Origin: Chitinophagales bacterium
Lineage (GTDB): Bacteria; Bacteroidota; Bacteroidia; Chitinophagales; LD1
NCBI GenBank assembly: GCA_035299425.1
Contig: DATGWP010000160.1
Coordinates: 4,929 to 68,928, forward strand
Reading direction: 5' to 3'
Length of the DNA stretch: 64,000 nt
A model generated the notes under the pieces. The model saw only the letters and a program-made list of their open reading frames with translations. It searched no databases and was not told where the DNA came from. A program made the translations under genes and the position numbers. Below are positions 1-64,000 of this stretch, one piece after another (the first letter of the stretch is position 1; the number at the start of each line of letters is the position of its first letter).

Positions 1-60
1 ATGATACGTGTAACCAATGGTGAATTGGTTACCGCCAAAAAACTTTTTTTAGCCAAATAG
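1..60 (+). CDS. 3' end of unidentified upstream gene (partial, runs off window)
   Basis: Frame 1 is open from base 1 to TAG at 58-60 (..IRVTNGELVTAKKLFLAK*). A hairpin plus T-run follows. No function is assignable. Confidence 0.3.
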   Translation: MIRVTNGELVTAKKLFLAK

Positions 61-65
61 GTTCT

Positions 66-106
66 AAGGGGCACTTCTGGGTTAGGGCCAGAGGTTGCCC
101 CTTTTG
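66..106 (+). terminator. intrinsic terminator
   Basis: Arms AAGGGGCACTTCTGG / CCAGAGGTTGCCCCTT with loop GTTAGGG, followed by TTTT. Confidence 0.6.
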
Positions 107-199
107 CCAAACAGGCTAAATCCTGTCAAATATTTGGGTTTTTATTAAAATACCCTACCTTTGGTCTCAGGACACATTTTAAAGTAATTGAAAATCAAA

Positions 200-218
200 G
201 ACTTGTAAGTTACAAGTC
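200..218. promoter_or_regulatory. perfect 9+1+9 palindrome, candidate operator
   Basis: GACTTGTAA-G-TTACAAGTC lies about 90 nt upstream of the ATG at 310. Confidence 0.35.
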
Positions 219-309
219 AGATTTTTGAAACTTTTTTAGGCTAAAGCCTTGACAAATTTTTACTGGCACACTATTTTATAGATATAAATAAGCACTTAAA
301 AATATAGAC

Positions 310-1500
310 ATGAACAAGCTTCTTACAACTTTTGCAAGTATCGCCTTATCCCTGAGCAGCTTTGCTGCAGGCGACTGCCCTGCCCTTTCTGGTGAATTCA
401 CCATCGGCAAAGGAGAAACAGCAGATTTCTCTACATTAACCGATGCTGCCAATGCGCTTAAGTGCGGTGGTGTTTCGGGTCCTGTAACATTCCTTTTAGA
501 AGATGGCACCTACAACGAAAAGCTGGTTCTTTCTTCTATTCCAGGCACCTCTTCTTTCAATACGGTAACCTTCGAATCTAAATCGGGTAACAATACAGAC
601 GCTATCATCAGCTACGGAAGCGGCGACGCTACGGTAGTGTTAAACGGTGTAGCTTACGTTAACTTCGAAAACATAACCGTAGACCACAAGTCAGCTACTT
701 ATGGTAGCAGTATGCGCGTAGACGGCAAATCGAACAACCTGCAATTTAAAGGTGTAGTATTTGAAGGCGTAGAAATTAACCGCGCCAATGCCAACAGCGC
801 CACTGTATACTTCACGTCTACAGCACCTAAGTCTGATATCGCTTTTGAAGATTGCGAAATAAACAACGGCAGCACCGGCATTACCAAAGGCGGCATGAAC
901 GCCGATGAAATGGATACCAAAACATCTATCACCGGCACTCTTTTCTTCAACCAGTTTGAAAAAGGCCTGGCGCTTACCAATGAAGATGCACCGGTAATTA
1001 CCAATAACGTAGTAAGCACCCTTTCTACACACACTTCGTTCCGCGCTATCGACCTTGATAACGTAGCTAACAACGTAATTATCAGCAATAACATTGTAAA
1101 CGCTGCCAACGGTTCTTATGGCCTGGCTATGAATAACTGCAATGCACAGGCTACCAACCTTGGTCAAATAAACAACAACTCGATAGCAGTAGGCGGCAAC
1201 AGCGAAAGCTACGGCATCTACTTATCAGGCTCGTCAGATAACCAGGTGCTTAACTTTAACCGTGTAAAATTGACCATCAATGGCAAGCAATCGTCTACAC
1301 AGGCTTATTACAGAAATGCAGGTTCGGGCAACAATATCAACATGATGAACAACATTTTCTACGATTTGAACACAGGTGGTTACACCATACTGGGCAACAC
1401 TTACAAAGATTACTTTAACCAATTACCGGCACAAAGCAATCCTGCCCTTTCGGTTTCGTCTAACGGGTTAATGATTGAAAAAGTATCTCCAATAAAATAA
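310..1500 (+). CDS. secreted right-handed parallel beta-helix repeat protein
   Basis: N-terminal signal peptide (MNKLLTTFASIALSLSSFAAG). Repeated N/G/V-rich turns of about 22 aa (NNVIISNNIVNAANGSYGLAMNN) are typical of beta-helix repeats. Confidence 0.7.
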   Translation: MNKLLTTFASIALSLSSFAAGDCPALSGEFTIGKGETADFSTLTDAANALKCGGVSGPVTFLLEDGTYNEKLVLSSIPGTSSFNTVTFESKSGNNTDAIISYGSGDATVVLNGVAYVNFENITVDHKSATYGSSMRVDGKSNNLQFKGVVFEGVEINRANANSATVYFTSTAPKSDIAFEDCEINNGSTGITKGGMNADEMDTKTSITGTLFFNQFEKGLALTNEDAPVITNNVVSTLSTHTSFRAIDLDNVANNVIISNNIVNAANGSYGLAMNNCNAQATNLGQINNNSIAVGGNSESYGIYLSGSSDNQVLNFNRVKLTINGKQSSTQAYYRNAGSGNNINMMNNIFYDLNTGGYTILGNTYKDYFNQLPAQSNPALSVSSNGLMIEKVSPIK

Positions 1501-1526
1501 TAGCTATAACTTACTAGTCACCTTTT

Positions 1527-1558
1527 ACGGCCCCGGTTAATATCGGGGCCGTTTTTAT
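1527..1558 (+). terminator. intrinsic terminator
   Basis: ACGGCCCCG / CGGGGCCGT 9-bp stem followed by TTTTTATTT. Confidence 0.75.
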
Positions 1559-1605
1559 TTCCAAAGTATTTGTATTTTTATTTGTCAGTTGCATTTTTTT
1601 GAACT

Positions 1606-2775
1606 GTGGAGGCGGGTAATTTCAAACTAAAAGAAAACCACGTGATAGGCCAGATAAGTGTACCCGAAAATGCCGATGTAACCCTGCTTAAAGGGTTATT
1701 AAAAGAGAGCGAGAACAGATTTAACCTGCTGGCAGATGCCTCACCCATAATGATATGGATGACCGATGAGCATAACCAATGCTACTACTTCAACAAATCG
1801 TGGACAGATTTTACAGGCAGAAACGTGGCTGCCGAAGCTGGCACCGCCTGGTTACAGGGCGTACACCCCGACGATTTAAAGCTGTTCAATACCCTGGAAC
1901 CTATACTGGACCGTAAAGAAAAATACACCTTTGAATACCGCCTGCTGCGCCACGATGGACAGTACCGTTTTATACACGAAATTGGCAACCCCCGCTTTTT
2001 GCCCGATGGCACTTTTGCAGGCTATATAGGCAGCTGTATAGATGTAACCGAAGCACGCGCAACCGAGGTTATATTAGCCAACCAGGCTAAAGAGCTAATG
2101 CGCTCTAACGAAGAACTGGAACAATTTGCCTACGTGGCATCGCACGATTTGCAGGAACCCCTGCGCATGATACTTAGCTACGTGCAGCTGATTCAAAAAA
2201 ATATTGACCAGGGCGATACCAAACGGGTGAACGAGTTTATTGCTTATGTAATAGAAGGCACCGGCCGCATGCAGGCCCTGATTAACGACCTGCTGCAGTT
2301 TTCGCGCGTAACCCGCAAAGGCAACCCCTTTGCCCAGGTAGACCTGAACGAAGTGCTCAAGATAGCCGTAACGCACCTTACAGCGCGCATACAGGAGAAT
2401 AATGCAGTGGTAAACATCAGCCCTATGCCTGTTATTATGGGAGATAGTTTTCAGTTAATCAGATTATTTCAAAACTTAATTGATAATGCCATTAAATTTA
2501 AAACGATAAGTACAAACCCTATTATAGATATTAACGTAAAAGAGAAAGAGGATGAATACGAATTTTCTGTACGCGATAATGGAATAGGTATAGAAGATAA
2601 GTTCTACAATCGTATATTTGTGATATTCCAACGGCTTCATAACCGTAAAGATTATGAAGGCACCGGCATAGGACTGGCTATTTGCAAAAAAATTGTAGAA
2701 CGGCATGGAGGCGAAATTTGGGTAGAGTCGGAAAAGGATAAAGGGAGTACGTTTTATTTTACAATTAAAAAATAA
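1606..2775 (+). CDS. PAS-domain sensor histidine kinase
   Basis: PAS region (IMIWMTDEHNQCYYFNKSWTDFTGR), H-box ASHDLQEPLRM, N/G boxes (NLIDNAIKF, DNGIGI, GTGIGLAICKKIVERHGG). GTG start. Confidence 0.9.
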   Translation: MEAGNFKLKENHVIGQISVPENADVTLLKGLLKESENRFNLLADASPIMIWMTDEHNQCYYFNKSWTDFTGRNVAAEAGTAWLQGVHPDDLKLFNTLEPILDRKEKYTFEYRLLRHDGQYRFIHEIGNPRFLPDGTFAGYIGSCIDVTEARATEVILANQAKELMRSNEELEQFAYVASHDLQEPLRMILSYVQLIQKNIDQGDTKRVNEFIAYVIEGTGRMQALINDLLQFSRVTRKGNPFAQVDLNEVLKIAVTHLTARIQENNAVVNISPMPVIMGDSFQLIRLFQNLIDNAIKFKTISTNPIIDINVKEKEDEYEFSVRDNGIGIEDKFYNRIFVIFQRLHNRKDYEGTGIGLAICKKIVERHGGEIWVESEKDKGSTFYFTIKK

Positions 2776-2787
2776 TTGTTTTTGTAT

Positions 2788-3237
2788 ATGGATTTTTTGA
2801 AGAATAATAAAGAAAAACCAAGGGTATTGCTTGTAGAGGATAACCCCGGCGATATCCGCTTAACCCAGGAAGCGCTTAAAGAAAGCCAGATGGACATCCA
2901 TTTGGATGTAGTATCGGATGGCGAACAGGCTATTGATTTTTTAATGAAGAAAGGCAAGTATGCCGATAGCATTCGCCCCCATATTATATTGCTCGATTTG
3001 AATTTGCCCAAGAAAAACGGAATTGAAGTATTGAAGGAAATTAAGGCACACGATTCATTGCGCAAAATACCGGTAATAGTGCTTACCACTTCTGATGCCG
3101 ACCATGATATTTCCAAGGCCTATTCACTAAATGCTAATTGCTACATTTTAAAACCGGTAGACTTTGATGATTTTGCCAAAGTGATACGGTTGATAGAAGT
3201 ATATTGGTTTAATACCGTTCAACTACCACACGAATAA
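2788..3237 (+). CDS. stand-alone response regulator receiver protein
   Basis: VLLVEDNPGD..DLNLPKKNG..TTS..K motif set. ATG at 2788 is preferred over the TTG at 2776 given in the ORF track. Confidence 0.9.
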   Translation: MDFLKNNKEKPRVLLVEDNPGDIRLTQEALKESQMDIHLDVVSDGEQAIDFLMKKGKYADSIRPHIILLDLNLPKKNGIEVLKEIKAHDSLRKIPVIVLTTSDADHDISKAYSLNANCYILKPVDFDDFAKVIRLIEVYWFNTVQLPHE

Positions 3238-3240
3238 CAT

Positions 3241-3987
3241 ATGTCGGCACAGGAACTAAAAGTTTTATTGATTGAGGACAACCCCGGCGACGCATTTCTT
3301 ATGAAATTCTATCTGGGCGAATCTACCTCGCCCCTGTTTCAGGTTTCGCATGCCGAAACAGTAAAAGCAGCGCTTGAACTATTAAGCGAAAATACATTCG
3401 ACATTATTTTAAGTGATATGAACCTGCCCGATAGTTTTGGGGTAGATACTATCAAATCAATACTTTCAAAGTTTCCCGGCAACCTGGTAATAGTGCTTAC
3501 CGGCCTTACCGACGAAGAAGTGGGCCTTGAAACTGTGCGCTACGGGGCACAGGATTTTTTAACCAAAGGCAAGTTCGATAGCAAAGTGCTTATATCATCG
3601 GTAATGTTTGCCTTTGAGCGCTTTAAACTTAATAAACAGATAGACAGCTTCACCAAGAAACTGGACGAAGAAAACTCTCGCTTAGATACCATACAAAAAC
3701 TGCTGAACGTAGGTTATATAGAGTACGATATGAAATCAAAGAACGTTTTCAGGTCAGACTATACCCTTAAAATTACCGGGCAAAACCCCGATATGAAGAC
3801 TGAAAACATAGATGATGCTTTGGGCCGCGCAGAAGATACCGAAGCACTGAAGGCAGTGGTGCAAAAGGCCATTGCCGAAGGTGGAACAGGAGAGTTTACC
3901 TACAAGCGTAAGGACAACGGCAAACAATTCCGTGTGCGTTACGAAGCCAAAGAAGGTAAGCTGTGCGGAGTGGTAGAGGCGGTATAG
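3241..3987 (+). CDS. response regulator with uncharacterised C-terminal (PAS-like) domain
   Basis: Receiver motifs (VLLIEDNPGD, SDMNLPDSFG, LTGL, K) followed by about 120 aa of non-DNA-binding tail. Confidence 0.85.
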   Translation: MSAQELKVLLIEDNPGDAFLMKFYLGESTSPLFQVSHAETVKAALELLSENTFDIILSDMNLPDSFGVDTIKSILSKFPGNLVIVLTGLTDEEVGLETVRYGAQDFLTKGKFDSKVLISSVMFAFERFKLNKQIDSFTKKLDEENSRLDTIQKLLNVGYIEYDMKSKNVFRSDYTLKITGQNPDMKTENIDDALGRAEDTEALKAVVQKAIAEGGTGEFTYKRKDNGKQFRVRYEAKEGKLCGVVEAV

Positions 3988-4029
3988 GATATTTTTCAAT
4001 TGCCAAAAATTAATTTTCAAGCAATACTG

Positions 4030-4057
4030 AAAGCAGGCCGCAAGGCTTGCTTTTTGC
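4030..4057 (+). terminator. intrinsic terminator
   Basis: AAGCAGGCC-GCAA-GGCTTGCTT followed by TTTGCTTT. Confidence 0.6.
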
Positions 4058-4143
4058 TTTAAATGAAATAGCCCATAGATCTGTGTTACTTTTGAGATAA
4101 AAGCCGGTTATACTATTATAGGTTGAAGTTACGTTATTATACT

Positions 4144-5067
4144 ATGCGCAAAAGCCTGCTCGTTTTTACGTTTGCACTTTGCTTGGGCCTTGCCAAGGCC
4201 CAGGGGCCGGTTAAGTATGTAGTGTACTTCCCTTTTAATAAAGAGACCCTTACTTCCGGGGCGTTGAGCACCTTACAGCACGCGGTAAAAGATAATACCG
4301 GCAAGATGATAGACTCGGTGAAAATTTATGCCCACTGCGATAGCATAGGCAGTATTGAGGCTAACGAGGCACTGGCAGTAAAAAGAGCCGAAGCGGTAAA
4401 GCAATTTTTGATTGAGCAAAAACTAAGAAGCAGTGCCTTCAAAGATGTTACAGGCTATGGCAAACGCCAACCGGTGAACGATAACAGCACCGAAGCATTA
4501 CGTCAGCTAAACCGGCGCGCAGAGGTTTTGATTTTTGCGCACAATAAGGCTGTACCGAAAAAGGAGATAGTAAAAGCAGAAACACCAGTGGCCGCTGTAG
4601 CTGGAGAAACTAAACCCGCAGTAGGTACGGTTGGTGATGAGATACCTGTAAGCGAACGCAAAGCGCTTGACGGACTGCGCAAGTTGATGAGCACCGCTGA
4701 GGTAGGCAAAACCATAAGGCTACCCAACCTTAATTTTTACGGCAGCAGGCACTTTGTAGTTACTGAATCACTACCCACGCTTGATACACTGGCAGCTATC
4801 TTAAAATCGTATCCCGAAATTGAGGTAGAGATACAGGGCTATGTTTGCTGTGTGCCTAAAGGCAAAGAAGCATTTGATGTTACCGAGCGCAAATACAATC
4901 TATCTTCTACCCGTGCGCAGGCAGTGTATAACGACCTTGTAAAAAATGGCATTGCCCCCGGGCGGTTAAAACACAAAGGCTATGGCAGCCAGCCTATGGT
5001 AGAGGAGTTAACCGATGATGATAAGGCAATGAACAGGCGGGTAGAACTAAAGATATTGAAACGGTAG
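4144..5067 (+). CDS. OmpA-family protein with two OmpA-like domains
   Basis: Signal peptide. Two copies of the OmpA C-terminal signature (..NRRAEVLIF.. and ..NRRVELKILK). ATG at 4144 is preferred to the TTG at 4123. Confidence 0.85.
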   Translation: MRKSLLVFTFALCLGLAKAQGPVKYVVYFPFNKETLTSGALSTLQHAVKDNTGKMIDSVKIYAHCDSIGSIEANEALAVKRAEAVKQFLIEQKLRSSAFKDVTGYGKRQPVNDNSTEALRQLNRRAEVLIFAHNKAVPKKEIVKAETPVAAVAGETKPAVGTVGDEIPVSERKALDGLRKLMSTAEVGKTIRLPNLNFYGSRHFVVTESLPTLDTLAAILKSYPEIEVEIQGYVCCVPKGKEAFDVTERKYNLSSTRAQAVYNDLVKNGIAPGRLKHKGYGSQPMVEELTDDDKAMNRRVELKILKR

Positions 5068-5069
5068 AT

Positions 5070-5107
5070 ACGCGATGTTCGCGTCTAAAGATGCCAGCAT
5101 GGCGTCT
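5070..5107. repeat. two tandem ..GCGTCT hairpins (REP-like) between convergent genes
   Basis: ACGCGA-TGT-TCGCGT followed by AGATGCCA-GCA-TGGCGTCT. The second hairpin recurs at 28231-28251. Confidence 0.5.
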
Positions 5108-5113
5108 CTTCAA

Positions 5114-6976
5114 TTACTCACTCAACAGCGGCTGCCCTTCTGTATTAAGTATAGTCGGCAGAAATAAATTCTCCGGCGTAATAGCTCTGGTATTATCAAA
5201 GCCACCGGCTACTGTCCATGGTTTCAGGTTAGGCACATTTAGGCCGGGATAATAGGCAAACATAATTTCGAAAGAGCCGATGCCTAAACCAAGATTGCGC
5301 AAACGTATACCCGCCCCGTAAGCCTGCTTTAATTGAAACTCATTCATAGAGCCTTTTTGCGATATAGCCAGATTGGCAAAAGCAAAGGCACTGCTGGTAA
5401 ATCCAAGTATTTTAAACGTAGGGTAAACATCTGTTTCAAAATTAAATATGTAGTTGCGCGTACCTCGTATATAGTTGGTAAAAATACCCCGCATACCACT
5501 TGCGTTGTTCAGCACCAGTTCTTTACCAAGCGGGCGGTTAAAACCAAGGTTAACGTCAACCGATATAAACTGCCGCATCATAAACCGTGGCCCCAGCTTA
5601 ATAGCGCTGGTGTAAAAGGTCTGCTTAATCCGGAATAAAATCTGCTGATAGCTGTCTTTTTTCACAAAGCCTCCATACGATGCACGTGCGTTATAGTAAC
5701 CGGCACGGCCTATATACTTTCCGTACTCCAGTTGCAGCCCTGCGTAAAATCGCTTTTGCAACTCTTCATCATAATCAAACCCAAGTATTAATGCACCATT
5801 CAGCCCACGGCTGAAATACTCCGCCTGCCCCAGGTAAAATACCGAGTGGTCCACATAGTAGTTCCAGTTGGCAAAACCCATACTACCAAGAAAGCACGTG
5901 CGGTCTATAAACGTTTGCGCCCCATCCTGGCTGCGCTTAAATGGCCGCGAGGTATAATTGCTGCGGTACATCCGTGCAGAGAGTATAAAGCGCAGCAGGT
6001 CGTACTTTTTGCCCAGCCTGCCCGGCAGCTTATGCGAGGTTGCCAGCCACACATCCTGCCAGTTATAAAACACATTGGTAGGTATACTTGGGCCAAATGC
6101 GTTTGGCACTGCATTATTTTCTTTATACAAGCCTGCTTTTATATGCCCCGCCCAGCGGCTGTTAGCCGAAAAAAAATCGCGGCGGATGCGTATAGCACCA
6201 CCCTTAGTAAAGTTGCTATACTCATACGATACCCGTGCATCTATATGCGAGCTTTTTATATTATCGTAACTATACTTACCATATACACTATAAAGGTTGT
6301 CCTTCCGGTAGTTTAGCGACACCCAATTAGATATACTCTGCGGCATACCCAAAAAATTATTAAACTGAATACCCACTGCTATTTTGTTGTATTCTAAACT
6401 TGTGTTCAGGCTCCAGCTCCACATATCCTGCACCATTACTACCACATCTACCAACTCCTCGCTGCCATCTACCGGGCGCATAAATATCTTTACATCCTTA
6501 AATGTATTCCGGCCCCACAGGTTCTTCTCCGTATCGGCAAACAATACCGGCACTACACGCTCACCGTGCTTAAACAGCAGGTCGTTCCGCACCACCCAAT
6601 CTTTCGTCTTTATCTGTATGCGGTTGGCAAATTTTTGAAACTTATTGTAGTGGTCGTTGGTTGGCTTCTCTATGGTAACACCATAGGGGTCTATTACTTT
6701 TATATCAATGTTGCGGATAATCATACCGCCGTAAGGCTCAAACTCGGCAATACCTGTCAGGGGGCGGTCTACAGTACGGTCTTTATAGCTCAGGTACGAA
6801 ATATAGATAAGGGTTTTATCCAACCCTTTCATCAGCTTTTTCTTCTGTTCTTCGCGTTTAAGTTGCTTTACCGTTTTATCCAGGCATACCTCATCATCGT
6901 AGGGCGACTGTGCACTGCTGCCTATAGGCAAAAGCAATAGCAGGCTGATAAGGTAGGTGTAAATAAAACGGGCCAT
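5114..6976 (-). CDS. outer-membrane beta-barrel protein (Omp85/surface-antigen-like, putative)
   Basis: Signal peptide (LLLLLPIGSSAQ). Aromatic- and Gly-rich alternating strands through the C-terminal 400 aa. Family assignment is tentative. Confidence 0.6.
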   Translation of the reverse strand: MARFIYTYLISLLLLLPIGSSAQSPYDDEVCLDKTVKQLKREEQKKKLMKGLDKTLIYISYLSYKDRTVDRPLTGIAEFEPYGGMIIRNIDIKVIDPYGVTIEKPTNDHYNKFQKFANRIQIKTKDWVVRNDLLFKHGERVVPVLFADTEKNLWGRNTFKDVKIFMRPVDGSEELVDVVVMVQDMWSWSLNTSLEYNKIAVGIQFNNFLGMPQSISNWVSLNYRKDNLYSVYGKYSYDNIKSSHIDARVSYEYSNFTKGGAIRIRRDFFSANSRWAGHIKAGLYKENNAVPNAFGPSIPTNVFYNWQDVWLATSHKLPGRLGKKYDLLRFILSARMYRSNYTSRPFKRSQDGAQTFIDRTCFLGSMGFANWNYYVDHSVFYLGQAEYFSRGLNGALILGFDYDEELQKRFYAGLQLEYGKYIGRAGYYNARASYGGFVKKDSYQQILFRIKQTFYTSAIKLGPRFMMRQFISVDVNLGFNRPLGKELVLNNASGMRGIFTNYIRGTRNYIFNFETDVYPTFKILGFTSSAFAFANLAISQKGSMNEFQLKQAYGAGIRLRNLGLGIGSFEIMFAYYPGLNVPNLKPWTVAGGFDNTRAITPENLFLPTILNTEGQPLLSE

Positions 6977-7089
6977 GTGTCGGTATACGGAAAAAGAGAA
7001 TTGAAGTTAAAATTTTGAGGAAACTCTAATACATTTTCCAATAAATTCTTCACCGAAAAGAGGAAACTTAACGCCTGGCTTACATTAAA

Positions 7090-7689
7090 TCAATGTGTCC
7101 ATATCATCCCCTGCGGGTTTATCTCCCAGTGATATTTCTGAGATTCGCCGAAGGTGGCAAAATCCATTCGCTGGCCCAGTATAATTTCTTTGTAGGCAAA
7201 GTACATCTGGCGCGCCGCGTTCATAGGCATCATGCTTCCCACGCCTGTACATAAACCAGGTATGGCAACGGATGTAATCCGCTCATCATTCTTCGCTTTT
7301 ATCAAAATGGCCTTCATGGCAAGGTAGGCGTTTACCGAGGTGTAAATATTGAAATTGGTAGGTATACGCATGGTTGGTGCAGAAATCAAAAATAGGATTT
7401 TAGGGTCGCCTGTTTCCAGTACCATAGCCTGTCCAACTAACAACTCTCCTTCAGGTAATTCCTTTATTCTTTTCTGCAATTGCTTCTCCAGGTCCCAGCC
7501 AAACCTTTCCGACAGAGCATAGTCCAGCCCGCCATCCATAAAACCGAATGAATTAGCAGGGCTAACAACAGCACTGCATTCAAGAACTGTGATATCACCC
7601 TCCACAAGGCTTACATCCTTTTCATCCTTAAAAAACTCACTCCAGGCTGCTATCATGCGCTCCTTGGTGTCTGCTAAAATAATCTTCAT
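7090..7689 (-). CDS. macro-domain (ADP-ribose binding/processing) protein
   Basis: MKIILADTKE..GDITVLECSAVVSPANSFGFMDGGLDYALSERFG matches the macro-domain core. The internal ATG at 7689 is preferred to 7776. Confidence 0.8.
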   Translation of the reverse strand: MKIILADTKERMIAAWSEFFKDEKDVSLVEGDITVLECSAVVSPANSFGFMDGGLDYALSERFGWDLEKQLQKRIKELPEGELLVGQAMVLETGDPKILFLISAPTMRIPTNFNIYTSVNAYLAMKAILIKAKNDERITSVAIPGLCTGVGSMMPMNAARQMYFAYKEIILGQRMDFATFGESQKYHWEINPQGMIWTH

Positions 7690-7824
7690 AATGCCTTGTT
7701 CTTTATTTGTTAAACTAAATATAGCAATTGTCTTAGTTGGAATCGCGCATTGCCTTTTAACACCCCTTATCCACACCTTTTAAAAGCTATATTTGCTTTT
7801 TGGCTAATTCCCTTATTTTCGAAC

Positions 7825-8328
7825 GTGAATACATTGCGAGAAGACCTTATTGAAGAAGTGAAGAATATTTTTTCTGCTTACCTGGAGCGGAAACAACTTC
7901 GCAAAACCACCGAACGATACACCATACTCGAAGAGATATATAAGCGCGACGACCACTTTGAGGCCGAGTCGCTGTTTAACTTTTTTAAAAAGAAAAAATT
8001 CAACATCAGCCGGGCCACCGTTTACAATACGCTGGAGCTATTGGTAAGCTGCGACCTGGTAAAAAAGCACCAGTTTGGCAAAAACCAGGCACAGTATGAA
8101 AAAAGCTACGGTTATAAACAACATGACCATATTATTTGTGTAGATTGTAAAAAAGTAGTTGAATTTTGTGACCCTCGGATCCAGAATATTAAGACCATGA
8201 TGGGCGATTTGCTGAATTTTAAAATAACCCATCATTCACTAAATATGTACGGCATTTGCGGCAACTGCCAAAAGCAGCGCGAGATAGATGCTACAAAAAG
8301 AGAAACCGAAGTAGTAGCGGCAGATTAA
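7825..8328 (+). CDS. fur: Fur-family transcriptional regulator
   Basis: Winged-helix N-terminus (RKTTERYTILEE..ISRATVYNTLELL), HDHIICVDCKKVVEF and C-terminal CGNC metal sites. GTG at 7825 is preceded by TATATTTG at 7788-7795. Confidence 0.8.
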   Translation: MNTLREDLIEEVKNIFSAYLERKQLRKTTERYTILEEIYKRDDHFEAESLFNFFKKKKFNISRATVYNTLELLVSCDLVKKHQFGKNQAQYEKSYGYKQHDHIICVDCKKVVEFCDPRIQNIKTMMGDLLNFKITHHSLNMYGICGNCQKQREIDATKRETEVVAAD

Positions 8329-8370
8329 AACAATAACGGATAAAAATATTAACTGTATAAAACCAATCAA

Positions 8371-8709
8371 ATGAAGAACGAAATTAAAGACGGAGTACTG
8401 GTTATTTACTTAGAGGGTAACCTGCTGGGCGAACACAGCAATGCACCTGTAATGGAACTGATTAAGCAGGTAATTGAAGCAGGTAACAAGAAGGTATTGT
8501 TTAACCTGGCCGAAATGAAATTTATAAATAGTACCGGTTTGGGTATGCTGTTAACTGCTGTTAGCAAAACAAGAAACGCCGGTGGCGAAGTAGCCCTGTG
8601 CACCCTGCCTGAGCAAATGACCAAGCTATTGCAAATGACCAAGCTGGGCGGCGCATTTATAGTTAAAGGAACTGAAGACGAAGCTATAGCATACCTTAAG
8701 GGTGCGTAG
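8371..8709 (+). CDS. STAS-domain anti-sigma-factor antagonist
   Basis: 112 aa with FINSTGLGMLL (conserved phospho-Ser context), SpoIIAA-like. Confidence 0.8.
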   Translation: MKNEIKDGVLVIYLEGNLLGEHSNAPVMELIKQVIEAGNKKVLFNLAEMKFINSTGLGMLLTAVSKTRNAGGEVALCTLPEQMTKLLQMTKLGGAFIVKGTEDEAIAYLKGA

Positions 8710-8732
8710 GTAGATTCCGTAATACGGTTTTT

Positions 8733-8790
8733 AAATTCCAAACAACAATTGACAAATTATAGTGTTGGTGTCGTTTGGAATTTCGTTTTT
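8733..8790 (+). terminator. long hairpin terminator
   Basis: AAATTCCAAAC...GTTTGGAATTT 11-bp stem followed by CGTTTTTGT. Confidence 0.5.
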
Positions 8791-8848
8791 GTGATTTGTG
8801 TTTTATGAACTGGATTTATTTTAAAGAGTAAGATATAACAACAATATA

Positions 8849-10138
8849 ATGGCAGTAGATATACTTTTGGGCCTTCAGTGGGGCGATGAAGGCAAGGGTA
8901 AAATAATAGATTACCTGGCCCCTAAATACGATATAATAGCACGCTTTCAGGGTGGGCCAAACGCGGGCCACACACTGGTAATAAATGGCAAGAAAACTGT
9001 ACTGCACACCGTGCCTTCGGGTATTTTGCAGGATAGGCCCATGAACGTAATTGGCAACGGGGTGGTAATAGACCCGGTTACGCTAAAGAAGGAGATTGAG
9101 AACCTGACCAGCATGGGGGTAGATGTAAATAAGAAATTGTTTATCTCTAAAAAAGCGCACCTTATTCTGCCTACGCACAAAACACTGGATGCCGCCAGCG
9201 AGGCCTCTAAAGGCCAGGAAAAAATAGGTTCTACCCTGCGTGGCATCTCTCCTACTTACATGGATAAAACAGGCCGCAACGGTTTGCGCATAGGCGATAT
9301 ACTGGCCGATAACTTTAAAACTCTTTACAACCGTATTAAGGAAAAGCACCTTAACCTGTTGAAGATGTACGACTTTGAATTCGACCCCGAACAAGGTGAA
9401 AAAGACTGGTTTGATGCTATTGAATTTGTAAGGTCGCTTAACCTGATAGACTCTGAGTATTACCTGAACAACGCCCTTTCTGCCGGTAAAAATATATTGG
9501 CTGAAGGTGCACAGGGAACCATGCTCGATATTGATTTTGGAACATACCCGTATGTTACTTCATCTAACACCATCACATCGGGTGCTTGTAACGGCCTGGG
9601 TATTGCCCCTACTAAAATTAAAGAGGTAATAGGTATTGCCAAGGCCTATTGCACGCGTGTAGGCAGCGGCCCGTTCCCTACCGAGTTGCTGAACGAAACA
9701 GGCGAGCAGATACGCAAAGTGGGCGGCGAGTTTGGCGCTACTACGGGCCGTCCGCGCCGCTGTGGCTGGATAGACCTGCCGGCATTGAAGTATGCCATTA
9801 TGATTAACGGAGTAACGCAGATAGCGATGACCAAGGCCGATATATTAAACGACTTTGAAACTATTGAAGCCTGCACCGACTATACTGTAAACGGTAAAAC
9901 AAGCCGCGAAATACCTTACGATATGGCTAACACCGTAATAGAACCGGTATACAAGAAATTAGCCGGCTGGAAAACCGACCTGCGTAAATTCAGCAGCTAC
10001 GACGACCTGCCTGAAACATTCGTAGGCTATTTAAACTTTGTAGAAGAATACCTGGGCACACCGGTAAGTATGATATCTACAGGGCCAGAGCGCGAGCGCC
10101 TGGTGTTTAAAAACGCAGCAGAACAAGTAGCACAGTAG
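8849..10138 (+). CDS. purA: adenylosuccinate synthase
   Basis: GLQWGDEGKGK P-loop, GPNAGHT, TTGRPRRCGW. Full-length at 429 aa. Confidence 0.97.
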   Translation: MAVDILLGLQWGDEGKGKIIDYLAPKYDIIARFQGGPNAGHTLVINGKKTVLHTVPSGILQDRPMNVIGNGVVIDPVTLKKEIENLTSMGVDVNKKLFISKKAHLILPTHKTLDAASEASKGQEKIGSTLRGISPTYMDKTGRNGLRIGDILADNFKTLYNRIKEKHLNLLKMYDFEFDPEQGEKDWFDAIEFVRSLNLIDSEYYLNNALSAGKNILAEGAQGTMLDIDFGTYPYVTSSNTITSGACNGLGIAPTKIKEVIGIAKAYCTRVGSGPFPTELLNETGEQIRKVGGEFGATTGRPRRCGWIDLPALKYAIMINGVTQIAMTKADILNDFETIEACTDYTVNGKTSREIPYDMANTVIEPVYKKLAGWKTDLRKFSSYDDLPETFVGYLNFVEEYLGTPVSMISTGPERERLVFKNAAEQVAQ

Positions 10139-10159
10139 ACAACAAATAACTACTATAGC

Positions 10160-10194
10160 AGGGCAACAGTAATTCAGTTTATTGTTGCCCTTTT
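10160..10194. terminator. bidirectional terminator between purA and the cytochrome c gene
   Basis: GGGCAACA..TGTTGCCC stem flanked by an A-rich and a T-rich run. Confidence 0.6.
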
Positions 10195-10195
10195 G

Positions 10196-10714
10196 TTATG
10201 GTATTGCAGCATTTAACGCCTGAGGTATGTTGCCATCCGGGTATTCTATATAAAGCAGAATATCTTTAACCTGTTCATCGCTAAGGGTTGTAAATACATT
10301 CATCTGGCTTTCGCGTGAGTTAGACATGGCTATTCCATATTTATAGCCGGCATCCACCACTTCATGCCAGTTTTTTATCCAAGTGTACAACCATTGCTCC
10401 CCGCTCTTCTTTTTGTATTTACCTGCCGCTTGCCACCTTGCTGTTACACCTTGTAATGGAGGACCGGTACCATCTGCTTTGGGATTGTGACACGATGCGC
10501 AGTTAGATTTAAAAAGACTTTTGCCTTCATGCCATTGTGGGGCTACGGCTTTGGGCACAGGCATAGTTGTACCACACCACCAGCGGGACTCCTCTTTCCT
10601 TTCAAACGTTACAATGTGTTCCGGAACTTCAAAATCAATTTGCAACGCTATGCAAGTGGAGAGAAGGATAGCGCTTAACAAAATGGGTAACTCAATATAC
10701 CACTTGCGAAGCAT
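10196..10714 (-). CDS. membrane-anchored class I c-type cytochrome
   Basis: N-terminal TM helix, single haem motif CASCH, downstream Met ligand region. Confidence 0.75.
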   Translation of the reverse strand: MLRKWYIELPILLSAILLSTCIALQIDFEVPEHIVTFERKEESRWWCGTTMPVPKAVAPQWHEGKSLFKSNCASCHNPKADGTGPPLQGVTARWQAAGKYKKKSGEQWLYTWIKNWHEVVDAGYKYGIAMSNSRESQMNVFTTLSDEQVKDILLYIEYPDGNIPQALNAAIP

Positions 10715-11109
10715 AGTGCAAACATACTGCACAGTTTTTATATGTATGTGGTTTTTACATAAAAGATTGTTCTGATAGTTTCCTTAAAACAATACCAGAT
10801 CTGACCAAAGTTACAAACTGCCGCGCGTTTTGCATTCCGGCCTGAAAGGACCTCATCTATCAGCACAGGTCGAAGGCCTGTGGCATCTTAAGCAACTCCT
10901 TCCTTAAAGCCCTGCAAGGGCGCAATATTAAGGTACATGCGAGGCGATTCTCCCATTGCTAATATTCCCTTATTTTGGTAAAATTTTATTGTTCCAAACA
11001 GTACCCCCCCTGCACCACTTCTCAAAAAATACATTTGATAATCAACACTTTAAGCAGCGCCGTGTGCACCATTTTTAAAAATTGGCATTTTGGTGCACCA
11101 GCAACAGTG

Positions 11110-11652
11110 CTACAAATTCCGGGCGTAAACATGCAACCCTTTCAGGTCTGCTTGCCCTATGCGTTCTTCGGCAGCCCGATTGCGGCTAAACTTAAACCTA
11201 TGCGCCAGGTTAAGCGACTTTTCATTATCCGGATGAATGACCGCCTCCAGCATTTGCACCTGCATAGAGTTAATCGCATAATCAATAACAGCTGTAACAG
11301 CTTCTACCATTATTCCCTTGCCCTGGTAATCGGGGTGCAACTCATACCCAAGTTCGGTGCTCAGGTGTTCATTATTAAAGCCAAAGAGGCAGGCAGTGCC
11401 TATCAGTTGTGGGTTATCTTTTAAACAGACCGCCCAGTTAATACCAGTGTTGTTCGCCAGGAAGTTATTCAGCGTTTCTATACGCGTCTCTGCATCGTGT
11501 ATTGATAAAGTCTTAGGCCTGTCAACATACAGGTTCATGCTTTCTATCGAACGCAATTCAGATAATGCAGGAGCATCTTTAGCTTCTAACTGCCTTAGCA
11601 AGAGGCGTTCGGTAGTTAATACAGGAAAGGGGGTAAAATTCAGGTTCAGCAT
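11110..11652 (-). CDS. GNAT family N-acetyltransferase (RimJ/RimL-like)
   Basis: LLLRQLEAKDA..., acetyl-CoA motif YQGKGIMVEAV. 180 aa. Confidence 0.8.
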   Translation of the reverse strand: MLNLNFTPFPVLTTERLLLRQLEAKDAPALSELRSIESMNLYVDRPKTLSIHDAETRIETLNNFLANNTGINWAVCLKDNPQLIGTACLFGFNNEHLSTELGYELHPDYQGKGIMVEAVTAVIDYAINSMQVQMLEAVIHPDNEKSLNLAHRFKFSRNRAAEERIGQADLKGLHVYARNL

Positions 11653-11696
11653 AGTTCCAAATGTAATGCAATGCTAATAAACATTATTCTTGCGCT

Positions 11697-13025
11697 GTGG
11701 CAGAGACAACTACCGTTACCATAGCAGATATAGCAGCGTTTAAGCTAAAAGCGCTGGCATGGGCTAATCAGTTCCCGGTGGCATGCCTGCTCGATTCTAA
11801 TAACTACCCACATAATAATTATAAGCCTGCCGAATGGCTACTGGCAGTAGATGCCGCAGATTATGTATCAGATAGTGCCGCAAACAATCTATCCTTAAAT
11901 CCGGTTGCCACTGGAATAAACTCATTCCAGAAACTGCAACACTTCCAAGCCAATGCCGGCTCCTCCATATTCGGCTTTTTAGGCTACGACTTAAAGAATG
12001 AAATTGAAGACCTGCAAAGTAATAACTACGATGGGCTGCAGTTTCCCAACTTCTACTTTTTCAAGCCACGTTACATACTTGAAATAACCGGCAGCAAACT
12101 CACGGTGAACAGAAACTACCCCGAGACATTCGAGTTAATTGAGCAAATACAGAATACCAAAAACGAAATAAGAAATACGAAACTAAGTACCCCTCTGAAA
12201 GCAAGAACAGCCAAGGGCACTTACCTGGAAAACATAGAGAGCATACGCCAGCAAATTGTAGCCGGCGACTTTTATGAAATGAATTATTGCAACGAGTTTT
12301 ATGCAGAGCAAATTGCTATCAACCCTGTAGATGTTTTCACCCAACTAAATTCAAAAGCACAAGCCCCCTTTAGCTGCTACTTTAAGCTGAATGACAAATA
12401 CCTGCTGTGCGCCAGCCCCGAAAGGTTTTTGAAAAAAGAAGGCACTAAACTTATATCGCAGCCTATTAAAGGCACTATCCGCAAAGGGGAAACAGAGGAA
12501 GAAAATGAACTGCTAAAAAGCCAACTGCGCAGCGATGAAAAGGAGCGTGCCGAAAACATTATGATAGTAGACCTGGTGCGGAATGACTTAGCCAAAAGCT
12601 CGGCACCGGGCAGTGTGAGAGTAGAAGAGCTTTGTGAAATATATGAGTTCGCATCCGTCAACCAAATGATATCTACCGTTACATCTCAGTTGGAAAATAC
12701 AGGTGCGGTGGAAGCAATAAAAAATGCCTTCCCCATGGGCAGTATGACCGGTGCGCCCAAAATAGAGGTAATGAAAAACATAGAGCGCTACGAAGATTTT
12801 AAGCGCGGCCTTTACAGTGGCAGCGTTGGCTACTTTACTCCTAATGGCGATTTCGATTTTAATGTGGTAATCCGCAGCATACTCTACAATGCTACCCAAA
12901 GCTATCTATCAATCCGTGTGGGTGGCGCCATCACTTACGATAGTATTGCCGATAACGAATGGAACGAAATTCTGCTGAAAGCCCAAAGCATGATGCAGGT
13001 GTTAGAAGCCGACCTGGAAACCTAA
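11697..13025 (+). CDS. pabB: aminodeoxychorismate/anthranilate synthase component I family (PabB-like)
   Basis: Chorismate-binding core: SPERFL, IKGT, DEKERAENIMIVDLVRND, FPMGSMTGAPK, GGAI. GTG start. Confidence 0.8.
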   Translation: MAETTTVTIADIAAFKLKALAWANQFPVACLLDSNNYPHNNYKPAEWLLAVDAADYVSDSAANNLSLNPVATGINSFQKLQHFQANAGSSIFGFLGYDLKNEIEDLQSNNYDGLQFPNFYFFKPRYILEITGSKLTVNRNYPETFELIEQIQNTKNEIRNTKLSTPLKARTAKGTYLENIESIRQQIVAGDFYEMNYCNEFYAEQIAINPVDVFTQLNSKAQAPFSCYFKLNDKYLLCASPERFLKKEGTKLISQPIKGTIRKGETEEENELLKSQLRSDEKERAENIMIVDLVRNDLAKSSAPGSVRVEELCEIYEFASVNQMISTVTSQLENTGAVEAIKNAFPMGSMTGAPKIEVMKNIERYEDFKRGLYSGSVGYFTPNGDFDFNVVIRSILYNATQSYLSIRVGGAITYDSIADNEWNEILLKAQSMMQVLEADLET

Positions 13026-13352
13026 CTAAGGATACACCCTTATCTTTTCACTGGTGCCGCTTGATTTTCGCCCATTGGTAACCAGCAGGTAGATAGTATG
13101 CTCTCCGGGTGTAGCAAAGTGCAGGGTTATACGGGGAGTGAAATACACCGAGTCATCGTTAATTTGCCAGTTGTACTGGCTTGCCTGGCTGCTGCAATAA
13201 CCATTAATTACTACCGGCTCATTTACATGAATAGAATCGCCATTACCCTCTACCTGAAAACAGGCAAAAGGATTGCTGCCCCCGCACCCTGTAAAACACA
13301 GTGCCAGAACACCCATCACACAAAAACAAAGCACCAGTTTTTTCAGCATCAT
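13026..13352 (-). CDS. small PKD-like lipoprotein
   Basis: Lipobox LCFTGC followed by an Ig/PKD-like strand pattern. Its start overlaps the tyrS stop by 1 nt. Confidence 0.55.
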   Translation of the reverse strand: MMLKKLVLCFCVMGVLALCFTGCGGSNPFACFQVEGNGDSIHVNEPVVINGYCSSQASQYNWQINDDSVYFTPRITLHFATPGEHTIYLLVTNGRKSSGTSEKIRVYP

Positions 13353-14629
13353 TAATTAACCACTATCAGGTAATAATTCTTCTTTCCTTTCTGAACTAAC
13401 AGATACTTTCCGTAGAGCAGGTCATCGGCTGTCAGCCTTTTATCCATGCTCCACTTTTGCTTATTAATGCTTACACCATTACCTTGTATAGCTTTGCGCG
13501 CCTCTCCCTTACTTGGGTAAATACCAGTTTCAGCACCCAGCAGAGAAACAGTATCCACCTCTGCCGCAAACAGGCTTTTGCTTACAGTAAAAATATCTTT
13601 CTCATCTATCAAATCTTCAATTTCAGCTTCACTCAGCTGCTTAAAATCTTCAAACGATGAGCCAAAAAGTATAGCCGTTGTATCCTGTGCGCGTTTCAAA
13701 TCCTCTCCAGAATGCACTCTGGCCGTTACCTCTTCCGCCAATGCTTTTTGCAACCCTCTCAAATGCGGCGCTTCGGCATGTTGCTTTTCCAACGCTTCAA
13801 TTTCTTCTCTGTTTTTCAACGAGAATATGCGTAGCAAATTAGGCGCATCAGCATCCGTAGCATTTAGCCAAAACTGGTAAAACTTAAATGGCGATGTCTT
13901 TTTAGCATCCAGCCAGATATTACCGCCTTCGCTTTTGCCAAATTTAGTTCCGTCAGCTTTTTTTATCAATTGGGTAGTTACGGCAAAAGCCTCGCCCGCA
14001 TCTTTTCTGCGTATCAGCTCAGTGCCGGTAACTATATTGCCCCACTGGTCGCTACCGCCCAATTGCAGTTTTACATTTTTGTTCTTCCATAGCCAGTAAA
14101 AATCATAGCCCTGTATCAGCTGGTACGTAAACTCGGTAAAACTCATACCCGACTCTGCCTCTATTCTGTTTTTAACCGAATCTTTGGCCAGCATATAGTT
14201 AATGGTAATATACTTACCCGCATCGCGTATAAAGTCGAGAAACGAAATCTCTTTAAACCAATCGTAGTTGTTTACTATTTCGGCCGAGTTAGCGCCGCAG
14301 TTAAAATCAAGGAACTTCTCCAGCTGCTTTTTCTGACAATCCAGGTTGTACTGTATCTCCTCTACCGATAGCAACGACCTTTCAGCCGTTTTGCCCGATG
14401 GGTCGCCTACCCTACCTGTGGCACCACCAATTAAGGCCATTGGTTTGTGCCCTGCCCGCTGAAAATGCATCAGCGTCATTACCTGCACCATGTTGCCTAT
14501 GCCCAGCGAATCTGCCGTAGGGTCAAAACCAATATACCCGGTCACCATCTCTTTATTCAATAGGTCCTCAGTTCCCGGCATTATATCGTGCAGCATGTTC
14601 CGCCACCTTAACTCGTCTACAAATCCCAT
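13352..14629 (-). CDS. tyrS: tyrosine--tRNA ligase
   Basis: Class I HIGH-type (FDPTADSLGIGN) and KMSKS-type (KFGKS) motifs plus a C-terminal S4 domain. ATG at 14629 is preferred. Confidence 0.95.
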   Translation of the reverse strand: MGFVDELRWRNMLHDIMPGTEDLLNKEMVTGYIGFDPTADSLGIGNMVQVMTLMHFQRAGHKPMALIGGATGRVGDPSGKTAERSLLSVEEIQYNLDCQKKQLEKFLDFNCGANSAEIVNNYDWFKEISFLDFIRDAGKYITINYMLAKDSVKNRIEAESGMSFTEFTYQLIQGYDFYWLWKNKNVKLQLGGSDQWGNIVTGTELIRRKDAGEAFAVTTQLIKKADGTKFGKSEGGNIWLDAKKTSPFKFYQFWLNATDADAPNLLRIFSLKNREEIEALEKQHAEAPHLRGLQKALAEEVTARVHSGEDLKRAQDTTAILFGSSFEDFKQLSEAEIEDLIDEKDIFTVSKSLFAAEVDTVSLLGAETGIYPSKGEARKAIQGNGVSINKQKWSMDKRLTADDLLYGKYLLVQKGKKNYYLIVVN

Positions 14630-14764
14630 TTTACTTTTTGTTTCTGTTTTGATTACTAATTTGCACAAACCTACTGATTATACCCTTAAATACAATTAAA
14701 TAGGCCACTAGTAGGGCAGTTTTCTTAGGTAATTAAACAATTTCTGCGCAAAATAGATTGAACG

Positions 14765-15421
14765 ATGCACTTTCTGGCCCATTACTTTACCGAGTTACCC
14801 CAAAATGACCCTTTGTTTGTTGTGGGCCTTGCCATACCTGATTTGGCTCCCCGCTTCACCAAAGCATACAACTCAAACATTGTTAAACACATGCCTTCCA
14901 CAAGTCACGCTTTGAAACAGATTCATTTGGGAATCGTTCAACACTTTGGAGCCGATAAGAGATTTCATAATGCCGCCCCGTTTTTGAAGGAGGTCACACT
15001 TGCTATACAATCCTTTGTAGATGCGGGTTTGAGCCGGGAGAGGTTACGATTATCTGTTATAGCCCATATAGCGGTAGAGATGTTAATTGACAGACAGATT
15101 ATGCTGGAAAATGAAGGGGTTTGTGATGATTATTACGCCTTAGTTGACCGTGCCGACGAGGAATTTATAGGTCAATATTTTGACCTATTTTCATTGCAGG
15201 TTGAAAAGCAGATTTTTTTGCGTAATTTTCAGTTTTACAAGCAAAAGCGTTTCCTGCTCTTGTTTACGGAACTTGAGAGTATTGTAGAGGGATTGAACAA
15301 AATTTATGGGTCGGTTACCAAAATAGAGTTTACAGCTGATGAAAAGCGTAGGTTTTTAATTGGTTTACACAATATAGACAGTAGATTGCGTTATAGCTGG
15401 CAGGAAATTTTGAACCTTTAA
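14765..15421 (+). CDS. hypothetical protein, possibly ACP phosphodiesterase (AcpH)-like
   Basis: The N-terminus MHFLAHYF resembles the AcpH MNFLAH start and has scattered His/Asp. Function is uncertain. Confidence 0.4.
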   Translation: MHFLAHYFTELPQNDPLFVVGLAIPDLAPRFTKAYNSNIVKHMPSTSHALKQIHLGIVQHFGADKRFHNAAPFLKEVTLAIQSFVDAGLSRERLRLSVIAHIAVEMLIDRQIMLENEGVCDDYYALVDRADEEFIGQYFDLFSLQVEKQIFLRNFQFYKQKRFLLLFTELESIVEGLNKIYGSVTKIEFTADEKRRFLIGLHNIDSRLRYSWQEILNL

Positions 15422-15424
15422 TTT

Positions 15425-16537
15425 ATGATGAAAAAAAGCGGACTTGTTATCCTTGTTTTACTTTGTTGTTCAGGTGCATTTGCCCAGGTAGTGCGTAAAT
15501 ACAGCAATGAATTTTTGAACATTGGTGTAGGTGCCCGCGGGCTGGCCATGAGCAATGCCCAGGTAGCCACAACTGGCGATGCTTATTCTAACTACTATAA
15601 CCCGGCAGGGTTGGTGCATATACCCAACACCTTTCAGATAGGTATAATGCACAGCGAGTATTTTGCCGGTATAGCCAAATACGATTATGTATCGCTGGCA
15701 GTACCCGTTAAGGCGCAAAAAAGCGTTATAGGCTTTTCTTTCTTCCGCTTTGGGGTAGATGATATTCCCAACACCCTTTTCCTGGTGCAGCCAGATGGTA
15801 GTGTAGATTACAGCAAGATTACCTCTTTCAGCGCTGCCGATTATGCCTTTATGTTTCACTACGCACAGGCGCTGCCTGTTAAAGGCCTTAGCCTGGGTGG
15901 TAGTGCCAAAGTTATTTATCGCCACATAGGTAAGTTTGCCAAGGCTTACGGTTTTGGTATCGACCTTGGTTTGCAATACCGCCTTAAGCAATGGCGCTTT
16001 GGTTTAATGGCCCGCGATATCACCAGCACCTTCGATGCCTGGAATATCAATTTCAGCGAAGCCGAAAAACAAGCCCTGCTGCAAGCAAATAATGCCCTGC
16101 CGCAAAACAGCCTTGAAATTACCACGCCCACTATACAGTTAGGTGTAGCCTACGATGCCAACATCAAAAACAAATTCTTTATTACACCAGAGGTAAACTT
16201 CTCGCTTACTACCGATGGTAAGCGCAACGTATTAATAGCCGCCAAGCCTATAAGCATTGATATGAACGCCGGCCTTGAGCTTAAATACGTGCCTGCCAAA
16301 GATATTGATGTGTGTATACGTGCCGGTGTAGGCAACCTGCAGCGCTCTACCGATGAGCTTGGAAAAAAACGCTTTACTGTAGCGCCCAACATTGGCGCCG
16401 GCGTACATGTAAAAATCATTTCACTGGATTACGCGCTTACCAACCTTACTACCATTAAGGATAAGGATGGCGGTGCAGGTTTGTATTCGCACGTAATATC
16501 GTTACGGTTAGACATAAATAAAAAACAGAAGGATTAG
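15425..16537 (+). CDS. PorV/PorQ-family outer-membrane beta-barrel (T9SS shuttle-like)
   Basis: Signal peptide, GARGLAMSNAQVATTGDAYSNYYNPAGL signature, beta-barrel periodicity. Lies adjacent to the C25-like gene. Confidence 0.7.
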   Translation: MMKKSGLVILVLLCCSGAFAQVVRKYSNEFLNIGVGARGLAMSNAQVATTGDAYSNYYNPAGLVHIPNTFQIGIMHSEYFAGIAKYDYVSLAVPVKAQKSVIGFSFFRFGVDDIPNTLFLVQPDGSVDYSKITSFSAADYAFMFHYAQALPVKGLSLGGSAKVIYRHIGKFAKAYGFGIDLGLQYRLKQWRFGLMARDITSTFDAWNINFSEAEKQALLQANNALPQNSLEITTPTIQLGVAYDANIKNKFFITPEVNFSLTTDGKRNVLIAAKPISIDMNAGLELKYVPAKDIDVCIRAGVGNLQRSTDELGKKRFTVAPNIGAGVHVKIISLDYALTNLTTIKDKDGGAGLYSHVISLRLDINKKQKD

Positions 16538-16591
16538 TATATCAAGCAAGGTGCAGGAAGGATGCATCATTTGGAACCCAAAAGTAATTGC

Positions 16592-19500
16592 ATGAAAAAA
16601 ATTTTACTCTTCTTCTTTTTACTAGCCGGTATAGCTGGTGTGCAAGCGCAGCCTACGTATGGTAATGAATGGGTAGACGCCACGCGACCGCATTACAAAT
16701 TTACCAGCAGATTTACTGCTATACACCGGATTAGTTATAACGCCCTTTTAGCTCATATACCTAACTTGCAATTAATCAGTAAGAATTCTTTCGTGCTTTT
16801 TCGCAACGGCAAGGCTCTTCCAATTTACATCTCCGGTACAGGTACCACAATGACATCCAACGACTATATTGAGTTTTATGGCATAGGTAATACGGGAGAT
16901 ATAGACTCACTTTTTTATCGCACTGCCGATGATCAGATAAACCCCGATATAAGCCTGTTTACAGATGAAGCAGTATATTTTCTTACAACCAATAACTTGC
17001 CTAATAACCCACGGCTGACATTTGCATCGAACAATCTGACCAATCACCCTCCTAAAGATGAATACTATATGCACCGGGAGAAGGTTACTTACAATACAGC
17101 AAACCGCATGTATTACCCCGGTAAGTATTACTCGGTAGGGCAAACAGAAACCTACAAACCCATTTATGATATAGGAGAAGGCTACACCGACAAGTTTTTC
17201 TTTGGGGTTCCGCTTTCCGTAACACTTAGCGATATTTATACACAAGGGCCTAATGCTATTTTCCGTACTAATTACACTAACAATTCGTACGAACAGCACA
17301 ATGTTCGCATACGGCTAAACAATAACCAGGTATACCCTGCCAGCGGCACCCAAGATGCTTACGGGTTTAAACTTAACCGGGTAGAAGTACCGGTATCCAC
17401 CTCCGTTTTAGTAAACGGAACCAATACTTTTGAGTATAACGATATTGGCCCTGCAACCAGTTCTCACAAAAATGTGATAGGCTCAGTATCTCTTGAGTAT
17501 CCCCGACAATTTACTTTTAATACCAATGGAATTTCTATTGAGCTGGATAGTTCGTCATCCAATAAATACATTGAAATAAATGCTTTCGACAATAGTTCGC
17601 AGCTTTTGTTGTATGATGTAACCAATGGCAGGATTTACCGCGCAAATGAAGCAGCCGGCGTATATCCTGCTAAATTTAACCTGGAACCTTCTGCGCTTAA
17701 GCGACAAGTAGTAATACGTGCTGACAATGTAGGCGCGGTGCGTGCCGTAACTGCCAGCGACATTACACCTGTAAACTTTACCGATTTTACCAATACCAAT
17801 AACCAGGGTGAATATTACATTGTTACCCACAGTTCGTTACTGGCAGATGATGGTACCGGCAACTATTGGGTAGAAGAATACCGTAAATACCGCGACAGGC
17901 AGGAAAATCCCGCAACCGGCAAATTCACGCAGGCCCGAATTGTGGATATAGAACAGTTGTATGACCAGTTTGGGTATGGCATTCGTAAGTCACCCCTTGG
18001 CTTGCGTAACTTTATAAACTATATGGCCAAAAGCACGGCTATATCCCTCAAAACAAAGTACATTTTCCTGATAGGTAAAGGGCGTGAAGCGCCTTCCTAT
18101 CGCGACACTTTGTTTAACCCAACAGGCAGCGATGCATATGCCAAATGCCTTATTCCCACTTTTGGTTATCCGGGGTCGGATAACTTGTTGGCAGCGAGCC
18201 GCGAAAGCGATATACCCTGCGTAGCTATAGGGCGCCTGGCAGCCACCAATGTGGCACAGGTACGCGATTACCTGGCTAAGATTAAGCTGTATGAAGAGCA
18301 ACAAAATTCATACGTTTGTGCCCAGCCCATAGCGCCTAAAGACTGGCAGAAAAATGTGTTGCACTTTAGCGGGGGGACAACGCCCTCGGAGCAATTCATC
18401 TTTAAATATTATGTAGATAATTACCGGAAAATAGTAGAGGATTCTCTTTGGGGATGTACAGTTACCTCTTTTTCTAAAACAAGTAACAATCCTATTGATG
18501 TAAGCTTATCGCAGGTAATAAAGGATAAGATAAATGCCGGTGCAAGCTGGATAACCTTCTTTGGACACTCGGCTACCGGCGCCTTCGATTTTAGCATAGA
18601 CGAACCTGAAAACTATAACAACTCCCCTAAATTCCCTATAATATTATCCAATGGTTGTTTTTCCGGATTTATTCACGATGCCGGCGAGGGCTATAGCGAG
18701 CGATTTGTATTGGGCCCAGATAGAGGCGCCATAGCATTTATGGCTACTTCCAGCTTATCGGTGTCAAGCGGATTAAATAATTTTTCGGACCGCTTGTATA
18801 AAAACATCAGTGTAAATACTTATAACCAACCATTGGGCGATGGAGTTAAGAAAACGCTTTCCGATTTATTTTCGCAACAAAACCCGGCCATAGATGACTA
18901 CACCGCGGAGATTGCCTACGAAATGACCTTGCACGGCGACCCTGGTTTGAAACCGAACCAATATCCTAAGCCGGATTTTGCTATTGAGCCATCTTCGGTG
19001 TTTACCACGCCTGTTACTGTGGACGCAGCATCCGATTCATTTGATATAAATGTTGTGGTAACCAATCTTGGCAAATCGTTCATACGTACTATTGATGCAG
19101 CGATTGATACGGCAACCAGAGATACTATTTCTGTATCTTTAAAAAGGACCATTTTTGATGCCGGCAATAATCCGGTTTACTACTACTACAGCAAAAAAAT
19201 GCTTGCCCCATTTTATAAAGACACTATAAAGTTTACTTTGCCTGTAACTATCTCTACACTTGGCTATGGGCAAAACCTGTTTGAACCCATGGTAGATGCG
19301 GGGTTTGCTGTAGTTGAAATGGCGGAGTGTAACAACACCCTTACAGCCCCCTTTACTACGTACATACAAAGCGATGATGTAATTCCCATCTATCCTTACG
19401 AATTTGCCATAGTGCCTGAAAAGGGGGTTACTTTAAAAGCATCAACAGTTAATCCATTTGCACCTTTGCGCGCGTACCGCATACAAATTGACACCAGCGA

Positions 19501-21799
19501 ACTATTTAACAGCCCTAAAAAGAGAGAAACAGTAGTTACTCAGGTGGGCGGTGTAGTGCGCTGGACTACCGATGCTGCTTATTACGAGAAAGATAGTACT
19601 GTTTATTATTGGCGGATACAGCGAGATACAGCAAACGCCGGTTGGCACTACAGTTCTTTTATATACCTGCAGGGTGAATACCCCGGCTGGAACCAGTCGC
19701 ACCAGTATCAATACTTAAAGGATAGTTATCAGAATATGCGGTTAGATTCTACCGACCGTATATTCAAATTTCCATCGAATAGTAATAATATACATGTACG
19801 CACAGGTGTGGCCAATGCGGCTCATCCCAATGGCAATGTAGATTACAGTACCCTGGGCTGGGATTACAATAACTACAACGAATACAGATACCGCATGGGT
19901 GGTTGTGGTTATCTAAGCGGTGGCCTTACATTTGCAGTAATAGATCCCGTAACCGGTTTGCCATGGATAAGCCATAATTATAACCCCGATAATTATGGCG
20001 ACCATATGGAGAATGTACATTGCGCAGGCAAAGGTGACCAACCGGGTTTCGATTTTCCAACCACTGGCACCAACGGATTAACCGGAAAATCATGGTCTAC
20101 CGAAATTGATGAATTTATTGATACCATACCGGCCGGACACTATGTGCTTGTATACTCGGTAAATTTCCCGGCATACACCAGTTGGGATGCCACACTTGTA
20201 ACAGCCTTAGGTAAAATTGGTTTTGTAGCACAACCATTTACCAGCGGTGCGGTAGACGGGCATCTTGTGTACTTTACACAAAAGGGCAATCCTAACTACA
20301 ATAGCTTTCTAAGTACCAGCAATGGTGCATTTTCTATCATTGACACCTCCTTTAACTTTGCAGGAAGTTGGTTCCAGGGAAATTTCACCTCTCCAAAAAT
20401 TGGCCCCGCTGTAGAATGGCGCAGCGTACATTGGGAGCGGCAGGCACTAAACGGTGTAAACACCGATCAGGATTCGCTGGATATAATTGGTGTAAAAGCC
20501 GATGGCGAAGATACTTTGCTGTTAACCACGGGTACTGCTAATAATCTATTCTACAATGGCGGGCCTACTATTGATCCGGTGTTATTCCCTTATTTAAAAT
20601 TGCGCCTGCGTACGGTAGATGCCACCTTGTACACCCCTACCCAACTTTACTACTGGAGGGTGCTTTACAAAAAGCCACCAGAGGCAGCTATTAACCCCGC
20701 CGCAGTAGCTACGCTTAACTATACCCCTAACGTAATACAAGGGTCCAATTTCCACTTAGAAATTCCTCTGGAGAATGTTACGGAAGTACCTATGGATAGC
20801 ATGCTTACTAAGTATGTAATACGCGATGCTTTACTCAATAATATAAACTTTAACATCCGGTATGATTCGCTACCCGGCCTGCAAACCATGATGCTGGTGC
20901 TGGACCAGCCGGTAACAGCTAATAATTATTTGGGGCTTAACCGGGTAATTATAGAGGCAAACCCTGATAATGACCAAATAGAGCAATACCACTTTAACAA
21001 CATTGCTGAACTTAATTTTAATGTAACGGGTGATAAGATTAATCCGCTGCTTGACGTTACTTTTGATAACCAGCATATACTCAATGGTGATATTATTTCG
21101 GCCAAGCCAACTATTTTAATAACCCTGAAGGATGAAAACAAATACCTGGCCCTCAATAATTCGGACCTGATAGATGTATACATTAAATATCCGGGAGCGG
21201 CAGAGCCAACTAAAATGATATATGATGATGTTATCATGAAATTTTACCCGGCTGATTCTAACACCCTGGCTGTAAGCAACAAAGCACAGGTAGAACTTAA
21301 ACCTATATTTACCACAGATGGAACGTATGAGTTGCTTGTAAAAAACCGCGACCGCAGCGGCAATAACAGCGCTACTACCGATGCACGTTTTCAGGGCACA
21401 CCGGCTACTTTCTTCGATTATAAAATATCGTTTGAGGTAATTACCAAGGCCATGGTTACCAATGTGCTTAACTACCCTAACCCATTCACTACTTCTACCA
21501 AATTTGTGTTTACCATTACCGGCAGCGAGGTTCCCGATGTTTTCAAAATCCAGATAATGAATATAAAAGGCACGGTGGTTAAAGAAGTATTTAAAGAAGA
21601 GTTAGGCCCGCTGCATATAGGCAGAAACATTACTGAATATGCCTGGGATGGCCGCGACCAATACGGCGATTTACTAGCCAATGGTATCTATTTCTATCAT
21701 GTAGCTACAAGGCTGGAAGATAAAGAAATGGAAAAAATGAGCATGAGCTACGATAAATACTTCAAGAAAGGTTTTGGCAAAATGGCTATTATCAGATAA
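16592..21799 (+). CDS. giant gingipain (peptidase C25)-like / PorU-like protein with T9SS C-terminal sorting domain
   Basis: Signal peptide. C25-like block (FLIGKGREAP, PTFGYPGSDNLLA, FFGHSATG with His codon at 18566, LSNGCFSG with Cys codon at 18656). C-terminal NYPNPFTTSTKFVF...GIYFYHV CTD. Confidence 0.8.
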   Translation: MKKILLFFFLLAGIAGVQAQPTYGNEWVDATRPHYKFTSRFTAIHRISYNALLAHIPNLQLISKNSFVLFRNGKALPIYISGTGTTMTSNDYIEFYGIGNTGDIDSLFYRTADDQINPDISLFTDEAVYFLTTNNLPNNPRLTFASNNLTNHPPKDEYYMHREKVTYNTANRMYYPGKYYSVGQTETYKPIYDIGEGYTDKFFFGVPLSVTLSDIYTQGPNAIFRTNYTNNSYEQHNVRIRLNNNQVYPASGTQDAYGFKLNRVEVPVSTSVLVNGTNTFEYNDIGPATSSHKNVIGSVSLEYPRQFTFNTNGISIELDSSSSNKYIEINAFDNSSQLLLYDVTNGRIYRANEAAGVYPAKFNLEPSALKRQVVIRADNVGAVRAVTASDITPVNFTDFTNTNNQGEYYIVTHSSLLADDGTGNYWVEEYRKYRDRQENPATGKFTQARIVDIEQLYDQFGYGIRKSPLGLRNFINYMAKSTAISLKTKYIFLIGKGREAPSYRDTLFNPTGSDAYAKCLIPTFGYPGSDNLLAASRESDIPCVAIGRLAATNVAQVRDYLAKIKLYEEQQNSYVCAQPIAPKDWQKNVLHFSGGTTPSEQFIFKYYVDNYRKIVEDSLWGCTVTSFSKTSNNPIDVSLSQVIKDKINAGASWITFFGHSATGAFDFSIDEPENYNNSPKFPIILSNGCFSGFIHDAGEGYSERFVLGPDRGAIAFMATSSLSVSSGLNNFSDRLYKNISVNTYNQPLGDGVKKTLSDLFSQQNPAIDDYTAEIAYEMTLHGDPGLKPNQYPKPDFAIEPSSVFTTPVTVDAASDSFDINVVVTNLGKSFIRTIDAAIDTATRDTISVSLKRTIFDAGNNPVYYYYSKKMLAPFYKDTIKFTLPVTISTLGYGQNLFEPMVDAGFAVVEMAECNNTLTAPFTTYIQSDDVIPIYPYEFAIVPEKGVTLKASTVNPFAPLRAYRIQIDTSELFNSPKKRETVVTQVGGVVRWTTDAAYYEKDSTVYYWRIQRDTANAGWHYSSFIYLQGEYPGWNQSHQYQYLKDSYQNMRLDSTDRIFKFPSNSNNIHVRTGVANAAHPNGNVDYSTLGWDYNNYNEYRYRMGGCGYLSGGLTFAVIDPVTGLPWISHNYNPDNYGDHMENVHCAGKGDQPGFDFPTTGTNGLTGKSWSTEIDEFIDTIPAGHYVLVYSVNFPAYTSWDATLVTALGKIGFVAQPFTSGAVDGHLVYFTQKGNPNYNSFLSTSNGAFSIIDTSFNFAGSWFQGNFTSPKIGPAVEWRSVHWERQALNGVNTDQDSLDIIGVKADGEDTLLLTTGTANNLFYNGGPTIDPVLFPYLKLRLRTVDATLYTPTQLYYWRVLYKKPPEAAINPAAVATLNYTPNVIQGSNFHLEIPLENVTEVPMDSMLTKYVIRDALLNNINFNIRYDSLPGLQTMMLVLDQPVTANNYLGLNRVIIEANPDNDQIEQYHFNNIAELNFNVTGDKINPLLDVTFDNQHILNGDIISAKPTILITLKDENKYLALNNSDLIDVYIKYPGAAEPTKMIYDDVIMKFYPADSNTLAVSNKAQVELKPIFTTDGTYELLVKNRDRSGNNSATTDARFQGTPATFFDYKISFEVITKAMVTNVLNYPNPFTTSTKFVFTITGSEVPDVFKIQIMNIKGTVVKEVFKEELGPLHIGRNITEYAWDGRDQYGDLLANGIYFYHVATRLEDKEMEKMSMSYDKYFKKGFGKMAIIR

Positions 21800-21822
21800 A
21801 GCAATTTCAGCTAAAGCCTACT

Positions 21823-21863
21823 AAACAAAGCTCCTGAGTATCAACTCCGAGCTTTGTTTTTTT
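21823..21863 (+). terminator. intrinsic terminator
   Basis: AAACAAAGCTC...GAGCTTTGTTT stem followed by TTTTT. Confidence 0.6.
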
Positions 21864-22001
21864 AGTCCAGCCAAAGTTAGGCCGAAAAAAGTCAGGTGTG
21901 GCGGCCCTTACTCACAGTGATTTTTCATAGGAGTCTGCAACATCACTACCACTCGACCCGTTATTTACTTTTTAATATACGATAAGAGGCTATGCCCATA
22001 C

Positions 22002-22035
22002 AAAAAAGCCACTACTTGAGCAAGTAGTGGCTTTT
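22002..22035 (-). terminator. intrinsic terminator of rplQ (bidirectional shape)
   Basis: GCCACTACTT-GAGC-AAGTAGTGGC perfect 10-bp stem flanked by an A6 run and a T4 run. Confidence 0.75.
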
Positions 22036-22073
22036 GATGTGTATTAAATCCTTTTACAAGGATGTTTAGTAGC

Positions 22074-22619
22074 TTATTCTTCTGTAGCTGTATCGTCAGC
22101 AGCTTTCTTTTTCTTGGCAGCGGCTTTTTTCTTAGCTGGTGCTTTAGTAGCGCCTTCTTCGCCGGTTGCATCAGTTGCGGCAGCTTTCTTGGCAGAAGAA
22201 CGACGTGTCTTCTTCTTAGGCTCAGCAGCTACAGCTGTGTTCTTATTCTGCGTGTAAATTTCATTGAAGTCTACAAGTTCAATCATCGCCATTTCGGCAG
22301 CATCACCTGCACGGAAACCGGTTTTGATAACACGGGTATAACCACCCGGGCGGCTACCTACCTTAGGGCCTATTACATTGAAAAGCTCTGTTACAGCCAC
22401 TTTATCTTCCAGCGAGCTAAACACGATACGACGGTTGTGCGTAGTGTTGTCCTTGCTTTTAGAAATCATTGGCTCAATATAGCCTCTCAGCGCCTTGGCT
22501 TTAGCCAGAGTAGTGAAAATGCGCTTGTGTGTGATTAGGGCCACACCTAAGTTCATCATTAATGCATGACGGTGCGCTGTTTTTCTTCCCAGGTTATTTA
22601 CTTTATCTCCGTGTCTCAT
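22074..22619 (-). CDS. rplQ: 50S ribosomal protein L17 with Lys/Ala-rich C-terminal extension
   Basis: [24 protein letters not shown] core. About 60 aa of extra K/A/E tail. Confidence 0.95.
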
Positions 22620-22671
22620 GACTTTCTTTTTATTCTAATTTTACTAATTACTATTTATTAATACCTGCAGC

Positions 22672-23664
22672 TTATTGCTCGTCAAGTTTAAATTTGGCAA
22701 GGTCCATACCGAAGCCTAATCCCTTTTCAATCAACAAAGCTTCTATTTCTACTAAAGACTTCTTACCGAAGTTGCGGAACTTCAACAGGTCGTTAGTGTT
22801 GAACTGTACCAATTCTTCAAGCGAGTTGATTTTAGCTGCTTTCAAGCAGTTGAAGGCGCGAACTGAAAGATCCAGATCTTCCAATGGGGTCTTCAATAAT
22901 TTGCGCATATGCAATACATGCTCGTCTACCATTTCGGTTTCAGTAGCTGCAGGGCTATCGAAGCTGATATGCTCGTCGGTAATCAGCATTAAGTGCTGAA
23001 TAAGAACACGAGAAGCTTCTTTAACTGCCTCTTCCGGATGAACTGTTCCATCGGTAGATACTTCAAGAACCAGTTTTTCGAAATCCACGCGCTGTTCTAC
23101 GCGGAAAGGCTCAACTGCATATTTTACATTCTTAATAGGCGTGTAGATAGCATCTACCGGAATAAACCCGATAGCGTGCTCTTTGCTATTCTCATCAGCC
23201 GGTACATAACCGCGGCCTTTGGTAATAGTAAGTTCAATTTCAAGGTTTACGCTGCTCTCCATGTTGCAGATAACCAAGTCCGGGTTCATTACCTGGTAAA
23301 CGTTGGTATGCTTTTCGATATGCTCGGCTTTGAAAGCTGTAGCATTCTTTAACGCGATATATATTTTCTCAGCAGCATTCTCATCATCCATTACTTTCTT
23401 CAAACGAACCTGCTTAAGGTTAAGTACGATTTCAGTTACATCTTCCAATACACCTTTGATAGTAGAAAACTCGTGGTCAACTCCGGTAATCTTGATACCG
23501 CTGATAGCATAACCTTCTAATGACGAAAGAAGAACTCTTCTTAAAGCATTACCAATAGTTACACCAAAGCCCGGCTCAAGAGGTTTGAATTCAAAAGTTC
23601 CTTCAAAATCGGTAGCTTTTTGTAAAGTGATTTTGTCGGGCTTTTGAAAGGTTAGTAGTGACAT
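22672..23664 (-). CDS. rpoA: DNA-directed RNA polymerase subunit alpha
   Basis: 330 aa with NTD ([11 protein letters not shown]) and CTD ([10 protein letters not shown]). Confidence 0.97.
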
Positions 23665-23736
23665 AGTTTATTTTGGATTTTATTATTATTAATAGTCTTA
23701 CTTCAACAGCAATAGCCCGTTGCCAGGCTTTGCTTA

Positions 23737-24342
23737 TTACTTAGAATACAATTCCACAATCAACTGCTCGTTGATGTTTTCTGGTATCTGGTCTCTTTCC
23801 GGAAACTCAAGGAAAGTACCTTCGGCAGCTTTTTCATCCAGTATTAGCCAGTTGAATTTTTTGCCTCTTTTAGCAATAGCATCTTGTACTACAGTAAGGT
23901 TTTTAGAACGCTCACGCAATGCAACTTTATCGCCAGGTGTTAAAGTGTAAGATGGAATATTTACGATGTGGCCGTTAACCGATACGTGCTTGTGCGATAC
24001 CAGCTGGCGCGCCTGCTGACGTGAAGCAGCTAGACCAAGACGGTAGATAGTGTTATCCAATCTTGCCTCAAGCAATTTGAACATGTTATCGCCGGTTACA
24101 CCTTTCTTGCGAGAAGCTTTCTCAAAAAGGTTACGGAACTGGCGCTCCAGCAAGCCGTAGGTATACTTTGCCTTTTGCTTTTCAGCTAGCTGCACAGCAT
24201 ATTCCGAAGCAGTTTTTCTTTTCTTAGATTGTCCGTGTTGTCCCGGTGGGTAGCTTCTCTTATCGAAGTATTTATCTTCTCCGAAAATTGCTTCTCCGAA
24301 CTTGCGGGCGATCTTAGTCTTGGGTCCTGTATATCTTGCCAT
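23737..24342 (-). CDS. rpsD: 30S ribosomal protein S4
   Basis: [17 protein letters not shown]..., S4 domain. Confidence 0.97.
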
Positions 24343-24388
24343 TACTTATAATTGATAAACTGATTATTTGATTATTTCTTACTAAAAA

Positions 24389-24805
24389 CTACACTCTTCT
24401 CTTTTTAGGAGGACGACAACCGTTGTGAGGTATTGGTGTCATATCGTTTATAACAGTAACCTCGATACCACTTGTGAAGATGGTACGGATAGCAGACTCA
24501 CGGCCACCACCTGGTCCTTTTACAAATACTTCAACCTTGCGCAAACCTGCTTCGTGAGCAACTTTAGCTGCTTCTCCCGATGCTAACTGTGCAGCATATG
24601 GAGTGTTCTTTTTTGAACCACGGAAACCTACCTTACCGGCGCTGCTCCAGCTAATTGTTTGTCCCTGCATGTTAGTGAAGGTGATAATGATGTTGTTGAA
24701 AGTAGCGTTCAGGAAAGCTTTTCCTTCTGCATCTACCTTTACAATTCTTTTCTTAGCCTTTGCTTTTGCTACCGCCGAAGCTGATTGCTGTTGTTGTTTT
24801 GCCAT
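24389..24805 (-). CDS. rpsK: 30S ribosomal protein S11
   Basis: ..[27 protein letters not shown]. Confidence 0.97.
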
Positions 24806-24846
24806 TGTGACTTTATGTATTTGTCTTTATACTATTTACTTAACTA

Positions 24847-25224
24847 CTATTTAGTTACCATTTTCTTATTGGCAACGGTCTTTCTCTTACCCTTACGCGT
24901 TCTTGCGTTAGTCTTTGTACGTTGACCACGAAGAGGTAAGCCCTTACGGTGGCGGATACCACGGTAACAACCAATATCCTGCAGACGTTTAATATTCTGC
25001 TGAACTTCTCCTCTCAATTCACCTTCCACTTTCAGGTTATCAGCCATAAAGCGCAAAATACCGTTAACATCCACATCGGTCCAGTCTTTCACCTTTACGT
25101 TAGGATCTATATTGGCTGATGCAAGGATTTTGCCGGCTGTTGTTCTGCCAATGCCATAAATGTAAGTAAGCGCTATTAAGCCTCTTTTGTTTTTGGGAAG
25201 GTCCACACCTGAAATACGTGCCAT
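24847..25224 (-). CDS. rpsM: 30S ribosomal protein S13
   Basis: [26 protein letters not shown]. Confidence 0.97.
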
Positions 25225-25255
25225 TCTTTATTGATTGGTTTATTGATTTTTAGAA

Positions 25256-25372
25256 TTAACCCTGACGTTGTTTGAACTTAGGATTCTTTTTGTTGATGAT
25301 GTAAACCACCCCATTGCGTCTTACAATTTTGCAATCCACGCTTCTTTTCTTTACTGATGCTCTTACTTTCAT
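25256..25372 (-). CDS. rpmJ: 50S ribosomal protein L36
   Basis: Not in the ORF track. Manual translation gives [38 protein letters not shown]. Confidence 0.92.
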
Positions 25373-25414
25373 AACCGGGTTTTATTTGCTGTTTATATTC
25401 TTATCTTATACTAA

Positions 25415-25633
25415 CTACTTGTATCTGAATGTTATTCTTCCCTTGTTCAGGTCATAAGGGCTCATTTCTAACTGCACCTTATCACCAGGCAAAATCTTAA
25501 TATAGTTCATCCGCATTTTTCCCGAAATGTGAGCAATTAACTCGTGTCCGTTCTCTAACTTCACTCTGAACATAGCGTTGCTTAGCGCTTCTGTTATTGT
25601 TCCGTCTTGCTTGATTAGGTCTTGTTTTGCCAT
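25415..25633 (-). CDS. infA: translation initiation factor IF-1
   Basis: 72 aa, S1-like fold sequence [31 protein letters not shown]. Confidence 0.97.
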
Positions 25634-25667
25634 TCAGTTTTTTGAAAAATACCCACTACCCCCTTAA

Positions 25668-25708
25668 AAAGGGAACGCAAAAGTAGAATTTCCTTACACG
25701 TTTCCAAA
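25668..25708 (-). promoter_or_regulatory. Bacteroidota-type promoter of infA operon
   Basis: The minus strand reads TTTG-19 nt-TACTTTTG-CGTTCCC. The -7 box lies at 25678-25685. Confidence 0.55.
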
Positions 25709-26160
25709 TATTTCTGTGGGAAAAAAGTATAAGTGTATATTGGATAGTATAGAGTGCCTATTTTATGGCAAAGATGGTTGTTTTTGCTTAAAAATGCCCC
25801 TTTTTTGATTAAATGCTTTTTACCTGCTAAGGTTGGTTTTGAATAGCTTACATATATATAGTATCCAAAGCGAACCAATTGTACGAAACAGCTGCTAAAC
25901 AGCTACCAAGGAATATGAGGGTGTCCCTAAAATGCAGATTTTGAAAAAGTGTCCCCTATTGATGTTTGTAACAATTTGATTTTTAGGTAATTATGGCTTA
26001 ATGGTGTCCCTGGGGTGAATTTTAAGGGTGCCAGCTGTGAGGTTTTCCCAGTTTTAGATGTTTTTTATAATAAAGCCGGTGATCACCCTTTCAGTATTTA
26101 TAGACTTAGTATTTGTAATTGATTTTAATTGTACTTGTCAAAAAATTCTATTTTAGCCCC

Positions 26161-26214
26161 ATGCTAGTTCAAACTATCGCTTGTTGCTGTTGTTGCTCTC
26201 CCGCAGGGGAATGA
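26161..26214 (+). CDS. putative cysteine leader peptide MLVQTIACCCCCSPAGE
   Basis: ATG at 26161, five consecutive Cys codons TGT TGC TGT TGT TGC at 26182-26196, TGA at 26212-26214. A terminator hairpin and then cysE follow. Confidence 0.5.
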   Translation: MLVQTIACCCCCSPAGE

Positions 26215-26260
26215 ATAGCGCTTTTGATGCTTTGAGCCATTATTGCACAAAAATATTCGT

Positions 26261-26296
26261 AACCCTTCGCTTAAAACCGAGGGGTTTTTTATTTAT
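26261..26296 (+). terminator. attenuator-type intrinsic terminator upstream of cysE
   Basis: AACCCTTCG-CTTAAAAC-CGAGGGGTT (9 bp including one G-U pair) followed by TTTTTTATTTATT. It ends about 20 nt before the cysE ATG. Confidence 0.7.
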
Positions 26297-26314
26297 TAAA
26301 ACCTAAACCTGTAT

Positions 26315-27130
26315 ATGAGAATTGAGCCTTCGCCCAAGATTGATTTTAGCAAACTGCCCAGCAGGGCGGTTATCTATAAATTTACCGATGAGATAATAGA
26401 CTTGCTGTTTCCTATCGAGTCTACGTTTACCTACCATTACGAGGTGGCCGATGAAAAAGAAGAGCGCCTGCACCGCACGCTCAATGAAATTTTGCAGCCT
26501 ATAAGCAGCCGTTACCAATTGGATGCTGCCAGCATAGTGCAGCGGTTTTTTGATAGCCTGCCGGCGGTGTATAATAAACTAATACAGGATGCAGAGTTTT
26601 TTTTAAAAAGCGACCCGGCCGCTGAGAGTATAGAAGAAGTAATTATTGCCTACCCGGGTTTTTATGCCATTACGGTTTACAGGCTGGCACACGAGCTTAG
26701 CAAGCTAAGGGTGCCTATAGTGCCGCGTGTTATTACCGAATATGCGCATAATAAAACGGGTATAGATATACACCCCGGCGCCAGTATTGGCAGCCCGTTT
26801 TTTATTGACCATGGCACGGGTGTGGTAGTGGGCGAAACCACTATAATAGGCAACCATGTAAGAATCTACCAGGGTGTAACACTGGGGGCACTTGCGGTGC
26901 GCAAAGAAAGTGAAGGGGTGAAGCGCCACCCTACTATAGAGGATGATGTAATTATATATGCTGGTAGCTGTATACTGGGCGGCGATACCAAAGTGGGCCG
27001 CAGCAGCGTAATAGGCGGCAATGTGTGGCTGGTGAATAGTGTACCCCCGCTTTCGGTGGTGTACCACCGCAGCGATGTGGTAATACGCGACAAATCGGAG
27101 ATGACTACAGTAGTAGATTTTGTTATTTAA
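26315..27130 (+). CDS. cysE: serine O-acetyltransferase
   Basis: Left-handed beta-helix hexapeptide repeats (GIDIHPGASIGSPFFIDHGTGVVVGETTIIGNHVRIYQGVTLG) and an N-terminal SAT-type helical domain. Confidence 0.88.
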   Translation: MRIEPSPKIDFSKLPSRAVIYKFTDEIIDLLFPIESTFTYHYEVADEKEERLHRTLNEILQPISSRYQLDAASIVQRFFDSLPAVYNKLIQDAEFFLKSDPAAESIEEVIIAYPGFYAITVYRLAHELSKLRVPIVPRVITEYAHNKTGIDIHPGASIGSPFFIDHGTGVVVGETTIIGNHVRIYQGVTLGALAVRKESEGVKRHPTIEDDVIIYAGSCILGGDTKVGRSSVIGGNVWLVNSVPPLSVVYHRSDVVIRDKSEMTTVVDFVI

Positions 27131-27207
27131 AGAAAATGTAAACTAATTTTAAACCGGCAGATGAGTTGTTTAATTACTTTTCGGCCACTAAACACAAACC
27201 ATATAAA

Positions 27208-28122
27208 ATGAAAGCGAACAGTATTTTAGAAACCATTGGTAACACCCCGCACCTGCGTATCAACAAATTATTTGGCAACCACGAAGTTTGGATAAAACTG
27301 GAGAGGCAGAATCCGGGTGGTAGTATTAAAGACCGCATTGCCTTATCAATGATAGAGGATGCTGAAAAGAAAGGCTTGCTAAAGCCCGGTAGTGTAATTA
27401 TAGAGCCTACATCGGGCAATACCGGTATAGGCCTGGCTATAGTGGCCGCTGTAAAGGGCTACCAACTTGTATTGGTAATGCCGGAGAGCATGAGTGTAGA
27501 AAGAAGAAGATTGATGAAGGCTTATGGTGCTACATTTGAGCTTACCCCCCGCGAAAAGGGAATGAAGGGTGCTATTGAAAAGGCAAAGGAACTGGCCGAT
27601 GCCACGCCTAACTCGTGGATACCATCGCAGTTTGATAACCCGGCTAATATAGATGTGCATGTGCGCACAACAGCCGAGGAGATTTTGAAAGACTTTCCCG
27701 AAGGGATAGATTACCTGATAACCGGCGTAGGTACCGGAGGCCACATTACAGGCCTGGCCAAAGTACTAAAGGCAAAGTTTCCTCAGCTTAAAGTGTTTGC
27801 GGTAGAGCCTGCTGCATCGCCGGTAATAAGCGGTGGACAACCTGCACCGCACCCTATACAGGGTATAGGTGCTGGGTTTATACCCGGCAACCTGGATACC
27901 AGCCTGCTAGATGGTGTAATACAAATTACTAAAGAAGAGGCATTTGACTATGCACAGCGCGCTGCTAAGGAAGAGGCGCTGTTTGGTGGTGTATCATCGG
28001 GTGCTACATTGGCGGCCATTGCCAAAAAGCTTACGGAGGTACCTGCAGGAAAAAGAGTATTGGGCTTTAATTACGACACTGGCGAGCGTTATCTTTCTAT
28101 AGAAGGCTTGTTTGAACTATAA
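27208..28122 (+). CDS. cysK: cysteine synthase A (O-acetylserine sulfhydrylase)
   Basis: [12 protein letters not shown]-Lys context [28 protein letters not shown] at 27208 is preferred. Confidence 0.95.
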
Positions 28123-28162
28123 GCAGAGAATAGTTAATAGTAAACAGGCAATAGATAAACAC

Positions 28163-28196
28163 AAACGCCATCCAATTAGGGTGGCGTTTATGTTTT
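28163..28196 (+). terminator. intrinsic terminator of cysE-cysK
   Basis: AAACGCCATCC-AATTA-GGGTGGCGTTT followed by ATGTTTT. Confidence 0.75.
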
Positions 28197-28230
28197 AGGA
28201 GATGCCGGCATTGTATTTCTGGTTCTTCAG

Positions 28231-28251
28231 GAGACGCCAGCATGGCGTCTC
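28231..28251. repeat. REP-like palindromic hairpin GAGACGCCA-GCA-TGGCGTCTC
   Basis: Perfect 9-bp stem. It is the same element as 5089-5107. Confidence 0.5.
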
Positions 28252-28318
28252 TACGTTATGGCAAATAGAGGTTATGTCCTCTCTTGCTTTTTTTTACTTT
28301 CGGAGTACCAATCCATCC

Positions 28319-36858: not shown

Positions 36859-38976
36859 TTATTGTTCAACTGCGCTGCTGCGAACTTTACCTGAGTTTTT
36901 AGCAATTACTGCGTTAGCAACGTTTTCAGGCGCTGGCTGGAAACTGTGAAACTCCATGGTAGAAGTTGCACGGCCCGAAGTAAGCGTTCTCAACTGAGTA
37001 ACGTATCCGAACATTTCGCTCAATGGCACCTTAGCTTTTACTACCTGTGCATTTACCTTAGCTTCCATACCCTCTAACAAGCCACGACGACGGTTAAGGT
37101 CACCTACCACATCACCGGTGTTCTCATCAGGTGTAATAACTTCTACCTTCATGATTGGCTCAAGCAATACCGGCTTACAGTTTTTAGCTGCAGTACGGAA
37201 AGCAAGCTTAGCGCACAATTCGAAAGACAGGGCATCGGAGTCAACTGCGTGGAATGAACCATCGAACAGACGAACCTTTAAGCTATCTAATTCGTAGCCG
37301 GCCAATACACCCGTTTTCATAGCTTCTTTAAAGCCTTTCTCTACAGGTGGGATGAACTCACGAGGAATTGCACCACCGAATACATCATTGATAAACTGTA
37401 ATCCTATAGTACCTTCATCGGCAGGTCCGATTTCGATTTTGATATCGGCGAACTTACCACGACCACCCGTTTGTTTCTTATACGACTCGCGGTGCTCGAT
37501 AGTTTTAGTTAAGCGCTCTTTGTAGTTAACCTGAGGTGCACCCTGGTTACATTCTACGTTGAATTCGCGACGCAGACGATCTACAAGGATTTCAAGGTGA
37601 AGCTCACCCATACCTGCAATAATCGTTTGGCCGGTTTGCTCATCGAAAGACACCTTGAATGTAGGATCCTCTTCAGCAAGCTTACCTAGACTCATACCCA
37701 ATTTATCTAAATCCTTCTGTGCCTTAGGCTCGATAGCCAATGATATAACCGGCTCAGGGAATTTCATACTTTCTAACACAACCGGGTTCTTCTCTTCGCA
37801 AAGTGTATCGCCGGTGCGGATATCTTTAAAACCTACCGCTGCTGCAATATCGCCAGCCTCAACACGGTCAACCGGGTTTTGTTTATTGGCGTGCATCTGG
37901 AACAGACGAGAGATACGCTCTTTCTTTCCGGTGCGGGTGTTTAATATGTAAGAACCGGCATCAAGCCCGCCCTGGTAAACCCGGAAGTATGCCAAACGGC
38001 CTACATAAGGATCGGTAGCGATTTTGAACGCCAATGCACAGAAAGGTGCATCAGTATCAGGGTGAATTTCGATTTCTGCTTCGGTATCAGGGTTGGTAGC
38101 CTTAATGTTTGGCTTATCCTGAGGTGAAGGAAGAATAGCGCAAACTGCATCCAATACAGCCTGAACACCTTTATTTTTGAAAGCCGAACCGCAATACATA
38201 GGAACTACCTTTTGGGCAATTACAGCCTTACGAACCGCAGCGCGGATTTCTTCAGGAGATATTGAGTTAGGATCGGCAAAGTACTTTTCCATTAGCATGT
38301 CGTCGAACTCGGCAACCTGCTCTAACATTTTTTCGCGGTAGTTTTTTACTTCTTCTACCAGGTCATCAGGTATTGGAACAATGGTAGAGGTCATACCTCT
38401 GTCATCTTCGTTCCATATCATAGCTTCGTTGGTAATCAAATCAACTACACCTTTAAAGTTCTCTTCGTTACCAATAGGAATTTGCATTACCATAGGTGTA
38501 GAGCCCAACATGGTATTAACCTGGGTAACTACGTTGAAGAAATCGGCACCCTGACGGTCCATTTTATTTACAAAACCCAAACGGGCAACACCGTAGTTAT
38601 CGGCCAGGCGCCAGTTAGTTTCTGATTGAGGTTCAACACCATCCACCGCAGAGAAAAGGAATACCAAACCATCCAATACACGCAATGAGCGGTTAACTTC
38701 TACTGTGAAGTCAACGTGTCCCGGAGTATCGATGATGTTGATGTCATATTTCTTGTTCTTCCATGTCCAGGCGCAACGGGTAGCAGCCGAAGTGATGGTG
38801 ATACCACGCTCCTGCTCTTGCTCCATCCAGTCCATAGTAGCCGCACCTTCGTGTACTTCACCTATTTTGTAGTTTACACCGGTGTAATACAAAATACGCT
38901 CGGTAGTAGTTGTTTTACCGGCGTCGATGTGGGCAGCAATTCCAATATTTCTTGTATAACTAAGATCTTTTCCCAT
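36859..38976 (-). CDS. fusA: elongation factor G
   Basis: [29 protein letters not shown]. 705 aa. Confidence 0.98.
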
Positions 38977-39002
38977 TTTGTTTTTAGTGTCCTCTGTTTA
39001 TT

Positions 39003-39034
39003 ATTTTTATTAAAAGTCCCCGCCGGGGCGGGGA
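39003..39034 (-). terminator. intra-operon GC hairpin between rpsG and fusA (possible partial terminator)
   Basis: TCCCCGC-CGGG-GCGGGGA followed on the minus strand by CTTTTAATAAAAAT. Confidence 0.4.
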
Positions 39035-39042
39035 TTTATTAT

Positions 39043-39510
39043 TTAGAACTTGAAGTGAGCGAAAGCCTTGTTAGCCTCGGCCATTTTGTGTGTATCTTCT
39101 TTCTTTTTGAAAGCACCACCTTCACCTTTAGAACCTGCGATAATTTCAGAAGCAAGCTTATCGGCCATGCTCTTACCGTTTCTATCGCGGCTGTATTGTA
39201 TAATCCACTTCATAGCAACAGAAGCTTTGCGATCGCCGCGAACTTCGGTAGGTATCTGGAAGTTGGCACCACCAATACGGCGGGTTTTAACCTCTACAGA
39301 AGGGCCGATGTTCTGGATAGACTTCTTCCAAACATCCATTCCTGGCTCTTTGGTTCTTTCCTCGATCAAATCAAGTGCACCATAGAATATGCTATAGGCT
39401 ACTGATTTCTTTCCTTCGTACATTAAACGGTTAACAAACTGTGTAACCATTACATCACCGAATTTAGGATCTGGCTGAACGTAACGTTTCGGAGCTTTCT
39501 TTTTTCTCAT
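39043..39510 (-). CDS. rpsG: 30S ribosomal protein S7
   Basis: 155 aa, ..VEVKTRRIGGANFQIP... Confidence 0.97.
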   Translation of the reverse strand: MRKKKAPKRYVQPDPKFGDVMVTQFVNRLMYEGKKSVAYSIFYGALDLIEERTKEPGMDVWKKSIQNIGPSVEVKTRRIGGANFQIPTEVRGDRKASVAMKWIIQYSRDRNGKSMADKLASEIIAGSKGEGGAFKKKEDTHKMAEANKAFAHFKF

Positions 39511-39542
39511 TGCTTTAAGTTTCTATTTACTTATTTATCTTA

Positions 39543-39947
39543 TTATTTTTTCTTGGCAGGGGCAGCTACTGCACCGGCTTTAGGTCTCTTAGTACCGTAT
39601 TTAGAGCGGCTCTTCTTTCTGTTTTCTACACCTGCGGTATCTAATGAACCACGCACGATGTGATAACGAACACCCGGAAGATCCTTAACACGACCACCGC
39701 GGATTAGTACGATAGAGTGCTCTTGCAGGTTGTGGCCTTCGCCCGGTATGTAGGCGATGATTTCTACTGCGTTTGTCAAACGAACCTTAGCTACTTTACG
39801 TAGGGCTGAGTTAGGTTTTTTAGGCGTAGTAGTGTAAACGCGGGTACAAACTCCACGCTTTTGAGGACAAGAATCTAACGCACGGCTTTTAGACTTCGCA
39901 CGGATGATTGAACGTGATTTTCTTACTAACTGTTGAATTGTTGGCAT
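39543..39947 (-). CDS. rpsL: 30S ribosomal protein S12
   Basis: [21 protein letters not shown].. with a Lys-rich C-terminal tail. Confidence 0.97.
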
Positions 39948-39961
39948 TTCGCTCTTTTATT

Positions 39962-40001
39962 TTGGGACGGCAAAAGTAGTTTTATATTTCTAATTTCAAA
40001 A
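39962..40001 (-). promoter_or_regulatory. Bacteroidota-type promoter of rpsL-rpsG-fusA-rpsJ-rplC
   Basis: The minus strand reads TTTG-18 nt-TACTTTTG-CCGTCCC. The -7 box lies at 39971-39978, 24 nt before the ATG. Confidence 0.55.
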
Positions 40002-40127
40002 TTGGTTTGGAGGTAATTTGCAGGGTTTTCTGAATGGAGCGCAATTAAATAAGAATTGGGAGCCTCTATGTAAAGTTTAAAAGACATTCTTGCACGAAAT
40101 GGGGTCTTAAAAGAGGGAATTATTGCC

Positions 40128-40358
40128 TTTTCGTTCTGCTTTTACTTTTTTGGCTTGACCCAAAAAAGTAACAAAAAAGGTCAAGGCTGTGTGACTTTTG
40201 GCTAAAAATCATTCCGTAAACCTAAACTGCGTGAACTTGTGGCGCGTGGAAAACCTGGTAGAACAAATGAAGCTGGCGCCGCGCCACTTCGAACAGCACG
40301 CAGTTTTTAACGGTTTACTTCATGATTTTTTTAACGCCAAAATTCACAAGGCCTTTCC
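40128..40358. repeat. copy 2 of ~220-nt conserved intergenic element
   Basis: Aligns with 31221-31462. The hairpin at 40142-40171 has a paired C/G deletion relative to copy 1. Confidence 0.8.
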
Positions 40359-40393
40359 AAATAACCCGAGAATATTCCGGATTTATGCCTTAG

Positions 40394-40419
40394 ATAAAAC
40401 CGTTGGTTGAAACCAACGG
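40394..40419 (-). terminator. intrinsic terminator after the xerC-like/CPCC gene pair
   Basis: CCGTTGGT-TGAA-ACCAACGG. The minus strand reads the hairpin followed by TTTTATC. Confidence 0.6.
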
Positions 40420-40502
40420 CACCTTGATAAAAGGAATAAATACTTCTATTTGATAACGGACTAAAGTCCGCTAATACATTTAGGTCAGACCTTGGGGTGC
40501 GC

Positions 40503-40940
40503 CTATTTGTAAATCGCCCTTAACAAAGCAGAAGCTTCTTTCAGCAGTTTTTTCCGCTCCTTTATAGTGGTAGCAGTCATTGCAAGGTTATATTTTTCAA
40601 TTACCTGCTTTTTCAATTCTGCTTTTTTAATTCCATTTTCAAACCCAGGGCTATCCGATGGTCGGTAGCTGATTAAATACTGACAAAAATTCGCTCTGGC
40701 CTCGGTTAAAGAGTAATCATGATTAGGCCCGCCCAGTACTTTGTCGGCATTGTGGTCGTCTTGCCCATCATCTTCCCAATAGCACATTAGGCATATATTC
40801 CAGCCCTGCCTTTCGGTTAATGTCGGCAGGTAACAACACGGGCACAGAAAATACTTATCGAAGGCTTTAAAGGTTTGTTGCTGCGCTCCCTCTAATTCTT
40901 TTACGTAAAAATTAAACCAATCTTGATTAGGCTTCTTCAT
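40503..40940 (-). CDS. cysteine-rich CPCC-domain protein
   Basis: CPCCYLPTL..WNICLMCYWEDDGQDD..GGPNHDYSLTEARANF matches the CPCC family signature. Confidence 0.7.
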   Translation of the reverse strand: MKKPNQDWFNFYVKELEGAQQQTFKAFDKYFLCPCCYLPTLTERQGWNICLMCYWEDDGQDDHNADKVLGGPNHDYSLTEARANFCQYLISYRPSDSPGFENGIKKAELKKQVIEKYNLAMTATTIKERKKLLKEASALLRAIYK

Positions 40941-40944
40941 TGTA

Positions 40945-41829
40945 TTACGCCTTTGGGTGCGCCTGCTTGTAAATGTTTTTGAGCTTATCTATAGTATTGT
41001 GGGTGTAAACCTGGGTGGCGGCGAGGCTGGCATGGCCGAGGAGTTCTTTTACGGCGTTGATGTCGGCGCCGTTGTTCATTAAGTGGGTGGCGAAGGTGTG
41101 GCGAAGGGTGTGGGGGCTGCGTTTATCCACGGTGGTAACCAGGTCGAGGTATTTTTTAACAACCTTGTAAACGGTAGGGGCATCCAGCTTTTTGCCTTTG
41201 GGGCTTACAATAAGGTAGCTGCCCTCCTGCCCTGCCACGGCCTGCCTTTTAATTTCAATAAACTCCTTTATAGTAGTAGTAAGCCGGTTGTGCACGGGTA
41301 TAATGCGCTCTTTGTTGCCCTTGCCCAGCACTTTTATTTGCGAGTTGTAGCTGTCGAAGTCGGTTTCTTTCAGGTTCATGAGCTCGCTGCGGCGCATGCC
41401 GGTGCCGTAGAGCAGCTCTATAATAATGCGGTCCCGGGCACCTTCGTAGCCTTCGGGGAACTCAATCTGGCTCAAGAGCTTTTCTATGCCCGGCTGTTCT
41501 ACAAATACAGGCAGCCTTTTGCTGGTTTTAGGTGTTTGCACCTTGGCCAGCGGGTTTTTCTTCAATTCGCCTTTGCGCATCAAAAACTTATAGAACGATT
41601 GCAGGGCCGATACCTTGCGGTTGATAGTGCGCGGGGTAATCTTTTGCTCCATCATGCTCACCATCCAGTTGCGGATATCTATATGACTGGCCTGGGGCAC
41701 TTCTTTTTCGTAGTCTTTAAGAAAGGCGGTGAACTGTAGCAAATCATTAGTGTACGACTCGAGCGTGTGCGGCGAGCTACGCTTTTCGTATTGCATGAAG
41801 TTGAGAAAGGATTGGATTTGCGCGTTCAT
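40945..41829 (-). CDS. xerC: XerC/XerD-type tyrosine recombinase
   Basis: SAM-like N-domain and catalytic R..HxxR..Y set (GMRRSEL, HTLRHTFATHL, LGHASLAATQVYTH). 294 aa. Confidence 0.88.
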   Translation of the reverse strand: MNAQIQSFLNFMQYEKRSSPHTLESYTNDLLQFTAFLKDYEKEVPQASHIDIRNWMVSMMEQKITPRTINRKVSALQSFYKFLMRKGELKKNPLAKVQTPKTSKRLPVFVEQPGIEKLLSQIEFPEGYEGARDRIIIELLYGTGMRRSELMNLKETDFDSYNSQIKVLGKGNKERIIPVHNRLTTTIKEFIEIKRQAVAGQEGSYLIVSPKGKKLDAPTVYKVVKKYLDLVTTVDKRSPHTLRHTFATHLMNNGADINAVKELLGHASLAATQVYTHNTIDKLKNIYKQAHPKA

Positions 41830-42015
41830 TGGTCTGAACTATGATTTTTATGATTAGCTGATTAATGCCATGATTAATACAGAAATACAATTGTCTGAAT
41901 CAGGATTTACAGGATGAAAGGATTGAATACAGATGAATACAGAATACATTTTTTACCACATAGGAACATAGAATACAGTAATTACAAGATTAATCCAAAA
42001 GACAACAGAAGAATG
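41830..42015. repeat. copy A of duplicated upstream (promoter/leader) segment, abutting the xerC start
   Basis: Aligns with 42980-43110 apart from a roughly 60-nt insert. Contains four TGATTA boxes and multiple GAATACA boxes. Confidence 0.6.
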
Positions 42016-42103
42016 CAAGAAGAAACAACCATTACAAAGTAACAACGCTTAGCCGGGATATTTATGATGGCTTGTGAACAGGGAAGCGCGAGCGACTAAT
42101 AAA

Positions 42104-42979
42104 CTATTCTATCAACTTGTAATTTCTATACTCCCCTACCGATATGCCGAAAGTATTTTCTATCCACCGGCGGAGGCGATATTTGAGTTTCATTTTGCTT
42201 TTGGTGGTATCGAAGTCGAAAGTCCAGTTTTGTTTAGCGATGCGGGGCTGTATTATTGCAGGGTGGGTGCCTTCAAATTTCTTTAGTGAATCTATAATGC
42301 CGTAGTCGTATTCGGTGGCCTTCACTACGTTTTGTTCTACCCAGGTATCATCGTGCCATAGCTTGTGGAAGTTCTCTTGCTTGCGCTGCTGGGCCTGCGG
42401 GTCTTTTACCCAGCCGTAGTGGTAAACAAATGCATCGATTTGTTTTACGTTAAGCTTCTCTCCCGCCCCTTTTCTAAAACCCTGTGCATCGCCGTGGCTA
42501 TATATATTGGTGCGCTTGCGCACTATGCGTATCTCTTTGCGGTACCAGTTATACGCATCGGCGGTGTAGTTGTACGCGCCATAAAAGTGCAGGTAGTTGA
42601 ACAACAGGCCATCTACGGCTTTATTGTCTTTATGCTGTAGCATAGCAGCGCGGATGTTATCGTGGTATTTTTCGTGCACTACTTCATCGGCCTGTATGTA
42701 AAAGGCCCAATCGGTATCGGGCGCTATGTGGGCAAATGCTTTGTCGGTTTCTATAGCTAATACTTTGCCGCCCTGACGCAGGTTATCGTCCCATACGGTT
42801 TGCACAATCTTTATTTTGGGGGAGTTGATGCTCTGTATCAGGGCCAGGGTATCATCTTCGCTATTGCCTACGGATACAATAAACTCATCGCAGAGGGGCA
42901 GTATAGAAAGTATGGCTTCTACAACGGGGTAGTCGTATTTGAGGGCGTTGCGCACTATGGTGAAGCCAGATACTTTCAT
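42104..42979 (-). CDS. family 2 glycosyltransferase
   Basis: MKVSGFTIVRNALKYDYP.., GNSEDDT, acidic QADE motif. GT-A-like N-terminal half. Confidence 0.7.
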   Translation of the reverse strand: MKVSGFTIVRNALKYDYPVVEAILSILPLCDEFIVSVGNSEDDTLALIQSINSPKIKIVQTVWDDNLRQGGKVLAIETDKAFAHIAPDTDWAFYIQADEVVHEKYHDNIRAAMLQHKDNKAVDGLLFNYLHFYGAYNYTADAYNWYRKEIRIVRKRTNIYSHGDAQGFRKGAGEKLNVKQIDAFVYHYGWVKDPQAQQRKQENFHKLWHDDTWVEQNVVKATEYDYGIIDSLKKFEGTHPAIIQPRIAKQNWTFDFDTTKSKMKLKYRLRRWIENTFGISVGEYRNYKLIE

Positions 42980-43110
42980 GGTCTTAAACTATGATCTGTA
43001 TGATTTACTGATTAATACATGATAAATACAGAAATGCACTTGACTAACCACATAGGCATATAGAATACAATAACAACAAGGTTAATACAAAGCGAACAGA
43101 AGAATACATT
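42980..43110. repeat. copy B of duplicated upstream segment, abutting the GT2 start
   Basis: Begins at position -1 of the start codon, exactly as copy A does. Confidence 0.6.
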
Positions 43111-43167
43111 GCCCGGGCAAAATTTGCTATGCTAATATCGATTTATTAAAGGACGGATATTGCATTA

Positions 43168-43207
43168 CAAAAAGCAAAACCTCACCCCGACTAAACGGAA
43201 TGAGGTT
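43168..43207 (-). terminator. intrinsic terminator of rpsU
   Basis: AACCTCA..TGAGGTT stem. The minus strand reads the hairpin followed by TTTTGCTTTTTG. Confidence 0.5.
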
Positions 43208-43234
43208 TTGGTATATAAAAAGGCCAAAAGGATA

Positions 43235-43429
43235 CTATCCTTCCAGTTCTCTTCTTAAGTTTTGGATATAACCGGCTTTCAGTACGGTTTGACGGCGTAC
43301 GATGCTTGGTTTGGTGAAAGTCTGACGCTCACGCAATTGACGTAAAATACCAGCTTTTTCGAATTTCTTCTTGTACTTCTTAAGTGCTCTGTCAATTGAT
43401 TCCGACTCTCTTGCGTCTATTATTAGCAT
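43235..43429 (-). CDS. rpsU: 30S ribosomal protein S21
   Basis: MLIIDARESESIDRALKKYKKKFEKAGILRQLRERQTFTKPS. The ORF-track extension to 43558 overlaps the acyl-CoA dehydrogenase gene and is rejected. Confidence 0.92.
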   Translation of the reverse strand: MLIIDARESESIDRALKKYKKKFEKAGILRQLRERQTFTKPSIVRRQTVLKAGYIQNLRRELEG

Positions 43430-43442
43430 GTGTTGTAAAAAT

Positions 43443-43482
43443 TTTGGACGGCAAAAATAAAAACTCCTTTCTAAAAACCAAA
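43443..43482 (-). promoter_or_regulatory. Bacteroidota-type promoter of rpsU
   Basis: The minus strand reads TTTG-19 nt-TATTTTTG-CCGTCC. Confidence 0.5.
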
Positions 43483-44640
43483 CTAAATATTTCCTTTCAT
43501 TATTTCCCGGCTGATAACCAGCTTTTGAATTTCGCTGGTGCCCTCGCCTATGGTGCAAAGTTTAGAATCACGATAGAATTTCTCTACCGGGAAATCTTTG
43601 GTATATCCGTAGCCACCAAATATTTGCACAGCATCGGTAGATACCTGAACGGCTACCTCTGAGGTGTAATATTTAGCAAAGGCAGATTCTTTGGTCATTT
43701 TCTTTCCTTCGTTTTTAAGGTAAGCAGCCTGCATGGTTAACAGTTCGCCTGCCTCAATTTTAGTAGCCATATCTGCCAGTTTAAAGGCAATAGCCTGGAA
43801 ATTAGCGATTGGCTGACCAAACTGCTCGCGCTCTTTGGCATACTTTACAGCAGCTTCGTAAGCGCCTTTGGCAATACCTAAGCCGAGGGCCGCGATAGAA
43901 ATACGGCCACCATCTAATATTTGCATAGCCTGCTGAAAACCGGTGCCGATTTTAGATTCGCCACCTACTACGTTTTCATCGGGCACAAAGCAATCTTCGA
44001 AAATTACTTCGGCTGTTTCGCTTGCGCGCATGCCCAGTTTGTTTTCTTTTTTACCAGCCTTAAGACCTTTGGTACCTCTTTCTATAATAAAGGCAGTCAT
44101 ACCTTTGGTATCTAATAGTTCGCCGGTGCGCACAATGGCTAGAACCACATCGCCGGTAGCGCCGTGGGTAATCCAGTTTTTGTTGCCGTTAAGCACCCAG
44201 CCGCCGTCAACTTTCTTGGCGGTAACTTTCATACGCATAGCATCTGAACCCGTATTGGCTTCGGTTAATGCCCATGCACCAATCCATTCGCCGGTAGCCA
44301 GCTTAGGAAGGTATTTTTTCTTTTGCTCCTCGGTGCCGTGGTAGTAAATGTGACCGGTGCAAAGCGAATTGTGTGCTGCTACCGAAAGACCGATACTACC
44401 GCAAACTTTGGCGATTTCTGAAACTACAGTTACGTATTCGAAGTAGCTAAGGCCCGAGCCGCTGTATTTTTCAGGCACATATACGCCCAGAAAACCAAGT
44501 TCGCCCATTTTATGGAAAAGGTCGCGCGGAAAAGTTTGCGCCTCATCCCAAAGCATGATGTTTGGGCGGATTTCTTTTTCGGCAAAATCTTTAATGGTTT
44601 GCGCAATCATTATCTGATTTTCGCTGTATTCAAAGTTCAT
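43483..44640 (-). CDS. acyl-CoA dehydrogenase
   Basis: [22 protein letters not shown], catalytic-base region [13 protein letters not shown] at 44640 is preferred. Confidence 0.92.
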
Positions 44641-44779
44641 TCCTGTGCTTGTAGTTTGGTTGGTAGCCGATGCGCCCATATAGCTGTTGTTTTTATTCTG
44701 TTTGTTGTGAGCAAAATGAGGGTGCGAATATAGGAAAAATAGTGCACCCGCGCTATAGGGCGTGAAACCACCACCCCGT

Positions 44780-44837
44780 CTCGCCTTCGGCGAGCCACCC
44801 CTCCTTAAAATCCGCCGCGGTAGCGGCGAAGGAGGGG
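44780..44837. repeat. pair of GC-rich hairpins downstream of apt
   Basis: CTCGC-CTTCG-GCGAG, and CCCCTCCTT..(CGCCGC-GGTA-GCGGCG)..AAGGAGGGG. Confidence 0.45.
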
Positions 44838-44850
44838 AATCTAACAGCCT

Positions 44851-45399
44851 CTAAAAATGGATGGAGGATACTATGTTGGATGAGTAAGGGGTTATTTTAT
44901 CGCGGCCGTTGAGAAAGTCGAGTTCGGCGATGAAAGAGAAGCCGGAAACATGTCCGCCTTCCATTTTAACAAGCTCGGCAGCTGCCATGGCTGTGCCACC
45001 GGTGGCCAACAGGTCGTCGTGAATCATTACATGCCATTCGGGTTTCACCACACCGGTGTGTATTTCGAGAGTGGCCGTGCCGTACTCTAAATCGTAGGTA
45101 TAGACTTTGGTAGCAGCAGGCAGCTTGCCCTTTTTGCGCACCGGAAATAAAGGGATGTTGAGTTTTTGAGCTATAAGAATACCTATAAAGAAACCACGAC
45201 TCTCGATAGCACAAATAGCATCTACCTTACCATGATTGTGCAAAAAGCTATTGATAATGCCTTCGGCTATTTCATCGCATAGCCTGGGGTCTAAAAATAT
45301 AGGTGTAATATCTTTGAACTGAATTCCGGGCTTGGGGAAGTCGGGCACAGTGCGGATGGTGGTGTTTAGTTTTTCTCTAAGTGACATTGTATTTATCAT
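44851..45399 (-). CDS. apt: adenine phosphoribosyltransferase
   Basis: PDFPKPGIQFKDITP and PRPP motif VMIHDDLLATGGT. Confidence 0.93.
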   Translation of the reverse strand: MINTMSLREKLNTTIRTVPDFPKPGIQFKDITPIFLDPRLCDEIAEGIINSFLHNHGKVDAICAIESRGFFIGILIAQKLNIPLFPVRKKGKLPAATKVYTYDLEYGTATLEIHTGVVKPEWHVMIHDDLLATGGTAMAAAELVKMEGGHVSGFSFIAELDFLNGRDKITPYSSNIVSSIHF

Positions 45400-46850
45400 T
45401 AAGATTGATTAGTTGCATTATTCTGTCGATTCCAATAGTAGTAAACAGGAATACCTATTGCCACAATAAACAACCCAGGCCAGCAGGCAGAGAATTTTAC
45501 AATAAGAAGGTTTACACAAAAAGCTACAGCAAGAAGAATATAAATAGCAGGTACTACCGGGTAGCCAAATGCTTTGTAAGGGCGCTCCTCATCGGGCATT
45601 TTTTTGCGGAGGATGAAGATACCAGCGATGGTCAGTATGTAGAACAACATTACCGAGAACATTACATAGTCGAGCAGGTCGCCGTATTTGCCGCTAAGGC
45701 AAAGTGCTGCGGACCATATAAACTGAATCCACAGAGCAAAGCCGGGTACGCCGTTCTTGTTGTTGTGCTTCATCTTCTCGAAGAACAAACCATCTTTAGC
45801 CATGGCCTGGTAAACGCGCACGCTGGAAAGAATAATACCGTTGTTACAACCAAAGGTTGAAATCATGATAAGCACCGCCATTATTACTACCGCACTGCTG
45901 CCAAACATGACACTTGTGGCTGCCGTGGCTACACGGTCTTGCTGCGCAAACTGAATACCGCGTGCTATAGTATCGGCACCGTTAGGGTCGCCAGTAAGCG
46001 GTAGCAAAAACAGGTAAGCTATGTTTACCAGCAGGTAAAGTGATACAACTATGAATGTTCCGGCCGCAAGACTTAGAGGGATATTACGTTTAGGATTTTC
46101 GATGTCGCCGGATATAAAGGTTACGTTGTTCCATGCATCGCTGCTGAATAGGGAACCTACCATGCCTACGCCAATAGCGGAAAGCAGCGCGATAGATGAA
46201 AGGTTGCTTTGCACCCAGTTGCCGGCGCTGTCTTTATCCCAGTGGGTGGTATTGAATGCATCGGCCCAGTTAAGGCTGAATGTTTGGGCAGAGCCATACA
46301 CTAACAGGCCTAATACGATAATGCCAAACAGCGCTATGAGCTTGGCAGAAGTAAAAATGCGTACTACTATTTTACCGTAGTTGATACCCTGGCTATTGAT
46401 AAGGGTTAGAATAAAAATGGAGAAGATACCGAGTAGTTGAGCCGCCGATATTTTGAATTTGCCTATTTCTAAAAGTATGTTGTTTTCGCTGAGTGAAGGT
46501 ACGAGCACGCCTGTAAATTTTGCAAAAGCTACTGCTACCGCCGCAATGGTACCGCACTGAACAACAAGAAAGATTGTCCAGCCGTATAAGAAACCAACTA
46601 ACGGGTTGTAGGCTTTTTTGAGATACACGTACTGGCCACCGGCGTGTGGAAACATACCTGCCAACTCGCCATAGCTAAGGGCTGCAAACAGGGTGATGAC
46701 ACCCGATATAATCCATGATAATAACAACCAGCCCGCACCACCAGTCTGGCGGCTTATATCGGCACTAACGATAAAGATACCGGAGCCTATCATAGAACCG
46801 GAAACAATTAAAGTAGCATCGAGCAGGTTAAGGGATTTTTTTTCTGCCAT
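45399..46850 (-). CDS. APC-superfamily amino acid permease (LAT/SteT-like)
   Basis: 12-TM pattern, GSGIF, about 480 aa. Confidence 0.85.
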   Translation of the reverse strand: MAEKKSLNLLDATLIVSGSMIGSGIFIVSADISRQTGGAGWLLLSWIISGVITLFAALSYGELAGMFPHAGGQYVYLKKAYNPLVGFLYGWTIFLVVQCGTIAAVAVAFAKFTGVLVPSLSENNILLEIGKFKISAAQLLGIFSIFILTLINSQGINYGKIVVRIFTSAKLIALFGIIVLGLLVYGSAQTFSLNWADAFNTTHWDKDSAGNWVQSNLSSIALLSAIGVGMVGSLFSSDAWNNVTFISGDIENPKRNIPLSLAAGTFIVVSLYLLVNIAYLFLLPLTGDPNGADTIARGIQFAQQDRVATAATSVMFGSSAVVIMAVLIMISTFGCNNGIILSSVRVYQAMAKDGLFFEKMKHNNKNGVPGFALWIQFIWSAALCLSGKYGDLLDYVMFSVMLFYILTIAGIFILRKKMPDEERPYKAFGYPVVPAIYILLAVAFCVNLLIVKFSACWPGLFIVAIGIPVYYYWNRQNNATNQS

Positions 46851-46881
46851 CGGGTTATTGGGTTAGTTGATGATTAGAAAT

Positions 46882-46915
46882 AAAAAATCCCTCCCCGGTT
46901 GGGGGAGGGATTTTT
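46882..46915. terminator. bidirectional-shaped terminator between the two permease genes
   Basis: A6-TCCCTCCCC-GGTTG-GGGGAGGGA-T5. Confidence 0.8.
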
Positions 46916-46925
46916 ATATCAGCAT

Positions 46926-48383
46926 TTAGTTTTGAGAATCTTTCAACTTGCTACGCTTGCGGCTGTACAAAAAGTAGATAGCAAGGCCAAGGGCCATCCA
47001 TATAATAAGACGCAGCCAGGTATCGCCGGGCAAAAACGCCATCATACCAAAGCAAACTACAATACCCAATATAGGCACTACGGGTACAAATGGTGTTTTG
47101 AATACACGTGGTGCATCGGGCATTTTGTAGCGCATGTAAAGCACACCGGCACATACAATGATGAAGGCCAGCAGGGTTCCTATGCTTGTCATTTCGCCTA
47201 CTACGCGGGCAGGAACAAAAGCTGCAAACAAGCTAACAAACAACATAAAAAGAAGGTTTGACTTGTAGGGTGTTTTGTAAGAAGAATGCACCTCGGAGAA
47301 AACCTTTGGCAGTAAACCGTCTTTGCTCATGCTAAAGAACACGCGCGACTGGCCCATTAGCATAACCATGATAACCGATGAGTAACCGGCAAGAATGGCG
47401 ATAATAACCGCCTGCTGCAGCCAGATATAAGGTGTATGGCGAATAGCTACGGCAACCGGCGCAATACCATCCTGGCCCTGAAACTCGGTATAGTGGGCAA
47501 GGCCGGTCATAACGTGTGCAAACAAAATATACAGCACAGTGCAAATACCCAGCGAAACCAGAATACCTATCGGCATACCTTTAGAAGGGTTTTTAGCCTC
47601 CTGGGCGGCGGTGCTTACGGCATCGAAACCGATATAGGCAAAGAAGATGATACCCGCTGCACGGATGATACCGCTCCAGCCATACTCTCCAAAGTTGCCC
47701 GTGTTTTCAGGTATATAAGGTGTATAGTTAGCTGTATTGATATAAGCCCAGCCCAGGCCGATAAACACAATAACCACCGTAACCTTTAAGGCCACAATTA
47801 TATTATTTACAAATGCTGATTCGCGGGTGCCTTTAATAAGCAGCAGCGACATAACTATTACTATAAATACGGCCGGTATATTTATCATGCCATGTGTAAC
47901 CATGCCATTTGCGCTAGTGACCGAGTCGAAGGGCGACATGGCCATTTGTGCAGGCAGGTAGATTTCGTAGTACTCCAGTAGCTTAATTAAATAGCGGGAC
48001 CAGCTAATGGCAACAGTAGCTGCACCTACAGCGTATTCAAGCACCAGGTCCCAGCCGATAATCCAGGCAATAAACTCGCCCATGGTAGCGTAAGCATAGG
48101 TATAAGCGCTACCAGCCACCGGTATCATACTGGCAAACTCGGCATAGCACAAACCTGCAAAGGCACAGCCCAAAGCGGCAATTACAAATGATATAGTTAC
48201 GGCCGGGCCCGCATTGTTGGCAGCAGCACCGCCGGTGATAGAAAACAAACCGGCCCCGATAATGGCACCAATACCTAACGTAACCAGATTAAACGAGGTA
48301 AGCGTACGGTGCAGTGTATGGCTGCCATCCTCTGACTCGCGGATAAGTTGGGGAATAGATTTTCTTTTAAATAAATCGCTCAT
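46926..48383 (-). CDS. APC-superfamily amino acid permease (cationic amino acid transporter-like)
   Basis: 12 or more TM segments, GAIIGAGLF, about 485 aa. Confidence 0.85.
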   Translation of the reverse strand: MSDLFKRKSIPQLIRESEDGSHTLHRTLTSFNLVTLGIGAIIGAGLFSITGGAAANNAGPAVTISFVIAALGCAFAGLCYAEFASMIPVAGSAYTYAYATMGEFIAWIIGWDLVLEYAVGAATVAISWSRYLIKLLEYYEIYLPAQMAMSPFDSVTSANGMVTHGMINIPAVFIVIVMSLLLIKGTRESAFVNNIIVALKVTVVIVFIGLGWAYINTANYTPYIPENTGNFGEYGWSGIIRAAGIIFFAYIGFDAVSTAAQEAKNPSKGMPIGILVSLGICTVLYILFAHVMTGLAHYTEFQGQDGIAPVAVAIRHTPYIWLQQAVIIAILAGYSSVIMVMLMGQSRVFFSMSKDGLLPKVFSEVHSSYKTPYKSNLLFMLFVSLFAAFVPARVVGEMTSIGTLLAFIIVCAGVLYMRYKMPDAPRVFKTPFVPVVPILGIVVCFGMMAFLPGDTWLRLIIWMALGLAIYFLYSRKRSKLKDSQN

Positions 48384-48448
48384 AAATTGGGTTTTGCTAT
48401 AGAATGCTTTACGGGTAAAACTATTCTTTTTTTCTTACCTCAAAATTT

Positions 48449-49213
48449 TCAAATGGTAATTTTCAAACCATCGTAACCGGCCTTTACATTGGCAGGCAGT
48501 TTCTTTTCCATATCTGCATGCAGGCCAAACTGGTGGCTCATGTGAATAAGGTAAGCGGTTTCGGGTTTTACATCTTCAATTAACTGCAAGGCCTCGTCTA
48601 TGGTAAAATGAGAATAGTGCTCTTCGTAACGCAGCGCATTTACTATTAAAGTTTTAGTGCCGCGTATTTTATCCCGCTCTTCGGCAGCAATTGTTTTGGC
48701 ATCGGTTATGTATGTAAAATCTGCTATTCTGAAGCCGAGCACAGGCATAGGGCCGTGCATTACCTCGATAGGTGTTATCTGTAAATCCCCCACACTAAAA
48801 TCCTCATTGTTTTTAATGCGGATAAAGTTCATTTTAGGCAGATAAGGGTAATCGGTTTCGGTAAACACATAGCTATACTGGTCTTTAATTCCCAGTTCGG
48901 TAGCATAGTCGCAGTATACATCCAGCGCTCTTTTATTAATAAAATTAAACGCGCGCACATCATCCAGCCCACCGGTGTGGTCCTTGTGTTGGTGGGTCAT
49001 AAGTATAGCATCGAGGTGGCGGACATCTTCGCGCAGCATTTGCTGGCGAAAATCGGGGCCGCAGTCTACCGCTATGGTTAGCTGTTCGGTTTGAATAAGT
49101 ATGGAAGTACGTAAGCGCTTATCGCGCGGGTCGGGGCTTTTGCAAACCTGGCACTGACAGCCAATGAGAGGAACCCCACCCGATGTACCAGTACCAAGAA
49201 AAGTTATTTGCAT
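48449..49213 (-). CDS. MBL-fold metallo-hydrolase
   Basis: HxHxDH motif (THQHKDHTGG). 254 aa, PhnP/RNase Z-like size. Confidence 0.85.
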   Translation of the reverse strand: MQITFLGTGTSGGVPLIGCQCQVCKSPDPRDKRLRTSILIQTEQLTIAVDCGPDFRQQMLREDVRHLDAILMTHQHKDHTGGLDDVRAFNFINKRALDVYCDYATELGIKDQYSYVFTETDYPYLPKMNFIRIKNNEDFSVGDLQITPIEVMHGPMPVLGFRIADFTYITDAKTIAAEERDKIRGTKTLIVNALRYEEHYSHFTIDEALQLIEDVKPETAYLIHMSHQFGLHADMEKKLPANVKAGYDGLKITI

Positions 49214-49276
49214 AGGGTAAAGGTATGTGTAATTTCCGTGTAGCGCGCTTTACCAATAGAATTTAACGGATGTAGA

Positions 49277-49561
49277 TTATTTTTCGAAAAGAGTTTCCTT
49301 CTCGGTTTTAATTTGCTGAAACAACTGGGCACTTTCGCTGGACAGGTTTTCCAGCTCAAGGTCGTTAATATTCATCAATATATCAATCATTGAATTGATT
49401 TTGGCTTCCGGTTCGTGGAATTTATTGATTACCACTACACGGCGTTTTTCCAACACACAGTAGCCGTTTTGAAAATTGCCTCTTTCGTAACGCACAGTGT
49501 AGCCACCTTCTTTAAAGATATCTTCTACTTTCTTAAGTAAACTTGCATTATATTTAAGCAT
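49277..49561 (-). CDS. hypothetical small protein
   Basis: 94-aa ORF with no recognised motif. Confidence 0.45.
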   Translation of the reverse strand: MLKYNASLLKKVEDIFKEGGYTVRYERGNFQNGYCVLEKRRVVVINKFHEPEAKINSMIDILMNINDLELENLSSESAQLFQQIKTEKETLFEK

Positions 49562-49657
49562 ATTCGTTTGATTGTTAAGGAGAAACAGGGTTCGCTTTTT
49601 TTCATTTGCTTTGTCCTGTAATTCGATTACGAAAATATTTTTCTGTTAATTGATAGT

Positions 49658-50503
49658 ATGAAGAAGAAACTAACACTGTTGATATTGTTGTTACCGTTTG
49701 TGGTATTTGCCCAAACCGGCATGAAAGACGGCACTATTACCATAGATTTTGGCAAAAAGGATAAGAATAGCCAACAAACGCAACCGATAGATACCCCGCA
49801 GGAGAAACCATTTGTTTACCCCAGCGATGAGGAAGCGATGGAAGAACGGGATGCCCGGACGCCTAAAAAACAAAAACGAAAAACTACCATGCCTAACCAG
49901 GAGGATTTTGATTTTAGGCGCGATGGGTTGTTTAAGGGGCTTTTTAGCGTTGGGCTGAATGCCTGCCAGGTGGATGGTGACCAACAGGCGGGATACAACA
50001 GGTTAGGGTTTAGTGGCGGCGTAGGAGTAATGATACGGTACCACAAGTTTCTTTCAACCAGTGTAGAGATACACTACTCGATGAAAGGGGCTAAAGAACG
50101 CCTGGTGCCTAATCGGAACCCTGCTGCGGGCCAGTTATATAACCTGCAACTAGACTATATAGATATACCGGTATCGATTTTAAACGTGCACGATAAAAAG
50201 CTAGTAATGTTTAGCGTGGGATTAACCCCTTCGCTATTGGTTAGATATAAAGAAAGGGATTTGAATGGTATGGACCCTGTGGCTGTTAACCCCAATTACC
50301 AAACACCCAAGCGTTTTGACTTAAGCGGTTTTGCCGCCTTTGGTTTTGTAATTAAGCAACAGTTTTATCTGGGGGCTAAGTTTTCTTATTCTTTCTTAAG
50401 CATGAGGCCAGCACTACCTAACACCAAAACCAGGGGACAATACAACAATGTGATAAACTTCAGGTTTATGTATATAATGGGGCAGCTTAAAAAGAAAAAG
50501 TAA
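49658..50503 (+). CDS. outer-membrane beta-barrel (porin-family) protein
   Basis: Signal peptide MKKKLTLLILLLPFVVFAQ, alternating beta-strand pattern, C-terminal aromatic residue. Confidence 0.6.
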   Translation: MKKKLTLLILLLPFVVFAQTGMKDGTITIDFGKKDKNSQQTQPIDTPQEKPFVYPSDEEAMEERDARTPKKQKRKTTMPNQEDFDFRRDGLFKGLFSVGLNACQVDGDQQAGYNRLGFSGGVGVMIRYHKFLSTSVEIHYSMKGAKERLVPNRNPAAGQLYNLQLDYIDIPVSILNVHDKKLVMFSVGLTPSLLVRYKERDLNGMDPVAVNPNYQTPKRFDLSGFAAFGFVIKQQFYLGAKFSYSFLSMRPALPNTKTRGQYNNVINFRFMYIMGQLKKKK

Positions 50504-50515
50504 TCTGCAGTAAGC

Positions 50516-51931
50516 ATGCCTAACAAAACGAACAATTCCCCACTTTACAATTATCTATTGGCCGTAGTGCTAATAGCTTTTGCCGCGTTAAAATTCAACG
50601 ACCTTTTTCTGCCCTATTTTTGGGATGAGTTGGGAGTCTACTCACAATGTGCCGTGTACCAGTACCACCATGGCATAAGCCTTATGCCTGCCTCATTGCC
50701 CGATTATATATCAAGGGGGCACCCGTTATTTCTTACCGTGATGAATGCCAGCATAATGAAATTTTTTGGCACAGCGGTTTATGTGCCTCATTCCCTGCAT
50801 TTGTTTATAGCTATCCTGCTTTTATTGGCGGTTTACAAGTACACCACGCGGTATTTTAACCGGTTAACGGGTTTAGTGGCAGTGGTGATACTTGCTGCGC
50901 AGCCTATCTTCATTACTCAATCCATCTTTTTGCTGCCCGAGGTGCTGTTATCCTTACTTATGTTTTACAGCCTTGTCAGCTATTTTGAAAAAAAATATAT
51001 CCTCTTTGGCCTGTTTGCCTCTCTGGCTATACTAACTAAAGAGAGTGCGGTTGTGCTTCCGGTAGTTGTATTTTCCTATTCGGTTTTAAGATGGCTTGTA
51101 ACACGGACGGGCAACGATGCATTCAATCCCCTGAATTTACTGGCCACTTTTATGCCCTATATTTTTTTCGGTGGATTTCTTCTTATTCAAAAGGCACAGA
51201 TGGGATGGTATTTTTTCCCATACCATATAAATAATACCGGTTTCAACGTAGAACAAACGTGGGAAAAATTCGCTGACTTTTTCCATTTTGCTTTTCACCG
51301 TCAGGGACGTTTTTGGTGGAACAGCATTTTTTTTACCGGTGCGATTTTAGCGTTGGCACGCAACCAACTAACCAAAGAAACGCTGCGATCAAACATACTG
51401 GTGCTATTTATAATTTTCATTTCGGGCTTTTTAGTGTTCAGTTCACTAAGCTTCTTTATGGAGCGTTATGTAGTAGTAGTAATTGTATTTTCATCTGTTA
51501 TAGTGGCCGTGGCCGTAGTCAATGTTCTTCAAAATAAAATCTTGATAGCTATATGTACTGCGCTATTGGCAATAACAGCCCTGAGCCATTTTGAATCGGA
51601 CAAATTCAATTATGATAATGATATGAGCTACCGGAAAGAGGTACAGAACCTACAGGCAATAGTTGACTCCTGCGCTACACTTTCAAAGGGTGAAGAACTT
51701 GTTTATGGAAATTTTCCGGCCTATTTTGCCCTAAATTTTCGCGAAGGAGGATATTTAAAACCCGATAAGCCGATTAAAGCCACTATGAACCTGGTAGACA
51801 GTGTAAAATACTTTATAACAACCTCACCCGGAGATAATATAAGGCAGGATGCACGGTTTAGGGATTCATTGATTGTGGAGATTAAAACAGATTATGCAGA
51901 AAGCAGGATATATTATCTGCATAGCAAGTAA
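50516..51931 (+). CDS. GT-C fold membrane glycosyltransferase (GT39/ArnT-like)
   Basis: About 11 TM helices with a first-loop acidic motif FWDELGVY, typical of lipid-linked-donor glycosyltransferases. Confidence 0.65.
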   Translation: MPNKTNNSPLYNYLLAVVLIAFAALKFNDLFLPYFWDELGVYSQCAVYQYHHGISLMPASLPDYISRGHPLFLTVMNASIMKFFGTAVYVPHSLHLFIAILLLLAVYKYTTRYFNRLTGLVAVVILAAQPIFITQSIFLLPEVLLSLLMFYSLVSYFEKKYILFGLFASLAILTKESAVVLPVVVFSYSVLRWLVTRTGNDAFNPLNLLATFMPYIFFGGFLLIQKAQMGWYFFPYHINNTGFNVEQTWEKFADFFHFAFHRQGRFWWNSIFFTGAILALARNQLTKETLRSNILVLFIIFISGFLVFSSLSFFMERYVVVVIVFSSVIVAVAVVNVLQNKILIAICTALLAITALSHFESDKFNYDNDMSYRKEVQNLQAIVDSCATLSKGEELVYGNFPAYFALNFREGGYLKPDKPIKATMNLVDSVKYFITTSPGDNIRQDARFRDSLIVEIKTDYAESRIYYLHSK

Positions 51932-51949
51932 TGAATCCCAAAAGTTTTA

Positions 51950-52891
51950 TCACTCTTTAGGAATATTAGCCAGCATATCCTTTGTCATTTTTGCCAAATC
52001 AAATTCCGGTTTCCAGCCCCAATCCTTTTGTGCTACGCTGTCGTCTATGCTCTGCGGCCAGCTTTCGGCGATTGCCTGGCGGAAATCGGGCTTGTAGGTA
52101 ATTTCGAATTCAGGTATATGCTTTTTAATTTCTGCCGCTACATCTTGGGGCGCAATGCTAAAACCGGAAAAGTTGTAACCTGAGCGGGTAGTAATTTTAT
52201 CTGCGGGCGCTTCCATCAAATCGATAGTACCGCGTATAGCATCGGGCATATACATCATGGGCAGGGTGGTATCTTCTTTTAAGAAACACTCATAGCTCTT
52301 CTTCTCTTTGGCCTCAAAGTATATTTCTACCGCATAGTCGGTGGTGCCGCCACCGGCTTTGGTTTTGTAGCTGATAAGGCCTGGATAGCGGATAGACCTT
52401 ACATCTAAGCCGCGTTTTTGAAAATACCAATCGCACCAGCGCTCGCCGGCCTGTTTGCTTATGCCGTAAATAGTATTGGGCTCCATTACTGTGAACTGAG
52501 GAGTATTAACCTTAGGGGTAGTAGGGCCAAACACGGCAATGGTAGAGGGGAAGAATAGTTTTTTGACCTGGTTCTCTACACATACATCGAGCACGTTGCG
52601 CAGGCCCTTCATGTTTATGCGCCACGCCATTTCGGGGTTCTTTTCGCCAGTAGCCGAAAGAATAGCCGCCAGATGATAAACCTGGTTAACCTTAAAGCGC
52701 TTTACAACATCGGCCAGGCCGTTTTTGTAAAGCACATCCAACCGGATAAACTCCCCGCCTTCTTTTAACTCCGGCGAGCCATCTTTAAGGTCGGAGGCTA
52801 TAACATTTTTATACATTTTACGGAGAGCTAAAACCAGTTCTGTTCCTATTTGTCCCCCTGCACCGGTAACCAGTATCGTGTCGTTTTGCAT
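51950..52891 (-). CDS. NAD-dependent epimerase/dehydratase-family SDR (L-threonine 3-dehydrogenase-like)
   Basis: ILVTGAGGQIGTELV Rossmann motif and YxxxK (YGISK). ATG at 52891 is preferred. Confidence 0.75.
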   Translation of the reverse strand: MQNDTILVTGAGGQIGTELVLALRKMYKNVIASDLKDGSPELKEGGEFIRLDVLYKNGLADVVKRFKVNQVYHLAAILSATGEKNPEMAWRINMKGLRNVLDVCVENQVKKLFFPSTIAVFGPTTPKVNTPQFTVMEPNTIYGISKQAGERWCDWYFQKRGLDVRSIRYPGLISYKTKAGGGTTDYAVEIYFEAKEKKSYECFLKEDTTLPMMYMPDAIRGTIDLMEAPADKITTRSGYNFSGFSIAPQDVAAEIKKHIPEFEITYKPDFRQAIAESWPQSIDDSVAQKDWGWKPEFDLAKMTKDMLANIPKE

Positions 52892-53027
52892 AATTACAGA
52901 TATACTATTGAGCGTTGTTGTGAGAACCAAAAGTAAAAAGTTTGCGTTTCTAACATTTGCTAATTTACCACAGGTGTATGAGCACATTAACACATTTTCC
53001 TATTTTCGGGCGCAATAAACTAATTAC

Positions 53028-55529
53028 ATGCAAAAACGAATTTTGCCCCATGTAGCCGCCGTGCTCACTTTTGCCTTACTTACAATTATATATTTCTACC
53101 CATACTATAAAGGCATGACACTGGGCGCCCATGATACCACCCAATGGAATGCCATGGCACAGGAGACAATAGCCTGGAAAGAAAAGACGGGAGAGCAAGC
53201 CCTATGGACCAACAGTATGTTTGGCGGTATGCCTACCTTTCAGATATCGGTTCTTTACCCCGGCAACTGGGTAAGCTATATCCCTAAAGCTTTTCAGCCG
53301 GTATTTCCCGAGGCATCGGCTTTACTGTTTTTCATGTTTACGGGCTTCTACATTTTGCTCCTTTGCTTTGGTATAAACCACTGGTTGGCATTAGCGGGGG
53401 CGCTGGCGTATGGCCTGGCATCGTTTAACCTGATAAGCATAGAAGCCGGACATAACACCAAAGTAATGGCTATGGCGCTGATGGCCCCGGCTATAGGGGG
53501 CATGGTGCTGGCCTACCGTGGCAAAATATTAATGGGTGCTGCAGTTACTGCTCTGTTTCTTTCATTAAATATTGACGCTAACCACTTTCAGATAACCTAT
53601 TACCTGTTGCTTACTATGGGTATGCTGGGTATTTATTTTTTGGCAGAAGCGGTTATTCAAAAAACGTTGCCAAATTTTGGAAAGGCAACGCTTGCGCTGA
53701 TACTTGTTTCGGGCCTGGCATTTGTGCCTAACGTAGCTAACTTATGGAGCACCTGGGAGTATGGCAAACAAACCATGCGCGGCGGGGGCAGCCAGCTGGC
53801 AGAAAAGAAAGCCACTAATAAGGGCGGTGGCCTGGATATAGAATACGCCACCCGCTGGAGCGAAGGTGCCAGCGACTTTGAATTTCTTTCGATACTTATA
53901 CCTAACATAAAAGGCGGAGCCTCGGGCAGTGAGCTATCAACCAATTCGGCATCTTACAAAGCATTGAGCGGAAACGGCATTCAATCGGCTGACAATATTG
54001 TAAAACGAATGCCTACCTACTGGGGCGACCAGCCGTTTACATCGGGGCCGGTTTATCTTGGAGCCGCTATATTTTTTCTTTTTGTTTTAGGATTAATGAT
54101 TGTTCGCTCGCCTATAAAATGGGCATTGCTGGCTATATCTATCTTCTTCCTTCTGTTATCGTTTGGACATAACACGCCATTCTTCGAATTGTGCTTTAAC
54201 CTGCTACCGGTATTCAATAAATTCCGTACGCCTACCATGGCGCTGGCAGTATTGCAGATAACCTTTCCGCTACTAGCCCTGCTGGCCATTAATGAAATAG
54301 TGACTGGTAAAGTAGCAGGTGAGGAACTAAAGAAAAAGCTATTTATAGCCGGTGGTGTAACAGCCGGTATCATTCTGATTTTTGGCTTATTTGGCATAGG
54401 TGCTGATTACAGCAGCAAAGGCGACCTGGAACTTGCCAAACAATTTCCGGATTGGTTGATGAAGGCGTTGAGAGAAGACCGTGCCAGCATGTTGCGTAGC
54501 GATGCTATGCGCTCCTTATTCTTTGCCGGTACTGCCTTTGGCGCCATCTGGCTTTATATGCGCAAAACAATTTCTACAAACATATTGGCTCTAACGCTGG
54601 GTGCTATCTTTTTACTGGATGGATGGTTAGTAGCTAACCGGTACCTAAACGCTGATGATTTTCAGGAAGATGCACAGTTTGCACAAAACTTTCAGCCATC
54701 GCAAACCGACCTGCAAATTTTACAGGATAAAGACCTTAGCTATCGTGTATATGACCAAACGGTTGACCCATTCAACACCGCATCGCCTGCTTATTTCCAT
54801 AAACTGGTAGGCGGTTATAGCCCTGCCAAGCTACAGATATACCAGGACCTGATAGAGCGCCAGATTTCACAACGCAACCCTAAGGTATTTGATATGCTTA
54901 ACACCAAATATTTTAAGGTAGCTGATGAAAAGGGTAATGAGCGCGTAATACCAAATACTGCGGCCCTTGGCAATGCCTGGTTAGTAAGCAACATACTGCA
55001 TGTAAGCACTGCCGATGAAGAAATTGACACATTAGATGCAATTACATTTGACCCACGCACCACAGCTGTTATACATAAAGAGTTTGATGCATTGGTATCT
55101 GACAAATCATTAGGCAACGACTCAGCTGCCAGTATACGCCTAGAAACCTACTCGCCTAACAAACTTACCTACGCATATAACTCTGCCACACCGCAGGTAG
55201 CAGTGTTTTCGGAGATATACTATGCCGGTGAGCATGGATGGAAAGCCTATATAGACGGCAAAGAAACGCCACATTTCCGTGCCAACTATGTGTTGCGCGC
55301 TATGGCGTTGCCAGAAGGGAAGCACACCGTTGAATTCCGTTTTGAGCCAAAATCGTACTACACCGGTAACAAGATTGCGTATGCAGGTTCGTTTTTGCTG
55401 CTGGCTTTTGTTTTCGGTACACTTGGCTTTGGCGGCTACAAGCGCATGAAAGAAATACAAAGCGAACCACAAGCACCGGTTAAACCAACTGTAACACCTA
55501 CAGCGAAGCCAACAACAAAAAAGAAGTGA
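53028..55529 (+). CDS. YfhO-family membrane (glycosyl)transferase
   Basis: 833 aa. Multi-TM N-terminal two-thirds, extracytoplasmic C-domain, terminal TM helix. Confidence 0.75.
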   Translation: MQKRILPHVAAVLTFALLTIIYFYPYYKGMTLGAHDTTQWNAMAQETIAWKEKTGEQALWTNSMFGGMPTFQISVLYPGNWVSYIPKAFQPVFPEASALLFFMFTGFYILLLCFGINHWLALAGALAYGLASFNLISIEAGHNTKVMAMALMAPAIGGMVLAYRGKILMGAAVTALFLSLNIDANHFQITYYLLLTMGMLGIYFLAEAVIQKTLPNFGKATLALILVSGLAFVPNVANLWSTWEYGKQTMRGGGSQLAEKKATNKGGGLDIEYATRWSEGASDFEFLSILIPNIKGGASGSELSTNSASYKALSGNGIQSADNIVKRMPTYWGDQPFTSGPVYLGAAIFFLFVLGLMIVRSPIKWALLAISIFFLLLSFGHNTPFFELCFNLLPVFNKFRTPTMALAVLQITFPLLALLAINEIVTGKVAGEELKKKLFIAGGVTAGIILIFGLFGIGADYSSKGDLELAKQFPDWLMKALREDRASMLRSDAMRSLFFAGTAFGAIWLYMRKTISTNILALTLGAIFLLDGWLVANRYLNADDFQEDAQFAQNFQPSQTDLQILQDKDLSYRVYDQTVDPFNTASPAYFHKLVGGYSPAKLQIYQDLIERQISQRNPKVFDMLNTKYFKVADEKGNERVIPNTAALGNAWLVSNILHVSTADEEIDTLDAITFDPRTTAVIHKEFDALVSDKSLGNDSAASIRLETYSPNKLTYAYNSATPQVAVFSEIYYAGEHGWKAYIDGKETPHFRANYVLRAMALPEGKHTVEFRFEPKSYYTGNKIAYAGSFLLLAFVFGTLGFGGYKRMKEIQSEPQAPVKPTVTPTAKPTTKKK

Positions 55530-56803
55530 GTACTAAAAAGGTCCTGATTTTCACCTACTACTTCCCCCCTGCCGGTGGCGTGGCCGTGCAGCGTTTTCTA
55601 AAGTTTAGCAAATATCTGCCGGAGTTTGGCTGGGAGCCGATAATAGTAAGCGTAGAAAACGGTAGCTATCCATACTATGATGAGTCACTGCTGAACGAGC
55701 TTTCGCCATCGTTAAAAGTTTACCGCACCAAAACATTCGAGCCTTTTGAGTTTTATAATTTATTGAAAGGAAAGAAAGGCAAAGCCATGCCGGTAGTATC
55801 GGTAGGTTCGCATCAAAAGCGCTCCTTGTTTCAGCAGACATCGGAATACATAAGGGCAAATTTCTTTATACCCGATGCGCGCAAAGGCTGGGTGCCGTAT
55901 GCTGTAAAACAGGGAGAGGATATAATCAAGAGCCAGAAGATTGACGCTATAATAACTACCGGCCCGCCTCATTCTACACACCTGATAGGGTTACAACTAA
56001 AGCAAAAATATGGAGTAAAATGGGTAGCCGATTTCCGTGACCCGTGGACGGGCATATTTTATAACAACATACTGCCCCGCACAGAAAGCACCAAACGAAA
56101 AGATAAGGCCCTGGAAACACAGGTACTACAAACCGCCGACCTGGTTACCGTAATAAGCCCAGGAATGAAAAAGGAATTTGAAGCCCGGGCCAAGAAGATT
56201 GAAGTAGTGATGAATGGTTACGACCATGAAGATTTTGCCAATACCATAACCCGCAAAGAGGATGTATTTACTATCCGCTATGTAGGCAACCTGATGGCCA
56301 GCCAAAATGTAGAAGCGCTTTGGAAAGCACTAGCAAAATACAAGGGCGAATTTAAACTTGAACTAATAGGACGAGTAGATGATGCGGTGAAGAATAGTAT
56401 TACAGAAAGTGGCATAAGCGAATATGTGCGTTATGTTGACTTTGTGGGCCACAAAAAGGCTATAGAGCTAATGCAACAAGCAGATATGCTGTTATTTGTA
56501 ATACCCGATGTAAAGGATGGCGCGCTGATATTAACGGGTAAATTGTTTGAATACCTGGCCAGTAAAACCGAGTTAATCTCCTTTGGCCCTGTGAATGGCA
56601 ATGCGGCAGAAATATTGCAACAAACAGGTCGTAAAAACATGCTGGCTTTTACTGATACTAATGAAACAGCGAAACAAGTTGAATCGGCATTGAGCCATTT
56701 TAAACAAACAAAGACTGCGTTTAAATACTCTGATACTAAAGCGGAAGTATTTAGCAGGAAGAACCAGGCGGGGAAGTTGGGGGAGTTGCTGGCAGGGTTA
56801 TAG
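55526..56803 (+). CDS. GT-B glycosyltransferase (family 4-like)
   Basis: KVLIFTYYFPPAGGVAVQR N-terminus. The GTG start overlaps the YfhO stop (GTGA). Confidence 0.7.
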   Translation: MSTKKVLIFTYYFPPAGGVAVQRFLKFSKYLPEFGWEPIIVSVENGSYPYYDESLLNELSPSLKVYRTKTFEPFEFYNLLKGKKGKAMPVVSVGSHQKRSLFQQTSEYIRANFFIPDARKGWVPYAVKQGEDIIKSQKIDAIITTGPPHSTHLIGLQLKQKYGVKWVADFRDPWTGIFYNNILPRTESTKRKDKALETQVLQTADLVTVISPGMKKEFEARAKKIEVVMNGYDHEDFANTITRKEDVFTIRYVGNLMASQNVEALWKALAKYKGEFKLELIGRVDDAVKNSITESGISEYVRYVDFVGHKKAIELMQQADMLLFVIPDVKDGALILTGKLFEYLASKTELISFGPVNGNAAEILQQTGRKNMLAFTDTNETAKQVESALSHFKQTKTAFKYSDTKAEVFSRKNQAGKLGELLAGL

Positions 56804-57859
56804 CTTAATAAGTCCATTACAAAGTTCAAGCAGCTTTTGTTTACGAACATCAAGCGTGTAATTCGATACAATTCGCTCGCGCGCTTTTGACTGCAATGCT
56901 ACTTTATCTGTACTTAGTGCAGTTTTAATAGTATTCTTTAATTCATCCACATTCCTGTTTTTTAGCACAAGGCCACTATCCCCAATTATTTCGGGTATTG
57001 AAAAAACATTGGAGCCAATAGGAATGCATTGACAAAGCATAGCCTCGCAAAGAGAGTTAGGAAAACCTTCGGCCATTGATAATTGCAAGTAAAATTCGCA
57101 TTCGCTAAAAATAGCTATCAGTTCTTCGTTCTTAACGGCAGACAGCACTGTTACATTATGAGGTTTAGTAGTTATACGGCTATCACTATCTACCCCCAAT
57201 ATTATAAACTCGCAATCGGGAAATTGCGGAGCTACTTCCAGTATTAAATCGATGCCCTTTAGCTTTTGCTGAAAGTGATACTCCCATGCGCCACTAACGG
57301 TGATGAAGGTGTTTTTCTTCTTCTCTTTAATGCAATGCCATTTAACTGTATCGTATCCATTTGTAATTTCTGTAAACGGTGTATGTAATTTTGGCAAGCG
57401 CGCGTATATGCCTTGTTGTGAGGGCTCGCCGGCAGCATAGGTATACTCACATTGCATTAGGGTTTTATGCTTGGGTGCAATATGTGAACACAACCGGAAT
57501 GAAAGAGCAGTAAATGTTTTAAGAACAGGCTTTTGCCAATTGCCATAACCAATACCCGGAAAATAATGGGCATCGGTACCACCCACTACAATTAGACAAG
57601 GCACCCTGAAAAACCAGCCTGACAAAGCAGGTAATAAGGAATGATAACCGGCAAATTGAACAACTAGCAAATCAACCTTACTTATATTGATGAGAACAAA
57701 GAAAAGTTGCGACAAAAAACTTAACGGCGTGTGCAGTTTAGTGGCTGGCAAAAAATCGTGCCCCTTTACGTTATACTGCGCCGACAGAATTTCAATATCC
57801 TTTTTTACAAAAGAAGAAAGATGGTTATAGAAAAACAGGACGTTCTTCTTGTTACTCAA
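56798..57859 (-). CDS. GT-B glycosyltransferase (family 1/4)
   Basis: EGFPNSLCEAMLCQCIPIGSNV (EX7E region). Confidence 0.72.
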   Translation of the reverse strand: MSNKKNVLFFYNHLSSFVKKDIEILSAQYNVKGHDFLPATKLHTPLSFLSQLFFVLINISKVDLLVVQFAGYHSLLPALSGWFFRVPCLIVVGGTDAHYFPGIGYGNWQKPVLKTFTALSFRLCSHIAPKHKTLMQCEYTYAAGEPSQQGIYARLPKLHTPFTEITNGYDTVKWHCIKEKKKNTFITVSGAWEYHFQQKLKGIDLILEVAPQFPDCEFIILGVDSDSRITTKPHNVTVLSAVKNEELIAIFSECEFYLQLSMAEGFPNSLCEAMLCQCIPIGSNVFSIPEIIGDSGLVLKNRNVDELKNTIKTALSTDKVALQSKARERIVSNYTLDVRKQKLLELCNGLIKL

Positions 57860-57966
57860 TTACTATGCTTTTAAAGGTTCAATACAAGTAGGTTAGCTTC
57901 TGTTTTGACATAATAGCTTATACTTGCCATTACAATTCAAACTTAATATTCCTTATTTAATTCCAA

Positions 57967-59133
57967 ATGATAGAATTAAACACGCAAGAAAAGAAATTGG
58001 CTGAAAGATTTCATCAGCTAAAGCAGGAAGCGGGTTCGCATTCGCCCAGTATTTTTACGTTTAAGCAAAAATTGCCTGAGTTAGATATTAAAGTAGACGC
58101 TTGCTTTTTATCTAACCCCTATGCTACCGACCTCTTTCTTTCTTATTTTAAAAGAGAGGTAATGGATACGGATAAAATACGTGAGTTGCTGGAGTTTTAC
58201 CCATCGCAAAACACGGTGATAGCCGAACTACTGGGCAATTTTTTGAAAGTTCACCCGGAACAGATTTTTGTGGGAAATGGGGCTATAGAGGTTATACAAG
58301 CCGTGTTACACAACTTTACCAAAAAGAAGATACTGATTAACATCCCTACATTTTCGTCGTACTACGAGTTTGTAAAAGAAGGCATAGAGGTGATTTATAA
58401 TAACCTGAAAAAGGAAAATGATTACCGGTTAGATACCCAGGACCTGGTAACCAAGGTAAAAGAAACCCATCCCGATACGGTTGTAATAATAAACCCTAAC
58501 AACCCGGATGGAGGATATATACCAGTAGCCGCTTTGCAGGATTTACTGCAAGAGCTAAAAAATGTAGAAACCATAATACTGGATGAAAGCTTTATACACT
58601 TTGCGTACGAAGACAGTTCATTTGACCCTATTAATACGCAGGCGCTTATTGAAAAATACCCGAACCTGGTGATTATTAAAAGTATGAGCAAGGATTTTGG
58701 TATAGCCGGTGTAAGGTCCGGATACGGTGTAATGAGTAAAGAACGCGTAAGCGCCTTAATAAAGAATGGTTACTTGTGGAACTCGAACGGATTAAGTGAA
58801 TTTTTCTTCCGCTTGTACGTGCGAGAAGATTTTGCCCGGGATTATGAACAAGTAAGAAAAAGATATATAACAGATACAATTGAGTTTATCCAACAGCTAT
58901 CTGAGTTACAAGGAATAAAAGTGCTGCCAAGCAAGGCCAATTTTGTACTGGTAGAAATATTAAACAATGTAACATCGATGGAATTGGTAGTAGCGCTCTT
59001 GATTAAGCATGGTATATATGTGCGTACGGCTAACGATAAAATTGGTTTGCAGGGAGAATACATAAGAGTAGCATCGAGAACAAAGGAAGAAAATGCTGTA
59101 ATGGTGCAGGCTTTCCGCGAATTGCTTGCTTAA
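57967..59133 (+). CDS. class I/II PLP-dependent aminotransferase/decarboxylase (HisC/CobD-like)
   Basis: NPNNPDG and PLP-lysine motif SMSKDFGIAGVRSGY. Confidence 0.82.
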   Translation: MIELNTQEKKLAERFHQLKQEAGSHSPSIFTFKQKLPELDIKVDACFLSNPYATDLFLSYFKREVMDTDKIRELLEFYPSQNTVIAELLGNFLKVHPEQIFVGNGAIEVIQAVLHNFTKKKILINIPTFSSYYEFVKEGIEVIYNNLKKENDYRLDTQDLVTKVKETHPDTVVIINPNNPDGGYIPVAALQDLLQELKNVETIILDESFIHFAYEDSSFDPINTQALIEKYPNLVIIKSMSKDFGIAGVRSGYGVMSKERVSALIKNGYLWNSNGLSEFFFRLYVREDFARDYEQVRKRYITDTIEFIQQLSELQGIKVLPSKANFVLVEILNNVTSMELVVALLIKHGIYVRTANDKIGLQGEYIRVASRTKEENAVMVQAFRELLA

Positions 59134-59178
59134 TATTATTCAGATTCAACCCGACATCCATAACCCGTAAAATACAAA

Positions 59179-59724
59179 GTGATAAGAGGCGTTTTCAATT
59201 TCGTGTGTGGTTATTTTTTTCTCATACTATTTCGCATAAAATCGAAATTGAATGACGATAAGCACCTGTATGTTTTTGATATTGACAATACCATTGGAGA
59301 CACCTACCCTACTCTGAATCAGAAGTATGCAACCGAAAAAGAAAGATTGCTTTCTATACCTGTTTTTCCAAGAATTAAGAATCTGCTTTCCGGTCTTTTG
59401 AAGTCAAGAAGCCGTAAGGTTATTTTTCTTACATCGCGCTCATATCTTACCTGGGCTGTTACCCATCAGTGGATTAAAAACAATGGATTAGAGGTAAGTC
59501 TAACCGATGTAATTATTGTTTCTTCCCCTGGCCAAAAAATAGAATTTCTCAGTAAAATTCTACCCCGTAAACGGGATGTAACTTTTATTGACGATTTGAG
59601 CTGGAACCACGAAAAGGGCGATGTAAAATTTTACAGTAGCGAAATTGAATTAATTTCGGGCCTTCCATTGCGCTATGTGGGTTACAATACCATAAAGCGC
59701 TTTAACTCGAAAACTAAAAAGTGA
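59179..59724 (+). CDS. HAD-superfamily phosphatase-like protein
   Basis: Motif I FDIDNT (DxDxT), motif II LTSRS, motif IV FIDDL. GTG start. Confidence 0.6.
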   Translation: MIRGVFNFVCGYFFLILFRIKSKLNDDKHLYVFDIDNTIGDTYPTLNQKYATEKERLLSIPVFPRIKNLLSGLLKSRSRKVIFLTSRSYLTWAVTHQWIKNNGLEVSLTDVIIVSSPGQKIEFLSKILPRKRDVTFIDDLSWNHEKGDVKFYSSEIELISGLPLRYVGYNTIKRFNSKTKK

Positions 59725-60788
59725 AAGGATTCTTATACCGTAATGTTAAGCGCTTAATCAGGCTGTATTACACCTTTAAAACAGTTAACTGGTTGCAGTT
59801 TTTCCGCCTGCACTCGAAAGATGCAGGTATAGTAGTGCTGATGCGCCCTCAGTTAAAAAGTATTTTCAAAGATACATTTGAACCGGATATCGTTTTGATT
59901 GGTGTGATAGTAAAAATGGGATTGCCACTACGGGTATACCGGGGCAATAAGTATGGTCAGTTTTACGACAAAACAATTGTTTTTAACGCCAGCTACCTGT
60001 TTAACGAACACCAGTTTCAAAACTATAGTTCGTACCAGGCGTATGTAATGAAACAGCTGGAATACCAGGGCAATAATGTGTTTCCGGGGGCAGATGAAAT
60101 TGTATACTGGGAGAATAAAGAATACATGTATAACAAGTTTAAAGAGCTTGGCATACGCCATCCCGATACTTCTATTTTTCATTCGTACGAAGATTTTAAG
60201 CAGGCTAACCTTAAGTTCCCATTGCTTATAAAAGAGGCACACTCACACGCTGCCGAAGGTGTGTTTAAAGTAAACTCAGCAGAGGATGCCGAGAAGCTTT
60301 TAACCAGCGAACGCTTTAAAAGAGATAACCGGGTAATTATAGCCCAGCAGTTGTTGAATATGCGCAAAGACCTGCGGGTGACGGTACTGGGTGATGAAAT
60401 TATATTGCACTACTGGCGCACTAATCCATCTAAAGAATGGAAGCCGACCTCTACCAGCCATGGCAGCGATGTGGATTTTATAACCTTTCCGGAAAAATGG
60501 AGGAGTTACTTTATAGACGTAAACAAAAAATTAAAGCTGGCTTCGGGTGGTTATGATTATGCATGGGAAAACGACGACCTGGAAACACAACCAATTTGCC
60601 TTGAGGTAAGCCCCACCTATCAGCCAAACCCAACCTTTGATGTAAAAGGAACAACGTATACTTATGGGCAGTGGAAGAAAAAGCTATTACTGAAAGACTC
60701 GTGGGATGAGGCGTATGTGAAATGTTATTTCGACATACGTTATAAGTTGTTTAGCAGATACTTTAAACAGAAAGGGATAATTAAATAG
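59721..60788 (+). CDS. ATP-grasp domain protein (putative amide ligase)
   Basis: FPLLIKEAHSHAAEGVFKV.., IIAQQLL, RVTVLGDEII pattern. The GTG start overlaps the HAD gene stop (GTGA). Confidence 0.55.
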   Translation: MKGFLYRNVKRLIRLYYTFKTVNWLQFFRLHSKDAGIVVLMRPQLKSIFKDTFEPDIVLIGVIVKMGLPLRVYRGNKYGQFYDKTIVFNASYLFNEHQFQNYSSYQAYVMKQLEYQGNNVFPGADEIVYWENKEYMYNKFKELGIRHPDTSIFHSYEDFKQANLKFPLLIKEAHSHAAEGVFKVNSAEDAEKLLTSERFKRDNRVIIAQQLLNMRKDLRVTVLGDEIILHYWRTNPSKEWKPTSTSHGSDVDFITFPEKWRSYFIDVNKKLKLASGGYDYAWENDDLETQPICLEVSPTYQPNPTFDVKGTTYTYGQWKKKLLLKDSWDEAYVKCYFDIRYKLFSRYFKQKGIIK

Positions 60789-60805
60789 CCCCAACAGGCA
60801 CTGCA

Positions 60806-62275
60806 ATGGGCATAATACAGCGGCAAGGCATTAAAAACACCATCAGCTCATACCTGGGCATTCTTCTAGGCTTTGTATCGCTTATTATAATACAGCCCAA
60901 ATTTCTTAAACCAGAAGAGATTGGTTTGGCGCGGGTACTTTTTGCTTTTTCTACCTTAATAGCAAGTTTTATCCCAATAGGGGTAACCAATATGACTATT
61001 AAGTATTTCCCTTATTTCAGAAACCACAAGAACGGGCACAACGGCTTCTTCGGGTTTATGCTTATTTTTCCCATTATAGGGTTCATCATTTCAGCATCAG
61101 GGTTATATATATTCCGTGATTTTGTGATTGCCCAGTACCGCCGCGAATCGCCTTTGATCATTGATTTTTACAACTACATTTTTCCTTTCAGTTTGTTTAT
61201 TGCATTTTCTACAGTTGTTACCACTTACCTTATTGCATTATTTAAAAGCACAGTACCATCCTATATAAATGATCTATATACCCGCTTGGCATACATAGGG
61301 TTAATATTCCTGTATTACTTCAACTACCTTACACTTGGGCAATTTATGGGTGCTTATGTAGGTATTTATAGCGTACAGTTACTACTACTTATATTTTATC
61401 TGGTAAAAGAAGACAAGCCATCGCTGATTATAAATTGGGATTTTTTCAAACAACAAGGACTTAAGGAGATGATAAGCTTTGGCCTGCTGCTTTCCTTTTC
61501 ATCAATAGCAGCGCTTGGGTTAAAAACACTCGACTCGGTTTTGATAGGTAAATTTCTACCGCTCAGTTTTGTAGGTATTTATGCCATTGCTTCGTTTATA
61601 CCCACTATTATAGAAACCCCACTTAATGCTTTAGACAGGATTGTAACAGCAAAAGTGGCACATGCCATTGTAGAGAATGATATAGCAGAAGTAAAAGATG
61701 TTTTTTACAAATCAGTTAAATACCTTTCTCTTATAGGTGCACTACTTTTTGTGGGTATAAACTGCAATATCACTTTCTTGCTTTCGCTAGTTGGAAAAGA
61801 CTTTGAGCAAGGCTATGAAGTGGTATGGATAATATCTGTAGGAGCACTGATAAATATGATGGGCGGGGCTAACGGTTCCATTGTTTTTTATTCTTCTAAA
61901 TACTGGCAGGGGGCGCTCTTATTATTACTACTGGTTGTTATTACCTTTGCCTGCAACATGCTTCTTATTCCGCGTTTTGGAATAAATGGAGCCGCCATGA
62001 GCACCGCTATCTCTTCGTTATTATATACAGGAATAAGGCTATTTATTACGCATCGCAAGTTTGGGTTTCAGCCATTTGATATTAATACAGTTAAAACGAT
62101 TGCCATCCTGCTTTTCTGCCTTGCATTGAACTATGTGTTGCCTGTTTTTAGTTCAGCCATCCTTAACATCATATTCAGAAGTGTTGTTTTAGGAGGTTCC
62201 TTTTTGGTAATTACTTACTTTCTAAAAATAGTTCCGGAATTCCATCATTTTCTGCCCTGGGAGAGAAACAAGTAA
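60806..62275 (+). CDS. oligosaccharide flippase (Wzx/MOP family)
   Basis: 489 aa with about 14 TM helices. Confidence 0.8.
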   Translation: MGIIQRQGIKNTISSYLGILLGFVSLIIIQPKFLKPEEIGLARVLFAFSTLIASFIPIGVTNMTIKYFPYFRNHKNGHNGFFGFMLIFPIIGFIISASGLYIFRDFVIAQYRRESPLIIDFYNYIFPFSLFIAFSTVVTTYLIALFKSTVPSYINDLYTRLAYIGLIFLYYFNYLTLGQFMGAYVGIYSVQLLLLIFYLVKEDKPSLIINWDFFKQQGLKEMISFGLLLSFSSIAALGLKTLDSVLIGKFLPLSFVGIYAIASFIPTIIETPLNALDRIVTAKVAHAIVENDIAEVKDVFYKSVKYLSLIGALLFVGINCNITFLLSLVGKDFEQGYEVVWIISVGALINMMGGANGSIVFYSSKYWQGALLLLLLVVITFACNMLLIPRFGINGAAMSTAISSLLYTGIRLFITHRKFGFQPFDINTVKTIAILLFCLALNYVLPVFSSAILNIIFRSVVLGGSFLVITYFLKIVPEFHHFLPWERNK

Positions 62276-62383
62276 GGGAATACAGTTATTCCCTTACTGC
62301 AACCTGATTAAGCTTTCCTCATATCAAATTTGCTTAATACAATAATTTATTACCTTTACCGCCGAACCTTAAACCCCGAACCT

Positions 62384-64000
62384 ATGAAAAGAATTTACAC
62401 TATTGTAATTCTGGCTTGCTTTTTCGGCACCGCCAGTGCTCAACACGAATTTGATAAATGGATTTTTGGCAACGGATTGGGACTGGACTTTACCAGCGGT
62501 ACTGCCACCCCATTTACCAGCACAATTAATGCCTGGGATAATGCAGCAAGCATAGCCGACGCAAACGGCAACCTGTTGTTTTATTCTGAAGGATTAAGGA
62601 TATATGACCGAAATGGGACAGTAATGCCACATGGTTCAGGCCTATTGGCAGACACCAGCGGTGGCCAACCTGCAACAATTGTACGCAAACCAGGCAGTGA
62701 AAACCTTTACTATGTATTTACCTGTCCAAACTTTGGAGGCGCAAATGGCCTGCGATATACAGTAGTGGATATGACCCTAAACGGAGGGTTGGGCGATGTA
62801 GATACAAATAACAAAAACATACTTTTTTATACACCTACGGCAGAAAAGCTTGTGCCTGTGGTGCATGCCAATGGATATGATATCTGGATTTTGGCGCACG
62901 AATGGGGCACAAATACATTTAGATCATATTTACTTACTGCCAATGGTTTTGTATCCAACTATGTTGCATCTACAATAGGCTCGGTACATGGTGGCAATGT
63001 TAACAATGCTGTAGGGCAGCTAACTGTAAGTAAGGATGGCTCGCGGGTGGCCTGCTGTATGTTTAACGATGGAAAGATTGAGATATTTAATTTTAACAGA
63101 CAAAGCGGTGTGCTGACCAATGCTAAAACTATTACCGGTTATAGTGGAGTATTGGGTCTTGAGTTTTCGCCCGATGGCTCTAAATTATATGCTACACGCT
63201 ATCTGGGGCCAAATATCACCCAATTTGACCTGAGCAATTTTACGCAAAGCGCTATTATAGCTTCTGCCAGTACTGTTGGCACAATACCTACCATATGGGG
63301 CAATTATTATGGCGGTTACATGACCCTGGGTCCTGATGATAAAATATATGTAGCTCAAAGCTTTAACAACAAAGTAGGGGTAATAAACAATCCCAATGCA
63401 CTCGATTCTGCCTGCAACTATGATGGCAACGCACTGAATTTTGGTAGCCGGAAAAATGACGCCGGCCTGGTAGATAAGATTGCCGTAACGCCGGTAAATT
63501 ATTCAGTACACGTTGAAATTGGCAATTCTCAAACTATTTGCAATAGCAGTTATATAATTTTCGACCCGCAGGTTACCAATGGTGTGCCTCCGCTTACTTA
63601 TGCATGGACGGCTACCGGCGACCAGCTAAGCTGCAGCAACTGTAAACACCCGGGTGTAACCGTAGGGCAAAATTCGACATACATATTAACCGTAACTGAC
63701 GCGAATGGTAAAACGGGCACAGATACCGTTGAGTTTACAACCTCTGGAACTACCAGCACACTAGGCTTAGCGCTTGTAAAACTGAACAACATAGATTGTA
63801 ACCATTCGGTTGATAGCACCAGAGGTGAAGTAACCAATGGAACGGAACCTATAAACTACCATTGGGGCGATGGCAGCAACCAGGTAGGTACATCTTCTGA
63901 ATTACACATGTATTCGGCGGCTGGTATTTATGTAGTATCGGTAACCGATGCCACCGGATGTATTAATTCGGCATTTGATACGGTGATAAACGCAGGGATT
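62384..64000 (+). CDS. secreted beta-propeller/Ig-repeat surface protein (5' partial, runs off window)
   Basis: Not in the ORF track. ATG at 62384, signal peptide MKRIYTIVILACFFGTASAQ, open for 539 codons to the window end. Ig-like repeats (PPLTYAWTATGD..TVTDANG; INYHWGDG..VSVTDATG) are typical of T9SS cargo. Confidence 0.7.
   Translation, partial: MKRIYTIVILACFFGTASAQHEFDKWIFGNGLGLDFTSGTATPFTSTINAWDNAASIADANGNLLFYSEGLRIYDRNGTVMPHGSGLLADTSGGQPATIVRKPGSENLYYVFTCPNFGGANGLRYTVVDMTLNGGLGDVDTNNKNILFYTPTAEKLVPVVHANGYDIWILAHEWGTNTFRSYLLTANGFVSNYVASTIGSVHGGNVNNAVGQLTVSKDGSRVACCMFNDGKIEIFNFNRQSGVLTNAKTITGYSGVLGLEFSPDGSKLYATRYLGPNITQFDLSNFTQSAIIASASTVGTIPTIWGNYYGGYMTLGPDDKIYVAQSFNNKVGVINNPNALDSACNYDGNALNFGSRKNDAGLVDKIAVTPVNYSVHVEIGNSQTICNSSYIIFDPQVTNGVPPLTYAWTATGDQLSCSNCKHPGVTVGQNSTYILTVTDANGKTGTDTVEFTTSGTTSTLGLALVKLNNIDCNHSVDSTRGEVTNGTEPINYHWGDGSNQVGTSSELHMYSAAGIYVVSVTDATGCINSAFDTVINAGI

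What the first reader, a model, noticed from the sequence alone, without database searches (positions are those of the whole stretch)
26137..26314. Five-Cys-codon leader ORF plus intrinsic terminator directly upstream of cysE-cysK: candidate ribosome-mediated cysteine attenuator
Seen in the sequence:
- An ATG at 26161 opens a 17-codon ORF, MLVQTIACCCCCSPAGE.
- Five consecutive Cys codons (TGT TGC TGT TGT TGC) occupy 26182-26196, and the stop is at 26212-26214.
- 47 nt downstream lies a hairpin, AACCCUUCG / CGAGGGGUU (26261-26286), followed by U6AUUUAUU.
- The cysE ATG (26315) follows within about 25 nt, and cysK is co-oriented behind it.
- AGGGGAAU (26205-26212), overlapping the leader stop codon, can pair with AUUC..CCCU (26255-26266). 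That alternative structure would sequester the 5' arm of the terminator.

Established knowledge: runs of regulatory codons in a short leader ORF followed by alternative terminator and antiterminator hairpins define the trp, his, leu, thr and pheA attenuators. A Trp-codon leader motif has been described for Bacteroidetes trp genes.

Inference: cysteine biosynthesis here is gated by charged tRNA-Cys availability. To my knowledge this is not a textbook mode of cys regulation, which is normally assigned to CysB, CymR or T-box/S-box elements, and it has not been described for Bacteroidota.
Basis: partly seen in the sequence, partly recalled or inferred. Interest (0 to 1): 0.85.

Follow-up and report, generated by a model that had tools for sequence, protein, structure and literature searches.

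The report
Cysteine-sensing leader attenuator before cysE-cysK
A 17-codon mini-gene with five consecutive cysteine codons, followed by competing RNA hairpins, sits in front of the cysteine-synthesis genes and is conserved across Bacteroidota, so it most likely switches those genes on when charged cysteine-tRNA runs low; this is a known type of control that seems not to have been described for this phylum.

Summary
The window has one run of five TGY codons (0.01 expected), lying in-frame in an ATG-started 17-codon ORF (26161-26214). A canonical intrinsic terminator (26261-26286 plus a T-run) follows, 28 nt before cysE-cysK.

All 12 close relatives (CysE 71-83% identical, with different upstream neighbours) keep a promoter box, a 3-5 Cys ORF, a G-run, an inner hairpin and the terminator. 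Nineteen of 160 broadly sampled cysE loci carry a Cys-rich upstream ORF (2.1 expected), and all the named ones are Bacteroidota.

Both alternative structures show compensatory changes, and they share the terminator's 5' arm:
- Antiterminator: 81% paired, 17 of 18 pairs compensated.
- Terminator: 92% paired, 5 of 9 pairs compensated.

In the window the two conformers are nearly iso-energetic (-20.0 and -22.4 kcal/mol).

- The conserved inner helix is AUGAAUA:UAUUCGU, not GAAU:AUUC.
- There is no supported anti-antiterminator, so this is a three-segment design in which the ribosome itself masks segment 2.
- The promoter box lies 4 nt before the ATG, which predicts a leaderless mini-gene.
- Cys-codon leaders are already known in mycobacteria (tested) and upstream of Rhodobacterales cysS (predicted).

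Verdict: a new family of a known kind, with no experimental test.

The parts
26149..26156 (+). Bacteroidetes sigma-A '-7' promoter box, TATTTTAG (consensus TAnnTTTG)
   Evidence: It matches 5 of the 6 specified positions. A box of this type lies exactly 4 nt before the leader ATG in all 11 close relatives examined. PMC9723704 places this box at -12 to -5, which puts +1 on A26161. The box itself is seen in the sequence; the start site is inferred.
26161..26214 (+). Leader ORF, 17 codons plus stop: MLVQTIACCCCCSPAGE*; predicted to be leaderless
   Evidence: An ATG lies in frame 7-9 codons before the Cys run in 12 of 12 close relatives. The Leu frame has none in 12 and the Val/Ala frame has one in 3 of 12.
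26182..26196 (+). Regulatory run of five Cys codons (TGT TGC TGT TGT TGC)
   Evidence: It is the only such run in the window; 0.01 are expected by chance. Runs of 4 or more TGY occur 6 times in 25.6 kb upstream of cysE and once in 933 kb elsewhere.
26202..26208 (+). Segment 2: the 5' strand of antiterminator helix P1 (CG.AGGG), inside the leader ORF just before its stop codon
   Evidence: It pairs with 26263-66 and 26268-69 when the terminator's 3' arm is absent. P1 shows compensatory changes across 19 members. It starts 5 nt after the last Cys codon.
26211..26260 (+). Inner hairpin P2/P3 (P2 is AUGAAUA 26211-17 with UAUUCGU 26254-60; P3 spans 26222-26252). It contains the leader stop codon and brings segments 2 and 3 together.
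   Evidence: It folds at -9.3 kcal/mol on its own and is present in both conformers. All 11 P2/P3 pairs in the model show changes on both sides.
26261..26269 (+). Segment 3: the terminator's 5' arm, AACCCUUCG, shared by antiterminator P1 and the terminator
   Evidence: Six of its 9 nt pair with segment 2 in the antiterminator. The alignment columns are shared between the two structures.
26278..26299 (+). Segment 4: the terminator's 3' arm, CGAGGGGUU (26278-86), plus the U-tract UUUUUUAUUUAUU (26287-99)
   Evidence: The terminator scan calls it. The hairpin folds at -11.9 kcal/mol. It is 92% paired with 5 of 9 pairs compensated across 19 members.
26315..27130 (+). cysE (EpsC-type serine O-acetyltransferase), the first regulated gene
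   Evidence: NF041874 scores 151.3 bits against a cut-off of 150. The closest homologue is 99% identical and is annotated by NCBI as serine O-acetyltransferase EpsC from a Chitinophagales bacterium MAG.
27208..28122 (+). cysK (cysteine synthase A), the second regulated gene
   Evidence: TIGR01139 scores 403 bits against a cut-off of 351. It is adjacent to cysE in most relatives.
28163..28189 (+). Terminator at the end of the operon
   Evidence: An 11-pair hairpin called by the terminator scan.

Best explanation
This is a leader-peptide (ribosome-mediated) transcription attenuator that senses charged tRNA-Cys and controls cysE-cysK.

Transcription starts from a Bacteroidetes-type promoter whose -7 box ends 4 nt before the ATG, so the transcript probably begins at or next to the AUG of a 17-codon leader ORF (inferred).

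When Cys-tRNA is plentiful, the ribosome passes the five Cys codons and reaches the UGA at 26212-14. There it covers segment 2 (CG.AGGG, 26202-08) and the 5' strand of helix P2. Segment 3 (AACCCUUCG, 26261-69) is then free to pair with segment 4 (26278-86). The hairpin plus U-tract terminates transcription 28 nt before cysE.

When Cys-tRNA is scarce, the ribosome stalls with one of the first Cys codons in its A site, and its footprint ends before 26202-05. Segment 2 then pairs with segment 3 on top of the pre-formed P2/P3 hairpin. This antiterminator sequesters 6 of the 9 nt of the terminator's 5' arm, and RNA polymerase reads through into cysE-cysK.

No anti-antiterminator is supported; the ribosome itself does that job. 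An untranslated transcript would therefore be predicted to read through.

Shown by computation: the conservation, the reading frame, the covariation, the mutual exclusivity of the two structures, and the geometry. Inferred: the start site, the stalling and the regulatory outcome.
For: 1. The Cys run is not a chance feature: 1 match against 0.01 expected in the window. Runs of 4 or more TGY occur 6 times in 25.6 kb upstream of cysE and once in 933 kb elsewhere, where 0.027 would be expected.
2. Twelve of 12 close relatives (CysE 71-83% identical) keep the -7 box, the ATG, 3-5 Cys codons, the G-run, the P2/P3 hairpin and the terminator. Their upstream neighbours differ, so the element travels with cysE.
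3. Nineteen of 160 broadly sampled loci have a Cys-rich short ORF within 350 nt upstream of cysE. Chance predicts 2.1, and the opposite strand of the same regions has none. All named positives are Bacteroidota (Chitinophagaceae, Saprospiraceae, Lewinellaceae, Flavobacterium, Bacteroidales, Ancylomarina).
4. Only the Cys frame has a conserved ATG: 12 of 12, against 0 of 12 for Leu and 3 of 12 for Val/Ala.
5. Antiterminator on 19 members: 81.4% of cells paired against 64% in shuffles (0 of 500 reach it) and 38-56% when partners are slid. Seventeen of 18 pairs have changes on both sides. The covariation score is 0.419 against 0.165.
6. Terminator: 92% paired, 5 of 9 pairs compensated, 0 of 500 shuffles reach it. 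It uses the same 5'-arm columns as antiterminator P1.
7. Seven distant loci have different terminator sequences, and each has a segment 6-17 nt after its Cys run that is complementary to its own terminator arm. Only 34 of 40,320 reassignments of segments to arms score as well.
8. Modelled ribosome states: stalling at the first Cys codon leaves the antiterminator able to form, and a ribosome at the stop codon abolishes it in every locus.
9. In the window, P1 adds -10.3 kcal/mol and the two conformers are nearly iso-energetic (-20.0 and -22.4), as expected for a switch.
10. A covariance model built from the close clade retrieves the distant Cys-leader loci. It also found two loci with interrupted Cys runs, L077 (CICC) and L052 (CCKCC).
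Against: - There is no experimental evidence of any kind: no mapped start site, no 3' ends, no response to cysteine.
- With the full upstream sequence included, the terminator conformer is always the more stable at equilibrium (-28.7 against -20.3 for the window). Read-through must therefore be kinetically controlled.
- The segment 1:2 anti-antiterminator of classical attenuators is no better than chance (-78.9 against -79.3 for shuffles; 158 of 300 shuffles do as well).
- Single-locus shuffle tests of the segment 2 to arm pairing are mixed (p from 0.01 to 0.39; 0.09 for the window).
- The alignment used for antiterminator covariation was fitted to that structure by the covariance model, which inflates the pair counts.
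- Leaderless mRNAs are rare in the two Bacteroidetes studied (5'UTRs under 10 nt are about 3.7% in B. thetaiotaomicron; leaderless mRNAs are 5.5% in F. psychrophilum). The leaderless start rests only on box-to-ATG spacing.
- Only about 10% of distantly related cysE loci carry such a leader.
Confidence: 0.85

Rival explanations
1. The short ORF encodes a functional cysteine-rich micropeptide (for example metal-binding, redox-active or a RiPP precursor), and the downstream hairpin simply terminates its own small transcript. Under this reading cysE would have a separate promoter.
For: The ORF is conserved and has its own promoter box. Within the close clade the peptide shows some similarity (ML/KF.Q.I-CCCCC-S..KGE).
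Against: - Outside the Cys run nothing is conserved between lineages. Lengths range from 14 to 53 residues and the stop position moves by up to 30 nt.
- The conserved C-terminal codons coincide with the RNA strand that pairs with the terminator arm.
- The terminator ends only 10-80 nt before cysE in every terminator-type locus, and the 28 nt gap in the window holds no recognisable promoter box.
- This reading does not explain an antiterminator with compensatory changes.
- The element is found specifically before cysE.
Confidence: 0.04
2. The terminator/antiterminator pair is a riboswitch or a protein- or tRNA-controlled switch (like T-box, S-box or TRAP systems), and the overlapping ORF is incidental and untranslated.
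For: The RNA structures covary on their own. Cys and Met genes in Firmicutes are controlled by such RNA elements (established knowledge; cited in PMC1262725).
Against: - No Rfam family matches, even at E of 10 or below; that includes T-box and SAM riboswitches.
- The apical loop and the internal loops are not conserved, so there is no candidate ligand pocket.
- This reading does not explain the ATG, the open frame and the in-frame Cys run kept in 12 of 12 relatives and in distant lineages.
- It also does not explain the constant 5-17 nt spacing between the Cys run and segment 2.
Confidence: 0.04
3. The element is a translation-coupled attenuator that reports general translation capacity or ribosome supply, not Cys-tRNA specifically, and the Cys codons have no special sensing role.
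For: Because there is no anti-antiterminator, any failure of ribosomes to reach segment 2 would favour read-through.
Against: Cys is the one residue conserved across all lineages. It is present as 3-6 adjacent codons and is always linked to cysteine-biosynthesis genes. In mycobacteria, poly-Cys leader ORFs respond specifically to cysteine (bioRxiv 10.1101/834739).
Confidence: 0.05
4. This is a chance co-occurrence: a trinucleotide-repeat artefact that happens to lie next to a constitutive, partly efficient terminator.
For: TGY repeats can arise by slippage. The window holds other 3-4 unit runs that lie antisense to Gln and Ala codon runs in ribosomal protein genes.
Against: Only 0.01 such runs are expected per window. 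The element is conserved across orders with TGT/TGC turnover that always keeps Cys. The control regions are essentially empty.
Confidence: 0.01

Closest known systems
Classical leader-peptide transcription attenuators of enterobacterial trp, his, leu, thr, ilv and pheA operons
   Same: A short leader ORF is rich in codons for the pathway's end-product amino acid. An intrinsic terminator lies just before the first structural gene. An antiterminator shares a strand with the terminator. The position of the ribosome decides which structure forms.
   Different: - The amino acid sensed is cysteine, and the operon is cysE-cysK.
- No 1:2 anti-antiterminator or pause hairpin is supported, so an untranslated RNA is predicted to read through instead of super-attenuating.
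- The leader ORF is predicted to be leaderless and has no Shine-Dalgarno sequence.
- There is no sequence relationship to any of these families.
Polycysteine leaderless short-ORF attenuators of mycobacteria (Canestrari et al. 2020, bioRxiv 10.1101/834739; predicted by Seliverstov et al. 2005, PMC1262725)
   Same: A leaderless short ORF with consecutive Cys codons is the first cistron of a cysteine-metabolism operon. Ribosome stalling at the Cys codons relieves repression.
   Different: - The output tested in mycobacteria is translational: stalled ribosomes block a duplex that otherwise hides the downstream ribosome-binding site. No conserved terminator hairpins are present there.
- Here the output is a canonical intrinsic terminator with a covarying antiterminator.
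- The phylum is different and there is no sequence homology.
uORFC-8-2 motif upstream of cysS in Rhodobacterales (Brewer et al. 2021, PMC8632094)
   Same: It is a predicted ribosome-mediated attenuator with tandem Cys codons in an upstream ORF and a terminal intrinsic terminator.
   Different: - It controls cysteinyl-tRNA synthetase, not cysteine biosynthesis.
- It has only two Cys codons, at positions 14-15, and they lie inside the first stem.
- It is restricted to alphaproteobacteria.
- It is also untested.
Bacteroid-trp leader (Rfam RF01692) and the ilvE and trp leader-peptide elements seen in Flavobacterium psychrophilum (PMC9723704)
   Same: These show that leader-peptide attenuation operates in Bacteroidota, which have no Shine-Dalgarno-led initiation.
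   Different: They involve different amino acids and operons. The cmscan at E of 10 or below returned no match to Bacteroid-trp or to any other leader family.
T-box and S-box (SAM) riboswitch control, and CysB or CymR protein control, of cys genes
   Same: The regulated pathway and the logic are the same: induction when cysteine or sulfur is limiting.
   Different: The sensors are different (uncharged tRNA binding to RNA, SAM, or DNA-binding proteins). No T-box or SAM riboswitch was detected here. Protein regulators cannot be excluded and could act in addition.

Membership tests
Leader-peptide (ribosome-mediated) transcription attenuators | A short ORF with its own start codon lies upstream of, and on the same transcript as, an amino-acid biosynthesis operon | tested here: met
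   The ORF is at 26161-26214, 100 nt before cysE. An in-frame ATG is conserved in 12 of 12 close relatives. A promoter box lies directly upstream. That both lie on one transcript is inferred.
Leader-peptide (ribosome-mediated) transcription attenuators | A cluster of codons for the cognate amino acid in the leader ORF | tested here: met
   Five consecutive Cys codons in the window, and 3-6 in relatives. Enrichment is 6 runs against 0.027 expected.
Leader-peptide (ribosome-mediated) transcription attenuators | An intrinsic terminator between the leader ORF and the first structural gene | tested here: met
   A 9-bp hairpin at 26261-26286 plus U6AUUUAUU. It is conserved and compensated across 19 members.
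Leader-peptide (ribosome-mediated) transcription attenuators | An alternative antiterminator that shares a strand with the terminator | tested here: met
   P1 (26202-08 with 26263-69) stacks on P2/P3. Seventeen of 18 pairs have changes on both sides, and none of 500 shuffles reaches the score. It uses the same columns as the terminator's 5' arm. The energies are -20.0 and -22.4 kcal/mol.
Leader-peptide (ribosome-mediated) transcription attenuators | Geometry: a ribosome stalled at the regulatory codons leaves the antiterminator strand free, and a ribosome at or beyond the stop codon masks it | tested here: met
   Footprint modelling in 12 close and 7 distant loci. Segment 2 begins 5-17 nt after the last Cys codon in all 18 loci tested. 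The footprint length of about 13 nt 3' of the A site is an assumption.
Leader-peptide (ribosome-mediated) transcription attenuators | A 1:2 anti-antiterminator (pause) hairpin that enforces termination when the leader is not translated | tested here: not met
   Pairing of the post-Cys codons with segment 2 is no better than for shuffled sequence (-78.9 against -79.3 kcal/mol summed; 158 of 300 shuffles do as well). This feature belongs to the enterobacterial archetype and is not needed for the general mechanism.
Leader-peptide (ribosome-mediated) transcription attenuators | Read-through responds to the supply of the cognate charged tRNA | not testable with these tools
   This needs Term-seq or reporter assays under cysteine limitation.
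Mycobacterial polycysteine leaderless short-ORF attenuators | The transcript begins at the AUG of the short ORF (leaderless) | tested here: inconclusive
   The -7 box ends exactly 4 nt before the ATG in the window and all 10 other close relatives examined. With the box at -12 to -5 (PMC9723704), +1 falls on A26161. No start-site data exist. In distant members the box lies 14-29 nt upstream, so those are not leaderless.
Mycobacterial polycysteine leaderless short-ORF attenuators | At least two consecutive Cys codons, upstream of a cysteine-metabolism operon | tested here: met
Mycobacterial polycysteine leaderless short-ORF attenuators | The output is translational: a duplex that sequesters the downstream ribosome-binding site is disrupted by the stalled ribosome | tested here: not met
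   Here the competing structure is an intrinsic terminator with a U-tract that ends 16-28 nt before the cysE ATG, not a structure over the start region. The element works like the mycobacterial system at the sensing step but is not a member of that family.
uORFC-8-2 (Rhodobacterales cysS) motif | Located upstream of cysS, with two tandem Cys codons inside the first stem, in alphaproteobacteria | tested here: not met
   The downstream gene is cysE. The Cys codons are not paired in the supported structures. The host is annotated as a Chitinophagales bacterium.
Rfam-curated RNA families (Bacteroid-trp, T-box, SAM riboswitches and others) | A covariance-model match at or near the family's gathering score | tested here: not met
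   The only matches in 25600-26400 are four weak ones (12-16 bits, E above 3), all to unrelated families. A scan of the whole window at gathering thresholds finds only a tRNA.

The most novel reading that the evidence does not exclude
Poly-Cys leader ORFs may be a phylum-wide, primary cysteine sensor in Bacteroidota, a 'Cys ribulon' like the one proposed for mycobacteria.

Under this reading they would have diversified into at least two designs:
1. The three-segment terminator/antiterminator switch seen here. It lacks an anti-antiterminator, so it is ON by default unless translated, and in this Chitinophagales clade it is driven by leaderless translation.
2. A compact form in which the Cys codons lie inside or directly against the terminating structure, so that the stalled ribosome is itself the antiterminator (L082, L084, L085, L106, L118).

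They might also govern other sulfur and cysteine genes beyond cysE-cysK.
Probability: 0.3. Interest if true: 0.65.

Novelty: new member of a known kind. Interest (0 to 1): 0.5.

Why it matters
How Bacteroidota regulate cysteine biosynthesis is poorly known; that is my own knowledge, and none of the papers I read here addresses it. The phylum makes little use of Shine-Dalgarno-led initiation.

A conserved, covariation-supported Cys-codon attenuator would give a concrete, testable mechanism for cysE-cysK control across environmental and host-associated Bacteroidota. It would extend cysteine sensing by stalled ribosomes from Actinobacteria and alphaproteobacteria to a third phylum, this time with a transcription-termination output.

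It would also provide a compact natural example of an attenuator that works without an anti-antiterminator and possibly from a leaderless mRNA. The family is absent from Rfam, so the alignment and model made here could seed a new entry and improve annotation of these 5' regions. Cultured carriers exist for experiments: Flavobacterium suaedae CGMCC 1.15461 (L052) and Ancylomarina sp. DW003 (L044).

Tried and rejected
- **Rfam.** A scan of 25600-26400 at E of 10 or below, and of the whole window at gathering thresholds, matched no relevant family.
- **MAFFT plus RNAalifold.** On the close relatives this recovered only the invariant terminator, with no covariation. MAFFT misaligned the inner helices, so I built a covariance model to realign them.
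- **Classical 1:2 anti-antiterminator.** It looked plausible in individual folds but failed the shuffle control. I dropped it from the model.
- **Per-locus shuffles of the segment 2 to arm duplex.** Results were mixed (p 0.01-0.39), because many loci share the same G-run/CCCUU motif. Only the assignment-permutation test was clearly significant.
- **TGT/TGC turnover as evidence of coding.** I rejected this argument, because the same changes are synonymous (TTG/CTG) in the Leu frame. I replaced it with the ATG/frame test.
- **Automatic terminator finder.** It missed L058 and mis-set some boundaries. I set the terminators of the seven distant loci by inspection, which is a subjective step.
This register is not the conserved one.
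- **Literature.** Five full-text searches and targeted reading of six papers and one set of supplements found no Bacteroidota Cys leader. Subscription-only papers, such as Vitreschak et al. 2004 in FEMS Microbiol Lett, could not be checked.
- **Collection scans.** I could therefore not scan upstream of other cysteine or sulfur genes.
Full report
**1. What is in the sequence**

- An ATG at 26161 opens MLVQTIACCCCCSPAGE, which ends at the TGA at 26212-14.
- The five Cys codons occupy 26182-26196.
- A 9-bp hairpin with 5 G-C pairs (AACCCTTCG, 8-nt loop, CGAGGGGTT; 26261-26286) is followed by TTTTTTATTTATT. The terminator scan calls it independently.

The 5x TGY pattern occurs once on either strand of the 64-kb window, against 0.01 expected from dinucleotide-preserving shuffles.

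The downstream ORFs are an EpsC-type serine O-acetyltransferase (26315-27130; 151.3 bits against a cut-off of 150) and cysteine synthase A (27208-28122; 403 bits against 351). A second terminator closes the operon at 28163-28189.

The nearest upstream gene, infA, is on the other strand, so the hairpin at 26261 does not terminate an upstream gene. The best CysE match (99% identity) is annotated by NCBI as coming from a Chitinophagales bacterium MAG. No Rfam family matches the region.

**2. Conservation**

I fetched three sets of loci:
- 80 cysE loci from reference genomes;
- 80 from metagenomes;
- 14 loci, 11 of them distinct, encoding the closest CysE homologues at 71-83% identity.

With L081 (82% identical) from the metagenome set and the window itself, these make the 12 sequences I call the close relatives.

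*Close relatives.* All 12 distinct sequences carry the same element directly upstream of cysE, although their upstream neighbours are all different genes. The element consists of:
- a TAnnTTTG-like box;
- an ATG exactly 4 nt later;
- a 15-23 codon ORF with 3-5 adjacent Cys codons;
- a G-run 8-11 nt after the Cys run in the relatives (5 nt in the window);
- an inner hairpin;
- the terminator AACCCTTCG...CGAAGGGTT plus a T-run, 16-27 nt before the cysE ATG.

L170 keeps the leader even though cysK is not the next gene there. The element therefore belongs to cysE.

*Broad sample.* Runs of four or more TGY occur 6 times in the 25.6 kb lying within 300 nt upstream of cysE. They occur once in the remaining 933 kb, where 0.027 would be expected.

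With a relaxed rule (an ATG-started ORF of 6-60 codons with at least 3 Cys in any 5 codons), 19 of 160 loci are positive. Chance predicts 2.1, and the opposite strand of the same regions has none. Two of the 19 (L040, L045) are probably chance hits.

Every named positive is from Bacteroidota: Chitinophagaceae, Saprospiraceae, Lewinellaceae, three Flavobacterium, Bacteroidales and Ancylomarina. Loci from Leptospiraceae, Myxococcota and Ignavibacteriota, and both Chloroflexota loci (L023, L034), are negative. The one positive outside Bacteroidota, L045 (Dormibacterota), is among the probable chance hits.

**3. Is the ORF translated, and in which frame?**

TGY repeats read as Leu (TTG/CTG) in the +2 frame, so TGT/TGC turnover is synonymous in both frames and cannot decide the question. 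The start codon does decide it.

In the 12 close relatives, which were chosen only by CysE similarity, the Cys frame has an ATG 7-9 codons upstream in 12 of 12. The Leu frame has one in 0 of 12 and the Val/Ala frame in 3 of 12.

Outside the Cys run, peptide sequence, length (14-53 residues) and stop position all vary between lineages. This argues against a functional peptide.

**4. Promoter and 5' end (inferred)**

In Flavobacterium psychrophilum the sigma-A box TAnnTTTG occupies -12 to -5 (PMC9723704). In the window and all 10 other close relatives the box ends exactly 4 nt before the ATG. That places +1 on the A of the AUG, so the leader ORF would be leaderless.

In most distant members a TAnnTTTG box, often a full 6/6 match, lies 14-29 nt before the ATG. 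This predicts a 5' UTR of about 10-25 nt, which is ordinary for the phylum (medians of 24-32 nt).

Either way, the leader ORF appears to be the first cistron of the transcript. Leaderless mRNAs are uncommon in the two Bacteroidetes studied: 5' UTRs shorter than 10 nt make up about 3.7% in B. thetaiotaomicron, and leaderless mRNAs 5.5% in F. psychrophilum. This point needs start-site mapping.

**5. The RNA switch**

When each relative is folded with the terminator's 3' arm blocked, one architecture recurs. The G-run (segment 2) pairs with CCCUU(C)G in the terminator's 5' arm (segment 3). This helix, P1, stacks on an inner hairpin, P2/P3.

In the window the helices are as follows:

| Helix | 5' strand | 3' strand |
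|---|---|---|
| P1 | 26202-03 and 26205-08 | 26263-66 and 26268-69 |
| P2 | 26211-17 | 26254-60 |
| P3 | within 26222-26252 | (hairpin) |

P1 contributes -10.3 kcal/mol, against -11.9 for the terminator hairpin. The complete antiterminator and terminator conformers of 26202-26286 differ by only 2.4 kcal/mol (-20.0 and -22.4).

A covariance model built on this structure retrieved distant Cys-leader loci from other orders (L092, L017, L043, L047 and L058 at E below 0.02). It also revealed two members with interrupted Cys runs: L077 (CICC) and L052 (Flavobacterium suaedae, CCKCC).

Pair counts on the 19-member alignment:

| Structure | Cells paired | Shuffled | Partners slid | Pairs changed on both sides | Covariation score (shuffled) |
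|---|---|---|---|---|---|
| Antiterminator | 81.4% | 64% | 38-56% | 17 of 18 | 0.419 (0.165) |
| Terminator | 92% | 84% | 30-75% | 5 of 9 | 0.302 (0.170) |

For both structures, none of 500 shuffles reaches the observed pairing or covariation score. The antiterminator count comes from an alignment fitted to that structure, which favours it. The terminator's 3' arm was modelled as unpaired, so that count is less biased. The two helices use the same 5'-arm columns and are therefore mutually exclusive.

An alignment-free test agrees. Seven distant loci have different terminators, and in each the segment 6-17 nt after the Cys run is complementary to its own terminator arm. Examples are CGGAAAAGGG with CCCUUUUCCG in L058 and GGGGUU with AAUCCC in L015; the covariance-model alignment adds GAAGAGU with ACUCUUC in L077. 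Only 34 of 40,320 reassignments of segments to arms score as well as the true assignment. Single-locus shuffles are weaker (p 0.01-0.39), because many loci share the same G-run/CCCUU motif.

**6. Ribosome geometry**

I assumed the mRNA is protected to about 13 nt 3' of the first A-site base.
- A ribosome stalled on the first Cys codons leaves segment 2 free, and the antiterminator forms.
- A ribosome at the stop codon covers segment 2 and the 5' strand of P2. No competing structure is left (about 0 to -5 kcal/mol), and the terminator forms.

This holds in all 12 close and all 7 distant loci.

In several relatives the stop codon lies 15-30 nt beyond segment 2, so the ribosome travels through the 5' side of the antiterminator. 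The constant feature is therefore the spacing between the Cys run and segment 2 (5-17 nt), not the position of the stop codon.

**7. What failed**

The classical anti-antiterminator, in which segment 1 pairs with segment 2, looked plausible in single folds. It is indistinguishable from shuffled sequence: summed energy is -78.9 against -79.3 ± 8.3, and 158 of 300 shuffles do as well.

The element is therefore best described as a three-segment attenuator in which the ribosome alone masks segment 2. The consequence is that an untranslated leader should read through, which is the opposite of trp super-attenuation. This makes efficient initiation on the leader ORF essential.

With all upstream sequence included, the terminator conformer is always the more stable. 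Read-through must therefore be set kinetically.

**8. Comparison with known systems**

The mechanism is the textbook leader-peptide attenuation mechanism, and sensing cysteine in this way has precedents.
- Seliverstov et al. 2005 predicted Cys-run leaders upstream of actinobacterial cys operons, without terminators (PMC1262725).
- Canestrari et al. 2020 showed that leaderless poly-Cys short ORFs in M. smegmatis respond to cysteine by unmasking a downstream ribosome-binding site.
- Brewer et al. 2021 predicted a two-Cys upstream ORF with a terminator upstream of cysS in Rhodobacterales (PMC8632094).
- Leader-peptide elements for trp and ilvE are known in Bacteroidetes.

I found no description of a Cys leader in Bacteroidota or upstream of cysE-cysK with a terminator/antiterminator pair, and Rfam 15 has no such family. 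The library lacks most subscription-journal papers, so earlier mention elsewhere cannot be excluded.

**9. Verdict**

This is a new family of a well-known kind of regulator, not a new kind. Its modest distinguishing features are the predicted leaderless start, the absence of an anti-antiterminator, and its spread across Bacteroidota orders. A second, compact design seen in some loci was not followed up.

Interest is moderate (0.5). It would be a useful addition to RNA-regulation catalogues and a testable handle on cysteine control in Bacteroidota, but it would not surprise a specialist.

Noticed in passing
L082:1723-1890, L084:1780-1938, L085:1783-1908, L106:1753-1935, L118:1770-1920, L004:2711-2950: A second, compact design of Cys-run upstream ORF before cysE. 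The ORF ends with CCCC plus up to about 7 further codons (L106 adds a second CCCC block), 55-190 nt before cysE, with no separate terminator hairpin. In L084 the Cys codons lie in the loop and 3' arm of a hairpin (AAGCAGC...GUUGCUU) followed by CUAA and U7, so a stalled ribosome could itself block terminator formation without any antiterminator.
   Followed up: partly
window:25920-26035: The 9-mer GGTGTCCCT occurs twice exactly (25920 and 26003). Degenerate copies (GTGTCCCCT near 25951, GGGTGCCAG near 26027) are visible in the sequence. They lie in the roughly 530-nt gene-free stretch between infA and the leader promoter. This could be a regulator binding site or the remnant of a small repeat. 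The upstream regions of relatives are not syntenic, so conservation could not be assessed.
   Followed up: partly
L052:2803-2941 (Flavobacterium suaedae CGMCC 1.15461) and L044:2706-2936 (Ancylomarina sp. DW003): Cultured strains carry the element. L052 has the leader MFLDQIYMACCKCCFRIREGLAMS with a GGAGGG/CUCUCC antiterminator and its own terminator. L044 has a 53-codon leader with six consecutive Cys codons. Both are practical hosts for experimental tests.
   Followed up: partly
L161:2371-2736 and L162:2371-2736: A gene for a 23S rRNA intervening-sequence protein (PF05635) is inserted between cysE and cysK in this relative. The operon is otherwise contiguous in the other loci.
   Followed up: no
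window:28202-29317; L170:2392-3390; L172:3373-3825: A TrkA-N/Ion_trans_2 potassium-channel-like gene recurs directly downstream of cysE-cysK. In L170 it lies directly downstream of cysE, with no cysK in between. In the window it lies beyond the operon terminator, so co-regulation is unlikely, but the neighbourhood is conserved.
   Followed up: no
window:24786-24797 (+), 29633-29644 (-) and 29675-29686 (-): The other 4-unit TGY runs in the window lie antisense to a Gln-codon run in the 138-aa ribosomal-protein ORF at 24389-24805 and to an Ala-codon run in the L7/L12-like ORF at 29416-29790. They are by-products of those coding repeats, not leader ORFs, and show what background Cys-codon runs look like.
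   Followed up: yes
L045:2707-2790 (Candidatus Dormibacterota MAG): A 27-codon ORF ending ...LICTCACS lies upstream of cysE in a non-Bacteroidota genome. It may be one of the roughly 2 chance hits expected in the relaxed scan, or an unrelated Cys-sensing leader.
   Followed up: no

What the first reader, a model, noticed from the sequence alone, without database searches (positions are those of the whole stretch)
57967..60788. PLP enzyme + HAD phosphatase + ATP-grasp trio next to a flippase: candidate amide-decoration module for a uronic-acid polysaccharide
Three co-oriented genes are involved, and the last two are translationally coupled by a GTGA overlap at 59721-59724:
- A HisC/CobD-like PLP enzyme (NPNNPDG, SMSKDFG).
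- A small HAD protein with an intact DxDxT motif (FDIDNT), plus LTSRS and FIDDL motifs.
- An ATP-grasp protein.

They are embedded among GT-B glycosyltransferases, directly upstream of a Wzx-type flippase.

From memory of the biochemically characterised Campylobacter jejuni HS:2 capsule genes Cj1435-Cj1438:
- A PLP aminotransferase or decarboxylase makes serinol phosphate or ethanolamine phosphate.
- An ATP-grasp amidoligase attaches it to glucuronate.
- A HAD phosphatase removes the phosphate.

The same three enzyme classes are clustered here. I infer an analogous amino-alcohol or amino-acid amide modification of a surface glycan. I am not aware of one described for Sphingobacteriia.
Basis: partly seen in the sequence, partly recalled or inferred. 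Interest (0 to 1): 0.65.

Follow-up and report, generated by a model that had tools for sequence, protein, structure and literature searches.

The report
Ethanolamine-amide glycan decoration cassette
Three tightly linked genes in a Chitinophagales surface-sugar locus most likely make ethanolamine phosphate, join it by an amide bond to an acidic sugar and then remove the phosphate; this is the chemistry known from the Campylobacter capsule, but two of the three enzymes come from different, uncharacterised families.

Summary
Three co-oriented genes sit at 57967-60788: a PLP enzyme, a small DxDxT protein and an ATP-grasp protein. They are followed by a Wzx flippase, with a GTGA stop/start overlap at 59721-59724.

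- **PLP enzyme:** 52% identical over its full length to the positional Cj1436 orthologue in a Campylobacter capsule locus. It is 47% identical to PDB 6OUX (SMUL_1544-type). This points to L-serine-phosphate decarboxylase activity giving ethanolamine phosphate.
- **ATP-grasp protein:** not related to the Campylobacter ligase Cj1438C (TupA-like). It belongs to a small uncharacterised RimK/LysX-like family.
- **Small protein:** not related to Cj1435. It is a minimal HAD-fold phosphatase with an N-terminal hydrophobic helix and no Pfam family.
- **Linkage:** the trio is present in 47 of 52 informative loci from Bacteroidota and metagenomes, always among polysaccharide genes.
- **Fusions:** distant relatives are fused as grasp-HAD, HAD-grasp and GT8-grasp-HAD.

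My reading is an amino-alcohol amide decoration cassette that works like Cj1435-1438 but was assembled from non-orthologous parts.

The acceptor sugar is unknown, and no UDP-sugar dehydrogenase lies in this window.

Verdict: a new variant of a known kind, of moderate interest, and directly testable.

The parts
57967..59133 (+). PLP-dependent enzyme, predicted L-serine-O-phosphate decarboxylase (makes ethanolamine phosphate). Public annotation 'histidinol-phosphate transaminase' is probably wrong.
   Evidence: Pfam PF00155, E 8.9e-45. Below the NCBIfam cut-offs for both HisC (171 vs 276) and CobD (167 vs 290). PDB 6OUX 'threonine phosphate decarboxylase-like enzyme', E 3.6e-121 over the full length, 47% identity. 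52% identity to L004:5776-6945, the positional Cj1436 orthologue. 53% identity to the H. equorum homologue beside a Cj1435 homologue.
59179..59724 (+). Minimal HAD-fold phosphatase with an N-terminal hydrophobic helix (residues 2-24); predicted to remove the phosphate from the amide-linked ethanolamine phosphate.
   Evidence: Invariant D34, D36, T38 (DxDxT), T85/S88, K120 and D138-D139 in 20 homologues. AlphaFold pLDDT 93.7. Foldseek top hits are 5'(3')-deoxyribonucleotidases, class C acid phosphatases, Pnkp1 and Nir2 LNS2, E about 1e-4. The L058 homologue passes Pfam PF03767. No similarity to Cj1435. Kyte-Doolittle 19-residue mean is 1.65 at residues 2-20.
59721..59724 (+). GTGA stop/start overlap coupling the phosphatase and ligase genes.
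   Evidence: Sequence read. Overlaps of 4, 17, 4 and 8 nt are seen in the homologous gene pairs of L001, L002, L028 and L029.
59721..60788 (+). ATP-grasp ligase of an uncharacterised RimK/LysX-like family; predicted amidoligase joining ethanolamine phosphate to a glycan carboxylate.
   Evidence: Pfam RimK 28 bits (cut-off 21). NCBIfam rimK_fam 49.9, below the 143.4 cut-off. AlphaFold pLDDT 92. Foldseek hits are ArgX/LysX, RimK, PsnB and Ddl, E 1e-15 to 1e-11, TM about 0.5. K171 aligns with the VanA nucleotide-binding strand. The family has 152 representatives at E<=1e-30 among 1.84 billion proteins. No similarity to Cj1438C. Relatives are fused to HAD and GT8 domains.
60806..62275 (+). Wzx-type (MOP) flippase, last gene of the apparent four-gene operon.
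   Evidence: Pfam Polysacc_synt 34.3 bits (cut-off 28.2) and Polysacc_synt_3. NCBIfam MOP flippase hits are weak. It starts 17 bases after the ATP-grasp stop.
62271..62298 (.). 12-bp perfect inverted repeat overlapping the flippase stop codon; probable end of the transcription unit.
   Evidence: AGTAAGGGAATAACTGTATTCCCTTACT. Function as a terminator is inferred only.
56798..57859 (-). GT4 (GT-B) glycosyltransferase, divergently transcribed from the cassette.
   Evidence: Pfam Glycos_transf_1, E 7.3e-17.
55526..56803 (+). GT4 (GT-B) glycosyltransferase; its start overlaps the stop of the YfhO-like gene.
   Evidence: Pfam Glyco_transf_4 and Glycos_transf_1; coordinates.
53028..55529 (+). YfhO-like polytopic membrane protein (context; part of the same glycan locus).
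   Evidence: Pfam YfhO 34.3 bits (cut-off 28.5), C-terminal part only.
50516..51931 (+). PMT_2 (ArnT/GT-C-like) membrane glycosyltransferase (context).
   Evidence: Pfam PMT_2 28.5 bits (cut-off 26.1).

Best explanation
The four genes PLP-HAD-ATP-grasp-wzx form a decoration cassette inside a Wzx-dependent surface-glycan locus.

Proposed steps:
1. The PLP enzyme decarboxylates O-phospho-L-serine, the ordinary serine-pathway intermediate, to ethanolamine phosphate. This is inferred from homology.
2. The ATP-grasp ligase activates a carboxylate of a sugar acid on the growing, probably lipid-linked, glycan as an acyl phosphate. It then forms an amide with the amino group of ethanolamine phosphate. 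This is inferred from ATP-grasp chemistry and gene linkage.
3. The small membrane-associated HAD phosphatase removes the phosphate, leaving an N-(2-hydroxyethyl) amide. This is inferred.
4. All three steps need cytoplasmic ATP or metabolites, so they would precede flipping by the adjacent Wzx.

This is the same logic as Cj1436, then Cj1438C, then Cj1435 in the C. jejuni HS:2 capsule. Only the decarboxylase is orthologous. The ligase and phosphatase are non-orthologous replacements from other families of the same superfamilies.
For: **PLP enzyme**
- It is 52% identical (0 gaps, E 2e-156) to L004:5776-6945.
- That gene lies between a GT2+TupA-grasp Cj1438 homologue and a Cj1435 homologue (60% identity). 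The Campylobacter locus is syntenic with HS:2: Ugd, Glf, Cj1438-like, aminotransferase, PLP, HAD.
- It is 47% identical to PDB 6OUX. The 6OUX molecule name equals the annotation of SMUL_1544.
- The SMUL_1544 product governs norcobamide synthesis, and norcobamides have an ethanolamine linker.
- Cj1436 decarboxylates L-Ser-P to ethanolamine-P. Cj1438C amidates GlcA with it. Cj1435 then removes the phosphate (PMC11800397 and PMC12409886).

**Linkage**
- The trio keeps the same order in Tenacibaculum singaporense, Pedobacter and three other genomes.
- In 84 related loci, 37 show PLP-small-grasp, 3 show grasp-PLP-small and 7 show the trio with spacing or frame noise. That is 47 of 52 informative loci.
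- In 34 loci of at least 10 kb, the trio genes are the only near-constant ones (32, 29 and 29 loci). The neighbours are variable glycan genes: GT4 in 22, SDR in 18, AsnB-like in 13, Bac_transf in 9 and UGD in 6.

**Fusions**
- Grasp+HAD proteins of about 466 aa, a HAD+grasp protein of 487 aa, and GT8+grasp+HAD proteins of 864 and 871 aa.
- These parallel the GT2+grasp fusion in Cj1438.

**Variant cassettes**
- Some variants swap the PLP enzyme and keep the ligase and phosphatase. L099 has a class-V aminotransferase in its place.

**Catalytic motifs and folds**
- These are intact for the HAD and ATP-grasp proteins.
Against: - No enzyme of this cassette has been assayed.
- The ligase and phosphatase have no detectable homology to the Campylobacter enzymes, so their roles rest on superfamily chemistry plus linkage.
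- No UDP-glucose or UDP-ManNAc dehydrogenase, or WecB, is in the window. Only 6 of 34 related loci have one nearby. The acceptor carboxylate is therefore unidentified.
- Cj1436 itself was not available for direct comparison; a positional orthologue was used.
- The serine-phosphate activity of SMUL_1544 is taken from my memory of Keller et al. 2016/2019, which I could not read.
- The nearest structural neighbours of the ligase (ArgX/LysX, RimK) act on protein C-termini.
- The order of ligation and dephosphorylation is assumed by analogy.
Confidence: 0.55

Rival explanations
1. Same cassette logic, but a different amine. The PLP enzyme decarboxylates L-threonine phosphate (as CobD does) or another phospho-amino acid. 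The glycan then carries an aminopropanol or other amino-alcohol amide.
For: The enzyme scores almost equally against the NCBIfam CobD model (167 bits) and the HisC model (171 bits). Solved CobD structures are hit at E about 1e-20. Substrate-determining residues were not analysed.
Against: Its close relatives, at 47-53% identity, are the Cj1436-position genes and 6OUX/SMUL_1544. Both are linked to ethanolamine products. Salmonella CobD is far more distant.
Confidence: 0.1
2. The ligase does not act on a sugar acid. It joins ethanolamine phosphate (or another amine) to a carboxylate of a protein C-terminus, a peptide, an amino acid or a lipid head group, as its RimK/LysX/ArgX-like fold would suggest. 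The product may be used elsewhere in the envelope.
For: The best structural matches are ArgX/LysX, RimK and PsnB, all of which act on peptide or protein carboxylates. No uronic-acid gene is in the window. The HAD protein has a membrane-anchor-like helix, which also fits a lipid substrate.
Against: Every context examined is a polysaccharide locus with GTs, Wzx, Wzy and initiating transferases. Two relatives are fused to a GT8 glycosyltransferase. Identity to RimK/LysX is only 13-20% in the Foldseek matches, and the NCBIfam cut-offs are far from met.
Confidence: 0.12
3. The PLP enzyme is a true aminotransferase, as publicly annotated (histidinol-phosphate transaminase) or like Cj1437, which makes serinol phosphate. 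The ATP-grasp protein then attaches that product or an amino acid.
For: The public name is 'histidinol-phosphate transaminase'. HisC is the top NCBIfam model. Decarboxylases and aminotransferases of this fold cannot be told apart by Pfam.
Against: The score is 171 bits against a HisC cut-off of 276. Identity to the Cj1437-position aminotransferases is only 22-28% (L004 299-aa gene, L008 second gene), against 52-53% to the Cj1436-position genes. The gene is fixed in a glycan cassette, not a his operon.
Confidence: 0.06
4. The order of steps differs. The HAD enzyme first hydrolyses ethanolamine phosphate to free ethanolamine, and the ligase uses that. Alternatively, the phosphate is kept on the glycan and the HAD protein has another substrate.
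For: Nothing in the sequence fixes the order. HAD phosphatases of this minimal, cap-less type often take large or varied substrates.
Against: In the only characterised system the ligase uses the phosphorylated amine and the phosphatase acts on the amide product. Ligase and phosphatase are translationally coupled and repeatedly fused, which fits consecutive action on one bound intermediate.
Confidence: 0.1
5. The three genes are neighbours by chance and have unrelated functions.
For: None beyond the lack of experiments.
Against: The trio is present in 47 of 52 informative loci at 30-65% protein identity, in two gene orders, with conserved start/stop overlaps and several fusions.
Confidence: 0.01

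Closest known systems
C. jejuni HS:2 glucuronamide pathway: Cj1436 (L-Ser-P decarboxylase), Cj1437 (DHAP transaminase), Cj1438 C-terminal domain (ATP-dependent amidoligase), Cj1435 (HAD phosphatase)
   Same: Same three enzyme classes and the same inferred order of chemistry. The PLP decarboxylase is orthologous: 52% identity to the positional Cj1436 orthologue. Ligase-glycosyltransferase fusions occur in both systems (GT2+grasp in Cj1438; GT8+grasp+HAD here in relatives).
   Different: The ligase is RimK/LysX-like, not TupA-like PF14305. The phosphatase is a cap-less, NT5C/acid-phosphatase-B/LNS2-like HAD with a hydrophobic N-terminal helix, not PF12710. There is no second PLP enzyme for serinol-P. 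The locus is Wzx-type rather than a Kps ABC-transporter capsule. No Ugd is in the locus. The host is Bacteroidota rather than Campylobacterota.
SMUL_1544 (PDB 6OUX) and CobD: phospho-amino-acid decarboxylases of cobamide nucleotide-loop synthesis, working with the amide-forming CbiB
   Same: Full-length homology (E 3.6e-121, 47% identity). The same idea applies: an amino-alcohol phosphate is made by decarboxylation and then amide-linked to a carboxylate.
   Different: No cobamide genes are nearby. The amide ligase is an ATP-grasp protein rather than CbiB. A phosphatase gene is attached, so the phosphate is presumably removed rather than used for nucleotide-loop assembly.
RimK / LysX / ArgX ATP-grasp ligases
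   Same: Closest solved folds (Foldseek E 1e-15 to 1e-12). The chemistry is the same: a carboxylate is activated as an acyl phosphate and attacked by an amine.
   Different: Identity is only 13-20%. The scores are far below the NCBIfam family cut-offs. The protein has an extra N-terminal 100 residues and a C-terminal helix. It forms a separate family of about 150 representatives. The gene context is glycan synthesis, not ribosomal protein S6 or LysW.
MfnA/MfnD of methanofuran synthesis (PLP decarboxylase plus ATP-grasp amide ligase; from my own knowledge, not checked here)
   Same: A decarboxylase-made amine is joined to a carboxylate by an ATP-grasp enzyme.
   Different: That is a small-molecule cofactor pathway in archaea, with no phosphate handle, no phosphatase and no glycan context.

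Membership tests
C. jejuni HS:2-type glucuronamide module (Cj1435-Cj1438) | PLP L-serine-phosphate decarboxylase homologous to Cj1436 | tested here: met
   52% identity, 388 aligned residues, no gaps, to the gene in the Cj1436 position of a syntenic Campylobacter locus. The Cj1436 sequence itself was not available.
C. jejuni HS:2-type glucuronamide module (Cj1435-Cj1438) | TupA-like ATP-grasp amidoligase (PF14305), as in the C-terminal domain of Cj1438 | tested here: not met
   BLASTP E 0.98. Cj1438C hits PF14305 at 1.3e-37, while the window protein hits only RimK/Ddl weakly. hhalign probability is 2.4%.
C. jejuni HS:2-type glucuronamide module (Cj1435-Cj1438) | HAD phosphatase of the Cj1435 type (PF12710) | tested here: not met
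   BLASTP E 0.19. Cj1435 hits PF12710 at 1.7e-20, and the window protein has no Pfam hit. hhalign probability is 0.1%, aligning motif I only.
C. jejuni HS:2-type glucuronamide module (Cj1435-Cj1438) | UDP-glucose dehydrogenase in the same locus to supply the uronic acid | tested here: not met
   tblastn of the three Tenacibaculum (L001) UDP-sugar dehydrogenases and WecB found nothing in the 64 kb window. The rest of the genome was not available.
C. jejuni HS:2-type glucuronamide module (Cj1435-Cj1438) | Amide-linked ethanolamine or serinol present on the polysaccharide | not testable with these tools
   Needs NMR or MS of the glycan. No report for Bacteroidota was found in the held literature.
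CobD/SMUL_1544-type phospho-amino-acid decarboxylases (fold-type I, PF00155) | PF00155 domain with the PLP lysine, and full-length similarity to a solved member | tested here: met
   PF00155, E 8.9e-45. 6OUX, E 3.6e-121, residues 4-387 aligned to 6-389, with SMSKDFG aligned to SLSKDFG.
CobD/SMUL_1544-type phospho-amino-acid decarboxylases (fold-type I, PF00155) | Reaches the curated CobD (TIGR01140) or HisC (TIGR01141) equivalog cut-off | tested here: not met
   167 bits against 290.55, and 171 bits against 276.55. It is neither a bona fide CobD nor a HisC.
ATP-grasp superfamily, RimK/LysX branch | ATP-grasp fold with the nucleotide-binding lysine strand | tested here: met
   AlphaFold pLDDT 92. 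Foldseek hits are ArgX, RimK, LysX and Ddl. FPLLIKEAHS aligns with VanA YPVFVKPARS. K171, D279 and E295 are invariant in 69 sequences.
ATP-grasp superfamily, RimK/LysX branch | Membership of the curated RimK family (TIGR00768 cut-off) | tested here: not met
   49.9 bits against a cut-off of 143.4. It is a separate family of 152 representatives at E<=1e-30.
HAD superfamily phosphatases | Motifs I-IV (DxDxT, S/T, K, DD) and a Rossmannoid fold | tested here: met
   D34, D36, T38, T85, K120 and D138-D139 are invariant. The model has pLDDT 93.7 and its top Foldseek hits are HAD phosphatases.
HAD superfamily phosphatases | Match to a curated HAD family model | tested here: inconclusive
   The window protein has no hit at E<=0.01; its best is Acid_phosphat_B at E 0.053. 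A homologue in L058 passes PF03767 (30.9 against 27), and fused relatives hit NT5C or LNS2.

The most novel reading that the evidence does not exclude
Bacteroidota carry a mobile three-gene cassette built around a previously uncharacterised ATP-grasp family and a previously unclassified membrane-anchored mini-HAD family. The cassette installs hydroxyethyl-amide (ethanolamine amide) groups on sugar acids of Wzx-dependent surface glycans. This modification is not reported for the phylum.

It arose by keeping a horizontally shared Ser-P decarboxylase and independently recruiting the ligase and the phosphatase. Together with the class-V aminotransferase variant (L099), the methyltransferase variant (L058) and the PHP/CapK-like variant (L111), this would define a general, modular 'amine-phosphate / ligase / phosphatase' grammar for glycan amidation.
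Probability: 0.45. Interest if true: 0.6.

Novelty: new variant of a known kind. Interest (0 to 1): 0.5.

Why it matters
- Amide capping of uronic acids removes negative charge and changes antigenicity, phage and antibody recognition, and cation binding of surface glycans.
- The only biochemically solved route, in C. jejuni HS:2, is recent, and its ligase was hard to spot.
- This locus predicts that the same chemistry exists in three Bacteroidota classes (Chitinophagia, Sphingobacteriia, Flavobacteriia), using a different ligase and phosphatase.
- It would give a function to an unannotated ATP-grasp family (about 150 clusters at 50% identity) and to a small protein with no family.
- It would correct a widespread 'histidinol-phosphate transaminase' annotation.
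- It provides a genetic marker for predicting amidated glycans from genomes.
- The prediction can be tested with three recombinant proteins and commercially available substrates.

Tried and rejected
- **Direct comparison with the Campylobacter enzymes.** I took Cj1438C and Cj1435 from the supplement of PMC11800397. Neither pairwise nor profile comparison found any similarity. I therefore rejected membership in the Cj system for the ligase and the phosphatase.
- **Primary papers.** Cj1436 and Cj1437 sequences, and the Raushel and Keller primary papers, were not held. I spent the one genome scan on Cj1438C to fetch syntenic Campylobacter and Helicobacter loci instead.
- **Identity to 6OUX.** I first guessed about 58% from the HMMER alignment. 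BLASTP gives 47%.
- **Rest of the MAG contig.** I looked for it to find a Ugd gene, but exact-protein look-ups failed.
- **Sequence searches against PDB.** For the small protein, single-sequence and profile searches gave only noise. Only the fold search was informative.
- **Literature.** Searches for amide-linked ethanolamine in Bacteroidota glycans, or for ATP-grasp genes in O-antigen clusters, gave nothing relevant.
- **Promoter scan.** The sigma-70 scan was no better than shuffles (13 against 14.0) and does not apply to Bacteroidota.
- **Rejected readings.** I considered and rejected housekeeping HisC or CobD (below cut-offs, fixed glycan context) and chance adjacency.


Full report
**1. 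What is in the sequence**

ORF listing confirms three co-oriented genes:
- 57967-59133, 388 aa.
- 59179-59724, 181 aa.
- 59721-60788, 355 aa.

A fourth gene follows at 60806-62275 (489 aa), after a 17-base gap.

The second and third genes overlap by GTGA.

A 12-bp perfect inverted repeat sits on the stop codon of the fourth gene, at 62271-62298. The upstream gene, a GT4 at 56798-57859, is on the other strand. The four genes therefore look like one transcription unit; this is inference.

Pfam results:
- Gene 1: Aminotran_1_2.
- Gene 3: weak RimK/Ddl ATP-grasp.
- Gene 4: Polysacc_synt (Wzx-type).
- Gene 2: nothing.

The wider locus holds two GT4 enzymes, a YfhO-like protein and a PMT_2 membrane protein. 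The PLP protein is 100% identical to one from a Chitinophagales MAG, where it is annotated as histidinol-phosphate transaminase.

**2. The PLP enzyme**

It scores below the curated cut-offs of both HisC and CobD.

Against solved structures, the outstanding hit is 6OUX, 'threonine phosphate decarboxylase-like enzyme'. The match has E 3.6e-121 and is full length. Identity is 47% by BLASTP; an earlier impression of about 58% was wrong.

That molecule name is the annotation of SMUL_1544 in Sulfurospirillum. The product of that gene governs synthesis of norcobamides, which have an ethanolamine linker. The L-serine-phosphate decarboxylase assay itself is from my memory of Keller et al., which I could not read.

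I used the sequence of Cj1438C to fetch Campylobacterota loci. I found a Campylobacter locus, L004, syntenic with HS:2. Its order is Ugd, Glf, GT2+TupA-grasp, aminotransferase, PLP, HAD. The PLP gene in the Cj1436 position is 52% identical to the window protein over 388 residues without a gap. The Helicobacter equorum equivalent is 53% identical.

These values match the identities among the Bacteroidota trio PLP proteins themselves, which are 51-64%. The Cj1437-position aminotransferases are only 22-28% identical.

Cj1436 is established as the L-Ser-P decarboxylase that makes ethanolamine phosphate (PMC11800397, PMC12409886). The window enzyme is therefore most likely the same.

**3. The ligase**

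Cj1438C belongs to Pfam ATPgrasp_TupA (1.3e-37). The window protein shows no similarity to it, by BLASTP (E 0.98) or by profile-profile comparison (probability 2.4%).

Its AlphaFold model has pLDDT 92. The model is closest to ArgX/LysX, RimK, PsnB and Ddl, with 12-20% identity. A profile search of PDB sequences finds only the nucleotide-binding segment: FPLLIKEAHS aligns with VanA YPVFVKPARS.

An exhaustive profile search of 1.84 billion representatives gave the following counts:

| E-value threshold | Proteins |
|---|---|
| 1e-30 | 152 |
| 1e-10 | 322 |
| 1e-3 | 2360 |

This is a small, discrete, unnamed family. Where sources give a name, it is 'hypothetical' or 'RimK-type ligase-like'.

**4. 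The small protein**

It has no Pfam, NCBIfam or PDB sequence match. It has no similarity to Cj1435, which is PF12710.

Twenty homologues keep D34, D36 and T38 (DxDxT), T85, K120 and D138-D139 invariant. The Asp at position +2 is the signature of HAD phosphotransferases; this point is general knowledge.

The model has pLDDT 93.7. It is a cap-less Rossmannoid preceded by a helix at residues 2-24. Foldseek returns 5'(3')-deoxyribonucleotidases, class C acid phosphatases, the Pnkp1 phosphatase domain and the Nir2 LNS2 domain.

One homologue (L058) passes Pfam Acid_phosphat_B, and others give weak LNS2 or NT5C hits.

The N-terminal helix is hydrophobic (Kyte-Doolittle 1.65 over 19 residues). It is conserved across homologues, and the public gene call that starts at residue 24 drops it.

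**5. Linkage**

The order PLP-small-grasp, with overlapping small and grasp genes, recurs in these loci:
- Tenacibaculum singaporense.
- Two MAG or metagenome genomes.
- A close syntenic relative, L028.
- Pedobacter.

A metagenome scan with the ligase alignment returned 80 loci. HMM and phmmer annotation classified 84 loci in all: these 80 plus the four above other than Pedobacter:

| Arrangement | Loci |
|---|---|
| PLP-small-grasp | 37 |
| grasp-PLP-small | 3 |
| All three, with spacing or frame noise | 7 |
| small-grasp at a contig end | 15 |
| Informative exceptions | 5 |

That makes 47 of 52 informative loci.

Unbiased clustering of all ORFs in 34 loci of at least 10 kb showed the trio genes as the only near-constant families, in 32, 29 and 29 loci. 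Next come GT4 (22), SDR epimerase-like (18), AsnB-like amidotransferase (13), initiating transferase (9) and UDP-sugar dehydrogenase (6).

The trio therefore behaves as a portable decoration cassette inside otherwise variable polysaccharide loci.

**6. Fusions and variants**

Among distant family members, several fusions occur:
- Grasp+HAD proteins of about 466 aa, with the HAD part matching the small-protein HMM at about 1e-11.
- A HAD+grasp protein of 487 aa.
- Two GT8+grasp+HAD proteins of 864 and 871 aa.

The fusions tie the ligase and phosphatase to consecutive steps and to glycosyl transfer. Cj1438 shows the same pattern by fusing a GT2 to its ligase.

Two variants keep the ligase and phosphatase but change the first enzyme. 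L099 has a class-V aminotransferase, and L058 has a SAM methyltransferase.

In L111 the decarboxylase sits next to a 431-aa protein with a faint AMP-binding hit and a PHP phosphoesterase, with no ATP-grasp or HAD gene in the 17 kb locus examined. This may be a third solution to the same three roles, but it is only a lead.

**7. Mechanism**

The best reading has four steps:
1. Ser-P is decarboxylated to ethanolamine-P.
2. An ATP-grasp acyl-phosphate mechanism forms an amide with a glycan carboxylate.
3. The HAD protein removes the phosphate.
4. Wzx flips the product.

What is shown: homology of the decarboxylase, the folds and motifs of the other two proteins, their linkage and fusions, and the glycan context.

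What is inferred: every catalytic step, the order of steps, and the identity of the acceptor.

The acceptor is the weakest point. The window has no Ugd or WecB. T. singaporense has three UDP-sugar dehydrogenases and WecB immediately upstream, but most loci do not. The frequent AsnB-like amidotransferases hint that carboxylate-bearing sugars are common in these glycans, though this is indirect.

**8. Comparison and novelty**

The module works like the C. jejuni HS:2 Cj1436/Cj1438C/Cj1435 module. It fails membership for two of the three proteins, lacks a locus-encoded Ugd, and is Wzx-linked rather than Kps-linked.

It also echoes CobD/SMUL_1544 with CbiB, where an amino-alcohol phosphate is amide-linked to a carboxylate. 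From memory, MfnA/MfnD follows the same idea.

I found no description of this cassette, or of ethanolamine-amide glycans in Bacteroidota, in the held literature. That is not proof of absence.

I rate it a new variant of a known kind. It is a clean case of non-orthologous displacement around a shared decarboxylase, with a clear experimental test. Interest is 0.5.

Noticed in passing
window 59179-59247: The public gene call for the small protein (P0241, 158 aa) starts at residue 24 and drops the N-terminal hydrophobic helix. That helix is conserved in 16 of 20 homologues and modelled at pLDDT 90-98. The longer GTG-start ORF is probably the real one.
   Followed up: partly
L111:5930-10086 (contig carrying the PLP protein that NCBI names for Aquaticitalea lipolytica): The Ser-P-decarboxylase-like gene here has no ATP-grasp or HAD partner. 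It is preceded by a PHP-family phosphoesterase and a 431-aa protein with a faint AMP-binding (CapK/PaaK-like) hit, and flanked by WecB and UDP-sugar dehydrogenases. This may be a third, independent ligase and phosphatase solution.
   Followed up: partly
L099:3968-8268: A distant member of the ATP-grasp family (about 31% identity) is followed by a class-V (Aminotran_5) PLP enzyme, a small-protein-like gene and a GT4, next to a Wzx. This is the same cassette layout with a different amine-making enzyme.
   Followed up: partly
L058:8397-10870: The cassette lacks the PLP gene. A SAM methyltransferase sits directly upstream of the HAD and ATP-grasp genes (Wzx-MT-HAD-grasp-GT4). This HAD homologue is the only one seen to pass a Pfam HAD model (Acid_phosphat_B, 30.9 bits).
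   Followed up: partly
proteins P0393 (871 aa), P0402 (864 aa), P0383/P0387/P0392/P0395 (about 466 aa), P0391 (487 aa): These are natural fusions: GT8+ATP-grasp+HAD, ATP-grasp+HAD and HAD+ATP-grasp. P0393 is very Asn/Lys/Ile-rich, so it comes from an AT-rich organism of unknown identity. Its genomic context could not be fetched.
   Followed up: partly
34 related loci (L001-L106): AsnB-like (glutamine amidotransferase / asparagine synthase) genes lie within 10 kb of the trio in 13 of 34 loci. That is more often than UDP-sugar dehydrogenases (6 of 34). Two kinds of carboxylate amidation may coexist in these glycans.
   Followed up: no
window about 62380-64000 (runs off the end): A long ORF with a signal-peptide-like start (MKRIYTIVILACFFGTASAQ) follows the flippase. 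A homologue lies in the syntenic locus L028, near a Por_Secre_tail (T9SS) protein. Any relation to the glycan locus is unknown.
   Followed up: no
window 50516-55529: Two GT-C-type or polytopic membrane proteins (PMT_2 at 50516-51931, YfhO-like at 53028-55529) flank an SDR gene on the opposite strand (51950-52993; best NCBIfam hit is D-erythronate dehydrogenase at 102 bits, below the 325 cut-off). No Wzy polymerase or initiating transferase was recognised in the window, so the product may be a short glycan rather than a polymer.
   Followed up: no
Cj1435 sequence (supplement of PMC11800397) and L004:6950-7573: The Campylobacter HAD phosphatase Cj1435 has FDFCET at motif I, with Cys where HAD phosphatases usually have the second Asp. 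The window protein has the canonical FDIDNT.
   Followed up: no
window 16562-21799 and 34925-34995: A 1745-aa ORF on the + strand was not examined. The only Rfam hit in the window is one tRNA on the - strand.
   Followed up: no
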